A stretch of DNA of 64,000 nt from Marsupella aquatica. Its lineage: Eukaryota; Plantae; Marchantiophyta. The notes below the pieces were generated by a model that had not been told where the DNA came from, did no database searches, and saw only the letters and a program-made list of their open reading frames with translations. Within the stretch, counting starts at the first letter, position 1; every line of letters begins with the position of its first letter. This document shows, piece by piece, positions 1 to 64,000 of this stretch. The stretch spans positions 11,882,828 to 11,946,827 of the forward strand of contig OZ316894.1 in NCBI GenBank assembly GCA_973895155.1, written 5' to 3'. Position numbers and translations under genes: made by a program.

Positions 1-1693
1 TATCTCTTCGCCCTCCTCCAAAAAAGTGAGATGTCAATCTTCTCACCCAACTTTGGTGGCCAAATCTGTTTGAAAAAACGAGATTTCACTCTCGTTTGGA
101 AATCTTCAAAGTCCTCCTCTATGTCAAGGATCAGCGATGGCTTTGTCTTCTCAGACGAAGTAAGGATCCTTGCATCTGGAACAGTTGGGATCAACTCTGA
201 AATAATCTCAGACATGAGCGAAGAACAAATTGACTCAACCTGCTCCCAAACAGCCCATCAGTGAAGCCAAAGTTTTGTTTCGCTGTCCGAGAATTGACCA
301 GGGTGGAAGTACTTCTTGCGAAGCTCAGGTCTGCATTGTGCCTCGAGGAGTACACATCTGAGCTGGGGAGTCAACGATGAGACACCCGTAAATAGCCTCG
401 CACGATCGAGACCACATGACACATTACCCCTTCCTTTATCGTCTGTTCGTTGGGCCTCCTTCCTCTCATGTTCGCAGTAGTTGTGCATCTCAACACACTT
501 CTGGAAAAAGTCACCAAACTCAGGATTTAGGAGAGGTCCAATCTTTGGCACCTTCACATTCCAATCTGCCAGTTGCTCCTTCATCATGTCTTTGACTGCC
601 ATGTCTTGCGCAGCTTTTGAAAGAGGTTCTCCTTGCGCTTCTTTCAACTGAAACTTCTTCTTCAAATCTTCCGTCTGCGCTGCAATATTAGCAGTAGACA
701 GAATGTACGTGCAGGCATCGAGTGTCATGTTCTTCGAATACCAAGCCGGTTTCCTGATATTTGCCATCTTCTGCTGGAAAAGTTTGTAGTTGTCTGCATC
801 GATGATATCTTTGTATACAGAAAGGTCATTACTGAGAACCTTGTGGACTCTCTCTGCTTCAAGGACCCAAGAATTCTCAACGTGACATTGAGTCAACCTG
901 AGCAAAAGAAACAGGTCAGCGAGATCGCTAACAAGAGGAAATGAAAGAATTTTATATACAATTCACAGCTTGAAGGAAAAGAAACAAACCTATTCAGTGC
1001 ATGCATTGCCGACTCAATCTGCACGAATGAGTTCTTGTCACCCTTGAAAATTCGACAAACAACTCGAGGATGATATTTGACATCATGGGGATTCTCGTCC
1101 GCAAGCTGCATCCATGAGTACAGACGATGATTTCCATCGAAAACACAGAACATTTTGTCTTTCAAAATTTTGAAAGCTTCGTGAGAATCACATTCCCTCT
1201 CGAATTCTTCATTCTGAAGAATCCACATGTCATCCCACGACTCCCGAATCACATCCTCGCACATCTGGACAAGGCCATCTTCGCCGGTCATTTGGACATA
1301 AAATCGAGGCGCATCTTCGATGTATCCCTGCGTCCGGAATTCATTCTTGAGTGTCTCGATCGCAGTCGAGTTAGTTTGTAAGGACCGAACGATCTGCATG
1401 TTTCGCATTCTACAAAGGGGAATCCTCGGAGGAGCGAGCGGGAATCCAAATTTGTCATTTCCAAAAGGGAAAAGATGGCGATTGATGACAACAGAATAGG
1501 GTTCTGAAGCTCCAAGTTGAAACGTAGGATTCACAACATCTACTTGGTTCACCATCTTGGGCCTCCTCGGTGTTTTCAATCCCGCCTGGAGCGCCTTCTT
1601 GTTCACTGTAGACCTGGTCTCCCTTCGGCTTGACTCGACTGACTTGAACGATCCTATTGATGACAAGCTCTCGGGTGAAGACAATGGCTCCAT
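1..1693 (-). pseudogene. ParB/Srx-domain protein (element A), spliced, truncated by the window edge, one in-frame stop
   Basis: Exon 1 is 1693-990, with the ParB/Srx-like motif VFDGNHRLYSW. A GT-AG intron spans 989-898 (AATAG|GTTTGT...CTCAG|GTTG, giving NRLTQ). Exon 2 runs from 897. TGA at 258-260 interrupts WLH*WAVWEQVE, which aligns to WCHTWQTWNSVE in element B. The frame continues to RRAKRY at base 1, matching KRAKRY in B. Confidence 0.8.
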
Positions 1694-2368
1694 CAGGGGG
1701 TCCGTGAAGTGATAAGGGTATCAACAGGTCAAGGTCGAGGGCAACACGCTTTGCGAACATAAAAACACCCGAGAATCGATCTTCCAATCAAAGACATAAT
1801 CGTACCCTCGTCTGTTGCTTTCACCTGAATGCTGCGCCCGGTCGTGAAAAGAGATACAAATATTCTGTACGACTCTTCTCGCAATCATTTTTCAGACAAC
1901 GTCAGGTATACATGTACTTCCGGAAATACGAACCACCGAACTCACGACTGAAAGAAAAGTATCTAATGACAATGAGATAGGTGTCCAGTACTATACCGTA
2001 CCGTTGACATGTAGGTACCCGTTGACCAATTCCAACGGATATAAACGGTCACAATGGTCTCTTATGAGGAAATGTTTTTGCTAGCGACATCGCTAGCCAA
2101 AAAATGACCACTAAATACATTAACTCCTGAAGGGTGTTTTGTAAGGATTTGAACAATTTTACTTGGTTCATTGAGCTAGCGAGATCGCTAGCTTTATCAT
2201 TCCGCAAATAGAGTCATATAAGACAAAATAACGGTCAGATAACGGGAATAAGAGGCATTTATTAAATAAATACGTTGAGTCCAACACCTACACAAGCACC
2301 TTTCCTCATATGTATTTGGAGAAAGAAGAGAGCGAAGTATCTCACATTGTGGATTGCTGTAGACTGTA
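1694..2368. promoter_or_regulatory. Bidirectional promoter region of element A
   Basis: Lies between the divergent ATGs. Contains 2 palindromes and 6 AACGG/CCGTT (MYB/MSA-like) cores. Confidence 0.5.
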
Positions 2369-5300
2369 ATGTCCAAAACTTCCAGCATGTCTTCATTGGG
2401 ATCGAAGGTTGTGATCGAGAGAAAGACGACGGGTGATGTTGTTGTTCTGGATGTTCCGGAGAATACTATTATCTCTGTCAAGGAGTCTTTTCTCTCATCG
2501 AGGTTTGGGCTTTTGAAAGATGATTTCATCTGGAAGTTGTTCGTTCTTTACTCTCGGGATGGATCCAGAAGTCACGAGGTGTCGGATAATGGTTCAGGAA
2601 TATTGCCAGAAAGAGCTTGGGACCTAAAGGGTGGTTCAGATGTAGAGCTAGTCTCATGTAAGGATGACATTGCACATATCAATGTTTCCGATCCAGAATC
2701 CCCGACTCGACCGTCACCTGCAGTACCAGAAATTATTGACATCTCCCCTGAGAGTGTGGGTAGGGATGTCTCTTCTGTGTCGACAAAGTCTTCTGAGAAA
2801 TCCGTTTTTGAAGCAGTGAGTCAAAACGAGTTTCAATCTCAGCCAGTTCTTTATCGAGTTAGTGCATATGATGCCTTTCTCAATATTACTGGGTCAAGCG
2901 AGTTGGCAAATTTCCGCAGGGGAAACGATTGGAAGGAGATTCAAGTGCAGACTTTGCCCACTTCATACAACGGAAACTGCGTTTTTGAGCTTCCTCCGGT
3001 GGAAGGTCAATTTCGTCGAGGATATGGTCTTCAGGACATGGATAGGGATAATGACGGCTATCCATGGACGAGACTTCTCACAACTTCAGCTAATCTCAAA
3101 CCTCGCAATCACTGGTCTGTGTCAAAAGTCAGATGTGTCGGTGTACTTGAATGCCAAAATCTGGTCTGTAGAAAGTTGAAGCACACCGGTTCAAAAAATG
3201 ACTCTTCCTTCCGAGGAAAGGGACAATTTACTGAGCCGTTTCATCTTGGTGAGCTTGTGGAGGAAGGAGGGTTGGTGTGCGGATTCTGTGAGGAGAGGCC
3301 TCTCTGCATCCGTGAATGTCCGGCTAAGCTTTTGTACGTCTATCCTAAGCCGTCTCTTGAGTCAAATGTTGCGAAACATATGTCTCGATTGGCTGTTCAC
3401 ATGGGTTTCCATGACCACGTTGTTTGGAAGGGGAAATCTCGATTGGCAAAAAAGCAGGCGGAGGAGATAGTTTCTGGTGTTCATAAAGCGAATCCCGTGT
3501 GTACGCCAGGGCGTGTTCTTAACAAGTCTATAGGAAACCTGGTTTCTCTTTTGCATCCAGAGTCTTCTTCAGAACTATCAAAAGAAGAAGAGAGAGAGAT
3601 TTGGGAATCAATGAAGGTTGTGTCCACTGTTGAGAAATTCCAGGCCATATTCCGGAGCGTGAAAATGGATAACCCAAAAAAGGGTGAGTTGGATTCTCTT
3701 TGTGAGATGCAAGCATGGAATAATTTTCCTTACGTTCAGAGGTACCTTTTCCCTGGGCAGGGGAGCAAGACCGATAGGGCTCATATCTTCAAAATGAGTA
3801 CAAATGGCCCAGGTTATGGTGTCGATATTCTCAGGCAGATGAAGGCCATTTTTGTGGAAGTGAAACCCCCGAGAGGGTGGCTGACTTTCAGCGCCCATGT
3901 GTACGACCATAATTACAGGTCCCTTTGTACCATCTTCACTTGTGAGCTCCGTGCGGAGGACTCCTTATCTCTTGAAACCGCATGGAGATATATGATTGAA
4001 GTTGCCTCTGATCATGATGTGCATGACCCACTCATTGGAGGATTTATTGCCGATAATGCCGAGGCTGGATGGATCGCCATTCGAAATGTTTTTTTTGGAG
4101 GTGTCCGTCACCCACAGAAGGAGCATAGTGACGCCTTTCACTTTGCTCAATCTCTTCGTCGTCACACATTGGAGGGTATTCGGGAAGATCGCCATCGAGA
4201 GCACTATAAACTGTGGGAAAGGCTGAGAACAGCACCAACATATGTTCAGGCCTACCGTGTTGCTGACGAAATCCATCGTTGGTGGAAGGAAGGAAATTGC
4301 TATGCTGGGAAATTGAAGTCTCTCCAAGGATGGTTATCTTGGTGGGTCGTGAGGTGGAGGCAGTGGGGGAACTTCATCCGCGTTGTAAGTGTCCAATTTC
4401 ATTTATCTTTGACGTCATTGTTTTTGCTAGCGACCTCGCTAGCATATCAGGTCTGACTGGGGACTACTTTTTCGCAGACGCAAACCGCAATGGAGTCAGC
4501 CTTGATGCCAAATTGTACTGGAGCGGAATCAGTCCATGCATCCATGAGATCCTGCCAAATGAAGAAACTAGTGGGATTGATTGAAGCATGTGAGGTGGAC
4601 CAGAATCATGCTGCGGGGCAAATTGCTGCTTTTACTGCCTACAGTGAAGGTGTTCACAGAGGCCAGGGGCCGACCATTTTTGAATTAGCATATAGGAACG
4701 CCGATGCTATGGGATCCATGGATGCTTACGAAAAGGCAGCAAATCTTTTGCTTGAGTCTTCAGCTAAGTATGAATTCTATAGAACAGTTCCATTACATGG
4801 CGATCTCCGAACAACATCCACGAAGAGGAAAGGGAAAGCTTCAGCTGTAATCCACGAGAATGACTCCCACAGACATGACACGGTGTCACGCACAACAGCT
4901 TCTCCTTCAGGACTAAAAAGGCGTAATCTCTATCCTGAATTTCGCTTTGTCAATGTTTCGCAGACTTCTGCGGACCCAGAAGTAGCAAATAATACAACTT
5001 CGGCAACACCTGTCGGAGGTTGTTCTGCTGGAGTTATCCATATTTCAGATGATGATGGTGATGATGCAAGTCGTAATGTCAATGATACCATGAAGATGGG
5101 GACTCAACCTCAGTGTGATGTCGGGGATGACCATCGGGATGCCCCCCAAAGGATCCCTTCCATCCGAGAGGTTGATGTTTCTTATGGGACCTGGCATCTC
5201 AGGCGGAGCGGTAGAGGTGCTGGACCTGTTTGCAACGGGTCGGTTGACCGAAGCGTTTTTGGAAGAGATGAATGTAGAAATCTCATCAAGGAGACTGGAT

Positions 5301-6054
5301 GTAAGTCCGCACAAGGGGGAATTGTTGGAGTCGCCATTCACGGGTTGCGATTATCGTCTCCACATCGCCAGTTGTTGTACTTTTGTCCTAATAATAAGTG
5401 TCACAAGAGCCGAGGACGCAGAACTCTAGCTCAACTACCCCCCCCCCACCCAAGTCGCTCAAGGTTCAGCGTGGGACTTGCCTCTCCCATCCCGAGATAG
5501 AGTTTCTGCTGGGATTAGGATTCCAGATCAGTGGACTCTCCTATGTGGATGCAAATCAAGTTGGAGAGTTCCCGTCCCCCAATCGGGTCAACCTACGAAT
5601 TGATGTTAACTCATTCCCCGAACGAATTGATCTAACTAATGTGGACCGTCGGTTGAAAACCCGAAATGGTAAGGGTGCAAGACAGCGTTTCAGCAATACT
5701 CCAGAGTTGCTCAAGCGCATCGTTTCCGCTACACAAGAATACATGAGAGTTGTCGGAAATGAGAAGGTAACTACCGGAAATGGATGGGGTTGGAGATACT
5801 TGATCGCCACTCACGAGACTGATTCACAAGTTCCGCACACATATTGGGTGCAAATCTGTTGTTTCCCTTCGTGTTCTTGTGAAGACTTTTATAAGAGGCA
5901 TACACGAGGGAAACCATACATGTCTTGTAAACATCTGCTGTGGGTGTATTTAAACAAGTTTTCACTCAACCTAGAGAAGGATGACCTTGTCAAACAGCCA
6001 ATTCTGACTGTTGGGGAAGTGAGGAGTTTAATTCCGTTACAGATAGGGGACTAG
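2369..6054 (+). pseudogene. GCM-like Zn finger + Mutator-type DDE + SWIM transposase (element A), disrupted
   Basis: Exon 1 is 2369-4384, the intron is 4385-4477 (GTAAGT...TTCGCAG) and exon 2 starts at 4478. GCM-like C/H pattern: KVRCVGVLECQNLVC...CGFC...CPAK...HMGFHDH. DDE motifs: FIADNAEA, DAFHF, GAESVHASM. SWIM: CSCEDF...CKHLLW. The segment matching FDVMKR (first catalytic Asp in B) is missing near 3840-3880, and there is a frameshift in the poly-C run near 5438-5450. Confidence 0.8.
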
Positions 6055-6677
6055 TCGTTTATTGGAGATGCTAATTATAGGGTGGTGGGATGGATTACTC
6101 GAGTTTGTGGTTTCACAAATATCAATTTGTTTTCACCGAGTGAATCATAATGTTAGCGAGGTCCATAATGGTAACTTTTATGGTGTTTGAGTTTTCTGTT
6201 TACGTTTAGCGATCTCTCTAGTCTTAGGAAGTCTGCTACATCCTGACAGAAACATCCTACTTTCAGACGTGTCAACCTATCGACAAGTTTCTATAGAGTT
6301 CACGGTTTGATCATTAAAATGACGCCAGTTTTTGGCTAGCGAGATCGCTAGTCTGATCAACGGAATTTAGGACAGGATGTGACAGGATGTTTAGGGTTTA
6401 GGGAGGGAAGTTTCCCCTGAAGTTGTTGTGGTAATACTCGATCGAATTGATTTTCAAAGATGAACACAGTTCTATACTAGCGATATCGCTAGTCTGGGAA
6501 AGGTCCAACAGTGACTTCAAAATAAAAGTACTATGTGCGAAATGGCATTCCAGAGAAACACATAGAAATGAAAGGACCACCCAAACTTTACTTCTCATAC
6601 ATATTGAAAGTACATGAGGACATGCGGTTCGCTTGTAACTACAAAAATTTCAGTAAATCCACAACCTGACTCTACTC

Positions 6678-7106
6678 TCAGGGGCTGGACGCCTTCCATG
6701 CATCGGAGTCAGTGTCTGACTCAGAATCGTAATCCGAAGAGGCGAGGCATTCCTCGGTCCAGTAGTCATAGATCTCCCTGTCAATCCAATACTGATCCTC
6801 TTCTGCGAGCCTCTTCCTCTTCGATACAACCTCGCGCTGTGTGGTATCCACCTTTGGCTTCGGTGGAGACTTTGCTGCTGGAATTAACTTTGGAGGAGTA
6901 GGTGTTCTCCTCAATGATGATGACGATCCAACAGATTGACCAAGTTCGGTTTGGACACTGCTGCCTGAGGAGACCTTCATAGTCTCTGCATCGGGTTTCT
7001 GCTTCGGAGGAGAGTCATCTTCAAGCGGGCCATCTGTCGCCGGGTTGTAACAACGGATCTCAAGTCGCCATTTCCCCTGAGGAGGATTGCTTGGAACACC
7101 AGACAT
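6678..7106 (-). CDS. Small acidic/Ser-Pro-rich ORF inside element A, convergent on the transposase; probably has an upstream exon
   Basis: 142-aa ORF with a KRKR NLS-like run and an acidic tail. A CTGCAG acceptor lies just upstream (~7111) and a CAG|GTAAGC donor at ~7254. No recognisable domain. Confidence 0.35.
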   Translation of the reverse strand: MSGVPSNPPQGKWRLEIRCYNPATDGPLEDDSPPKQKPDAETMKVSSGSSVQTELGQSVGSSSSLRRTPTPPKLIPAAKSPPKPKVDTTQREVVSKRKRLAEEDQYWIDREIYDYWTEECLASSDYDSESDTDSDAWKASSP

Positions 7107-8685
7107 TTCTCTGCAGTTACGAAACCCAAACAGTGATTAAAGAGAACAGGATTCAACAAATGGAAACATTATCCACGATGTAATACGATGAATATCATGC
7201 CTTGTCGGAGAGTTCTTCCCTTAAAACAGCTCAGAGAATAGACCCGCGCTTACCTGAACTAGATCTGGAGAGTGTTGAGAACTTGGAACACTGATAGCAG
7301 TTCCGAATGAAAGAGATGAAGTCGGACGCGGTGGAAGTGATTGGGCGAATGATTTGGAAGACTGGTGGTTTTGGGCTAGCGGATTTGTTTAAGTGGACGG
7401 TTCGACGCCTTGGATTTGAGTCTGGTTCGAACGGTAAGTGTCTCGTTCACTTGCAAGTGACTTAATTAGTTTCCAAACGGCCTTAATCCTCCTTTCCTCG
7501 GTAGTAATGACACGTTGATTCTTTCCACGCGGGAATCGCGAAGTACTTTTTTGTTATTACTCTTCCTCGGGTGGGAATTTTCACATGTGGAAGCCTGTAC
7601 GTGGAGACCGTACCTCGTATGATTGGCTCAATGTGTTGGCATCATTAGACTAGCGATTTCGCTGGCCTGAAGATATGTCATTTTGATCTATTGCGTTCAC
7701 GGGACTAGAATCGTCCATGGGTAGCCGTCTATATTTATTGATCGAACAGGGTCTCCATGCTAGCGAGGAATATTCCAGACCTTTTTTGGGCCCCAATACA
7801 AGGTGACATCTTGCCCGTGCGAGCAAAAATTCTACTGTTTGCTCGCACGTTACAATTACCCGTGACAGATTATGCAGCTAGTGGTCTGTACAAAGGTGCG
7901 CGGACCGGAAAGTCACGGGAAGAATTTGGCAAACCATGGGACACAGAATTTCCCTCATTCCGATCGGATTCCACTGTTTGTTCATGGGGGTTGGGGATTG
8001 GGTCGGACCGAACCAGCAGCGGGGTCACATGAGGAAGCTGCACTCGTCGATTGCAATGAATGTGGTGGGAGTCCAGCAGGTTTGTCGGGTATAGCGACGG
8101 AGACAGCAAACAGGCAAACAGGAAATACTTTTCCTGTTTGCCTTATGCTGTTACCAGGAAAAAACATCTTGTACCAGGGGAAAGAACACACAATCAGCAG
8201 TTTAGAATTGTTGAAGTTGGAGTTAGTCCATTGCGGTGAGGGAGGATACCTTGTAATGAATTGCTGAACCACATAATAATTGAACCTTATATCCCAACAC
8301 AAACAAGGGGGAGCATACATAAAAATGTCAAGGAATGCGCACAAAATGGTAGGTCCCACCACAATCGGCAACAAAATATATGAAAATAATACAAAATCAA
8401 CGCAGCCCAAAACTTTATGTCATTATGTGGTCCAAAATAAAAGCGAACAACGGATTGACTAGCGCCTGGCGCTATCTTATCGTTATTCAAGGAAACAAAT
8501 AGTTGGCGTTGAGAACATAAATCACAACACAATGACATTTAACTGTGTAGCCTAGACAAAAAATTTACCAGCGCCTGGCGCTAACAAAACATGATGCGAC
8601 ATCAATAACACTATACCGTTGACATACGACAAAATCAATATAACCGTTTGGACCAATAATACAACCTACATCATCATGATTCATG

Positions 8686-11600
8686 CTATAAACGATGAGC
8701 ATTTTGCCTCTCTAATATGAGCCGAACCTCTCCAACAGTGAGAATTGGTTGGCTGGTCAATGTAGATTCCTCAACGTCTAGTTTGAAAACGGTAAGGAAA
8801 ATCCAATACAAATGTTTGCAAGGCATATATGGATGTTTCCGGGAATGTCGCCGGTAGAAATCCTCACACGAGCAAGTGGGGAAAATGCAAATTTGAACAA
8901 AGTAACAATTTGGCGTCCGCATATTTTCGTGCGTTTGCACCTTAAACTGTTTTCCCCATGCATTCCCAATCGCAACATCCCACTCTCCCTGAATGTACAT
9001 CGTCTGTTTTTTTGTAGACGCAATTCTGTTCATGTGACCCTGGGTAAGATTTGACCGAGGAACCGTATTCCTCCCATTCCGGCTTCGGAGACGAACATTG
9101 GGTTCGAGAAGATTCACATGTTCTGGAAAGATATTGACATTGATTCGAAGATCAAAATCTGACGGGGGTCTAGTTGTAAGTTCATTTCCGCGCACTAGGG
9201 AGATTCCGTTGTCAAGAAGATATTGCAGCTCGTCCTCCGAAACATTTGTCCATTTCAAAATGGGAAGAACATCAGGGAAAGGGGGAAAATTCAAGACACC
9301 TCGACGCAGGCGGCTTTTGTAACATGTATTGTTTGGGCAAAACCAAATCATTTCGGTTATGGGTTCCCCCCTGAAAATCCGTTGACCTTTGACAACAATT
9401 CCGATAACACCATGTGGTGAGGGAAATCCAACTTTTTTCACGCGATTGCGACACTCATCTCTTTCAGAATTACGGGAAAATGATCCGTTGCACTGAGGAC
9501 CAGCGCCAAATTTTGAAGTTCGACGTAATTGCCATGCAGCTAGAGCAACCTCCGTCTCACGGACAGGACACTCTTGTAACGGTTGCTGAAGCACGGAGGG
9601 AGCAGTCTGGGGAAGCCTCGTTGAACGCGTTCGGTCTTGAGCAGGAGGGGTATTGAAATCGACATCTTCTCCACCGCCCAATATGTCACTTCCAGACAGA
9701 TTAACAACAGGATCAACTTGAGGCGTGGGGCCAGGGATAGCATCAAACGCCATGCGATTAAGATTCTTCCTTTTCATCGATCTAGTATTGGGCGAGGTGA
9801 CAAGGATTTTATCATGCCTATGGGAGTCTTGTGGCGAGATATTCCCAGATGCATGTCCTTTCCTCTTCAAAGACTTGGTGACAACGTCTCCATTGAGAGG
9901 TGCACGTCTCTCCAAGTCAAACTCGGCAGCGTTGGACAGTAGCATATTCATTGCGTCTTCATACAACTTGGGGGAGCCTGCTTGGTCCGCTGATCGGAAA
10001 GTGAGTTCCCAAATTGTGGGACCTTTTCCTCTATGCAACCCTTTCCGATACGCAGTGTAAGCAGCAACCTGAGAAATAGCTCGATTTTGGTCCATTTCAC
10101 ATGCCTCAAAGAGCCCAACCTTTTTCTTCATTACCCATGCTTTCATACCTGCGTGCATGGACTCTGATCCTGTACAATTAGGAATCTTAGCCCCTTCTTC
10201 GACACTCTTGTTCTGCAATCACATAGAATAAAGTGTCTGTTATAGAACAAGAAAACACTAGCGTCGGGCGCTAGTGAAGTGGACTCTGTCCCTAGAAGTC
10301 AAAACTGGCACTATACATTAAGGGACAACTTATTTCGTCCTATTGTGTCATATGACAGTTTGAATAAATAATAGCGCCAGGCGCTAGTATTAAAGGATGC
10401 TATGGTATTGTAATATTTGAATATGGATACAAACATTTTGAAATGAGAATATAGCACTGCAATACCTAAAGAGCGGAAAGCAAAGTAAACTAACTTACCA
10501 AACGAATAAAATTTCCCCATTGTCTCCACCTGACGACCCACCATGAAATCCAACTCTGGAGCATCCGGAGCTTCCTGGGGACACAGTTACCCGACTGCCA
10601 CCACAAATCAATCTCCCTTGAAATTCTGTAAGCCTCTACAAATGTGGGGGCATTTCGCATCTTATCCCAAAGCCTACGATGCTCTGCTTGACTATCTTCA
10701 ATCACTCCTTCAATCGAATGGCGATGGAAGGCTTGGTAGAAATGGAATGCGTCAGTTCGCTCACGCTCTGGGTTTGGATGCCCTCCAAAAAAGACATTTC
10801 GGACTGCCAGCCAACTAGCTTGAGCATTGTCCGCCATGAATCCATGAATAATCGGATTTTCTAATCCATTCTCTTTGGACACCTCAATCATTAGTCTCCA
10901 AGCCTTCTCGAACGACTCTGTATCCTCTGCTTTTAGTTCGCAGGTGAATAAGGTACACAGAGCGCGATAGTTGTGATCATAAATATGCGCACTAAAAGTA
11001 ACCCAGTCTTTTGTAAGCCGTTTCATCACATCAAAACTTACCCAAGCACCTTTGAGACTTCCACCAGGTTGCATTTGTCTCAAAATATCGACGCCTGATC
11101 CATGGCCGATCGAAGTCATCTTGAATATGTGAGGACGGTCTTCTTGAGATCCTTGACCTGGTAGGAGGTACCTTTGGAGGAAAGGCATGTTGATATTTCT
11201 TTGATACCGAACAAGAAAATCTAGTTCACCTCGACCTTTCTGGTCCTGTCTAACACTACGAAAGAGGGACGCAAACTTCTGGGGTGTGGAAACTACCATG
11301 AGAGACTCAAATATCTCTGTTTCTTCAATATCTTGAATATCTTCCATACTTTCACACAAGGACTTTACAAAGGACCCTGTCGCCACATTTTTTACACCAG
11401 CAGGGGTGAAAATTGGATTTCCTTCCAATTTCTTTTTGATAACCTCCTCAACAATCTTCTCTGCGCTCTGAGAAAACACCTTTCTTGAAGGATGGTTGTG
11501 GATCCCCATATGAATTGCCAAGCGGGACATGTGAGTACAGGTTTCTGAGTCAACTAGAACCTGGGGGTACATGTAAAATAACCTTGCTGGACAGGATTGG

Positions 11601-12505
11601 ACACAAAACGGAACTTGATCACAAAATTGGCAAACAACTCCACCTTCGTCAATGAAGGAGCCAACACGATGTTGCCCGCCAAGTTTGGGGGTTCCACCCC
11701 AGGCCTTCTGGTTCCTCCTTTTCTTCCACTGAAAATAGTCGCAAGTATTATTCCTACACTCAATGGAACCAGTGCACGTTACTTTACCAAATTCCCAATA
11801 TTTCTTGGGATGAACATTAGCTGATGTAGGAAATATTCTGGTCCAGATGTAGCAATCCTTTGACCGGTCCATGTCGCGTAGACGTGACCCCTTCGAAAGA
11901 GCTGTCGTCGCAGGAGGCAACTCGAATACAATATTTCCATTGTATTTCTTTGGCAAACAGTCAACTTGTTCATGGAAGAAGTCCCTAGCCGCGATGAACC
12001 TCAAGATTTCACTGGAACCAGTTGACTTGAGAATGGTATCCATTGCACTTCTCCGATACACAATGGAATTTTTGGTAAAAACTGCTGTAACCTCTTGTTT
12101 AACAGGGGTAACCTCCTGTTTAACAACGGTGTGAGGGGATTTAGCACTACGCTCAGGCAAAGCAGGTCCATCATCGTCGCTATCTGAAAGCAGGACAACA
12201 TCAACAAAGGGTTTGGATGAAGATGGGAGATCGGATGCGACTGGTTTTTGAATGACAATAGAATACCGAATTCCTGCATTCAGGTGCCAAAAACGAATCC
12301 CGTCATCAACATCAAAAGAAGCAGTGAAATTAGACGCTTCATCTCCATTTCCCTCCTCCAAAATGTCCTCAATGTCGTTCAAATCCAAACCAAAGCGCCC
12401 ACAGAGATAATTCTCACTAACTTGCTTGTATACGTCATTGGCCGACAATGGAATGGATACAAGGTCACCGGTAGACGGACGCGTCAGAACGATTGACCTC
12501 GACAT
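8686..12505 (-). CDS. Apparently intact GCM-like/Mutator-type DDE/SWIM transposase (~1177 aa, 2 exons)
   Basis: Exon 1 is 12505-10499 (an alternative start lies at 12571). The intron is 10498-10213 (TTG|GTAAGT...TTGCAG|AAC) and exon 2 is 10212-8686. The candidate triad is D (VSFDVMKR), D (FMADNAQA) and E (GSESMHAGMK), with a D-x2-H motif (TDAFH). GCM-like: VTCTGSIECRNNTC...CQFC...CPAR...HMGIHNHP. SWIM: CSCEDF...PCKHLYW. Confidence 0.85.
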
Positions 12506-13465
12506 TTTAAGATCATCCAACCCAAAAACACTCAATTCACGATAATGAATGACGTCTTCGAATGTACACAATGGTATTCATAGTGAATAATCCATTTGTC
12601 AGAGCCGTTATAATACGACAGAAACACTACCGGTCAAAAGCACATCTGACACAATAAATGTTTTTTGTCATTATGTCAACGACATTTACACTAATGAGCC
12701 TAAGATGTCCGTTTCCAAAGAGCATAATCATGATAATTAAATCATGTTAATTGAGTAGCGCCCGGCGCTACTCAAACATCCTACCTTCAACATGGACCCA
12801 AAATGGTGAAATATATGAGTAGCGCCAGGCGCTACTCAAACACACACCGTAAATTATGGTATAAAACTGGAATGTTTTATCCGGGGTTTCAGAATAAATA
12901 CTAAATGTTTGTAGCTAATTTTTTTAATATTATCTAAAATATTACCAAAATGTGCCCATTTAATATTAGCGCCGGGCGCTAATCCAAAACGGTAATCATG
13001 ACATTCATTTATGGAAAAATATTCAAAAATTGTATTCATTTGGCTTTTTATTGTATACTTGAGGGTGAATGTTGACCTAACTTTGGGAAATTTTATGGTT
13101 TAAATTGTGATGATTTTGAGTAGCGCCTGGCGCTACTATTGACCAATATCAGATTTGAACTAGGAATATATATTAAATTCAACGAACTGTTCTTTAACGG
13201 TCATATTCAACGGTAACGTTAGGTCGCGTAACGTCGAAGATATGCCAACGGTATTCGAACAACTAATCCAGAATTGACAAGTGGCGCTCAAGAGATAGAT
13301 ATCAAAGTAGCAAGGGGATAGTTTAGAGATGATACTCTCCCCCCCTCCCTTGTCCACTGTATTTAGGTTCCGTTTCGGAGGTTCTTCGTGCAAGAATTCT
13401 CTAGAAGAAGTACGGTACAAATGAGGTACTCATCACGATCGTGAAGCACTTCGTGTCTGAGAAAC
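12506..13465. promoter_or_regulatory. Bidirectional promoter region of element B
   Basis: Lies between the divergent ATGs. AT-rich, with 4 palindromes and an AACGG cluster at 13196-13251. Confidence 0.5.
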
Positions 13466-16400
13466 ATGGACCTTCTCCCCACTACCTCGCATGGGTATAG
13501 TGTTAACGGGCAGGGAGAGCAGATCCATTCGCAGACATCCGAGTGCTCGTTTTCTAGATCTGTTTACAGTCGTCGAGTGACACGGTCTACAGCATCCCAA
13601 GCTCCCGAAACAGTCTCTGTAGTCACATTTCCGAAGAGCAGGAGAGCGAAGATGGACGATCTCGACACATATGCTGTGGAAGATCGAGGAGAAATGTCGC
13701 TGACGATGTCCGACGTTATCTCCAAGCATGTTATGGTGTTTGGCAAAGATTTTCGAGGGCACGACAAAGACCCCCCAAGGATTCCAATGTGCCGCTTGGT
13801 TCACATGGAAGTTGTCCGCACCTTACAGAAGGGAAGTCCTTCAATTGAAAAGTTGAAGGACTCTTTTCGTAGCACAGGATACAACTCAAAAATCGGAATG
13901 TTGTTCTATGTCCAGCCGACAGATTCGAATGGGAATGTCCAGACGTGTACTCCAGAAATTCGAGCTTCCTGGGACCCGATGTGGGTGGCCGAGAACGAGA
14001 AGTTTGAAGCTGAATGTGCGGCCGATCCAGACTTCATGGTGTTACAAGATAAGATGTTTTACGTTTTTTACGGTAACCATCAACTTTACGCATGGTCGAT
14101 CGTTACGAAAGAAAATCCGGAAGATATCAAGTATCACCCGCGTGTGCAATGTACTATCTTCAAGGGTGAAAAGGGATCTTTGATTGAGATTGAGGCGGCT
14201 ATGCATACTGTGAACCAGTAAGTCTCTCGTTGAATTTCACTTATCCTTATCTTTTATAGTGTAGTTTTTACTAGCGCCTGGCGCTATTGACTGACAAATT
14301 CTTCTGTAGACTTGGACAGGCCGTGGTGAAACCTTCCTGGATACTTGATGCAGACCGAATTAAGAGGATTTTGTCCAACGATCTAGAATACTACAAATCA
14401 ATCATCAATGGGGCAAACTTCAAGAAGTTTGGGCAGGTGATGCAGAAGACTCGAAAAGGATCGTGGTATTCCAAGAAAATGCCTCAAGAAGCACTTCTGT
14501 ATATCTTATGCAAGAATAAGATTAAATCCTATTCTCGACAATTCAAGATGGACATGGAGTCGGCTACCGCTCAGGGAAATCCTTGGTCTCAGGAAGAGAC
14601 ATCCAAACGACATGCGGTCATGATGAAAGAAGCAATGAAGGATTGAGCAATCAAGGTCTCAAAGATCACTCCCTTGTTGAGTCCAGAGTTTGAAGACTTC
14701 ATGACAACCTGTGCTGAGATGTATCCGATGACCGAGGTGAACAAACGCGAGAAGAAACCGGATGCGGTTGTCTGTACCATGGATCGTGCCAGGTTATTTA
14801 CAGCAGTCTCCGCACTCGACCCCAAATTGAGGAGCACTTTGTTAGTAGCGCATTGCACGCCAGAGCTCAGGAAGCAGTTCTTTCATCCACAAAGTGTTAG
14901 TGATGACCCTGTGAAGCAGTGGTGCCACACTTGGCAAACTTGGAATAGCGTGGAGGGAATTGCTATTGGTATGCTGCAGACTGCCCTCCAGCAAATCAGT
15001 GAAATAATTCCTTCCAATCGATTGGAGGAATGGAAGTGTGAGTCTTATGATTCACTCGTTGAAATAGTGTGCAATGATTTCAAAAAATTTGGGGATGCAG
15101 TGAAAGGTAAGTTTTTCAATACGATGTGGATGTCCAAGTACCCAGACAAGGAAGACTACACACTCAAGAATCAAAAGCGAGCGAAACGATATGTCTATCG
15201 TTTCTTCATGCACATGGAGATTGTGAAGCCTGACTGTTTTTGGGCTTACCCAGCCGCTTTCCAGAATTGGGTCATCTGCGCAGATGGAGACATTTTGGCC
15301 GAACTGTATTCGATGTATCCGGCTGAGGGTATACTTCCACCGAGGAAATTGTCAGAGTGGGAGAGAATTCACTGCCCTTGGTATCTTGACACCGACAGAT
15401 GGGATTCTCCTTTTGACGACACTAAGAAGGATGCTTTCCATAAACTGTCTAAATCCCAAGTTCCGAGACAATTTGTCTCCGACATGAAGGAAGGAATTGA
15501 GGGGGAAGTCAACTCGTCGACGACTGAGTTGCAAAAAAAATGCGAAACCACAGTGGTTCATGTTGATCGAAGCCGAAAACCAAGAGCCAAAGCCAAGGCG
15601 GATGCCCCTGTGGCAAGTGCTAGTGCCAAGTCTGGGAAAAAACGTAAGCTACACCTCCTTTTTCCGACTTCCTTCTTTGTTTTCTGTGCTTGACACCATT
15701 TTGGGTAGGTGGTCGAAAATCTGATGCCGCCACGGATGACACAAAAGTCGATGCAACACCAGAAGTCTCTGAGGCCAACACTGGTGCCAATCCAGACCCC
15801 ATCACCCCTGTTGAGAAGGGGAAGGTTATAGTTCCTGTGGATGCTACAAGCACAAAGAAGAAGAAGAAAAGGACCGTCGATGTCTGGGAATCTTCTCGAG
15901 ATAATGCTTCTGGGGCCGGTATCCAACGGGATGTGGGGACTTTCAAGACCAAACTCGGAAGACACTGTATGGTTGAATCAAGCTTGGCAGAATTTATTGA
16001 TAGTGCATTTAGTAAGGAAGAGAAGCCAGATTGGGTTTCAGACGCTGAGAAGTGGGGTAAGGATTTGATCAAATCGGGGTGTAGAGATAAAGGAATCATT
16101 CGAGGTGGGAAGGAACGATCATTTGGGGTGAATGCGGGTTTCATCTATCTCCCAACTGGTTTGAAACCCACAATTGTTGACCGTCGGGTCCCGAAATGGA
16201 ATGTCACAGATCACACAACAGCCGAATCATTCTTTCAGGCGATGGACCCTTTCCTTTCCGATGACGGAATGCTTGCTATCTTATACTCGGATGACCACGA
16301 TCAGATTTCCCAGGTCATTTCTGCATGTCAGCAATCCAAGAAGTTCATGTGCATCAATACGCACAACGTTTTCATGTCTGTCCCAATGTACAGATCCAAG

Positions 16401-17525
16401 ACAGATGTCCAGGTAAATATTCTCTCTCAGTATAGCTATACTAGCGCCCGGCGCTACTCTTTATTTCTTAGGAGGTCTTCTCTCATGAGTAAAAGATTTT
16501 TGAAATCCAGTTGGTTCGTCAACTTTTGCAGGTCTTCACTCTTAGACTGGACATATTTTGTCGAGTTTCTTTTAAAGGAAAGGTCCCAAAGGATCCAAGA
16601 TTCAAGCCATTATCTAGCGCTGAAGATCCTTCAATCTCGAACCTTATTGGGCTACAATCTTTGAAGGAAGATCATTGTCCTGAACTCCATTTTACTGGAA
16701 TTCCCGACTGCCGGTTGGTTTTATGCAAACTGTCCTTGAACTCTTTACAATACCTAAGGATATTGTAATTGATTGGACCGTCGGCTCAGGTAGTACGTTC
16801 ATTGCTGGGGATTACTCGGGCCGTTTTGTCATCGGGTTAGAAAATCGTCGGGAGTTTGTTGAGACCGCTTCGAGGATTTTTTTGGACCTCATTTCTCCAA
16901 AACCTTTGGAGACACAACCTCCCCCTCCTCAAATAACCGGACGAAAAAAGAAAGATAGACTTAGATCTGTCCTCAACTTTGATTCGGACGAAGATGATGG
17001 GACGCCAGAAGATGATGTTCCTGAGGATGTCAATGACGGCGGGAAAGAGAAAACCCGACATGATGGGTCAACGGAGGACAGTGAAGAGTCTTCCGAGTAA
17101 TTTTCGTCTCTCGTAAGCTCCTTTATCCTTTCAATTGTTGGCTAATCTTCAATTCCGCCAGTTCTATCGGTTAAGTACTTACTTCCTCTTTCTCTTCTAC
17201 TTCTCTTTTGAGCAGGTCAGAATGGAACCAAAGAAAATGGTTTCAACTCCGGAGGAAAGTGGCTCGAAATGTAATCATCACTCCCGAGAAGCCGTTTGTA
17301 TTGCCATCATACGCTGAGAACGTCGCGAGGAAGGTAGAGAAATTTAGAACTCTCTTCTGGGAAACAAAAGGACTTAGGCTTCTTAGGGGAGTAGACAGGA
17401 AGTTCATGAGGAACCCCTACGTAGATGATGTTTCTAGAAGCAAGTATATTGATGATGAGGCAGAGTCGACCGACAGATCTCATAGCTCCCAGAATGAGAG
17501 CTCAGAATCTGACTCTGAAGGGTAG
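13466..17525 (+). pseudogene. ParB/Srx domain + helical region + beta-class N6A/N4C DNA-methyltransferase-like fusion (5 exons), one stop and one frameshift
   Basis: Exons are 13466-14217, 14310-15643, 15709-16412, 16532-17096 and 17216-17525, joined by phase-compatible GT-AG introns. The ParB motif is VFYGNHQLYAW (FDGNHR in A). MTase motif X/I region: RLPVGFMQTVLELFTIPKDIVIDWTVGSGSTFIAGDYSGRFVIGLE. Motif IV-VI-like: GFIYLPTG...FLSDDGMLAILY. TGA at 14644-14646 replaces the Trp seen in A, and there is a frameshift near 16690. Confidence 0.75.
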
Positions 17526-20500
17526 CAATTTTCTCCTCTCTCAGGTCAAACTTCCTCCCAATTGTACGAGTATGCCCTTGGTTTTTGTTAGCGCCGGGCG
17601 CTATTGAATTTATTAAAAATGAATTGAGTTTTAGGGATGTTGCCCCTTCCTTTCAATGGTTAATGTGGTCTTGAGTACTGTCCTTTGTGTGGGTTCCTCG
17701 GCTTGGTTAATTGGCGCCCGCCGCTACCCAAAAAACACGTCGGAAGCTTCCGTTTGTTATTTGTCATTTCCGCCCTAGTGTCATTTGGCTTTCACTTGAA
17801 GACTGGTACCGACAAGAGGACCTGTAACGATAAATCCAAGCCCCTTATTGACATACTATTGTTTCTTTCAAAGTCCATTTCTCTCATTTTTCTCCTTCTC
17901 GATTCCATGGAAGGCCAATTTATCGACGGCCCACGAGAGCATATGTCAACTTCCGATTAGATGGTTTCCACCAAGATCCAGATTGTCAGGACTCTAGGAT
18001 TGATGATGAATGTCACTCTTCGAGATAGGACATTGTACGAGGAGGCACCCACCGGGAGTGTTAGCGCCTGGCGCTAGTTACAATTGTTCTGGAAACTTTA
18101 GTGTTCCTAAGTAGAAATATTTGTACACCGAGGACAATATGTTTCACTTAAATAAAAAATCTCGGGTTTCTTTTCTTTCAATTTCCCTTTAGAAGTTATG
18201 ACTCAGATACCTTGGTTAAGTCCTACTTCTGTGCTTTGATATTGAACTTAGACTATTATTAATGTTTGGTTTCTACTTGGATCTCAGCCTGAACATCAAT
18301 CCTAGGTTCTCGTGATTTTCTGCACAAAGAATTGGAAGCGGCCGGCTCTAGTATTCGGCATGTTTGGGCGATTAATGTGTCATTATTTTGGGTTTGAACG
18401 CCCGGCGCTAGTATTCGGCATGATGCGTTTGTGATTATTTTTCCTGTAGACTCCCGGCGCTAATATTCGGCATCGCATAATTATCAGTATTTTAGGAACG
18501 GATTTTTTTAATTTTGTCACAATACCAGGAGAAATGTGCTCCCAAAACAGGAAATTTTGCTGTTACCAGTTCCTGTTATATTTTGCTGTTTGCTGTTTAC
18601 TGCCTTTTGTAAACACCTCGGTTTGTCTCAGAGATACATGGAGTGGGAGAGGCAGAGCAAGATTATAGGTGGGCATGAAAAACAGCAGGATTCTAGGAAC
18701 TTTGGAAAGATTTCCATCCATTCTCATTCTCCCATAGAGGAAGTGATTCAGGGTGCCAATGTTTTGAAAAATACCAGGGCATCCAGCCAACCTGCCTCAC
18801 CTCAACTCTCTTCTTCACCGAGACTGTCCTCACCCAAGCTTAATGATGGCTCAAAGTGGCTGCGTGCTGTCTCCAGTCAAGCAAACACAGCAAATTTCAA
18901 GCAAGTTCATACACAGTAATCGAAGCATGTACTCCTTAATTAGTTTAGACGGGCCACGGAAAGATCTACCTCTTGTTGTACATGCCTGGGTAGAAGAAAA
19001 TCTCCAAAAATGCTTAAGCTAATTGAAACAATGACTGATGTTGAGGTCTAACATTCCTAGGCCCAATGAACAAAGGTGAGGCTGGAGGGTGATGATAGAT
19101 CCATACATATGATCCACTGGTTTGCTACTGTTTTTGCTGTGATAAACTTGGGATTGCGCCAATGCAAAACCATCAGGAAATGAACGATGGCCTCCTGCGA
19201 CAAGTTTAACCTGCGGCAAGTATAAGTGCTTGAATGCCATCGAGAAATTAATTGTGCTTCCAGGATCGACAATTCTTGGAGGGCAAAGAGTTTTGAATGT
19301 CTGCTCTGCATATGAACTACGTTGTCGAGCCCAAATCTGGCAAGTGCTTTAATCCAGCCAGTCATGTGAGTGAGCGTAATCCCCTGAGCTGTGATGGGAG
19401 TTGCAACCGGTCGATGTGCCACCCAAATTAAAAGCATTTCAAATTGGTGAACGTAGGATTCAAAAGCTTGTAGGATTCAAAATCTTCACAGGATTCAAAA
19501 GCTTCAATTGCGGGATTCAAAAGGCCAAGATCATTGCAATGCTCCTCCCTTGGCGCCAGTCCTCTCTGAGAAAGCTTTCATGCATTGGGTATCCGTATCG
19601 TACGTGCCGTTTCTTTTCAAGACTGGCAAGAACGAACAGACTTTTCCTTACAGGCAACTACGATGCAACTAATCTCAACCGTATGTTCTGAGACTGGGTA
19701 GCCAAGCAAAGAATCGGGCAGGTGCCAACTAGAACCTTTTTGACAAAGGCTTAAGGGCCTCATTTGTGTTCAAAATGCTTCTAATGATAGACGTTCAAAG
19801 AGGAAGCAAAACATTGCTCCAGCCCAAGAGAAAATTGCCCAAACAAAAAAGATGACCAAAAACAAAACCAAGGTAAGACAAATAATTACTTACCTTGGTA
19901 CTCGCTGGCCATAATATATAGGGACTAAACACATGAATGACTTTATACCCCGCTTTATACTTATTTCAGCCTTACAATTGTAGGATTCATCTGAACAAGC
20001 AGAGGATGTTGATGCTCAACCAGGACCAACGGGAGGCAACGCTATCGATACTGAGGGTACTGCCCTTCCACCGAATGTGTCTACATGCAATCCCATCAGG
20101 AGAGGTGACTGCACTGGTAGGGGTGACCACACCTCCTTTAATTGATTTTGGTGGCTATGATTCATTGGTAAGATACGTGTGTTTGCTAATTGCTTTTATA
20201 TGTGAATTTGCAGGAGTACTAGAAACCACCTGATGTGCAACCAGACTCATATGCAAGTAGACGTTGGACTAAGTTGATAGTTCATGGGCCATTGCGCAAA
20301 GTGAATTTGTAATCCCGGGGTTTGTATCACAAGAGGTCATTGTGCAGGAGATTGACATTTTGGCTTCCTTGCACGCATCAAAAATCACCAAGACTGTAGC
20401 CAGGCTGATGTTAGCTCTTTCCACAAGGCAATTGATATAATCATGAGTAATGTGGATGAAAATTAGGGTACAATACAATTAGCAATATCTGACGGATAGT

Positions 20501-20844
20501 TTAGGGTATCTAGCCCTGTTTTGTCACCAATTTGTTTGTGATAATAAATATGAAATGTTGTTTCATTTCTTGCTCTCTTTGAAGACTGTATAGCATGATC
20601 TGTTCAGGGATATGTTCCAAAAATGGTCAGAGTAGACAAGAATGCACAAACCATGATTGGATGGTATACATGCCACACAATGTATTTATTACTCACACTT
20701 CAGAAATGGTATTCATGACTCCGCAACCTACAAATGGACAAACCATTTTTACCTTGGATACATAGTGGACATTGTATTCAAAGATTGCACTTAAACAAAG
20801 TCAGGACTCCCCTGCCTTACATACAGGCAGCAAGGCTTGCTATA

Positions 20845-21530
20845 ATGGACAAAACCAAAACCTGTTCAACATAGAACGATATATGTGTGTTTTGCATACA
20901 ATATGCATGTTGTATTCACATTCCCCCCATCTTTACAACGAAGACACCCCCCTGCCGAAGCCTTCCCAAATGGACAAAACTTATCGTATTATAACACAGA
21001 AATATGATTTGTCATGTATACGCTTTGCACGTTGTATTCAGATTTTACACTTAGAATATTTTTTTTGTCCCTCTGACTTTACGAAGACACACCCCCGCCG
21101 AAGGCTGCCCAAATGGACAAAACCTTTTGTATTTCAACATAGAAATATGATTTGTCATGTATACACTTTGCACGCTGTATTTAGATTTCGCACTTAGAAA
21201 AAAACTTTGTTCCTCCAACTTTACGAAGACGCCCCCCGCCGAAGCCTGCCCAAATGGACAAAACCTATAATTGTATATTACACACATATATGATTTGTCA
21301 TGTATACACTTTGTACGTTGTATTCGGATTTCACACTTAGAAAAAAACTTTGTCCCTCCGACTTTACGAAGACTCCCCCCGCCGAAGCCTGCCCAAATAA
21401 TCAAAACCTTTTGTTATTACAACACAAAGATATGATTTGTCATGTGTACACTTTGCACGTTGTATTCGGATTTCACACTCAGAATTTTGTCCCTCCGATT
21501 TTACAAAAATGCCCCCCCCCCCCGCCAAAG
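20845..21530. repeat. Tandem repeat, ~143-bp unit, ~4.5 copies
   Basis: The unit TTACGAAGAC-CCCCCGCCGAAG-CTGCCCAAATGGACAAAACC...ATGATTTGTCATGTATACACTTTGCACGTTGTATT recurs at about 20935, 21079, 21221, 21364 and 21500. Confidence 0.9.
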
Positions 21531-21729
21531 TGACGGTTCATGTTTGTATGCATTGTGGTCAATGTATACATTGCGGGATACATTGATTCACTCGGAACTG
21601 CGATCATAGTCGACCGCATTCGGCGACGCGGTCGGACACTGAAGAATAGTAGAACATGCTGCGTTTTACAGTGACAATCTCACGTTATAAGAACTTCACA
21701 ATGTGTTAGAAGAACATCTCACACGAAAT

Positions 21730-21831
21730 GGCACCTCTGGTGGGCCCAGAGGTCCATTGGGAGGGCGTGTGCAACTTTTGGTCCATTAAGAAAAAAAAGT
21801 TGCATTTGGAGGTCCACTAAGTATATCTCTC
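21730..21831. mobile_element. Possible Mutator-type TIR end
   Basis: Three GGTCCA(T/C)T subrepeats and an internal inverted pair TGCAACTTTT/AAAAGTTGCA, ending in ...TATATCTCTC. No partner TIR seen in the window. Confidence 0.3.
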
Positions 21832-24779
21832 TAATAGCTTACGTAGGCAGATCAAGGAAAGAGGTGAGAGTAACATTTAATGATTTGTCTTTTATGTTTA
21901 TTTCATTTTATTTTATTTTTTCCACTTTGTTCAGCCTAATGTGACCAAACCCCCTTTGGTTCAGCATCATCATGACATAGATTACTGCACAGAGTTACGA
22001 TCAAATCCTGCAGCCAGGCATGTTGGACATTACTCAGTGGACAAGTCAGTGTATAAATCGCCCACACACTCTTAATGTGAAGCTACAGGCGCCTGCTAGT
22101 TTCTTTATGTGCATATGTTTCCTCCTGTATACGGTCAGCCTGTGCAAGTGGGTCACCATACGGCTGACAAAGTATCTCGTAAAGAAACACCAGTCGTCCT
22201 TAACTCTATACATAAGCTCTAAATTATTGGAATATCCAAAAACTATGATAGATGATCCCGATCTTTCTTTCTCGTGGTCTATCTACAAAATGTCAATCTT
22301 GCGGAAAGCCTCTCTAGCCATTTGATTATGGTGATATTGTTTCCTAATTATGAAATGGGCCCAAAGGTGTCAGTGTGCACCTTGATGTTTGTGCCCACCC
22401 CATCACTCTCCCAATAGCTTGCACACTCCTTGACATGCAGTTGCTAGGCCGGCTTGTCAATGCACAGGAGCTTTCGACTGCCTGGCCATCTCACTTATGA
22501 TTGTCAACACTTACTCTTCATTATATTTTGCAAGGCACAGAAGTCATTTGGGCTAGTTGGTCAATGAGTCACTAAGTAACTCATTCTGATGTACCAACCA
22601 TTTTTGGACACAAGCCAATCAGCATAAGTTTTAAATCATTGGAATATCTAAACGTCAGGAACTAGGAGAGCCACTATCAAAAGCAGTCTCAAGAATGGTA
22701 GCATTAGTTATGTTTGCATGTAGATTCAGACAAGCTTGGGGTAGATCATCTTTAATGTATGGAGGCAATTAGTTAGGATCGATGGATGTGGTGCCTTGCA
22801 TAAGTGCAGGCCACATGGAAGGACACAAGAGCACAACATGCATAATTCTATAGCTAGGGCTCATTGCATTATGGCTCTCACTATCAAAGATTCCAACGTT
22901 TTATTGGCACTTTAGAAACACTAGTGGATTGTACAGGATTAGGTTTAGGACTCATGTCATGCCTGTTTTTTAAGTGGATGACCCTGATCCACTCCCAGCC
23001 CAAGGCTGATCCTGGGATCCTTTGGGAGATTCCCCGTGCTCTGGTGCTGGGGTGTTCTGGTTGTTTGGGGTCTGTTTTTCTTCGAGCCTTACTCGTCTTT
23101 GCCACAAAGTCGTTGGAAAACATTGGGCACATGGCAGCCATTTTTTGTGGGTGAGAGTTCTCCAAGCACTCACTTTAAAAACATAGGCAAATGATACTCG
23201 GGATAATGTGTTTTAATCATTTCCATTAGCCACCACTGGATGCACTACAGGGGAGCAGTAGCCATAAAGTACTGCACAATAATTTTCAGAAGCTACTCTA
23301 TAATTGACTACCAGAACTCCATAACCAGAACTGAGCCTGTCTGTATAAAGTAGTCTTTACCTTGGCAAATTTTTAAAAACAAGATAAAATGGCTGGTGCT
23401 TGGTAGCTTTTGAATTTAAAAATAAAAAATAAGTCAGGAACTCATTAAAATGTACCTACCGGAGGCACAAAATAATGACTAATATGGCACACTATAGTAT
23501 GCAATCAGGCCTTTTCCTTTCCACAGCAAGTTTACAGAATATCATTTTGGTGGAAATTCTCCCTGACCTTTCCATTATGGTGGCATTCTTTCCCACCCGT
23601 GTCATGGACCTAAAGGCACCATTCCATTATGGTGGCATTATTTTCTGGCCGAATACTCCCTGGCCATTCCATATGCTGCCATTTTTTTGTAACCATAAGA
23701 TTGACCTATAGGCACCACCATGTGTACCTTGTCAGTGCCTCACCCGTCACTCTCCCCACAGCTTGCACACTACTCAATATCCAGTTGGGAATCTCTCAAT
23801 ATCCAGTTGGGAATCTGACCTCCACCCCCCCCCCCCCCCCACCTCACTCTGTTCAACAATGCCTGCACTCAACTCTAATGAGGCAATGCACAAGCACTGG
23901 GCTAGTTAGCTTATAGAATACTATATCAATCAGGCTCCTTATTCGCGTAGTAAGTAATGACTGCCAGGCAATACTTCTGTAGGAAGTAACAGTGAAGGGT
24001 GTAGTTAACGGATAGGTTCATAACACACCGAAGTTGTCATTACTAATCTCGCATGAGACCTGACCCCAAAGTTGTCGTAGCTGTTCTTTCATTTTGGATG
24101 CATCAATGGTGAAGCTGCTCTATCATCAAAGTTCCGTTCCAATGCTTAATCCATATACAGTAACTTCCCGTCTCATTTAGATAATCCATTAATGCTCTTC
24201 TCAACGTTCTTTCTGGAAAACAATCTTAGCTGAGCGAAGATTTAGACGAAATTCATCGTATTTTACAGCAGAAAAACCTAGAAAGAATCTTGCTCTCCTG
24301 AGAAGAATCAAAGGACAACCACAGCGGCTACAGCAGCCTTATGGAAATCGATCGATACAGAGCAATTGGCCCCAACTCGGAAATACTCTTTCAGGCTCAA
24401 AATTTGCATCTTCAGAAAATTTTCCTTTTGAAATTGTAACTATTGCACATGAATACTCCAGAATGCTGGCTCAATCAAATGGTGTACTGTCCTATTACTG
24501 TCCTATCAAAAGGGTGGAAAAATCAGGCCCTTACTTAGCCATCACCCGAGGTGGACCACTTCAGTGCACTCTTTGCACAGGAGTGCCAGCTCTGCTCTAC
24601 GATGTCCCAAGACTGCCCCTACCTGAAACGACTGTACCTATATCCTCAAAAATCCTTGGTTGACAAGCTCCAGACATTCCGTAAAAATCTCTGGGACTGC
24701 TGAAAATTCACTTAAACAGCAGACGCTCAAAGCCGGCATCCCTTTTTGCCAAAAGCGAAAAGTGCAGACAGCAAGGAAC

Positions 24780-35092
<10,313 letters not shown>

Positions 35093-36320
35093 GACTCTAG
35101 CTTTTGAAGTAGAGAGAGCCCACCTTGCACTTATGTACGAGGCTTGTACAATGATCTGAGGATGAGGCATTGTTCATCCTTTCATCTGTAGTAGTTTGAG
35201 CAACCCAAACCCCATGCACGACACATCGCTGGCGTCCTCTGTCACCAAACACTTCGAACGCGAATCGATGAGATGCGAGAGAAAACCGTAAATTCTCCAC
35301 CTCTTCTCCTAAAAACCTCGATAAACCTCGACCTTGAAACTCTCTGCAGAACTCATTATCATGTGCTCATTATAAAGTGCTGCAACAACCTAAAAGATTT
35401 GGAGCCGGGTTTATCTACACGCGACCTGCAATCCAGAAAAGTATCATCCCCCTCGAGCACACACCATAAACCCTCAACCCCACCCAAATGCCCATATATA
35501 GCCTCGCTTAAACCACCGCTGCCCTTTATGAGGGAAAGTGTCCATGAGTTTTTCACATTTATTTGTTATGAGGCAGGGCCTTGAAAGCCAAAGCAGAGCC
35601 ATCCAAGAGAGGGTAGACATTATGCTCACGAGCATGCCATTTTATGTAGGATAGGTACAAGGGAACAATACTTAGGGAGAACAATACTCAGGGATCTGCC
35701 ATGGACCCAGACCAGGAGGGAGAGAGAGTTCAATAAGGGCCCCAAGGAGCCAGCCAGTGATTAAGGAGAAAGCAAGATTCCCACCACTACACCCCACCGA
35801 CACACACACTCCACACCCCTTGTGTGTGGAGGGAGCATTGAATCTGGGACCTCTCAGTTCTAGGCTCATTCCTTGGCCAACTGACTGAAGCCAGACTTTT
35901 TTGTACTTGCCTAAATGCCCGAGCTTGCTTTAAGAGGGTGTCTCAAACCCCCGCTTCGAAGAGGATTTCACTTGACTTGACCAGAATGTTGTGCGGCTGG
36001 GTCGGGTTGAAAATCTGTTGTTTTGGGCCAGAGTCAGGGTCTAGAAGTTTCATTCTAGACCATGGCCTTCCTCCTACTGTAGCTTTTAATCGCACTGTAT
36101 TTGATAGATTCAGTCACTCCCTTCCTCTACTATGTTGATCTCCTCCATGATTTTAGGAAGAAATTGTTATTAATGGTGAAACCTGATGGACGGTGTAAGG
36201 GTGGCTTTTACATGACCTGTGGGCAGTATAATATGTAAGGAGTTTTTAAATTCCAGTGTAGCCAATAGTACCTTGTGTCAGTGAGGAGATGCTAATAATA
36301 TTCCTTATATGAATTTCCTA

Positions 36321-39300
36321 ATTTTTTTTCCACCTTTTTATGGCAATTTAAAAGAATAACCCGCGAAACCCCATGGGAAGGGAGGCCAAAACAGCCAGTA
36401 CAAGAGATGCCAAGGGCCCAAGAAGCAAGAGTACCAGCAGCCTCACTCATCAATGCCATAGTACATCAGGCAAAATTCTAATTCTGAGACTAAAAGAGCA
36501 TTGTCCTATAACCAGAGCGGAGATACCGGCAGGCATGCCCTAAGGTAACCCTAACTAGGGGCAGGCAGTAGTCTACTAGCAATAATACAGGCGTGCTGAG
36601 AGACAAGTAGGAAGTGAGTGCTAATGCTATTGCCAGGTTACATAGGCGTCCCTTCGGCCCATCCACCGCCGTCTCTCCAGTGCCACAGCGGCCTTGGCCA
36701 GAAGCAGCCGCGAGTGCTTGCGGCTGGGGCCAAAGGACTCGCAAAGTCCCCGTATTTGGTCCTCCGTTTCTGAAAGCACTAGATTCATATTGAAGGATCT
36801 ACTAGACCGGGGATTAAAAAGATGCTCATTCCTGGCGGTCCATAGAGCCCACAGAACCTGGTATACTACAAATGCTACCACAGTGTGTGTGAACCTGGGG
36901 CCTTTAAATTGGTCAATCAGTTGCAGGACTTCTACTGGAGGCCAAATTATACTGCCAGGGAAAGACTGCAGCACTAGATTCCAACACCTATGTGCAAATT
37001 GACATTTAAAAAAGAGATGCGGGATGGATTCCATTTCTGAGGGGCAGATCTGGCACAATCCGTCACTCTTCCCAATTCTGAGAGCCCGGGTACCGGTGAA
37101 CAGGCCTTGAGCCAAAATTCTCCAGACAAATGTGCAGGATTTCAATGGTAGGTCTGAGGTCCACATCGACAGCCAAACTTTGTTCCATTCCAACTCCGAG
37201 AGTGCCGTTTGCCATATTCGGTTAAGCCTTGTGTAATCAGACCCTTTGGGTCGGAGCAGTTGGTAAGTTCGGGCATTTGGTATAGTGAATTTCCTCAATG
37301 TTTCAGGTTTATCCGACCACCTCCACTGCCCAGCTACGGCACGCCCGTCCAGTGTGGATGTCGTCCGCCGTCCCACTTTGCCCAAGAATTCTAGAGTCAA
37401 GAGTCTAGTTCTGTGGTCCAGACCTCTCACCCGATCCAGTTTGTTAGTGTACATGGCGGTGGTAGCCGGAGAGGGCTCCCTCAGGTCTGCAATATCTCTG
37501 ATTCCAATCCTGCCACAGGTTCTGTTGATAGCCCAGATTGTGTCCTCCCCAAGGTCCTGTATTCCTTCAATACAACGTATTACGTCTTCCACACGCCACC
37601 ATGTGGCAACTGCAGTGTTTCTAGGTGAAAAAATGAGGTGAGTACGTAGCACCTCCCAAGCTTGCCAAATACTGCCCGTGTAGCTCAGACCCTGGGCCCT
37701 AAGCGTTACTAATACAGGGAGGACGTGCGAACATCGCAAGGGTATTTTTAATGTAATGCAAACTAATTTTTATAATAGTTTTTAAAGTAGGCAACATCCT
37801 TGTATATATTTAGCACAATATTAGTAATAAGGCTCTTATCAAATACATGTCACATTAATCTTATGCAAGGGTACCCAAAATGCCAAGTACACGCGTCACT
37901 ATATGGTTGGCACACATGTCATCACTTCACTTGCACACATGTTCATATAGTAAATCAGACATTTAGTTATTTGTCGTCATAAGGCAAGTTTGGTTTTGTG
38001 GGCTTTAGGAACACTGAGAGGATAGTGCAGCCATGCTTGTCTGTATACTACAGGAAGAACTATAATTCTCTGGTACTAATTTTGTTTAACTATATAAAAT
38101 ATGTACCCTAAACAAAGGGCGTAACATACAAGTCCCCTATGCAAAATAAAGTCTTATCTATTTCAGTATGATATTTGCAATTTTAAAAATTCAAGGATGT
38201 TTTCAATTCCTTGAAAAACTATATTATAATTTACAAAAGGATAAAATTTAATAGGAAAAGTTAATATTTTTACATTAACAAGGGGATTTTTTTTGTGAAC
38301 AAAAATATTAAGAAGGGGTACATGGGGGGTGTCTGTTCTCAGGGGGGTTCACTTTATATAGTAAGAGTGAGGGCCCAGGGAGCTCAGACCACTAAAATTC
38401 CTTGGGTAATAGAGCAGCAGCTTGTCTGTGAAGGAGTACTTATTCCGTCGAATGGTTTTAGCATTGCGCCATTTGGCCAGACATAGGTTTGCGGCAAGCA
38501 ATCTAGCCCAATCAGAGGAAGGCCAATCAAGGGCCCTATTGAACCATTGGCAAAGCAAAGCATCGGAATGAGCTCGAAAGTCCTTCATACCGATCCCGCC
38601 TTCTAGCTTAGGTCTTGAGAGCGTTTTCCAGGCTACAAGAGGAATCTTTCTGCCACCGTTAGCATTGTAACCCCAGAGAAAGTCTCTGCAAAGCGCTACT
38701 AATTTGATAGCCAGACTATTCGAAGAGTGCAAAAACATCATATGGTAGATGGGAATAGCCTGCATAACGTGTTTTACAAGTATAGTCCGGCCAGTGAAAG
38801 AGAGGAACCGATTAGCCCAAGATGAGAGTCTGTTACCAATCTTGTCTAGGCAGAAGGTGTGCAGTTGTGCCTCGTTCAGACCCCACCCCATAGGCGCTCC
38901 AAGATATCTTTGGACCTCTCCCCGTTTGCTGATTTTGCACCCCATGCTAATTAACCACCCAGGAGGGTTTTCCAAAGCCAACGGGATGACAGTAGACTTG
39001 AGGAGGTTCAACTTAGCTCCTGAAGCCAGTTCGTAGCACGAAATCGCCTCCGTTACTCCTTTGAAGTCTTCTTCGGATGCAGGATTGAATAGACCCACAT
39101 CATCAGCAAAGAGCCTGTAGCTGATGATAAGATTTTCAGAAATCTGCACCCCCTTGAATTTCCCGGTCGACATTGCAGTGTCAAGATGGTCCATCAAAGG
39201 CTGAGTAGCAATAACAAAAAGCAAAGGAGAGAGCGGGCAGCCCTGGCGTACTCCTCTCCGCATCAGAATATCCTTAGAAAAGCACCCATTTACGTGAATT

Positions 39301-39439
39301 TGAGAACTGGCATTGCTAATGAGTGATCTGACAAGACTAATGAAGTGGGGTCCCAAGCCGAGTATGTGCATGGTCTCCCAAATGTACAAGTGAGAGACAC
39401 GATCGAAGGCTTTCTCAAAATCTAGTTGCAGGAATAGCG
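36321..39439 (-). mobile_element. 5'-truncated L1-type LINE (RT + zf-RVT) with a 14-bp TSD, interrupted by a MITE
   Basis: RT motifs LDFEKAFDRVSH, RGVRQGCPLSPLLF, LFADD and YLGAP; CCHC motif CQICPSEMESIPHLFFKC. A T-run (minus-strand poly-A) lies at ~36322. TSD ATATGAATTTCCTA at 36307-36320 and 39440-39453. Confidence 0.9.
37690..38380. mobile_element. 691-bp non-autonomous TIR element (MITE) with an 8-bp TSD
   Basis: TIRs CCCTGGGCCCT.../...AGGGCCCAGGG; TSD AGCTCAGA at 37682-37689 and 38381-38388. Removing it restores the LINE frame RNFSGLSYTGSIWQAW. Confidence 0.92.
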
Positions 39440-40429
39440 ATATGAATTTCCTATTATTACTCCTAACATTTGAACTTCCTTAATTGTGACGAGTGGACCC
39501 TGTGGTGTGGTGGGGAAACTGGTGAATGAGACACATAAATAATGGTGAATGACTCACAAGGAGGTGAAATTTGTCACCTTTTTTTTCACTAGAAAATACT
39601 CTGATCTGGGGCACTTGTGACTTTTTTCACCAGAGCAAATTTGAGGGCCACTTCTTGTTTTGAACACAAACTCCAGATCTTAGAGCCAACTTGCATGTGA
39701 TCAACCCGGTGTTATGTGGCCCTCAAAATAACTGATGTCATGATATCCTTCAGTGAGATCTTCCTGTCTTAAGCCCCTCCTCAGGCAGGCCTCAGGGCAT
39801 CTCATGGGGAGAGCCACAGGTCTTGGAACTCCTATCTAGATACTCTACTTGTAACTTGTGTCTAAGTTTTGCCCAGAACTTCCGCTACTCACCTCAGCTG
39901 TCAGTTTTGCAGAGCACTAAATAGTAAAGATCTGCTTAGCAAGTCCTGTGCCTCGGGCAAGGCTGTTGCAAAGACTTGGTCAAAATATTAGCATTCCATT
40001 ACTTTGGATTACTTGGATAGAGGAAATCTATGAAAGAATAGTTACTGGAATATATGACTGTCATCAAACATGGCCAGAAGAGTTTGACATATTATTTCTT
40101 CACACTATGTCAATTGGGACTTGGAAATTTTGTGAGAAATTTAGTGAACCAAACAAATAGTGCAATGGACAAAAATCAGATATATTTCTTTGATTTAATG
40201 AAACTCCACAAACTAATGAACAATCATATCCAAATATCCATCTCAAATGACAAGCACAGAAAATCATTGCATCAAACCATTTCAGAAATTTTGTAGGGGG
40301 CCTGAATGACAAGAATCACACTGAGAACTAAGTATGTGGTTAGGTTAACTACTCGTAGATGCCTAGTTGTCCGTGGTATGCAAGGTAGCAAAGACTTCAT
40401 ATTCTCCCAAAAACATTAGTGGGGAATTT

Positions 40430-40857
40430 CCTTGAAAATGAATTTTTATAAATTTTGATCCCCCGCGAAAAGCCCCACAGGAAGGGCAAACAGAGCAGGC
40501 CAAATTAAAAGACCAGCCACAACAACTCAACCAAGAAACAGCCACAGAGGCATAAGCCGCACGCCCCCTAAGGGTGGGGGGGAACGATCACGAGCAAAAA
40601 CACCGCAAACAGGAGAACATAAGGACCACATCACCAGCGAGGCCCCCAGGGGTCACACTTCAAGCAGCCGTGGAAATGCTACCACTTCCACAGCGGAGCC
40701 AACTCTTATGCAACTCATCAATCTGTGATTTGGCCCTAAGCAGTCGAGTCCATTTCCTACTCGGGAGCAAGCGACGACTAACAGCATACAACTTTTCCAT
40801 TGCCTCAGAAAGAACAAGGCCCAGATTGAATGCGAGTCTACCATTCAGCTGGAACAA
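40430..40857 (-). mobile_element. Severely 5'-truncated LINE 3' end with a 15-bp TSD
   Basis: FNLGLVLSEAMEKL...PSRKWTRLLRAK resembles the upstream LINE C-terminus FNMNLVLSETEDQI...PSRKHSRLLLAK. Both share the 3' motif CCCGCGAAA..CCCCA..GGAAGGG. TSD ATTAGTGGGGAATTT at 40415-40429 and 40858-40872. Confidence 0.8.
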
Positions 40858-41102
40858 ATTAGTGGGGAATTTGAAAATCACAATCCAAAATATTGGAATT
40901 TGGAATTTTTGATTTATTTTGTAACCTCCTATCCCAATTGGCATGTATACAAGATATCTGGTCTCCGAAAAGCAACCAAACGAGCAGATTCTTATCCTAG
41001 AGCAGATTCTTATCCTAAAACATTTCACACGGTAACTCAATCATGAATTAGAAATTCATGATCAAACTTGGCCAAAGATTTACTTGGCCAATTAAAATTT
41101 CT

Positions 41103-41342
41103 ACTTGTGAACACAAGTCCAACCATGACTCAGGTTTATGTGAAAGAGGACCAGTGAATAGGATGACACTTGCTCCGGCCTATGGAAGAAAATTGCAATT
41201 TCCACAAAAACAATCCTTTTAATCTCACAGGTCTGTCTAGCTTCAAAATTGTGCTTTGTTTCCATAGGGTCAAGTGTCATCCTATCTAAGGCTCACTTTC
41301 ATATAAACCTGAGCTCGTGAATACAGTCCAGTGTTCACAAGT
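41103..41342. repeat. ~240-bp imperfect foldback (MITE-like or hairpin-RNA-like)
   Basis: Nested inverted blocks: ACTTGTGAACAC/GTGTTCACAAGT, CTCAGGTTTAT/ATAAACCTGAG, ATAGGATGACACTTG/CAAGTGTCATCCTAT and CCTATGGAA/TTCCATAGG. Confidence 0.75.
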
Positions 41343-44081
41343 GGAGGTGGTGACAAGGGAGTCTCGTTTCTATATGATCATAAACCATTTTTTCAAAGAG
41401 ATCTGGAAAATAAAGTGTGGGACAAGAAAGCCCTCTCACTAGATTCTTTGAAAAAGTTTATTCCACAATAAACAATGACTTGAAAGTGGCTTTGTATAAC
41501 TAGATTGTGTCCATTTAAATGTTGAGTTCAGGAATGTATTGTAGATCTCTTTGCCCCTTTTGGCAAGAATTACAATGTTCAAACTTTGTCCAGGGTATAT
41601 TAAAGTATTTCACCAAAGGTGTACAAACATCAACTGACATGACTACTGCAAACAAACAATAGATTGGCTATAGAACTTGAACATGAGCAGAAACATATGG
41701 AATGCTTGGCTTGGAGAACATGGTGGAATAGCACAATCATGAGGTTTTCTGGAGTACAATGTTCCATCCATTCGTAGTCAGCTTTAACTCTGAATGTGCA
41801 CACTGTATTCTGGCACGAGCTTGGGCACAAAGCCAAAGTTTCATTAAACCAGAGTGGACTTTTAGAGGATGTTGACATTTGGTTTACTCAATCAAGGCTT
41901 GTGTATGGCTTTACCCAACTTGACTAAGATTGAGTGCTATGTAAACATTGATTTCCAAGGTTCTTGTGTTATATGAATTATATCAACCTTGATAACTATG
42001 TGAGGCCTTCTAGCTTCAATACCATACCATCACTGCAGGCAGTGATCTACTACTTCATTTTGTCTCTTCAAACCTCTGTTGTAACTCTTCATATCTGAGT
42101 GATATCTTTGCTCTCTCTCACGGCTCTTCATAGTCAATGTCATTCAACCAGTCTTTTCTTCTGGACAGGAGGGGAACACTGTGGTAAATCTGGCAAGCAC
42201 ATATCTATTGTGAAGATATTCAAGTTGGAATATAAGTCTAGTGTAGAGAGTAAGTTTGACCTCTTCTTTTGAATGAGTAGTGTACATTTCTTAGAAGGAA
42301 TCAGTGCTGGGCTTGAGATAGCATCCCTTGGTGATGCAATTAACAACCGGTGGCAAGATGACTTTTCAGTTTTCCTCTGCAATCTAAAGATGTATTTTTG
42401 ACCTCTTCTTTTGAAACAAATAGACGTGTACATTTGGAAGGATAGCCAGGATCGAATTGAGCTTAAGTTAACATCCCAAGACGATAGATGCACTCAACAA
42501 GTGGTGATGAGACTATATCAAGTGCTTGCATGGAATCTACGTGAACAAATAGTGTACATCTTTAAGGACAGGATAGGTGTTGAGCTCCAAATAGCAACAT
42601 GGAAAAGACCTTGGTGATTCCATTAGTAGTTGACTCTGATGATGGATATGCCCAATGTTCATTGAGATCAACTATTTTTGGTGTAATATTTATGCATCTA
42701 CCTTCATGTATGGAGGTTGGTGTTGAAGATGCAAAGAGTAGTAAGCAATCACGAAGCAAATTTGATTTGGTTGAAAAAGATTGGAAAAGAAGTGGAAACT
42801 CCTTTTGAGCACTTACACCAACATCCCCTTATCAACAATTAATTAATTGATCACAAATTCAGGTAAATTTTGCATGGACTTGTAGATTGGCTGCAGCCAA
42901 AACATTATTTTAGTTGTTGCACATTTTGAAATGGCTACTGTAGTGTGTGGAATGCAACATCAAATTGACATATACTCCATTATGTGGGAAGATTGTCCTC
43001 TGAATGAACATGTGCTTTCCTAATGTTTGTAGGCCATAGTCCAAGCAAAATCATTGTTGTACACAATTATGTGGATAACCACTGAACCTTGATGCTCTTT
43101 GTCAACCATCAGTTCTTCACATTCTTCAAAATTGTGGATGCAATTTCAATTACTTTTCTTGATCAACACCTTGTGAATTCAATGTCAATCTTAACTTGAA
43201 TCAGTCATCATGTATATCCAAAGCAAGTGATCAGATCTAGAGCTCAGCATGCATTCCTTGGCCACTTCATGTCATCACACATGTGACAAGATTCCTTGGT
43301 CTTTGTCAAAGCTCACTTTTGATCTACTTGTGAACTGATCAAATCCTCATGGGTCCCTTTTCTTTTCCTGTGAACAGTAAAATCTGATGTCTGTTTTTCC
43401 CACAAAATAATTGTTTCTTTCTTGTTGTTTTTTGGGCAGCTGCTTGCTAATTCTTTGAGGTTTCATATCTCTGTATTAGGGTCATCTTCCTCAATCACGT
43501 ATAATTCCTGGGAAGTTGGCAAAATAATTCGTGATTTACTGTCCACTGCAGAGGAGTGATTATATAATAGGGGCTTTTGGACTTGTACTCTGCAAAAAAA
43601 TTCAAACAATAAAGGCCTACTATCCATTTTGTACAACCATTTGCCAGGTTAAAAATGTGCATCAATATATTGTGAGACTGTCACTTTCAAATAGGACTTG
43701 TGTTATGCATCTCATTCAAATACCCATTAAAGCTCTCATTCCATTTGTTGGCTTGTTGTCAGCTAAGTCAGAAATACACAAGTTGAACTGAGGGGAGGGC
43801 CAAAGTCCACCATCCATTAAGGGTAAACATTGAGAACTAGCATGCAAGACCATAGAATAATACTAGTGCCACTCAAGTGATTTACACTCTACTCCCAAAA
43901 AGATTCTTGACACATAGTTGATGCAAAGGAAGGGAAATTACCTACATAGAGAAGCATAAAATCATTCATCAGAACCCTGGGCTGCTTGTAAGGCCTCAGA
44001 GGTTGATTATCTTGTCCATAAGAGCAAAAAAGTGACTTTCTTGACTTATACGTCCATTTAATGATTTGGAAAACAGGCTAG

Positions 44082-47000
44082 ATGGTGGAACCTTATTTTT
44101 GTGACAGGACACCAGGCCCAGGAGCTTACAATGTTGCACCAGCGGCAAGGACTGTCAGTCCATCACCACCAGCTTATTCAATGGCTATCCGATTTCGATC
44201 CAAAAACAAAGATGATCAACCTGGGCCAGGGACATACACCCCTCGAGTTGGTGGAAGAGGACCTGCCTATACCATCCCAGGTCGAAATGATCAGCATCGT
44301 GGCCCTGATGGGCCTGGTCCAGGAGCCTACTCACCAGGACCAAGACCTTCAGCACCTGCATACTCTATACCAGGGAGACATAAAGAGAGCAAAAGAAATC
44401 TTACACCAGGTCCAGGCTCTTATGAAGTTAGGGGTAGACGACCAGGTCCACATTACACAATGGCAGGTAAGAAGGCAGACCCTTTAGGAGAAAAAACTCC
44501 TGGACCTGGAGCATATAACCTCCCAAAAGGGACAGCTCCGGCCTTCACAATGGCTGCAAGGTTGGAACAAGAAGATCCTCACCCAATGCCAGGGCCAGGA
44601 GCTTATGATCCCATGCAAAGGTCAGGCTCCCCGGCATACACTATGGCAGGAAGACAAGAACAACACTTTGATCCAAGGGCTCCTGGTCCTGGTGCCTATG
44701 ATCCCAACGATCCCTCAGGTGCCCCAGCATTCACCATGGCTCGTCACTATCAAGAAGGACCTCGAGATGAAGGTCCAGGGCCAGGGGCATACAATATTCT
44801 AAGAGGTGGGGATGGACCCCATTATACAATTGCTGGGAGACCAGTAGAGGCTGGAAAGGATAACATGCCTGGACCTGGAGCCTACTCACCTGATGATAGG
44901 TCTGGCAGTCCAGCATTTACAATAGCCGGAAGGGTAGCAGAAAGTATGAGAGAGAAGTCACCAGGACCAGGAGCTTATGACCCTCGAGAGAAATCTGGTG
45001 CACCGGCATATACCATGGCAGCAAGACAAGCTGGTCCCATTGGAGAAAGGGGCCCTGGTCCTGGTGCTTATAATCTCCCAAGTGACAAAACTCCTGCTTT
45101 TACAATAGCTGGGAGATTTGAGATCTCAGATCTTCACCCATTGCCTGGACCTGGTGCATATTCTCCCCTCCCTTTGTCAAAACCCCCAGCTTACACTATT
45201 GCTGGACGGCATGAGCAGTCTATTGATTCTCGAGCCCCTGGCCCTGGGACTTACAACCCAGATGTCCATGATTGCCAACCTGCATACTCAATGGGGCAAC
45301 GCTTTGTTGATGGCCTGGCATTTCAAGGACCAGGGCCTGGTACATACAATGTTCAAGCGCCAAGAGATGCCCCAGCCTACACTATTCCAGGGAGGTATGT
45401 TGACAGCAAAGCAGAGCAGGGGCCTGGCCCAGGGACTTACTCTGCAATTGTTCCATCAGGTCAACCTGCATTTTCAATGGCTCGAAGGTATGAATTTAGC
45501 CCTCCACCCAAAACTCCTGGGCCAGGACAATATACTTTGAAGGATAAATCTGGAGCTCCTGCATATACAATTGCTGGTCGACATCCCACAGGACTAGGGG
45601 AAAATGTTCCAGGTCCTGGGGCTTACAATCTTCCTAAAGGCATTGCCCCAACTTTCACAATGGCTGCAAGATTGGACCAGGAAGATCCTCATCCAATGCC
45701 AGGACCAGGTGCCTATGACCCCAACCAAAAATCAGGTACTCCAGCATACACTATGGCCAGACGATGGCAAGAGCATATTGATCCAAGGGCTCCTGGTCCT
45801 GGAACATACAATCCCAAAGATCCCTCAGGTGCCCCAGCATTCACCATGGCTCGTCATTATCAACAAGGACCCCGAGATGAAGGTCCGGGTCCAGGGGCAT
45901 ACAATATTCTAAGAGGGGGGGATGGACCCCATTATACAATTGTTGGGAGACCAGTAGAGGCTGGAAAAGATAACATGCCTGGACCTGGAGCCTACTCACC
46001 TGATGATAGGTCTGGCAGTCCAGCATTTACAATAGCCGGAAGGGTAGCAGAAAGTATGAGGGAGAAGTCACCAGGACCAGGAGCTTATGATCCTCGAGAT
46101 AAATCTGGTGCACCGGCATATACCATGGCAGCAAGACAAGCTGGTCCCATTGGAGAAAGGGGCCCTGGTCCTGGTGCTTACAATCTTCCAATTGCAAAAA
46201 CCCCTGCTTTTACAATTGCAAGCCGATTGGAATCTGAAGACCCATTTTCAGGACCTGGGCCTGGTGCTTACTCTCCTACCCGAGGGTCAAAGGGACCAGC
46301 TTATACCATAGCTGGAAGACATGAGAAATCAATTGACCCTCGAGCACTAGGGCCAGGCACATATAATCCTGATCAAGATGATGGAAGCCCATCTTTTACA
46401 ATGGCTAGAAGATACGAAGATCCTAATAGGAATACAAATCCTGGGCCAGGTACATATAATCCTGGTGATGGCAGAGATGGACCTGCATACACAATTGCTG
46501 GGAGGCCTTTAGTGAGTATGGCTCAACAAAGTCCCGGCCCAGCTGAGTACAACCCCTTGGTTAATTATACTCTTCCACAACCTCCAGCATTTAGCATTCC
46601 CGGCAGATATGCAGATCCAAAGTACAACAAAAATCCTGGCCCGGGACAATACACATTGCCAAAGGCTGATAAAGGTCCTGCCTACACTTTGGCTGCAAGA
46701 CATCCCGAGAGTGATTTGGAAAGAATTCCAGGCCCTGGAGCATATAACCCTGATACTGGGTCAGGTGCTCCAGCATTCACCATGGCTGCACGACACGAAA
46801 TCAAAGATCCATTTGCAGGACCTGGCCCAGGAGCTTACAACATAAAGAGAGATGCAAGTGGCCCCGCCTTCCACATGGCCCAACGATACGAATACCATGA
46901 TACACCGAGAGCACCAGGTCCAGGGGCATACAACATTGATGACAAAAGTGGAGCGCCAGCTTACACAATTGCCAAAAGATGGCAAACAGGACCAAGAGAA

Positions 47001-50000
47001 TCAAGCCCAGGTCCAGGAGAGTACAATGTACACATACATTCTTGTGTCCCATCTTATAGCATGGCAGGAAGATATGTAGATCCAAAAGGAGAACAAGGCC
47101 CTGGTCCTGGGGCATATGTTTGTGTCGTAAAAAGTGATGCTCCAGCTTATAGCATGGCAGGCCGATATGTTGAGTCCAAAGCTCCTGCCCAACCAGGACC
47201 AGGTCACTATGACAACCTGCCCAAGAGTGGCTCTCCTGCATACACAATTGCTGCTAAGCAAAAAGCTATTGTTGCTGTACTAACCCCTGGCCCAGGGGCC
47301 TATAAAACAGAGACTTCGTCTGGAGCTCCAGCATATACAATTGCGGCAAGGTTTAAGGATGGGGCAGATGACCCAACGCCAGGCCCAGGGACATACATTG
47401 TTGTGAAGAAAAGAGATGGACCTTCTTATACAATTGCTAAGAGATACAAATACAGAGATGGTGAAGACACACCTGGGCCAGGAGCATATGCTGCAGACCC
47501 ACATGAATATACACCTGCCTACACAATTGCCGCAAGATTCAAGGATCCAGATAACTTCATGAATCCTGGGCCTGGCACATACAACATAATTCCCAAACGT
47601 GATGGCCCTGCATACACAATTCCTGGCAGATACATTGAAGGAAAGGGTGAACAAACACCTGGGCCAGGAGCATATACACTTGTGCCAATTGGAGGTCAAC
47701 CGGCATTTACAATAGCTGCAAGAGAAAGAGAATCCAAGATAGAAAAAGCACCTGGCCCTGGCGCTTATAATGTGCCTCGTTCTATTCCTGGTCCATATTA
47801 CACTATGGCTGGAAAACATCCAGACTCATTGGCTGACAAAACTCCCGGTCCTGGTGCCTACAATGCAATAGTTCTCAAAAGCCCAGCCTTTAGCATAGGT
47901 ATCAAGCTAAAAGGTGAGCCATTTGATCCAAGCCCAGGCCCAGGAACATACAATGTTACAAAGATAACTGGTGCACCAGCTTATACTATTGCTGGTAGAC
48001 ATCAAATGGGGGCAGCTGAAAAAACTCCAGGACCCGGTGCTTATAATATTTCACGTGACATTCCTGGTCCAGCCTACTCCTTGGCAGCTCGACATCCAGA
48101 TAGTGCCCTTGACCCAGGGCCAGGTCCAGGAGCATATAACACCACTCGTGACCTTGGTAGTCCAGCTTTCACAATTCCAGGAAGACATGTTGATCCACCA
48201 GGTGAGAAGGGCCCTGGTCCTGGAGCATACTCCCCCGACCAACCTTCTGGTGCACCAGCTTTCTCAATTGCAGGAAAAGTACCTGATAGTCAAATACAAA
48301 AAATGCCAGGGCCAGGGCAATACACTTTACCTGGATTTTCTGCTCCTGCTTTCACAATGGCCAAAAGATGGCATCAGTCCGGCATTGAGAGAGGACCAGG
48401 TCCAGGAGCTTATGAGTTGCCTGACTACACTGCACCAGCTTTCACAATGGCCGGAAGACACGAGATTGTCGATCCACATCCATCACCAGGCCCTGGAGCA
48501 TATAACAATCTACCACCATCTGGCCAACCTGCTTACACTATGGCAGGGAGACACGATCCAGCAGATTTAACCCCTAACCCTGGTCCAGGAGCTTATGATC
48601 CTCATCAAGATAGTGGAGCTCCAGCATACAGTATGGGTCAAAGGTACAAGGATGGACTAGGAGTTGACACACCTGGTCCAGGCACTTATAGTGTTTGCTT
48701 GCCACCCAGTGGCCCAACTTACACTATTCCAGGGAGATATGTAGACAAGAGAGGAGATGAAGTTCCAGGTCCAGGAGCTTACAATGCAGTGGTTGAAATG
48801 ACACCAGCTTTCTCAATGGCTGGAAGATATCCAGAATCTTGTTTGAATAAGACCCCAGGACCTGGTGAATACACTATTGTTTTGCCCAAAGGACCAGGCA
48901 TCACAATGGCTGGGAAGCATCAAAAATCATTAGCTGAGAAGACCCCAGGACCAGGTGCCTATCAAGTGTTTCTCCCATCGGGTGCACCAGCATATACAAT
49001 TCCAATTCGATTCAAATACAAGGAAGATATTCCTGGTCCTGGGCCAGGATCATACTCACCACAACCAGATCTAGGAGGGCCAGCCTTTAGTATGCCTGGA
49101 AAACATGTCGATAGTTTGGAATCACAAAGCCCTGGTCCATGTGCATACACTCTTCCCAGGGTTGGAGATGCCCCAGCATTCAGTATGGCAAGGAAATATA
49201 GAGATTCCATGGGTCCTGACTCTCCTGGGCCAGGAGCCTACCAAGTCAACATAAATGACAAAGGACCGGCATACTCAATGGCTGGTAGGGATATTGATCC
49301 AGCTGTTGACCCAATCCCTGGGCCTGGTGCTTACAATGTAGATCAACCTGGTAGCACCCCAGCATTCTCTATGGCAGGTAGATACCCTGAGTCCAAATTG
49401 TACAAAACACCTGGTCCAGGCGAGTACACTCTACCAGGATTTAGTGCTCCCGCTTACACAATTGCTGGGAAATATCAAGAGTCACTGGCTGAGAAGACTC
49501 CTGGTCCTGGTGCGTATAATGCCATAGTGGAAAAAACTCCAGCTTTCTCAATTGCCATTAAGCTGCCCTACTTTGACCAAGAAAAAACACCAGGCCCTGG
49601 TGCATACTCCCCTACAAGTAAATCAGATGCACCTGCATACACTATACCCGGAAGGAATGAGCCAAAATATCCACAAATTGGCCCTGGACCAGGTGCATAT
49701 GACCCTGACCCGGGTAGTGATGCACCAGCTTTTAGTATGGCTCAAAGATACAGGGATGGGTTGCAACCAGACAGTCCTGGGCCAGGCACCTACAATGTTC
49801 AACAAAAGTCAGATGCACCAGCTTGGTCCATTCCAGGGAGGGATAATGCTCCTAAGCCAGACTTAACTCCTGGTCCAGGAGCATATGAAATGCCCCCAAT
49901 CACCACAAATGCTTTCTCAATTGCAAGACGTTATGAGGAGCATAAAAGGGAGCAAAGCCCTGGCCCTGGAGCATATAGTGTCCAAGTCAAAAGTGATGCT

Positions 50001-50795
50001 CCAGCTTACACAATGCCAGGACGAATTGCTGATCCTCTTGGTGAGAAAACACCAGGACCTGGTGCTTATGAGGCTGACAAGAGACCCCATTGTCCTGCAT
50101 TTACAATGGCTCAAAAATTGAAGTACTTTGATAAGGAAGTGGTTCCAGGACCAGGTACTTATGCTCCACCTAAGCCTTCTCGAGGGCCTGCATACACCAT
50201 GGCTCAAAGACACGAAGAACACATAGACCCAAGAGCTCCTGGCCCAGGGACGTACAATGTTAAGTTTGAAGAAGGCAAAGGACTGAGTATGGGGCAAAGG
50301 TACAAGGATTCAATAGAATGGGATCACCCAGGTCCAGGCACTTATGAGGTAAGAGATGAATCTGGTGCTCCAGCTTACACCATGGCAGGAAGGCATGTTG
50401 AAAGTAAAGATGTTGGACCCCCTGGCCCAGGAGCATATACTCCCCAAGTTGATGATGGGGCACCAGCATATAGCATTGCAGGTAGATTTGTGGACTCAAA
50501 AATAGAAAAAGGGCCAGGACCGGGTGCTTATGATCCTAGAGACAAATCTGGAGCACCAGCTTATACCATGCCCAGTAGACATTTCTATCAGGGAGATACA
50601 AGTGGGCCAGGCCCAGGAGCATATGAAGCTCCCAGAGCTACCTCGCCTGCTTTCTCAATGGCAAAGCGCTACAAGTACAAATCAGATGAAAAAAGTCCAG
50701 GACCAGCATCTTACAAGCCAAATGTGAAACCTGTTACAAGTTCATCGCCTGCCTTCACAATGCGAAAACGACCTTTTTGGTTTTACTTGAAATGA
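44082..50795 (+). CDS. Giant SHIPPO-repeat (ODF3/CIMAP1/STPG-like sperm-tail PGPG repeat) protein, 2237 aa
   Basis: One uninterrupted ORF built of roughly 60 units of ~36 aa, P(A/S)(Y/F)(T/S)(M/I)AGR...PGPG(A/T)Y. An AAACAG acceptor just upstream allows additional 5' exons. Confidence 0.85.
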   Translation: MVEPYFCDRTPGPGAYNVAPAARTVSPSPPAYSMAIRFRSKNKDDQPGPGTYTPRVGGRGPAYTIPGRNDQHRGPDGPGPGAYSPGPRPSAPAYSIPGRHKESKRNLTPGPGSYEVRGRRPGPHYTMAGKKADPLGEKTPGPGAYNLPKGTAPAFTMAARLEQEDPHPMPGPGAYDPMQRSGSPAYTMAGRQEQHFDPRAPGPGAYDPNDPSGAPAFTMARHYQEGPRDEGPGPGAYNILRGGDGPHYTIAGRPVEAGKDNMPGPGAYSPDDRSGSPAFTIAGRVAESMREKSPGPGAYDPREKSGAPAYTMAARQAGPIGERGPGPGAYNLPSDKTPAFTIAGRFEISDLHPLPGPGAYSPLPLSKPPAYTIAGRHEQSIDSRAPGPGTYNPDVHDCQPAYSMGQRFVDGLAFQGPGPGTYNVQAPRDAPAYTIPGRYVDSKAEQGPGPGTYSAIVPSGQPAFSMARRYEFSPPPKTPGPGQYTLKDKSGAPAYTIAGRHPTGLGENVPGPGAYNLPKGIAPTFTMAARLDQEDPHPMPGPGAYDPNQKSGTPAYTMARRWQEHIDPRAPGPGTYNPKDPSGAPAFTMARHYQQGPRDEGPGPGAYNILRGGDGPHYTIVGRPVEAGKDNMPGPGAYSPDDRSGSPAFTIAGRVAESMREKSPGPGAYDPRDKSGAPAYTMAARQAGPIGERGPGPGAYNLPIAKTPAFTIASRLESEDPFSGPGPGAYSPTRGSKGPAYTIAGRHEKSIDPRALGPGTYNPDQDDGSPSFTMARRYEDPNRNTNPGPGTYNPGDGRDGPAYTIAGRPLVSMAQQSPGPAEYNPLVNYTLPQPPAFSIPGRYADPKYNKNPGPGQYTLPKADKGPAYTLAARHPESDLERIPGPGAYNPDTGSGAPAFTMAARHEIKDPFAGPGPGAYNIKRDASGPAFHMAQRYEYHDTPRAPGPGAYNIDDKSGAPAYTIAKRWQTGPRESSPGPGEYNVHIHSCVPSYSMAGRYVDPKGEQGPGPGAYVCVVKSDAPAYSMAGRYVESKAPAQPGPGHYDNLPKSGSPAYTIAAKQKAIVAVLTPGPGAYKTETSSGAPAYTIAARFKDGADDPTPGPGTYIVVKKRDGPSYTIAKRYKYRDGEDTPGPGAYAADPHEYTPAYTIAARFKDPDNFMNPGPGTYNIIPKRDGPAYTIPGRYIEGKGEQTPGPGAYTLVPIGGQPAFTIAARERESKIEKAPGPGAYNVPRSIPGPYYTMAGKHPDSLADKTPGPGAYNAIVLKSPAFSIGIKLKGEPFDPSPGPGTYNVTKITGAPAYTIAGRHQMGAAEKTPGPGAYNISRDIPGPAYSLAARHPDSALDPGPGPGAYNTTRDLGSPAFTIPGRHVDPPGEKGPGPGAYSPDQPSGAPAFSIAGKVPDSQIQKMPGPGQYTLPGFSAPAFTMAKRWHQSGIERGPGPGAYELPDYTAPAFTMAGRHEIVDPHPSPGPGAYNNLPPSGQPAYTMAGRHDPADLTPNPGPGAYDPHQDSGAPAYSMGQRYKDGLGVDTPGPGTYSVCLPPSGPTYTIPGRYVDKRGDEVPGPGAYNAVVEMTPAFSMAGRYPESCLNKTPGPGEYTIVLPKGPGITMAGKHQKSLAEKTPGPGAYQVFLPSGAPAYTIPIRFKYKEDIPGPGPGSYSPQPDLGGPAFSMPGKHVDSLESQSPGPCAYTLPRVGDAPAFSMARKYRDSMGPDSPGPGAYQVNINDKGPAYSMAGRDIDPAVDPIPGPGAYNVDQPGSTPAFSMAGRYPESKLYKTPGPGEYTLPGFSAPAYTIAGKYQESLAEKTPGPGAYNAIVEKTPAFSIAIKLPYFDQEKTPGPGAYSPTSKSDAPAYTIPGRNEPKYPQIGPGPGAYDPDPGSDAPAFSMAQRYRDGLQPDSPGPGTYNVQQKSDAPAWSIPGRDNAPKPDLTPGPGAYEMPPITTNAFSIARRYEEHKREQSPGPGAYSVQVKSDAPAYTMPGRIADPLGEKTPGPGAYEADKRPHCPAFTMAQKLKYFDKEVVPGPGTYAPPKPSRGPAYTMAQRHEEHIDPRAPGPGTYNVKFEEGKGLSMGQRYKDSIEWDHPGPGTYEVRDESGAPAYTMAGRHVESKDVGPPGPGAYTPQVDDGAPAYSIAGRFVDSKIEKGPGPGAYDPRDKSGAPAYTMPSRHFYQGDTSGPGPGAYEAPRATSPAFSMAKRYKYKSDEKSPGPASYKPNVKPVTSSSPAFTMRKRPFWFYLK

Positions 50796-51146
50796 AACCT
50801 GAGTGGGCCTCATTTTGAGTTTTTGGTTCCAAAAGCACGTGTTGAAAGACTACCTTGAGGGTTATGTCTCTCAATTCAAGAAGACAAGCAAAGCAACAGT
50901 TGATCATACAACACCTCCCCTAGGAACCAGCGCAAGTATGAAATTGGCCCTCAATCGTCTAGTCTATCACATGAGCTGTTCAAATTGTGTACAAAGAAAT
51001 GAATGAAGATTATAATTTTGTGTATTTGTCAATTATACATAATGGCTTTGCATGAAAATGAATATTATTCCACATGGGTCTGATGACAAGGATTTTAGTC
51101 AAATGTAATTAACAAAGAAACAGACTAATTTGCATTAGTAAAGTAT

Positions 51147-51283
51147 CTTGCATTTTTAGGTCAATAGAACATTGCTTGCACATACCAAACGGGAGATATT
51201 TCATTGGCTATAACTAATATCTTGCATTTTAGGTCAATACAACATTGCTTGCACATACCAAACGGAAGATATTTCATTGGCTA
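51147..51283. repeat. ~72-bp tandem duplication
   Basis: TCTTGCATTTT(T)AGGTCAATA.AACATTGCTTGCACATACCAAACGG.AGATATTTCATTGGCTA occurs twice. Confidence 0.85.
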
Positions 51284-52979
51284 CAACATTAGTTATCACA
51301 AAATATCAATCTCATGTTGTTGCTTACTGTTTTGTGTGTTGCATAATCTGAATCCCATGCATGAAGAACTTTTGTTGTGGTTATATTGACTGCTCCCGTG
51401 CAGTTGTTCACCTTTGCAGATCATGTTCTCTGGATATTTATTCTTGGAGAATCCACATCAGCAATCAACTGACTGCATTTAAGGTGTGGTCGATCTAGAG
51501 AAGGCATCAAATCCAATTTGGTTGCAGGACATGTCCTAGTTTTTGCCCTTCTAGACTTCAAGTTGCAACCTGTGGACAAAGTATGCACAAGACTTTAACA
51601 TGAGCATCTCATATCTGTCTGGTTTGAGCACATCAAAGTGGTGCAATGATTGCCTGCAATATTCATGTGTATTGATTGAGTTTCTCAACTTATTCTTGTG
51701 TAAAATAGTTCATGCTGAGTATTGTATGAATTCAACTCACACTTCTTGTTTTTCATGTCTTTTTACCCATGAAGAAACACTTTTATAAGATGAGATGGTT
51801 GCTGCCATTGCGGTATAGTACGTAGAATAGGTAAGTTGTTGAAGTACATCAATTAATCTCTATTTGGAACGCTGTTTCTCAAAAAGAATTCTTAAAGCAC
51901 AACATTGTGGGAATTCTCTCTAGAATTTATTTTTCTGGGAGATCCAAGTCCAAAGGCAGGCAAAAATCAATACAATTAATTGTGGCTGATTTATATCTCT
52001 GCATCATATCCATGATTGCCCAGGCCACAATTCATCATCATGAAGAAATATTTTGAGTCCAATATACCACATGTCTCACAATTTCTCCCATGGACAGTGG
52101 AACTTGTAAATGTATCTGCAATGAAAGCAGCTAACTTTAGATTCAAAGTTGGGCAAAAGCACAGGTTTTCTCTTCACAGAAAAGAATCAACAATGTGTTG
52201 TTGACAGTCTAATGGTGCTCATGTGCATCCCTTCAATGTGTAATGAAGCAAGAACATGCGTAAGCTATATGAAAGAGAACTTCCGATCTGGTTTGATCTT
52301 TATTGACTACCTTGACAAAGAAACTCCACTACCACCATTTGTCACCAAGCAGTACATCATTTTGCTTTGGACAAAATACTTATCTTAAACAATAGAGTGA
52401 TCAATGAGATGTCTCCTCAATGTTCCATCTTATCAACTAAGGAGCTAGATGCTAAAAACCCTCACTCAGCCCCCATCCCTTTGAAGCTTTTCCAAGAACT
52501 CCACTCTTGCAACTTGGTAAATACTAGAATTAACTGTAATAACTTACATCTATCAACTCAAAAGTATTATATATCTTGAAAATACCTGCAAATCAACTGA
52601 AAACCAACAAACCAAAGAGAGTCCTCCCAATCATTTGCCACGCTACTCTCAAAACTTCTCAAGAAAATTGGCACAACATCCATGTTAATTTTAAGATTAT
52701 ATTTGTTTCTTATATTCTAAACTCTGATAATCTTGCATTGAACTGAGAACAGGACTGAGAATGTACATGCAGGACACTTAATTCCCAAGCATAGTAAGGG
52801 CTTGATGAGATTTAAATTGTTGTATGTCTATTGTCGATCCTGGCCTCCATTAGCTAGATAAACAAGGGGAAGTACGTTAGTAGGGAGAGGGCTAGTTGGG
52901 AGAGTTAGGTGCACAAGGGAGAACAGAAGTGGTTGTAGCTGTTTGCTTTGGCCTCATCCTCACTCTCTATTTTTTGATT

Positions 52980-52981
<2 letters not shown>

Positions 52982-53020
<39 letters not shown>
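52982..53020. repeat. (CT)n microsatellite
   Basis: About 19 CT units. Confidence 0.95.
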
Positions 53021-53022
<2 letters not shown>

Positions 53023-53515
53023 TTTGCTTGAGTATTGATTGTACTTACTCTCCCCTTCTTGCTCATTGCTTGCGCCCTCTCTACTCCAATTGAAACAGGA
53101 GCATCATTCAGCTAGAACTTTGCAATGCTTACACAACTCAAAAACCAAGGCAGCTGAGAAACTGACTCAAGGTAGTTTGCAATGGTAGATATGTGTTGAG
53201 AATGGTGAATGTGTTTAAGGCAGTCACATAATCCAATTCTTTGACACTTTTAGATTCAATAAGGGTGGTCAAATTAAATATTTGAAAATTGAAAATATCT
53301 AGTGCCTCGTTACCTATTTCAATTTTTTTATTGTCAGTTTAAACTGAGTGGCAATGTCATTACATTATTGAAGTGTCTCAGAAACCCTAAACTACATATC
53401 TTGAATAGCTATGAATAGAGCTTCTTTCTCTAGTCCAATTTCACATCATCAATTCCAAGTCCCGAGGTTATTGATTGTATCAGGGTATCAGTACTTCCCC
53501 CTAGCCATCAGGGTA

Positions 53516-54438
53516 CAGTGAACTCTGAATAAGCGCACCCTCTGGGGAAGAGAGATCCGGTGTGCACTAAACCAGGTGTTGCATGACTTGATAAGCGCAC
53601 ATCCCGCAAAAAGTGCTGTAATAGATACGTGTGCTTAATTTGGGGTCCTTTGTTAAATGTGTAATTATCCAGGGTTTCCAGGTATTTGAGACCAAGTTGT
53701 GTGGGCGATGGCAGATTGAGCACTACCAAGTGAATAAGCAATGATATGGACTCCAAAACTCACCATGCACATTGTAAATACTACAATATGCCCAGATCAC
53801 CCAAGATTCCATGAAAACAAACTTTATTTTAAAATGACAACTTTCTGTGTCCAATGAGTAATAAAAACACAAGTGGACTACAGTTCCTACATTAAGCCTA
53901 CACAACTTCTTCAGTACCGACGACAATATGGATTCATCAGTCCCCTCCAACTAAGGAGCTTCTTGCCTGGTCTACTTTGCCCTCCACTGCCTCAGTATTG
54001 TATTTCCCTTCAATATAGGTCCATCTGGCATCTGGACTAAAAGTCCCGTTCAATTTCTTCCACCTATGCAGCTGGCCAAAGCATTCACCTATGGACCCCG
54101 TAGTCAGCCTCATACCTTGATCCCTGCCCTAATTCTTTGCCCAAACTCCTTAAGTGCATTATGTACTCTACTAATAATGGGCATGCATTTATTGGTAAAT
54201 GACATTTCTGGAGTTTATGCATTTACATATAAGCGCATTCAATCACTTATCCAGGGTTTACTTCCACTTTGGAAATTGCACTTTGGAAATTGTTGTTTAG
54301 CAAAATAATTTTAGCCCTATGTGTGCTTAGAAAAATTGCTTAAAAACCGCTTATCCCGTGTAAAAAAAGGGGAAGAACAAGATGGCATGCACTGATCAAG
54401 GGTAAATGTTTATGGAGTTTGTGCTTATCCAGAGTTCA
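53516..54438. mobile_element. Tc1/mariner (pogo-like) MITE
   Basis: Left end TA|CAGTGAACTCTGAATAAGCGCAC; right end GTGCTTATCCAGAGTTCA with an eroded terminus. Internal TTATCCAGGGTTT subrepeats; no ORF. Confidence 0.65.
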
Positions 54439-55168
54439 GTACTTCCCCCAGCCGTCAGTGAGATGACTGAGTTAAAAGTTCTAAAACTGCTTCTTTGGAA
54501 AAACTTACTCAGTGATGCTGCTGTGCGGCCATAGTCAACAAGACCTGAGCTGAAAATACAATGGATTTTAAATACTATTTTAGGTGTTTTTTAAGTCAAT
54601 GAGGCTAGTCAGGTTTATTCAGTGACTCATTGTGCGACTGCCAAGTCAAAAGTTGATTAAGTGGGGCAGCTGAGATAATCCAATGAGGGAGCTGAGTTTA
54701 ACAAGAATGTTTTTCATTCAGAGAAGACATTAAGTTCCACTTATATCTCCTCATACCCTTGGGTCATTTAAAATTGATGGGGTACTCTCAAATCCAGTGC
54801 CATTGCATCTGAAAAAAGAATACTAGTTTCTAGCTATATATTAAATACAGTGATGCATCATAAATTTATATTGCATCACTGATGTATTTTGCATGCTTGA
54901 CGGACCATCTTGCCTACAAGCATCAATTGGTTGTTCACTTGAACGCTAGCTTCAGGCTCTAAACTTTCACTAAGAGACATCCAACTTTATCACAAAACAA
55001 CAATAACAAAATTAATTTGAATGGCCCAATTTGCACCTGATGGCATTATTTAGCTCAATCAACAACTGCGGTAGCCTTGCTGTGGTCTAGGCTATGGTCA
55101 ATCTACTAATTGGGTATTAATATACAACATAAATTCAAGGAGATGTCATTTGAATCCTCTAAAATGAT

Positions 55169-55775
55169 TGTGACATAGTGATGTCGTGCACATACACATC
55201 ACTACACAACATACATCGCATGTCGCACATATACAAACATGAGCACAAACAAACATAAAAGAATGGGCTGCAAGTGGAACTCATGTCCACACATGTCCAA
55301 AATGCACAATAATCTCAATCCAAACAAACCACAATTGACGCCAATCAAACATCCAATCCTGGTCAAAATGATCACATACAGATATCGAGCCAAGCGCACC
55401 TCATGCTTTGAGGAATCCACGTTATGTATACACAAAACGGGCCAGCCACACCATAGCCACCAAAGCTCATACTCAAAGGCTCAACATTGAAGAAGTGAGA
55501 CCTTTGAGCCACAACAAAGGGATAACTATCCCTCACAAATGTGAACTAAACCCTATCAGCTCATATAGCACATATACAAAACATATAAACTTAGACAACA
55601 CGATATACTCTAATGCTACCTAGAATGGTGTGACAGTTGTCGTGGGCATACACATCGCTACACAACATACATCGCATGTCACACATATACAATCATGAGC
55701 ACAGACAAACATAAGAGAATGGGTTGCAAGTGGAACTCATGTCCACATATGTCCAAAACCCACAATTGCCCCCTC
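55169..55775 (-). repeat. LTR-like region with a ~135-bp duplicated block and an adjacent polypurine tract
   Basis: Direct repeat 55169-55308 / 55630-55764. Minus-strand GAGGGGGCAAT|TGT (PPT followed by LTR start) at ~55775-55762. Confidence 0.6.
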
Positions 55776-55939
55776 GCTAAGAGTAAGGTCCCCTAACTCT
55801 AACTAGCCATGAGTTCTACAAGGTGGATATACACCTTTTTAGGTGTGAAGATCAGGAGGTCGGGTGCAAGTGAGCCCCATCAATCACCTACCTACAATCC
55901 ATATCTTCCAAGAGAACACAAATCATAACTAGCCGGATT

Positions 55940-58020
55940 TATCGACATGAGGATGCAACCATGATCCACTAGGAATCACCTGCAATGGTGGTGTCAAATA
56001 TGACATGTGCCATCATTCTTCTAGAACACTTATCACAAATAGCTGCTCCCTGCGCAGATCCATGCAACATACACTTCAAGCCAACACAAACATGTGCCAA
56101 GCTTGGATCTACTATACCATCAATGATGTTTGGAAGATGACATGGTGCACAATTGCGCACATGATCCTTTCAAACCATACCATCATGTCCCTCCAACATT
56201 AGAACAGCAAAAGGCAACATTTTACACACATGTAAAATGGTTTGACTTGCGGTCACATCAAGTGTAGTTGGTGTTGTCTGTTGCAAATAAACGTAATCAC
56301 CAGGATGAAATTGTTGAATCTTGGCACGATAACCTCCTCCACGAATAGTGACATACAACAAAGTATCACAATGTTGGGCGATGGCAAGGTTGTCAAAGGC
56401 CATGGGCATGATTCTCTCAAAAACCTTGCCCCTCTCAAAACAAACCTTGACCCAGGCAAACATCAGGATTATCCAAGTTCACAAGTGATGCAATATCACG
56501 ACAAATAGTTGCTGGCAAATCTGGTTCTCTACCATAAGAGCAAGAAATAAGGTGAGAAGGATGCAAGTGATGCTTGTCGACTGAAATGGTAGCCCATAGC
56601 TAACCAAGGTAACGGAAGATCCCAATCTCCTAGATGACCAACCTGCAAGCCATACTTCCACAACCCTCTCTTCACAGTTTGCACTACTCTCTTAGCCAAT
56701 CCATCTGCCTCAAGATGATCACGAGAAGTAGTATGATGATCAATTAGAGCTTGCTCTGAACACAAACTCTCAAACTCCCCACAAAACTCTGTTCCATCAT
56801 CAGTTAATACCTCAGCTGGTGCTCCAAGATCACTGAGTACAAGGTTAAAAAATGTGGCAGCAACTCCTCCTCTAGCTTTATCTAGCAACGCCACTAGCTC
56901 AATGCACTTGGAGAAGTGCTCCACCATGACCAAACATACCGATTATGTCGTTGGGTAAGAGGTAATGGACCAACAAAGTCCAAACTCCATTTGTACCCCA
57001 AACCCATGATCGGCAGTGGATGCAATTGGGGAGTGGGAGCATTGAAGGATGCTCTCGCTTGATCACATACCACACACTTAGCTATCAATTGTTGGACATG
57101 AGTGTGCATACTACGCCACCAATATTTGTGTCTGTAGCAAGCTATAAACATGCTTCATACAAAAGTGACCCAACTCCCCTTGCGCATGTCGCACCAAATG
57201 TACTTGTTGTGATGGTTTTGGTACCACCAATATCTTACCATCACGCAGTACCCTCAAAAGATGGTTTCCTTCCCATCGAAACCTCTTGGCTCTTTGAAAA
57301 ACCTTATCATGCTCCTTAGCATCAAGACTGCCATCAATAGAACCACTACGCAAGTATTCCAATACTCTCTCTCATTGTTGTGAATATCCTATTGTCGAAC
57401 AACAACCTCACCAACATCCATATCTATACACTCATCATGTACTCCATCCAATGAGGTAGCGTCCACAGATCCATTGCATGCTGGTACCCAATAAAGGAAG
57501 GCAGATGCATGCCATCCTGACATCATCTCCTTATCTAACTCATCATGTCATTTGGCTCTTGTCACATCCTCCTTACTGGTACATGGATTGCGGCTCAATC
57601 CATCTACATCCAAGTTCACCTTTCCATGCCTATGCACAACCCGGAAGTCATACTCTTGTAACAAAAATGCCCATTGTGGAAGCTTCCCTGTAAGCTTGTT
57701 AGAATCATTAACCACTTGAGAGACTAATGATCAATAATCAAGGTGAAGGGGTTACCAAACAAGTAGCAGCAAAAGTGTGTCACAGCCCACACTGTTGCCA
57801 AACACTCTCCCTCATAAGAGCTACACTTAGCCTCTGCTAAATTGTTTGATCGAGTTGCGTATCCCACAACAAACTCATTCCCCTCATCATTCTTTTGAGT
57901 CAACACTGCTCCAAGTCCTACTCCACTCCAATCAGTGTGTAGTTGAAATAATCTCCCTAAAATGGGTCTTCTCAAAATAGGGGATGATGCCAATCTTTCT
58001 TTCAACTCTTGAAAGGCATG
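55940..58020 (-). pseudogene. Degenerate Ty3/Gypsy pol: RNase H, integrase (HHCC, DDE) and C-terminal PHD finger
   Basis: RNase H: FQLHTDWSGVGLGAVLTQ...YEGECLATVWAVTHF...FTLIIDH. Integrase: HAQGELGHF...CVVCDQ, WSLDFVGPLP, VLTDDGTEF, ADGLAKR. PHD-like: ICDKCSR...WHMSYLTPPLQVIPSGSW. Multiple frameshifts. Confidence 0.85.
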
Positions 58021-58066
58021 GGGAAAGGCATAATGATGGACCTTGCCACCCAGCACCCTCACCAAT

Positions 58067-61000
58067 TGTGACACGGGTAACGTGTCACTTAACAAAATGC
58101 AAGTCCTAGATTAGGACTTATACGATCATTAGGACCGTAGCCGTAGCGTAGAGTAGTACGAATAGCCGTCTTTGCCATTATGAATAGATTAGGAGTAGGT
58201 TAGTTGACTGAATGATTACGAATTAAGGGAAGGAAATTATTACGATCGGCCGAGGTACGGTGGCGGCGGCGGAGTAAAAATCTGTTAGGAGATCAAGCTT
58301 GGACCGAGACACCCAACTTCGAGCCATTATCAACAACCAAAACGGCCTTGCCTTCTCTCGCTCGAGCTCACCCTGGCACCTCCATAAGAGTTGAGTTGAT
58401 GGCGCCGCGGACCCATTTGCTCATTCATACCTTTCAAAATTTGCGGACGATGCCACTCACTCTCGCATTTTACTCGGATCAAGCTAACTTTTACGGGGAA
58501 ATTATCAAAGGTTAAGAGCGGATTGTGGCAAGATTTAGTCAGGGCGAGGAAGGCCTCCACCAGCGAGCAAAACTGCCAGGCGGAGACGCGGACTCGACAA
58601 ACCAGACTGCAAGGGTTAGTATGACCCTTACAGCTTTGGGATTTTGGACCTTGTTTGGCGAGGTAGGTGCAAAGTTCTCCAAGACTTACTGGTACTCTTG
58701 CCCCAAGAAAGCCGCCTACGAACAACGATACACAAAGTTGGTGGCCAAGGTAGCACAGGTTAATTGTGAGAAGACAACCATCACCAGGGATTTGAGCTAC
58801 AACAAGCTACGGGAATACATCACCGAGCTATATATCAGCAAGGAAGGACTTAGATCGGTAGCAAAGGCAATTCTTGAAGTCCCTGCAAAGTTCTTTAGGC
58901 TGAAGGGCAGCCTGAGGCTGACTCAAGCAAAGTTTGACAAGATCCCGGGTTACATCAACCAACAGATTGCAACCAAGAAGTGCGAAGAAGACATCAGCAG
59001 ACAACAGGAAGTGGCGCGTAATCTCATGTTTCTCGGGGAAAGCTCCAACATCTTCGACTGGGATATGGCTACTCCGACGGCACCCCCAACTACTTGGCCT
59101 ACGACTACCGGCGTACCACCAAACCAAACCTAGGTCCGTCCGGTGAACAACATCGAGTGCTCTTCAGGTTCTGACGGACGAGTTAGTCCGCAGCTCGAGC
59201 AGTATTCTCGGAAGCGGGCAAGGACTATGCCAGCCCCCAAATCAACTGCGCAAATCAACGCCGCCCCTACACCTACCTTGACCAACCTGCCGACCAGCCA
59301 GTCCCGACGGCTCTCGAATAATCAACAACCCAACTTATTACAGGTAATCCGCGTCCCTGAGGTAGTCTGGACAACGATCAAGAAACCCGACCACGCGGAC
59401 TATCTCAAAGAGCATCAGTTGGAGCAGTTCGCTCACTTGCTATGGAGGCCTAGCGTAGCAGGGCCAAAGGAGGTTTATAAGTTCATCTCCAACTTTGACA
59501 TTGATGCGGCGGCCACCAAAGTTTCAGGGCAGACCCTATCACTTACGGAGTATCGGTTGGCACATATCTTTTGTCTGCCAACCAGACCTGTGTCGGTTGA
59601 ACTCCAAATTTGGGATAAGGAGTCTACACCCCAGCACTTCAAACCCGAGGGTAAGACAAATAACGGGTACAAGCAGGGGTCATGCACCAACTTAGTCTAC
59701 ATGGGGCGGCCTAACTTCATACGGACTACCTTACACATGATCAAGCCACGATCTGAGATCTCCCTCTGTACAATCGTATAGGTGGAACAGTACAAACGGC
59801 GGAACTGGGCCCAATTCATTTGCCGCAGGTTCTTGGGGGAGCTTAAGCGAGCTCAAGCAGGTATGTTTATTGGGGGAAGGACCTACCTAGGAAGTCACAT
59901 CGCCATCATCCTCACCTAGTACAAGGCACAGCGGGAGGCTAGGGGAAAGAATATGGCCACCTCAGCCCTGACCAGCGTCACTCCCGCTCCAGAGGAGGCT
60001 ACCCCAAGCGAGCGGACTCCCACACCTTGGGCAAACCCTGAGCCATCGGCCCCGACTAATACTCCGCCACCTCCTCCCGTTGAAATCCCGCCACCCCCTT
60101 CCGTTGAGCCTCCGCTACCCCCAGTACAACCACCCCCAATCCCTCCACCACTTGAAGAAACTTTCCCCTCCCTAGTGCAGACTACGGAGGAGGTTGCCGC
60201 CCTGCCTGAGGAACCACCGGTGCCCGAGAGGATGGAGGACTACCAAGTAGTCTCGGGGACCATGGCCTACGACCTGGTCTAGAAGTTTAGCCAAACTCTG
60301 CCAGGGGAGCTAGCGACGTACATCGGGCAACAGGTCTCGGCGTACTTCCAACCAGCCTTCTTCATGTTAGAGCACCAACCACGAATCGTAAGTCGCTTGG
60401 AGGAAGAACTCATGGCAAAGGGGAACGAGATTGGTCGCCTCCAAATGCTAATAGAATACCTCGAGGAGGAGGCCACCACCCGCCGTGAAGAGTTAGTCCA
60501 CACCATCGAACAAAGGGAAGGACTCACTGGTGGACCTAGCCACCCAGCGCCCTCACCAATCCCAGCACTCGCGCCTAAGTGCCCTTGGTGCCCGAACGCC
60601 TCCATGGAATACCTTGAGCAAGTACCTAAGTGCCTCTTGCACCACCAGTGGCCCCTCCCATACGAAGCCGCACTTGCTCACCTACACGACCGCTACTCAA
60701 CAATCCTCACTGTCTGCACAAGCAACCAAGCACTTCGGTAAGTAACCTCTCCGGATCTAGAACTCGCCAAGTCTAGCATCCTAACTCAAGCTCAACAGAC
60801 GTTGATAAATAGGGTAACGATAGGTCCTCCCGATGCCATAAGCTGGAACCAGAGCCCACGCCCACTGTCCGTCCAGGACAGCTCCTTCCTTGGGCGCGGC
60901 CCGGGTTCCCCCTCGTACCTATCCATCACCAACTGACCGCCCTGACCTCAGGACATGCTCATGGCCCAAATAGCGTAGCTTGTCCTAAAGCTTGTCCCAA

Positions 61001-63574
61001 CACGCCGGGACCAGAACGGCCCCGACTCTAGCAGCCGCTCCTAGTTTGCCCCACTGATGGTCTAGGGGCCGAGTACCCCTAGAACTCAACCTCCACACCT
61101 ACTTTGCCTTGCCTCCCCGACGCAAGTTCCCTTGGGAGACTGAACGCGGCTTGATTGCTGTTCGACAAGATTTGGCAAGCGGGCGAGCTAACACCCAAAA
61201 ACCATGGGAACCCATGGCACCCCCAGACCCAGCTGAGCCCAGGAGGGCGTATCCCTTCTCAAGATCTTTCCAACACACCCAAGAAGTCCTCCAATGGACT
61301 TCTCGTTGGGAAGATATCGCCATTTCCGTTTGGCAGTTTCCCTTAGTGTCACGACCGTCGCGGCTCACGACTTCGGCTTGCCCTTAGCCCCCAGGGAGAC
61401 ACCACTCCCCTCATATATGCTTATGGGTACCTGCCACCCCCGGACCACCTTTGGTCCCTAACCATTTGGCCCCCAATCCGGATCCCATCGCGCATAATGG
61501 GTGCGCCACCAACTGGCAACGCCCATAACTTTCTTGATAGGCATCCACAAGCGGAGTGCCTTAGCTCGTTGTGATCGGGCCGACCCAGTGCTCATGCCTA
61601 GGCCCTCAGGTCTGATCGCCGCTCGGGGCCCTCGACCGGCCCAACCCGGATCGGGCCACAACTTGCGCCCCAAGCGTCCGTTGCCAATGGCTTCAACCCC
61701 ATTGGCCTTGGGCCCAAGAGGAGCTCACATCAAGCCCTCAGAACTCAAAACCCTTCCGGAGGTCCGGATGGCCCTCCTTGAGCCCGGCCCATTTCCCCTT
61801 GACCCGACCAGCTACCCGCTAATCCAAGTCCTTAGTGTGTGACCTTAGTTTGGCTCCTTGCCTCGCTAGTGCCACGTCTGATTGCCCACAAGTCTCCCCA
61901 TGCTAAGTCCTCCCCGGATGGCCTATCCGGGCCTGGACCATAAGGGAGCTCGGCATCGGAGTCAGCGACGCCAGAGCTAAGTGTTAAGGTAGTCTAGTTC
62001 CATGACTGACTCACCCAGGACTTGGGCGCGGTGCAAGCAGATCTCAAGAAGCTAGACGACATTGTGCTTCAGCTGCGCTCAGAGTCCTTGGCTCAGGTTA
62101 CCAGCCTGACCGACCTCAACAAACAATTCTTGCAGGCAGCTCAGCAGGTGTCTAGTCTCTCCGCCGAGCGAGATAAATTGCTGGCGCACGACGAGACCCA
62201 TCATGACTCCATCGGCCAGCTCAACCTAGAGGTAGCACGGCTACAGACCGAGACCGACTAAGCTGCAAACAAGGCAGAGGAGGCGGTACGGGATAACAAG
62301 GCCTTGCAGGAGCGCATTACCTTGCTCATAAGTCAGCGCAATGGGCCTGGACCCACCTCTGATCAAGACGGCTTGAGGTCTCGTCCCGACAAGAGGACAA
62401 ACCCTGGACCGACGGCAGCTCACACGTAAGGGGTGGTTAGCGGAGGAAGCAGGCAGGCGCCGCTCGTTACAGTTGGGTCAGTGGCATCTTTTTTTCATTA
62501 GGCTTAAACGATAGAATAACTGTCATTAGGCGCCAATTAGCGGCACAATAGGAAGAATTAGGACATGATTAGTTAGGATCATCCGGCGTATCAACGGACT
62601 AGAATTTTGGTCAGTAGACTTAGCTATTGACACCCTGGTCAGTGCCCCCGCCACTGACGGTCAACCGGTCAGAGGAGATGCGGCGGGCTAGTCAGAAGGT
62701 AGTTAGTCAGTAGGCATTACCCCGGAAGGTAGTATCTTCTGGTTCCTTTCCACAAGCGTAGTATTTAGGCTTCCCCTTCCGTTGTGGAGGGGGAGAAGAC
62801 TTAGTTCATCTTTAGGGTAATGACAAGCCATTTAACAAACTGACATTTAGCTAGGATTAGAATAGACTAGAATTTGAGCACGTGACCATTAGTATTTAGT
62901 GCACCCCCGGTAGAGGCAATAGGGGGGACTGTAGGTTTTGAACCGGGTATCAGCGGATGTGCGGGGAGTCTTGACCTTAGTGAATAGGAGAGTACCGCAA
63001 AGTGAGGATACGACTAAGCTTGTCGGGCAAGTGCGGAGCCAGGCTCCGTTGTAGTGTACACCTCATTGCCGTTGGGCTATTCGTTCCCAAAGAAGTCGAG
63101 TCAACCCTGTATGTACAAATGACGGATTTATAATTCAAAGTCTTTCCCCACCATTTCCTTTGTGTAAACCGAGATTGTATGTGTGTAATCTGTTATGTTC
63201 ATTAGTCTCGTCTACGGGTTTAGAATGCTTGGTCGAACGCATTATACAAGTTGCGCATGGGGTGACAGTTGCGGATAGTGGTTGCAAGCCCGGGTTAGAT
63301 GCCCTATCATCGGATCCGGATCGGAGGCGGATAGCACAAAGGCTTAGAAGTCCTTAAGCTGGGGTCAATCCCGTTATCGACTTAAAGTACATTCCGGCAA
63401 CGAAATACAAAATATACCTATGATGTGCATAGACATGAAACCGGATGAGGGTAGCATCAAGTTACATGAATAAGTGCAGTTTGCGCATCCCTCCTTGCCC
63501 GAAACCTCAATATTAACAAAGTTTATGGCCGCCTAAGCCAAAATCCAATTAAGGATAAACCTTTTGGCGTGACA
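58067..63574 (+). mobile_element. LTR-retrotransposon 3' internal region with accessory ORFs, PPT and candidate LTR (Athila/Tat-like, degenerate)
   Basis: Ends TGTGACACG...CGTGACA. ORF 59143-59781 (VYKFISNF...VSGQTLSLTEYRLAHIFCLP) resembles plant retrotransposon accessory proteins; Pro-rich and coiled-coil remnants follow. The PPT AGAGGCAATAGGGGGGAC precedes TGTAGG at 62930, with a candidate LTR end GTGACA at 63267 or 63574. Confidence 0.55.
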
Positions 63575-63892
63575 ACAACACTTGCAAATTCTGTTGGAGA
63601 GATTGAGAGAACATGGGTTGAAACTCTATCCTGGCAAAGTAACTTCTTCCAAGACCAGATTGAATATTTGGGCCACACTATCTACCGAAGGGGATTGGGT
63701 GTGTAGCAAACTAAGGTGAAGGTCATTACACAAATTCCTTGTCCTACTGATATGAGTAGAGTTCATGCATTCTTGGGATTAGCGAGCTACTATAGGAGGT
63801 ATGTTAAAGGATTTAGCCAGCTTGCTAAACCTTTAACCATACTCACTAAGTTGGATCAAGAGTGGATTTGGGGTGATGATCATGAGCATGCC
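63575..63892 (+). pseudogene. Gypsy RT C-terminal/connection fragment, inverted relative to its downstream pol
   Basis: HLQILLERLREHGLKLYPGK...EYLGH...VHAFLGLASYYRRYVKGFSQLAKPLTILTK...WGDDHEHA. Confidence 0.8.
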
Positions 63893-64000
63893 AGTTGCAA
63901 AACTTGACTACTTTAACACTTAGCTCCAACATTGCTGACTCCGACGCCAAGCTCCCCTATGGTCTAGGCCCGGAATGGCCATCCGTGGAGGACTTAGCAT

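Follow-up and report, generated by a model that had tools for sequence, protein, structure and literature searches.

Subfamily-specific palindromes of two Mutator-like transposons in a liverwort as candidate binding sites of a ParB-like accessory protein

The DNA analysed here, a 64,000-nucleotide stretch of the Marsupella aquatica genome (the window), contains two transposons, A and B, whose non-coding DNA is studded with short palindromes of slightly different design. The question is which protein reads these palindromes, and whether each subfamily has its own recognition code. On balance, with about as much to be said for it as against it, we propose that A and B are MULE subfamilies whose own palindromes are bound by a dimer of their ParB-like accessory protein, which marks, and probably keeps active, their own copies. 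Our literature search found no description of the element family or the motif; Repbase, subscription journals and supplements lay outside this search, and the family may be catalogued already.

A and B are multi-copy Mutator-like (MULE) transposons, ~43% identical to each other. Element B is complete, extends over 10.5 kb (8087–18619) and has degenerate ~40-bp TIRs holding AAACAG repeats that are shared with A, as in non-TIR MULEs. It is flanked by an 8-bp target-site duplication, GGTTTGTC at 8079–8086 and its right copy at 18620–18627 (both on the plus strand), within the 8–11 bp range of MULEs (PMC6446971), and the empty-site joint from 8078 to 18620 is present in three of four runs. Element A (1–7860), also multi-copy in the runs, leaves the window on its left; its right end probably lies near 7860, where it resembles the equivalent end of B in its GGGTA start and AAACAG unit. 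Further joints near motif sites were considered as deletion derivatives and not accepted, since their sides are short (22–38 letters).

The transposase of A lies on the plus strand (2369–6054; exons 2369–4384 and 4478–6054, intron 4385–4477) and has a frameshift near 5440, while that of B lies on the minus strand (8686–12571; exon 12571–10499, intron from 10498 to ~10213, second exon to 8686); the two are 43% identical. A direct Pfam search of the transposases gave no match. In the atlas, the top match of the B transposase scored 0.94, with PF10551 on 61% of its members, and all ten of the best ten named matches belonged to the same family or clan. By eye, D, D, CxxH-like, E and SWIM motifs can be recognized, the SWIM-like motif of A being C-terminal.

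Each element also carries a divergently oriented accessory gene, whose product would combine a helical region with a ParB/Srx-fold domain predicted on homologues. In A it occupies 1–1693 on the minus strand (ParB-like exon 990 to ~1693, intron 898–989, helical exon from 897 to the window start). In B it occupies 13466–17100 on the plus strand, with a ParB-like exon (13466–14217), a helical exon (14310–15643), a third exon (15709–16412) and a methyltransferase-like exon (16532–17100). The exons shared by A and B are 44–46% identical. Both window copies bear lesions: an in-frame stop at 258–260 in the helical exon of A, and a premature stop at 14644–14646 in the helical exon and a frameshift near 16700 in the methyltransferase-like exon of B.

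The palindromes of the two elements differ in geometry. The motif of A, TAGCGANNTCGCTA, has five exact matches in the 64 kb, at 2082, 2177, 4428, 6337 and 6478, compared with a mean of 0.00 in 100 shuffles, and three further sites (917, 6207 and 7651) have one mismatch. The sequence-only reading of eight TAGCGA-NN-TCGCTA sites in A is thus correct if one mismatch is allowed, but not as an exact count. The motif of B, TAGCGCCNGGCGCTA (TAGCGCC-N-GGCGCTA), has 14 matches with up to two mismatches (10 exact, two with one and two with two), against a shuffle mean of 0.01. When TAGCG-Nn-CGCTA was searched with at most one mismatch, n=4 gave eight occurrences, all within A, and n=5 gave 13, all within B; n=3 and n=6 gave none in the window, and the 45 kb beyond B held no occurrence at all. 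The claims of shared half-sites with a 4-nt spacer in A and a 5-nt spacer in B, and of motif types that never mix, are borne out by these counts.

All of the 22 sites are non-coding. Every one of the eight A sites (P ~3e-5; non-coding share of A, 27%) and of the 14 B sites (P ~7e-8; non-coding share of B, 31%) falls outside the exon models. Equivalent regions are occupied in both elements, as had been suggested: intron 1 of the accessory gene (A 917–930, one mismatch; B 14272), the transposase intron (A 4428–4441; B 10259 and 10372), the divergent promoter region (two A sites within 2082–2190; four B sites within 12756–13135) and the region 3' of the transposase (three A sites within 6207–6491; two B sites within 8460–8583). 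Element B has a further site in accessory intron 3 (16442), while intron 2 is free of sites, and four near its right end (17589, 17712, 18062 and 18396; 17589–18410); A has one near its right end (7651–7664, one mismatch). Since the site numbers are unequal and the non-coding DNA of A and B cannot be aligned, the equivalence holds for regions and not for single sites.

The sites might instead be targets of a host factor, neutral by-products of local duplication, or structural hairpins, with drift accounting for the subfamily differences. Local duplication is indeed visible around the sites: between neighbouring sites 12.7 of 24 flank bases agree, as compared to 8.4 between elements and a background of 7.5, and in the related loci L004, L016 and L072 a palindrome lying within a tandem unit is copied along with it. 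However, one exact motif recurs at 8–14 dispersed sites despite largely diverged flanks, and the sites avoid exons, retain their CpGs, are absent from the neighbouring 45 kb and switch type between subfamilies. The spacer letters are constrained: the A motif consists of 6-bp arms around NN and the B motif of 7-bp arms around N. Arm sequence is constant within each element and compensatory swaps are absent, which fits reading by a protein; hairpin function was set aside, as the arms keep their sequence and not just their pairing. Among copies of the B promoter region, two of 23 variant positions lie inside motifs, both at half-site position 6 and none in TAGCG/CGCTA; for the half-sites in the covered part, ~2.6 variants were expected and 0 seen (P ~0.06 by hand calculation, weak when taken alone). 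We consider the host-factor, neutral or hairpin account unlikely. The CpG observed/expected ratio is 0.79 in A and 0.81 in B, as compared to 0.47 elsewhere in the window, which could simply reflect young copies; within B, the non-coding DNA (0.75) is no richer than the exons (0.78).

Comparison of motifs among close relatives covers three subfamilies, A, B and L006, with accessory gene sequence for two of them. L006 shows 55–60% identity to A and B in the best segments, groups with them in one transposase clade (SH-aLRT 100), and is the only one of 81 related loci with TAGCG-N4-CGCTA. Its three sites, all in the transposase intron, read TAGCGC-NN-GCGCTA, a third motif. The proposal that each subfamily has its own code therefore stands to the extent that each of the three subfamilies with DNA has a distinct motif. 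The distant relative L072 has a 10-copy array of TATGCG-N4-CGCATA (CpG decay allowed; shuffle mean 0.5). The L006 and L072 motifs indicate that the length of the spacer and the inner base change independently of each other. Both L006 and the outgroup L072 share the 14-bp geometry of A, so that A is unlikely to be the variant, contrary to the sequence-only reading, and the 5-nt spacer of B is probably the derived state. Nor is a concerted change across all sites the best account: the shared flanks of neighbouring sites, together with the tandem arrays of distant relatives, argue for local duplication over change in place. Such arrays inflate the motif counts. Motifs occur patchily in the distant clade: the motif of L016 is absent over 4.3 kb of its near-identical relative L010, and the tested motif is absent from L014 and L067.

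The accessory protein is the candidate reader that we favour. The model of its homologue P0101 matches the ParB N-domain with a Z of 9.1 (rmsd 2.3 Å over 99 residues), compared with a Z of 6.0 for sulfiredoxin, so the 'ParB-linked' label of the sequence-only reading is supported at the level of a predicted ParB fold for the family. The nucleotide-binding box DGNHR, typical of the ParB/Srx N-domain, is conserved in 101–124 of ~126 rows per position; it is intact in A and altered in the window copy of B. When the ParB N-domain and DNA-binding domain were superposed as one unit, the fit to residues 172–534 was no better than an rmsd of ~7 Å, and Foldseek E-values were 0.15 or worse. Profile–profile comparison (hhalign, 11 cyanobacterial ParB sequences) gave a probability of 0.1, missed even the N-domain and was uninformative. 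A helix-turn-helix was not demonstrated by structure fit, Foldseek or hhalign, and PDB sequence searches yielded nothing informative; by eye, a candidate recognition helix directly precedes the PLL[N/S]PEF motif. HMMER returned 219 matches for the ParB exon, homologues in Riccia sorocarpa being among those of the family; a word-based search screened 421 candidates without yielding a longer homologue, and none of 16 candidate stretches in viral contigs was a relative. Among the 25 loci that extend 5 kb or more upstream of the transposase, only five, representing three independent loci, had an accessory gene. In the atlas, the ParB exon has DUF3723 clusters as its neighbours, an affinity with fungal proteins. 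DUF3723 rides on Starship elements.

In B and its full-length homologues, a predicted beta-class methyltransferase fold is added (PF01555 match in the B gene, E 1e-6), with the order motif IV then motif I of the N4C/N6A enzymes. Its best matches are M1.HpyAVI, CcrM and the rotifer N4CMT (E 2e-9 to 1e-6), and motif I (DxxxGxG) is kept. The accessory protein might be an active amino-methyltransferase that modifies the palindromes as a mark of self, akin to restriction-modification. The centre of the B motif is CCNGG, which we take to be an N4-cytosine-type target. Active 4mC enzymes exist in liverworts, and those of Marchantia have TSPPY (10.1101/2021.02.12.428880). In contrast, motif IV here is D[LMF]P[TSI]G in all 14 pattern-matched homologues, never (D/N/S)PP(Y/F/W), and YLPTG in the window copy of B; the mean pLDDT of the model is 56. 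We therefore regard an active enzyme as very improbable, and the methyltransferase-like domain, which lacks the canonical catalytic motif, probably acts as a scaffold or decoy. Eukaryotes have acquired ParB-associated amino-methyltransferases on earlier occasions, as in the phage-origin ParB-linked enzymes of algae; the relevant passages of that source (PMC4738411) link neither these nor the fungal DUF3723 proteins to a MULE or to palindromic sites.

A different reader would be the transposase itself, its N-terminal GCM-like zinc domain recognizing the half-sites and its multimerization setting the spacing, with the sites serving activation or synapsis. This domain has a Cys/His pattern, conserved by eye, and GCM domains recognize ATGCGGGT (PMC2172107), a sequence similar to the TAGCG and TATGCG half-sites. 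The GCM label rests on these by-eye motifs, however, as neither Pfam (PF03615) nor a PDB sequence search matched. Motif type tracks the transposase tree at a coarse level, and the AtMu1 transposase alone trans-activates cognate copies (bioRxiv 10.64898/2026.08.24.746577). On the other hand, AtMu1 transposase binds at TIRs, whereas the palindromes here are internal. Ends of both A and B carry a separate class of subterminal repeat, the AAACAG unit, which is unlike the palindromes and is the expected transposase site, and the L072 array adjoins the accessory gene, just upstream of its ParB-like exon. We thus consider the transposase a possible but doubtful reader.

The reading in which the accessory protein recognizes its own subfamily has a nearer precedent in VANDAL/VANC than in the plasmid incompatibility groups invoked from the sequence. 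Arabidopsis VANDALs (PMC5735166, PMC6446971) are likewise MULEs that have degenerate TIRs and carry an accessory gene, and their family-specific short motifs occupy non-coding DNA of introns, intergenic regions and termini, their spread being linked to local or tandem duplication; VANC21 binds the motif in introns and intergenic regions (PMC5735166). The dense family-specific motifs in the non-coding DNA of A and B match this pattern. The VANC21 motif YAGTATTAY differs in being non-palindromic and arrayed in one orientation, while those here are CpG-containing dyads, and VANC carries DUF1985/DUF287 in place of the predicted ParB and methyltransferase folds; no Pfam match to either domain turned up among the ORFs of the window or 135 rows of accessory homologues. 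The best reading is a VANDAL/VANC-like self-recognition with an unrelated, ParB-like protein as its probable reader. Spm/CACTA TnpA and AtMu1 also pair a transposon protein with lineage-specific motifs that co-diversify with the elements, but they bind termini (bioRxiv 10.64898/2026.08.24.746577), while the sites here are palindromes inside the element and their candidate reader does not derive from a transposase. The ParB N-domain fold and the conserved DGNHR box are shared with bacterial ParB/parS and Noc/NBS, in which related proteins differ in DNA preference (PMC7383237); the accessory protein here is instead eukaryotic, intron-containing, transposon-borne and methyltransferase-fused, with no ParA seen and an unproven homology of the DNA-binding domain.

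Under VANDAL/VANC-like self-recognition, each non-coding palindrome would be a putative site for a dimer of the accessory protein, rather than the transposase, of the same element; each subfamily would mark only its own copies and probably keep them active, the outcome being anti-silencing or autoregulation, as for VANC. As the protein drifts, a new code would probably spread when a changed site is duplicated locally and the older sites are lost. More speculatively, and with rather more against it than for it, these transposons of seed-free plants may have captured a bacterial-type ParB clamp fused to a dead methyltransferase; the clamp would load at parS-like palindromes within the introns and promoters of its element, spread along that element and keep it unmethylated, with subfamilies as orthogonal pairs and a one-base spacer insertion as a new code. 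If so, a ParB/parS incompatibility system would operate in plant chromatin, and a sliding clamp could account for an influence of a few short sites on an entire 10-kb element. In the literature found, sequence-specific self-recognition by transposon accessory proteins is documented only for Arabidopsis and maize elements (VANC, TnpA); an origin in seed-free plants would be independent, and from bacterial-fold parts. The three short dyads, one base or one spacer nucleotide apart, make protein–site co-evolution testable by cross-binding, and orthogonal protein–site pairs could serve as targeting tools.

Several palindromes of other related loci were dropped from the comparison: that of L019, which interrupts the transposase reading frame and is missing from its sister L014; those of L039/L055, which could be a G-box; those of L029, L058, L043 and L056, with counts of 1–5, near or weakly above shuffles; and that of L027, with two copies of a different geometry. 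The two intron copies of L015 do not exceed shuffles. Each element carries a further small ORF. That of A (6678–7345, minus strand), probably spliced, had no Pfam match over 6678–7106. That of B (17217–17525, plus strand) is acidic and, by eye, resembles the C-terminus of the Riccia homologue P0094.

The palindromes of the two neighbouring MULE-like transposons, A and B, are a real and well-defined feature, with a putative reader and function. The A motif, TAGCGA-NN-TCGCTA, has five exact matches in the 64-kb window (shuffle mean 0.00) and three further matches at one mismatch; the eight sites of the sequence-only reading are thus real, although the total of eight needs one mismatch to be allowed. 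The B motif, TAGCGCC-N-GGCGCTA, has 14 matches at up to two mismatches, 10 of them exact. The claim that the two types do not mix was borne out: at up to one mismatch, the 4-nt-spacer form (eight sites) is confined to A and the 5-nt-spacer form (13 sites) to B, and neither occurs in the remaining 45 kb of the window. All 22 sites lie outside our own exon models, which span ~70% of each element.

Each element is composed of a two-exon transposase and a divergent accessory gene, with introns of the GT-AG type. Together with a SHIPPO-repeat gene and LINE fragments elsewhere in the window, such introns point to a eukaryotic source, most likely a seed-free plant; named homologues come from Riccia and Adiantum. 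The transposases are 43% identical and the accessory genes 44–46%, while no alignment was found between the non-coding DNA of A and B. Since contigs from three of the four runs contain a joint of 8078 to 18620 with eight shared letters, B is bounded as 8087–18619 with an 8-bp duplication; its ends are degenerate, with AAACAG repeats. MULEs typically have TSDs of 8–11 bp and include non-TIR forms (PMC6446971), and the atlas neighbours of the transposase, which has no Pfam match, are MULE proteins. Contigs by the thousand map on both A and B, many at less than 95% identity, and therefore both are multi-copy; depth is not copy number. Both window copies carry stops or frameshifts, and other copies have indels at two of these lesion places. 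A contains a third, convergent gene (6678–7345) whose product ends in an acidic C-terminus; a motif site precedes the gene, which shows no obvious kinship to the small ORF of B. Telomere-like TTTAGGG/AAACCCTA boxes occur in non-coding DNA, at 6389–6402 and in the related loci L001, L004, L043 and L056. In the divergent promoter regions, AACGG/CCGTT occurs six times in 469 bp (1900–2368) and seven times in 894 bp (12572–13465), versus 1.2 per kb overall; it resembles the MYB3R/MSA core, which suggests cell-cycle-timed expression.

For comparison, 81 related loci were collected, comprising the best 80 of 426 relatives from a metagenome scan and one from a genome scan. A quick tree was built from 49 rows, namely A, B, 21 database proteins and 26 of the 81 loci. 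In it, A, B, locus L006 and the homologous proteins P0001–P0006 form one clade with an SH-aLRT of 100 and a weak internal order. The DNA-level motif comparison within this clade covers A, B and L006. The transposase intron of L006 bears three copies of TAGCGC-NN-GCGCTA, which has the length of the A motif and the inner base of the B motif, and is effectively the B site minus its central base. This third type agrees with the proposal that each subfamily has its own motif. Among the 81 loci (the best 80 of 426 and the additional one), L006 is the one carrier of TAGCG-N4-CGCTA, and the 5-nt form is present as one copy in each of two redundant loci, within the transposase region. One contig of run X1 joins a transposase exon end (4377) to a B-type site (10372), a few bases into the intron, and possibly represents a further subfamily with the B motif.

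In a distant clade, an unbiased, CpG-decay-tolerant palindrome scan was followed up on candidates chosen partly by eye, several of which failed. It yielded TATGCG-N4-CGCATA (10 copies in L072), TCTCGG-NN-CCGAGA (six in L004) and TTTCGG-NN-CCGAAA (four in L016), mostly arranged as tandem arrays. Given that these motifs share a CG-N4-CG core with those of A and L006, the extra base of the B site is probably derived. Of the 25 loci that extend 5 kb or more upstream of the transposase, five were found to carry a divergent ParB-like gene, and three of these five are independent; those loci are heavily CpG-depleted. Downstream of distant-clade transposases, a conserved subterminal CCACGG(T/A)NATAGG-like motif was found by eye (L001, 3700–3850; L005, 3697–3716; L007, 4595–4615; L016, 3355–3375; L017, 2785–2830), followed by GCTC(A/T)CC repeats; it is likely a transposase site class apart from the palindromes. 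One intron-containing transposase of the family (L081) lies on a 4.1-kb contig within a cyanobacterial genome record, probably as plant contamination.

The motif change had been proposed to be concerted across all sites. Instead, new sites born by local duplication fit the data better than fixed sites substituted all at once. Sites separated by less than 300 bp have 12.7 of 24 flanking bases in common, compared with 8.9 for distant sites within an element, 8.4 between elements and 7.5 for background, and the transposase introns of A, B and L006 hold one, two and three sites, respectively. Local duplication is also described as a source of VANC targets (PMC5735166). Among copies of the B promoter region, two of 23 variant positions fall inside motifs, both at half-site position 6, leaving TAGCG/CGCTA free of variants; this is consistent with selection, but alone is not significant (P about 0.06).

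The first exon of the accessory gene has 219 relatives at E ≤0.001, including Riccia sorocarpa proteins of 1191–1244 aa. Homologues of the spliced window protein were folded. The P0101 model (pLDDT mostly 80–98, residues 160–590) superposes on the ParB N-domain (Z 9.1, rmsd 2.3 Å, 99 residues); Foldseek ranks ParB and Noc at the top, without significance, and a DGNHR box is conserved in the family. As the following helical region fits the ParB DNA-binding domain loosely (rmsd about 7 Å) and the profile comparison with ParB was uninformative, a helix-turn-helix there is only a lead. The methyltransferase-like domain is represented in the window by B, that of A falling beyond it. The last exon of the B gene matches Pfam PF01555, and the C-terminal domain model of P0233 (pLDDT 56) matches beta-class amino-methyltransferases. 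Motif IV reads D[LMF]P[TSI]G in all 14 matched homologues, so the domain is probably not a canonical catalyst.

A fixed-spacing dyad repeated in introns and promoters would most simply be bound by a dimeric protein. The sites are less likely to reflect an active methyltransferase, a host factor or a neutral origin. As reader, the strongest candidate is the accessory protein, given the predicted ParB fold of its homologue, the documented switch of DNA specificity in ParB/Noc proteins (PMC7383237), one distant palindrome array that adjoins an accessory gene, and the separate terminal repeat class at the transposase's disposal. The main rival reader is the transposase itself: GCM domains recognise ATGCGGGT (PMC2172107) and a MULE transposase is able to trans-activate on its own, although it does so at TIRs (bioRxiv 10.64898/2026.08.24.746577). 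Reading of the palindromes, by the accessory protein as we favor, would likely result in autoregulation or anti-silencing. Such a role fits the elements' raised CpG content (~0.8 versus 0.47 in the rest of the window), which young age would also explain.

This recognition logic is already known from VANDAL/VANC and Spm/TnpA. In contrast to those systems, the accessory protein is no VANC and has predicted ParB and methyltransferase folds, the sites are palindromic and contain CpG, and the host is most likely a seed-free plant. Our literature search found no description of the element family or motif; supplements and Repbase, which lay outside it, may name the family. ParB-linked methyltransferases have been noted in algae and fungi (PMC4738411), and the passages on them do not place them in MULEs.

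Elsewhere in the window, LINE-like retroelement fragments with RVT_1 and zf-RVT matches lie at 36627–39389. A 2237-aa ORF (44082–50795) contains 39 SHIPPO (sperm-tail PG-rich) repeats, consistent with flagellated sperm in the plant host.

Follow-up and report, generated by a model that had tools for sequence, protein, structure and literature searches.

VANDAL is, according to the accessible text of a preprint that covers algal elements, the only transposon known to bind and modify its own sequence, the corresponding role of algal ParB-like proteins being a proposal (bioRxiv 10.1101/2025.02.11.637652). The same text describes ParB-like accessory genes on Chondrus Mutator elements as well, and Bostrychia transposons that pair such genes with inverted-repeat arrays. 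The accessory protein of Sola1-1_Ec32 from Ectocarpus has been proposed, in the available part of its description, to act on its own element by binding and modification (PMC12477816). Excerpts of further literature describe VirB as a ParB-family, CTP-dependent anti-silencer and Mutator transposases as bearing WRKY-GCM1-fold DNA-binding domains. Accessory genes that combine ParB and methylase parts in algal transposons are therefore already published. In a search of mostly non-subscription literature, dispersed intronic sites with turnover between families were not found for any land plant, and no paper linked scattered palindromes in introns to a ParB-like gene of a land-plant transposon. Here we describe a locus of this kind in the liverwort Marsupella aquatica, within a stretch of 64,000 nucleotides of contig OZ316894.1 (the window).

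Element B and its two genes

Element B is a multicopy, Mutator-like DNA transposon. Its target-site duplication of 8 bp falls within the range of 8-11 bp given for MULEs (PMC6446971), and an empty allele, joining 8078 to 18620 with 8 ambiguous letters, occurs in three of four runs. The termini are G...C, and the ends have only short, imperfect inverted similarity and share AGCAAACAG repeats, a terminal repeat that elements A and B have in common. Among MULEs, inverted repeats at the termini are long or, in non-TIR MULEs, absent. All long ORFs of the element are covered by two divergent genes, a Mutator-like transposase gene and an accessory gene that is broken in this copy. Exons were modelled from ORFs, GT-AG sites and alignment to homologues. 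The element and its flanks have the following features (strand in brackets where one is assigned):

8079..8086 (+), left target-site duplication GGTTTGTC
8087..18619, element B, 10,533 bp, from target-site duplication, termini and transposase motifs
8686..10212 (-), transposase exon 2, open; GSESMH with the putative catalytic E, and SWIM-like CxC...CxH at the C-terminus, by inspection
10213..10498 (-), intron of the transposase gene, holding two palindromes, from GT-AG ends and alignment
10499..12508 (-), transposase exon 1, open; Cys/His-rich WRKY-GCM1-like region, first two acidic residues (FDVM, MADNA) and DAFH, by inspection
13464..14217 (+), accessory exon 1, start codon tentative; ParB/Srx-fold domain, fold taken from a homologue model
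14310..15643 (+), accessory exon 2; ParB/Noc-DNA-binding-like helical region, a further helical domain and a Lys-rich linker, from superposition on a homologue model
15709..16412 (+), accessory exon 3; linker and N-terminal half of a beta-class methyltransferase-like domain with non-canonical motif IV
16532..17096 (+), accessory exon 4, frameshifted near 16696; SAM-binding half of an N6_N4_Mtase-like domain (PF01555, E 1.6e-8)
17216..17525 (+), probable last accessory exon; acidic tail with RNPYVDD, also present in the Riccia homologue P0051
18620..18627 (+), right target-site duplication GGTTTGTC

The transposase residues D, D, DAFH/DCFH and E and the CxC...CxH motif were recognised by inspection and named after the layout of MULE transposases, which have a WRKY-GCM1 domain, a MULE-type DDE domain and a SWIM domain. 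The protein has no Pfam, PHROG or PDB match; the GCM label of its N-terminus is likewise a name by inspection with no Pfam match, and a GCM1-type octamer is not enriched in elements A or B. The transposase intron is identical in position and phase to the motif-A intron in element A, as judged by alignment. Relatives of the transposase were found in none of 19 candidate stretches from a viral collection and none of 127 from a prokaryotic one, a paired motif search in both collections found nothing, and a metagenome scan gave a single locus, 1,749 bp long and lacking flanks. A prokaryotic origin of the DNA was rejected, given spliceosomal introns and a SHIPPO gene and retroelements nearby. No ATPase family was found among the 15 ORFs scanned, and element B has no gene for the ParA partner of a ParABS set.

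The accessory gene has known spliced homologues in the liverworts Riccia sorocarpa and Calypogeia fissa. In copy B, exon 2 is interrupted at 14644-14646 by a premature TGA, at a position that is W in 42 of 46 homologues, and at the frameshift near 16696 other copies differ by one base (4 of 4 runs). The family motif DGNHR, whose first four residues are kept in 16-19 of 18-20 alignment rows, reads YGNHQ in copy B. Structures were compared with a model of the Riccia homologue P0041 (pLDDT above 90 over 453 residues), which is only 22-34% identical to the element B exons; the model of exon 1 itself, from a two-sequence input, has a pLDDT of 34. The top four of 48,161 chains have the ParB/Srx fold (KorB, Z 6.9; PadC, 6.8; pNOB8 ParB, 6.0; sulfiredoxin, 5.6). 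Residues 146-306 of the P0041 model superimpose on Caulobacter ParB (Z 8.0, rmsd 2.8, 99 aligned), and Spo0J 118-198 also aligns with the model (Z 4.2, rmsd 2.6, 81 aligned). Alignments of Myxococcus ParB with model residues 151-515 (193 of 195 residues, Z 7.7) and of Noc (199 of 199, Z 7.2) run through the DNA-binding domain, with rmsd 5.2 and 5.9, respectively. These fold matches are moderate, with Z at most 8.0 and identities of 10-15%, and the best Foldseek hit of the same model has E 0.19, with none at or below 0.001. Taken together, the homologue model suggests, at moderate scores, that the accessory family has a ParB-type fold over the CTP-binding domain and probably over the DNA-binding domain as well. 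Sequence searches for ParB in the accessory protein gave no Pfam match and a ParB-like PHROG match for element A only (E 0.12). For the ParB-like exon, a word search gave no longer homologues, and there was no meaningful PDB sequence match and plasmid matches only at E 5-6; exon 3 had no match in a PDB sequence search.

The C-terminal part of the protein resembles DpnA (E 5e-5 for the match), MboIIA, CcrM and PvuII, in addition to the PF01555 match on its SAM-binding half. The canonical catalytic motif IV is (D/N/S)PP(Y/F). It is absent from all five sequences that cover the position, as set by alignment order rather than structure: DLPT is found in P0122, P0123 and P0082, DMPS in P0051 and YLPT in B. 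The methyltransferase-like tail probably serves as an effector or reader that does not catalyse methylation.

Palindromes of elements B and A

The initial annotation reported 12 perfect or single-mismatch and 4 degenerate copies of the palindrome TAGCGCC-N-GGCGCTA, all in non-coding DNA of element B, and this description holds in our counts: 10 copies are perfect, 2 have a single mismatch and 4 are degenerate, and all 16 are outside modelled exons. None of the following features has an assigned strand:

8460..8474, perfect; left end region
8569..8583, one mismatch
10259..10273, one mismatch, a position-6 C>T variant; transposase intron
10372..10386, perfect; transposase intron
12756..12770, perfect; divergent promoter region
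12820..12834, perfect; divergent promoter region, local duplicate of 12756
12967..12981, perfect; divergent promoter region
13121..13135, perfect; divergent promoter region
14272..14286, perfect; accessory intron 1 (14218-14309), with a branch-point-like CTGAC downstream
16442..16456, perfect; accessory intron 3 (16413-16531)
17589..17603, perfect; right end region
17712..17726, two mismatches
18062..18076, perfect
18336..18462, three degenerate copies at 18336 (3 mismatches), 18396 (2) and 18448 (4); short subterminal tandem repeat

Copies occur, as had been stated, in three introns and, four times, between the divergent genes. More exactly, three of the five modelled introns are occupied (two copies in the transposase intron and one each in accessory introns 1 and 3), 12 of the 16 copies lie outside introns, and eight lie within 900 bp of the element ends. 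With up to two mismatches allowed, a scan of the window gave 14 matches, all in 8460-18410, where 0.01 are expected by chance and none of 100 shuffles reached 14; the absence of the motif elsewhere also stands, with no such match in 1-7861 or 18620-64000. Exons make up 68% of element B, and on this basis the location of all 12 copies with at most one mismatch outside exons has p ~1e-6 under uniform placement.

Flanking sequences had been said to differ between copies. Most are indeed unrelated, which led us to reject pure tandem duplication as the origin of the palindromes, but the copies at 12756 and 12820 share 27 bp at 96%, and those at 18336, 18396 and 18448, spaced by 60 and 52 bp, share a right flank, which points to local duplication as the origin of some of the palindromes. 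A further argument, that the persistence of CpG-rich arms implies selection, is weaker than claimed because element B as a whole is little depleted in CpG: the observed/expected ratio is 0.76 in its non-coding DNA without the motifs and 0.77 in exons, against 0.47 in the rest of the window. The weaker CpG depletion of elements A and B, at 0.79-0.81 versus 0.47 in the remaining window, would fit the anti-silencing role proposed below but may be due to youth alone.

In other copies of the element, variation within the four promoter palindromes is confined to the centre and positions 6/10. The variants at 6/10 always amount to a single sequence in one orientation or the other, as a symmetric reader of double-stranded DNA would lead one to expect. 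The commonest variant is TAGCGTCGGGCGCTA, in which CCNGG is broken. A 577-nt contig of organism C resembles the promoter stretch at two palindrome sites only. Substitutions are not significantly depleted within the palindromes (3 of 56 non-central positions variable, 3.9 expected); in the outer arms, none of 40 positions varies (p ~0.06).

The neighbouring element A bears a palindrome of its own, which the initial annotation had missed (neither feature has an assigned strand):

1..7861, element A, a paralogous two-gene element with its left end beyond the window; right end inferred from B-like termini
917, 2082, 2177, 4428, 6207, 6337, 6478 and 7651, palindrome A, TAGCGA-NN-TCGCTA (n = 8), in element A

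The 12 B sites with at most one mismatch are all in B and none is in A, the eight A sites are all in A and none is in B, and neither palindrome occurs in the other 45 kb of the window. The proteins of the two elements are 43-48% identical, and corresponding introns and the intergenic region each bear the palindrome of their own family. At the level of sequence, element A has a swapped palindrome at positions that match those in element B. Because only two families can be compared, and their transposases have diverged as much as their accessory proteins, this turnover of sites is not attributable to the accessory protein over the transposase.

Proposed function and alternative readings

On balance, we lean towards reading the palindromes of each family as parS-like sites at which its own ParB-shaped accessory protein would load, most likely with a VANC-like anti-silencing role. 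The initial annotation had already called them parS- or operator-like, a view supported indirectly by the ParB-type fold of the accessory family and by the swapped palindrome of element A. Accessory protein from intact copies of the family is predicted to bind each 15-bp palindrome as a dimer; once loaded, it would probably clamp and spread over the element, with CTP-gated sliding suggested by analogy with ParB, Noc, KorB and VirB. Judging from VANC and VirB, it would most likely protect the element against silencing by the host. Since the accessory gene of copy B is dead, the palindromes of this copy would be served in trans. Their restriction to introns and intergenic DNA may reflect that sites added anywhere else would damage coding sequence; the gaps between sites are at most 2.4 kb.

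The same protein and sites could instead serve KorB-like tuning or repression of the divergent promoter, or synapsis of the ends during transposition, which we consider rather unlikely. KorB, a repressor, is the best fold match of P0041, its clamp silences at long range according to excerpts of the literature, and the four palindromes between the genes and the eight near the ends would suit such roles; however, neither role needs sites in three internal introns of B or in the matching introns of A, and the ends have the separate AGCAAACAG repeat that A and B share. It is also unlikely, and slightly more so, that the palindromes are bound by the WRKY-GCM1-like N-terminal domain of the transposase, as AtMu1 transposase acts on its own family. 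The domains described for Mutator transposases fit this reading, and the accessible literature reports that AtMu1 transposase alone causes family-specific hypomethylation and that Mutator transposase can bind and activate its own family. The transposase frames of B are open whereas its accessory gene is broken, and between A and B the transposases differ as much as the accessory proteins do. Yet AtMu1 is reported, in the portions available, to bind terminal repeats, and here the termini share AGCAAACAG across A and B while the palindromes differ; algal ParB-like genes are moreover described, in the accessible text, as accompanying inverted repeats on unrelated transposase types.

We give little credence to the palindromes being RNA hairpins that act as splicing or processing signals, or neutral by-products of local duplication. 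They do fold as short hairpins, both copies of the transposase intron pair with one another (z -3.84, compared with -2.61 for the A intron and -0.8 to -1.5 for the other three), and some copies are local duplicates. Against this, most copies lie outside introns, two of the five modelled introns have none, and there is no constant distance to splice sites; the splice-signal reading was rejected for want of a fixed position. The variants are symmetric on both strands, one of them yielding a C-A mismatch in the transcript, and the independent fixation of a different palindrome at matching positions in A is hard to explain neutrally. Least credible to us is that an N4C/N6A methyltransferase encoded by the element modifies the palindromes to mark self. 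This is the link to CCNGG methyltransferase targets raised in the initial annotation, and the PF01555 match, the likeness to DpnA, MboIIA, CcrM and PvuII, and the 4mC methylases with TSPPY reported for Marchantia in the literature excerpts would fit it. It is nevertheless unsupported, and CCNGG was rejected as a methylase target, because DLPT, DMPS or YLPT in place of motif IV speaks against an active enzyme and because CCNGG is not conserved: the common variant breaks it and site A lacks it.

If the palindromes are loading sites for the accessory protein, a broader proposal can be made, which we put forward tentatively and think less probable than not: land-plant transposons may have domesticated the ParB CTP-clamp for self-recognition, with a parS-like code for each family in its introns and promoters, a co-evolving HTH, sliding, and a dead methyltransferase towed along against host marks or reading them. 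A bacterial CTP-gated clamp would then operate on eukaryotic chromatin, as a second mechanism in the transposon-silencing arms race. The clamps of families A and B, each loaded at its own site and sliding from there, would form a naturally orthogonal pair in a eukaryote, and such protein-site pairs would be candidate programmable tools for coating a locus. The locus places two related families with different sites next to each other, which the algal ParB proposal lacked, and the homologues in Riccia sorocarpa and Calypogeia fissa bring the system close to a genetic model.

Comparison with described systems

Bacterial ParB/parS, Noc/NBS, KorB/OB and VirB systems resemble the one proposed here in the two-domain fold suggested by the homologue model and in palindromic sites, of 13-16 bp, scattered over the replicon, going by the accessible literature; the KorB operator OB, TTTAGCGGCTAAA, shares TAGC/GCTA arms with palindrome B. 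Unlike these systems, element B has no ParA gene and its ParB-like gene is eukaryotic and contains introns. As modelled, the accessory protein also differs from bacterial ParB in long insertions, an extra helical domain and the methyltransferase-like tail, and its CTP and DNA binding are predictions.

VANDAL21/VANC21 and VANDAL6/VANC6 are similar in being Mutator-like with an accessory protein (PMC5735166 and PMC10398659, accessible parts). Their short family-specific motifs lie in introns, intergenic and terminal non-coding DNA and stem partly from local duplication (PMC5735166, likewise), and family-specific motifs in non-coding DNA, introns included, are what we find in A and B. VANC motifs are described there as 8-9 nt long, non-palindromic and in tandem arrays of one orientation (PMC5735166), whereas the sites of element B are dispersed palindromes, with no such arrays found. 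Anti-silencing has been shown for VANC in the text available; for element B it is a proposal, with an accessory protein of ParB fold by its homologue model.

The algal elements come closest in gene content. Going by the available text on Sola1-1_Ec32, its accessory gene lies on the strand opposite the transposase and encodes a ParB-like N-terminus and an N4/N6 methyltransferase-like C-terminus, in 1104 aa compared with 1207 aa for the homologue P0122 (PMC12477816). Element B has this layout, from its gene order and the architecture of P0122. The algal element differs in its Sola transposase and brown-algal host, and target sites are not described in the accessible part of that paper (PMC12477816); element B is Mutator-like, has a non-canonical motif IV and has defined candidate sites. 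PAG3 of red-algal Plavaka is a ParB-like accessory gene for which nearby inverted repeats have been proposed as sites, and it differs, so far as the preprint text is accessible, in its 2OG-oxygenase tail and in tandem repeat arrays beside the gene (bioRxiv 10.1101/2025.02.11.637652). Those of element B occur singly, are spread across the element including its introns, and differ between families by turnover, and in them the locus provides the part missing from the algal ParB proposal, namely exact candidate sites.

Palindromes in the non-coding DNA of element B

The palindrome TAGCGCC-N-GGCGCTA (site B) has 14 matches at ≤2 mismatches in the 64-kb window, 10 of them perfect, and all lie within 8460-18410, inside the two-gene multicopy transposon here called element B. 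By chance 0.01 matches are expected, 0 of 100 shuffles reached 14, and the word ranks first in an unbiased gapped-palindrome count across the window. Two further degenerate copies, at 18336 and 18448, bring the total to the 16 reported by the initial annotation, whose confinement of the motif to element B in this window also holds. As it had further stated, none falls in exons: all 16 copies lie outside an exon model (built from ORFs, GT-AG ends and homologue alignments) that covers 68% of the element. Its claim that flanks differ is right for most copies, which have unrelated flanks, and wrong for 12756/12820 and the three at the right end, which are local duplicates. Each site, read from the sequence, contains two CG and one CNG, the symmetric plant methylation contexts.

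Other copies of the stretch 12700-13190, in contigs of four public sequencing runs, differ 36 times, at 35 positions; 30 of these fall outside sites, 2 in site centres and 3 on site positions 6 or 10. These last three all produce TAGCGTCGGGCGCTA in one of the two orientations, the variant also seen at 10259 in the window; TAGCGYCNGRCGCTA serves as the working consensus. Depletion of substitutions within sites is not significant (3/56 versus 3.9 expected; outer-arm positions 0/40, p about 0.06), in a count that loses diverged flanks from alignment at 80%. In this stretch the depth of run X2 goes up at every site, and a 577-nt contig from organism C aligns at two sites only. In contigs of run X6 the site also occurs between flanks of unrelated sequence, at 19-26 nt from the donor of the transposase intron.

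Structure of element B and its sister element A

In three of four public runs, from three studies, contigs aligned to 7000-19500 join 8078 to 18620 and leave 8 letters ambiguous; element B therefore spans 8087-18619, and an empty allele of its insertion site exists. The target-site duplication GGTTTGTC flanks it on both sides, its 8 bp agreeing with the 8-11 bp of Mutator-like elements (PMC6446971). In run X2 contig depths add up to about 3,000-29,000 within the element versus 300-350 on the right flank, which shows many related copies and is not usable as a copy number.

Features of the window
1-7861 (left end beyond the window): element A, two divergent genes laid out as in element B
within 8087-18619, minus strand: transposase gene of element B, two exons, both open
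within 8087-18619, plus strand: accessory gene of element B, five modelled exons
36627-39479, minus strand: LINE remnant (RVT_1, zf-RVT)
44082-50795, plus strand: SHIPPO (sperm-tail PG-rich) repeat frame, single 2,237-aa ORF, E 7.8e-228, unusually long for this family
56529-58110, minus strand: LTR-retroelement remnant (RNase H, integrase)

The window also holds a 143-bp tandem repeat in four copies (20938-21520) and an inverted repeat (61900-61999 and 63901-64000; arms of at least 100 nt with 86% complementarity, separated by 1.9 kb) that extends past the window and is a possible TIR element.

By inspection, the element B transposase is Cys/His-rich towards its N terminus, shows D-D-(D/C)xxH-E spacing and is SWIM-like at its end, a layout described for MULE transposases (PMC1702500); Pfam and PDB searches gave no confirmation of it, and only 4 homologues were found. 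The accessory family has 110 representatives at E ≤ 0.001, and among 14 homologues looked up, 7 are named Riccia sorocarpa and 1 Calypogeia fissa. Together with the SHIPPO frame in the window, these names suggest that the host is a plant whose sperm are flagellated. The accessory gene copy in element B is dead: a stop interrupts it at 14644, its frame shifts near 16696 and its DGNHR motif is damaged.

The proteins of elements A and B share 43-48% identity for both genes, with introns at matching positions. Element A carries 8 copies (0.08 expected) of another palindrome, TAGCGA-NN-TCGCTA (site A), all non-coding. As in B, they occupy accessory intron 1 and the transposase intron, the DNA between the two genes, and the 3' region. 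At ≤2 mismatches, no site A was found in element B and no site B in element A. The two sites have the outer arms TAGCG/CGCTA in common, and not core or spacing; another word, AGCAAACAG, is common to the ends of both elements. Because the internal palindrome is family-specific while this terminal repeat is shared, the sequences suggest two distinct readers. Imperfect palindromes built on AGCAAACAG lie just inside the ends (34 bp at 7816-7849 in A; 49 bp at 8103-8151 in B) and are candidate transposase sites.

Element A, too, is decayed: the FDVM aspartate is one of ten residues missing from its transposase, whose frame also shifts near 5450. Only about 225 bp (7862-8086) separate the ends of A and B, and the empty allele of B joins this spacer to 18620; two related families thus inserted at nearly one spot. 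A 152-aa Ser/Pro/acidic open frame in the right arm of element A (6678-7136, minus strand), between the site A copies at 6478 and 7651, is a possible third gene, for which Pfam gave no confident match.

Predicted fold of the accessory protein

Exon 1 of element B alone yielded no fold in prediction, and the model comes from an alignment of 76 sequences headed by Riccia homologue P0041 (453 residues with pLDDT ≥90). Foldseek with this model gave no match at E ≤ 0.001; its ranks 1-13 are ParB, Noc or sulfiredoxin chains throughout. The top four of 48,161 chains in a wide structure search were KorB (Z 6.9, rmsd 2.9, 95 aligned), PadC (6.8), pNOB8 ParB (6.0) and sulfiredoxin (5.6), and realigned Caulobacter ParB reached Z 8.0 (rmsd 2.8, 99 aligned), values in a range that the search tool rates as ambiguous. 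Myxococcus ParB and Geobacillus Noc align near full length, including the DNA-binding domain, to model residues 150-517. Agreement among many ParB-family members is the stronger point for the predicted fold, beyond individual Z values. The operator OB of RK2 KorB, the top fold match, has the arms TAGC/GCTA (TTTAGCGGCTAAA) in common with sites A and B, a likeness that may be coincidence. In the database gene model of protein P0088, the accessory helical domain is joined to a fragment from this transposase family (LPxxYNGNIVFELPP...MDR), a sign that the two genes may adjoin in another genome too.

Proposed role and relation to known systems

Dimers of the ParB family use short palindromes as loading sites and slide once CTP is bound. 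The family's accessory protein would likewise bind TAGCGYCNGRCGCTA, sites would build up wherever coding permits, and spreading from them would coat element B, where site spacing is 2.4 kb at most. That protein and palindrome form a pair is probable. The most likely benefit of coating would be protection from host silencing, which we favour because the sites of VANC, the accessory protein of Arabidopsis VANDAL elements, share the same genomic logic (PMC5735166), because VirB, a ParB relative, has an anti-silencer role, and because each site holds CG and CNG contexts. Elements A and B are both less CpG-depleted than their surroundings, which agrees with protection, and age alone could explain it. 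The whole chain of loading, spreading and protection we judge to have somewhat better than an even chance.

The same protein might act on the same sites for repression or end synapsis, which we consider unlikely, and it is slightly less probable again that the palindromes are transposase sites, for which AtMu1 provides a precedent (10.64898/2026.08.24.746577). RNA hairpins or neutral sequence would be a distinctly improbable explanation. Least probable is a methylase target: the accessory tail does have a PF01555 match in its SAM-binding half, but catalysis is doubtful, since its apparent motif IV reads DLPT, DMPS or YLPT, unlike the TSPPY of Marchantia 4mC enzymes.

Under the favoured reading of loading, spreading and protection, element B would work similarly to VANDAL/VANC and to ParB/parS, and feature tests make it a member of neither. 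In Ectocarpus, Sola1-1_Ec32 has an accessory gene for ParB plus an N4/N6 methylase on the opposite strand (PMC12477816), and Bostrychia Plavaka has a ParB-like PAG3 gene with tandem inverted repeats alongside (bioRxiv 10.1101/2025.02.11.637652); both papers put self-binding forward as a proposal only. A search of an incomplete literature collection returned no report of a land-plant Mutator-like ParB-gene element with dispersed intronic sites and with different sites in sister families. To these systems we add a Mutator-like element from a land plant, its ends mapped and its sites spread into introns, together with a pair of sister families that carry different sites at equivalent positions.

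Follow-up and report, generated by a model that had tools for sequence, protein, structure and literature searches.

A likely Mutator-type transposon of the liverwort Marsupella aquatica carries an accessory gene predicted to encode a methyltransferase-like protein without the canonical catalytic motif. There is very little doubt that this alteration (xLPT) is family-wide and not the decay of one copy. The gene lies in the window, the whole 64,000-nucleotide stretch of contig OZ316894.1 that we analyzed, where its copy is broken and sits on a plant transposon. We somewhat favor the reading that the protein is a conserved pseudo-enzyme helper that binds and shields the DNA of its own element and does not write 4mC or 6mA; by analogy, it would most likely be a self-targeting, VANC-like helper. 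Helper genes combining ParB and methylase parts are already published for algal transposons, and the present family is a variant.

The element and its accessory gene

The following features are used below.

1 to 7700, no single strand: sister element, likewise arranged back to back (accessory exons at 261-1720, minus strand; transposase at 2363-6051, plus strand)
8689 to 12577, minus strand: Mutator-like transposase gene in two open reading frames (12577-10493 and 10218-8689), divergent from the accessory gene
13652 to 14217, plus strand: exon 1, putative ParB/Srx-like domain labeled by motif only, with YGNHQ at 14069-14083 where the sister element has DGNHR
14310 to 15643, plus strand: exon 2, middle region with no assigned fold and a premature TGA at 14644
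15709 to 16412, plus strand: exon 3, with AG/GT ends; a basic linker followed by the motif IV half (N-terminal) of the beta-class methyltransferase-like domain
16146 to 16157, plus strand: Y-L-P-T at the catalytic (D/N/S)PP(Y/F/W) position, placed by homologue alignment and fold match
16532 to 17096, plus strand: exon 4, carrying the SAM-binding half and an acidic tail, with a frameshift where one base is missing (16696)
16759 to 16842, plus strand: SAM-binding block, spanning motif I (D-W-T-V-G-S-G) through the G-L-E acidic residue, placed by PF01555 match and motif conservation
17216 to 17525, plus strand: exon 5, conserved C-terminal segment

The earlier note had placed the gene on a plant-type transposon, and the Mutator-like transposase gene lying back to back with it agrees. 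Candidate transposase residues, picked by the MULE DDE and SWIM patterns, are D(11032), D(10831), DxxH(10753), and E(10164), with a SWIM-like finger (8874). The motifs are found in both elements, except the first D region, which is missing in the sister. A C/D-x-x-H (CH) motif of MULE transposases is described in PMC5225508. The N-terminus is zinc-finger-like and Cys/His-rich. The SWIM finger scored below the cut-off (E 0.073), and the transposase had no Pfam MULE or PDB match. We found no convincing terminal inverted repeats or 8-10 bp target duplication around the element; the candidates, around 8100-8160 and 18545-18630, are no more than short shared motifs that look end-like. The pairing of transposase and accessory gene was observed only in the two elements of the window.

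The accessory-gene model has five exons, and all four introns are GT-AG. We predict that the exons are joined into one protein of ~1159 amino acids (1160 codons when the frameshift is filled with N). The premature TGA is codon 301, where the sister element has W, and the extra base at the frameshift is present in contigs of all four runs. The frameshift and the intron at 16413-16531 lie between the YLPT and SAM-block motifs, and Calypogeia models are continuous across the exon 3-4 junction. The end of exon 2 is homologous to the start of the liverwort homologue P0042 (E 3e-11), and exon 5 is 46% identical to its C-terminus over 101 amino acids. No predicted intron matched a contig joint (15 of 16 joints compared, from runs mostly of unstated type). 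We found no single record joining exon 1 to the methyltransferase exons, and a search for longer, full-length fusions returned none, which is weak evidence. In run X1, C>T and G>A account for 244 of the 587 changed places, so the copies seem not to escape methylation-type decay.

Exon 1 is putatively ParB/Srx-like, and the earlier ParB label stands as far as its DGNHR-like motif and no further. There was no ParB match in Pfam, NCBIfam, or PDB, or by phage tblastn; the hhalign probability against ParB was 0.3%, and the AF2 model failed to fold (pLDDT 35). The exon is 52% identical to that of the sister element, which matched one unnamed PHROG family (E 0.006). Locus scans of viral and prokaryote collections found no relatives of exon 1 or of the transposase, and those of metagenomes found none of exon 3.

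The methyltransferase-like domain

The SAM-binding block, which the earlier note had matched to the N6/N4-MTase pattern, scores above the Pfam cut-off with both of its sub-motifs in place: DIVIDWTVGSGSTFIAG at 16759-16809 and GRFVIGLE at 16819-16842. The open reading frame at 16684-17097 matches N6_N4_Mtase (PF01555) at profile positions 164-219 of 221 (E 1.6e-8, 35.2 bits, cut-off 26.7), and a profile match of the block to phage and bacterial enzymes gave E 1.4e-8. In PDB, the frame is matched best by sequences of beta-class enzymes, namely M1.HpyAVI (E 1.5e-5), MboIIA, CcrM, and PvuII. No rotifer N4CMT chain is among them, though the domain may still be related to N4CMT. The D, W, and both G residues of motif I (DWxxGxG) and the GLE are invariant in six of six aligned sequences; the glycine loop is degenerate in the relative L001. 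Judged by these motifs, the SAM pocket is kept. Retention of this pocket would be equally expected of an active enzyme.

Structural models of homologues gave the Rossmann methyltransferase fold that had been anticipated. In the ESM Atlas model of P0042 (residues 180-460), all ten matches listed are N6_N4_Mtase clusters, with TM scores of 0.62-0.69 over 208-237 residues; in two of these clusters most members have ParB_N and most are viral. For the homologue P0015, the best Foldseek match of the AF2 model is CcrM (E 2.2e-4). Only the N-terminal (exon 3) half of that model is folded, confidently there, and it aligns to MboIIA 1-136, HpyAVI 1-148, and M.BceJIV 30-167; its best VIA match is the tRNA methyltransferase Trm14 (Z 9.2, 82 residues, rmsd 3.1). 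These matches were obtained on the homologues P0042 and P0015 and not on the joined protein of the window. Profile A2 matched no PDB chain. From the models and the Pfam match, the domain almost certainly has a beta-class DNA amino-methyltransferase fold in which motif IV precedes motif I.

YLPT lies within GFIYLPTG (16137-16160), and its assignment by the earlier note to the D/SPPY position, in beta-class order, was upheld. The sister-branch relative L009 reads DLIIA-DIPE, with D kept, and YLPT aligns with DIPE. We place YLPT on DPPY because this alignment, the homologue fold match, and a non-significant profile alignment all agree in register. The motif IV half alone had no Pfam match and no credible PDB sequence match, and a mixed plant and bacterial alignment (A10) that misaligned this half was set aside.

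A phmmer search with exon 3 gave 37 matches, 35 of them credible (the repeat-driven P0035 and P0036 were left out before alignment). Alignment A1 has 36 rows, and 34 cover motif IV (P0022 and P0034 do not). The motif IV consensus is xLPT/N, and no canonical (D/N/S)PP(Y/F/W) occurs among these 34 sequences, down to ~25% identity, in a search that was seeded by a YLPT sequence and thus favors YLPT-like members. Position 1 is Y in 11 sequences, A in 10, F in 7, C in 3, S in 2, and R in 1; L follows in 30 and P in 33, and position 4 is T in 24 and N in 5 and is Y, F, or W in none. The commonest form, ALPT (10 of 34), lacks the same two residues as the rotifer N4CMT mutant in which SPPY was changed to APPA, a change described as abolishing 4mC (PMC8885841). 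From these sequences, the domain probably carries out no canonical amino-methylation. Coding variants are silent in 12 of 24 cases overall and in 7 of 8 within the domain (listed variants, from the best-supported 40 of 1040 rows). Since the SAM pocket is kept and the variants in the domain are mostly silent, the domain is likely a conserved pseudo-methyltransferase.

The earlier note had offered either a catalytically dead reader, which these results support, or a canonical 4mC/6mA writer whose copy here has decayed, its Y being a private mutation from D. We regard the decayed writer as very improbable. The copy has decayed elsewhere (the stop at 14644, the frameshift at 16696, and YGNHQ for DGNHR), but across 34 contigs from four runs the Y codon is invariant and the Y, L, and P residues all stay the same, and the motif is non-canonical in every family sequence aligned. 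The link drawn to the N4C methyltransferases of Marchantia and rotifers amounts to no more than an analogy; those enzymes are described as carrying (T)SPPY.

Palindromes in both elements

One further feature is dispersed over the element.

8460 to 18076, no strand: palindrome TAGCGCCNGGCGCTA, 12 copies in introns, the shared promoter region, and 3' flanks

The 15-bp palindrome TAGCGCCNGGCGCTA starts at 8460, 8569, 10259, 10372, 12756, 12820, 12967, 13121, 14272, 16442, 17589, and 18062. These 12 matches compare with none in 100 shuffles, and all 12 are outside exons, though the span is 73% coding. The sister element, truncated by the start of the window short of its methyltransferase-like exons, has its own palindrome CTAGCGANNTCGCTAG at equivalent places (6 matches vs a mean of 0.01 in shuffles). 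Protein identity between the two elements is 52% and 43%. We consider the chances even that the accessory protein acts on the palindromes.

The CpG observed/expected ratio is 0.78-0.81 in both elements vs 0.21-0.64 in five other segments. This fits VANC-type demethylation, with element age as a confounder.

The core CCNGG is present in 11 of the 12 TAGCGCCNGGCGCTA copies and could be the substrate of an active methyltransferase with altered chemistry or target. This enzyme would mark element DNA, RNA, or protein, relying on its retained SAM pocket together with the proline carbonyl, which is conserved, and tryptophans close by. The invariant D-W-x-x-G-x-G and GLE, the open frames with mostly silent variants, and the DIPE sister branch are compatible with such an enzyme, and algal accessory proteins of the same design are described as predicted writers (PMC12477816). 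We find it unlikely, because motif IV varies among Y, A, F, C, S, and R at position 1 and is never aromatic at position 4, the same double loss is described as killing N4CMT, and the core of the sister palindrome is GANNTC, not CCNGG.

The transposase could also be the palindrome binder, given its Cys/His-rich N-terminal region, the motif-only ParB label of exon 1, and the AtMu1 transposase, which is reported to activate its own copies sequence-specifically (10.64898/2026.08.24.746577). The accessory protein would then be a pseudo-methyltransferase cofactor that scaffolds the transposition complex or decoys host proteins, a role like that proposed for the inactive DIRS1 domains (PMC4738411). 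This too seems improbable: the palindromes are spread through introns and the promoter region and are not clustered at the ends, and ParB-type genes are reported to adjoin inverted-repeat arrays in red algae (10.1101/2025.02.11.637652).

Possible mechanism and known systems

As a pseudo-enzyme helper, the protein may load on the palindromes through its ParB-like front end, or its middle region, in the way that ParB loads on parS. With SAM or SAH still bound, the pseudo-methyltransferase may hold on to DNA or to a flipped base, or it may provide a scaffold for dimers. The bound helper would protect the element from host silencing, as VANC protects VANDAL elements. A likely source would be a phage-type ParB-methyltransferase fusion, with catalysis lost stepwise from DPPY through a DIPE-like form to xLPT. 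Phage ParB_N and N6_N4_Mtase fusions (L011-L014) share the proposed domain order, the PGD-V-I-D-W variant of motif I, and the fold match. As they were retrieved by a DW pattern, their similarity does not count as a sign of origin. Unlike the liverwort gene, the phage loci carry DPPY (4 of 4) and have no introns or long middle region.

The closest published design is the accessory protein of Ectocarpus Sola1-1_Ec32, described as a ParB-like and N4C/N6A methyltransferase protein and a predicted writer (PMC12477816). It is likewise encoded opposite the transposase strand, has a similar length (1104 vs ~1159 amino acids) and the same order of ParB-like and methyltransferase parts, and has been suggested to target the element that carries it, as we propose here. 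Compared by description, the present family differs in its Mutator-like carrier, its liverwort relatives, and the family-wide absence of the catalytic motif. PF01555 and ParB-like domains are also cargo of Bostrychia Plavaka elements, in which PAG2 combines PF01555 with SET and PAG3 combines ParB with a 2OG oxygenase; ParB-type accessory genes of red algal elements lie beside inverted-repeat arrays proposed as ParB sites, and PAG homologues are reported on Chondrus Mutator elements (10.1101/2025.02.11.637652). There, by description, two genes carry the domains, partnered by SET or an oxygenase, and the repeats form tandem arrays; here we see one gene and dispersed single palindromes.

Arabidopsis VANDAL elements are likewise Mutator-type, with an accessory gene (VANC) and family-specific motifs confined to non-coding DNA; VANC21 is described as binding such motifs in introns and intergenic DNA (PMC5735166). 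The VANC motifs are 8-9 bp and borne on tandem repeats, and demethylation has been shown for VANC; the palindromes here are 15-16 bp. We found no sequence link between the accessory protein and VANC.

The DIRS1 methyltransferase domain, described as inactive, is PCIF1-derived and part of a retroelement polyprotein (PMC4738411). Like it and METTL14, the present domain has an amino-methyltransferase fold without catalytic residues, and DIRS1 is likewise mobile. The present domain differs from that of DIRS1 in being prokaryote beta-class-like, on a DNA transposon, and with its SAM-pocket motifs kept. Bdelloid N4CMT and Marchantia MpDN4MT1, described as active host enzymes with (T)SPPY (PMC8885841; 10.1101/2021.02.12.428880), are likewise eukaryotic proteins with a permuted beta-class N6_N4_Mtase fold of the prokaryotic kind. 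Unlike them, the present family lacks (T)SPPY (S at position 1 in 2 of 34) and rides a multicopy transposon.

Our literature search, over main texts, found no description of such elements in land plants; Iyer et al. 2011, which PMC12477816 cites for algal cases, may include plant members. It is conceivable, though rather doubtful, that an anti-silencing system not described so far, assembled from phage components, operates on transposons in seed-free land plants: a ParB clamp plus a SAM-binding pseudo-methyltransferase that reads or shields cytosines. Within this reading, and just as tentatively, the ParB-type clamp would load at palindromes resembling parS, with every family of elements rewriting its own. 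If true, VANC would have an independent, retargetable counterpart, and a DNA methyltransferase would have become a methylation shield. The surprise is limited, with the copy broken and the design already in print for algae. PF01555 matches of this kind should not be counted as plant 4mC/6mA writers. The locus offers candidate binding sites, and its two neighboring elements with different palindromes provide a built-in specificity test.

Gene model and methyltransferase-like domain

The accessory gene has a predicted five-exon model with GT-AG introns throughout. The model comprises 1160 codons with the frameshift read as N, and contains one internal stop at codon 301, where the sister element (the neighbouring transposon at 1-7700) has W.

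Exons of the accessory gene (five-exon model) and the two motifs located in the sequence
13652-14217, plus strand, exon 1
14310-15643, plus strand, exon 2
15709-16412, plus strand, exon 3
16137-16160, plus strand, GFIYLPTG (motif IV)
16532-17096, plus strand, exon 4
16759-16842, plus strand, SAM-binding block
17216-17525, plus strand, exon 5

Contigs of all four sequencing runs have one more base behind 16696 (those of X1 and X4 are mixed), so the frameshift belongs to the window copy. Run X1 has 1923 contigs that match the gene, as expected for a multicopy family. The named relatives are all from one liverwort; with the SHIPPO repeat gene and the zf-RVT LINE found elsewhere in the window, this points to a seed-free land plant as the probable host. 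A single predicted protein of Calypogeia fissa (P0042, CAM6082771.1) contains homologues of the exon 2 end, exons 3-4 and exon 5, and two other Calypogeia gene models, which are predictions and not transcripts, cross the exon 3-4 junction. No record joining exon 1 to the remaining exons was found among relatives; its inclusion is supported by a junction that keeps the frame and by the sister element, which has the same intron. We treat the ParB label of exon 1 as a lead. The sister exon 1 reads DGNHR and the window copy YGNHQ, and no clear ParB match beyond this DGNHR-like motif was found using Pfam, NCBIfam, PDB, phage tblastn, hhalign or AF2.

The N6/N4-methyltransferase-type motifs described in the earlier note are present. 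The ORF with the SAM-binding block matches Pfam N6_N4_Mtase (E 1.6e-8, above the cut-off), and its top sequence matches in PDB are of the beta class (M1.HpyAVI, MboIIA, CcrM and PvuII); the motif IV half, searched alone against Pfam and PDB, gave no comparable match. The Rossmann methyltransferase fold, which structure prediction could have refuted, is upheld by models of homologues, because these match N6_N4_Mtase clusters and CcrM. For P0042 (residues 180-460), the ESM Atlas model has N6_N4_Mtase clusters as all 10 of its listed matches (TM 0.62-0.69 across 208-237 residues); two are mostly viral clusters, the majority of whose members also have ParB_N. An AF2 model of a second homologue, P0015, is confident only across approximately residues 30-150, and its top Foldseek match is CcrM (E 2.2e-4). 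In VIA it aligns with N-terminal parts of MboIIA, HpyAVI and M.BceJIV (Z ~6), with Trm14 ranking higher than these (Z 9.2). DWxxGxG and GLE occur in 6/6 aligned sequences, and the SAM side is degenerate in one further relative locus (L001).

The feature described in the earlier note is real, and the accessory gene is probably a variant of the ParB-methyltransferase accessory genes of transposons. The Ectocarpus Sola1 element is described as encoding a 1104-aa ParB-like and N4C/N6A methyltransferase gene opposite its transposase (PMC12477816, which also cites green and red algal cases). The gene analyzed here is alike in its position opposite the transposase and in its length. Among the papers that our literature searches listed, none describes this family in a land plant.

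Motif IV across the family

A phmmer search with exon 3 gave 37 matches; with two repeat-driven matches left out, the alignment has 36 rows including the window, and 34 span motif IV. In this sample, biased towards xLPT members by its xLPT-bearing seed, the first residue of the motif is Y in 11 rows, A in 10, F in 7, C in 3, S in 2 and R in 1; the second is L in 30/34, the third P in 33/34, and the fourth T in 24, N in 5 and never aromatic. The Y, L and P are also unchanged in 34 contigs of close copies from the four runs, where the motif changes listed are either silent or minor substitutions of the T and G. The earlier note had offered, as one of two options, a decayed copy of an active writer whose Y could be derived from D. 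With a canonical motif in none of the 34 rows and Y constant in the contigs, that proposal fails, and we consider decay specific to this copy very improbable.

A metagenome locus, L009 (494-847 and 998-1201), shares an intron position with the accessory gene, is scored by the family profile at E 9e-14 and reads DLIIA-DIPE. This fixes the register of motif IV and reveals a sister branch in which D is retained. DIPE may be a step between DPPY and xLPT, and L009 would be the best candidate for residual activity. Changing SPPY to APPA is reported to abolish rotifer N4CMT activity (PMC8885841), the MpDN4MT1 motif is given as TSPPY (10.1101/2021.02.12.428880), and DIRS1 methyltransferase domains are described as inactive (PMC4738411).

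Half of the coding variants (12/24) are silent in the 40 best-supported of 1040 rows, as are 7/8 inside the domain in the same rows. Judged by its catalytic motif, the domain falls outside the active N6/N4 methyltransferases. Since the SAM side is kept, variants in the domain are mostly silent and motif IV is non-canonical, we read it as a domain that selection maintains although it lacks canonical catalysis. That it is instead an active enzyme with altered chemistry appears unlikely.

Palindromes, CpG content and proposed role

The palindrome TAGCGCCNGGCGCTA occurs 12 times between 8460 and 18076 and in 0 of 100 shuffles. None of the 12 copies overlaps an exon, and coding sequence makes up 73% of the span; the chance of such placement, computed for the ten inner copies, is ~2e-6. 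The sister element has the same layout (protein identity 52% and 43%) and its own palindrome, CTAGCGANNTCGCTAG, in six copies, one inside the transposase intron; the first intron of its accessory gene holds a further, looser one. The two palindromes have common outer arms and different cores. VANC motifs are reported in non-coding DNA (PMC5735166). PF01555-SET and ParB-oxygenase are described as cargo accompanied by inverted-repeat arrays (10.1101/2025.02.11.637652).

Our leading reading, which we consider somewhat probable, is that the accessory protein recognizes the palindromes of its own element and shields the element from silencing, in which case the methyltransferase fold would be a SAM-bound module for DNA gripping or scaffolding. 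Both elements have a CpG observed/expected of 0.78-0.81, versus 0.21-0.64 in five other window segments, consistent with protection or with youth; C>T and G>A make up 244/587 changed places in run X1, which counts against full protection. In a doubtful alternative, the palindromes would be bound by the transposase and the pseudo-enzyme would serve some other role.

Transposase, element ends and other features

The transposase gene is on the minus strand and transcribed away from the accessory gene. A pattern search picked out D, D, DxxH and E as candidate residues, together with a SWIM-like finger; the SWIM match is weak (E 0.073), and there was no MULE match in Pfam and none in PDB searches. 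The MULE features compared are from PMC5225508, and self-activation by a Mutator transposase is reported (10.64898/2026.08.24.746577). Compared with that of the main element, the sister transposase lacks approximately 10 residues surrounding the first candidate catalytic D (~3840-3870) and so looks damaged. The sister element also has an ORF fragment (6681-7136, minus strand, upstream to ~7700), convergent with its transposase and with an acidic C-terminus; it has no Pfam match above cut-off and no counterpart was seen in the main element.

The search for terminal repeats and target duplication gave neither convincing ends nor a convincing duplication for the main element. Short motifs are shared between 8100-8160 and 18545-18630, on either side of the element, with ACAGCAAACA in inverted order and AAACAGGAAA..TT and GCTGTTACCAG in direct order; these may mark its ends. 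Near its right side (18339-18474) are three 24-bp repeats with the half palindrome CCCGGCGCTAGTATTCGGCAT, spaced 52-60 bp.

Elsewhere in the window are a tandem repeat of four ~143 bp units (20924-21520), a LINE remnant (36630-39479, minus strand; RVT_1, zf-RVT) and an integrase fragment of an LTR element (56532-56942, minus strand). A 37-bp inverted repeat (23037-23073 and 26979-27015; 97% complementary, 3.9 kb apart) possibly represents the ends of another element. A single plus-strand ORF (44082-50792) encodes 2237 aa with 57 SHIPPO (sperm-tail PG-rich) repeats, unusually long for the SHIPPO family, and has a CpG observed/expected of 0.21.
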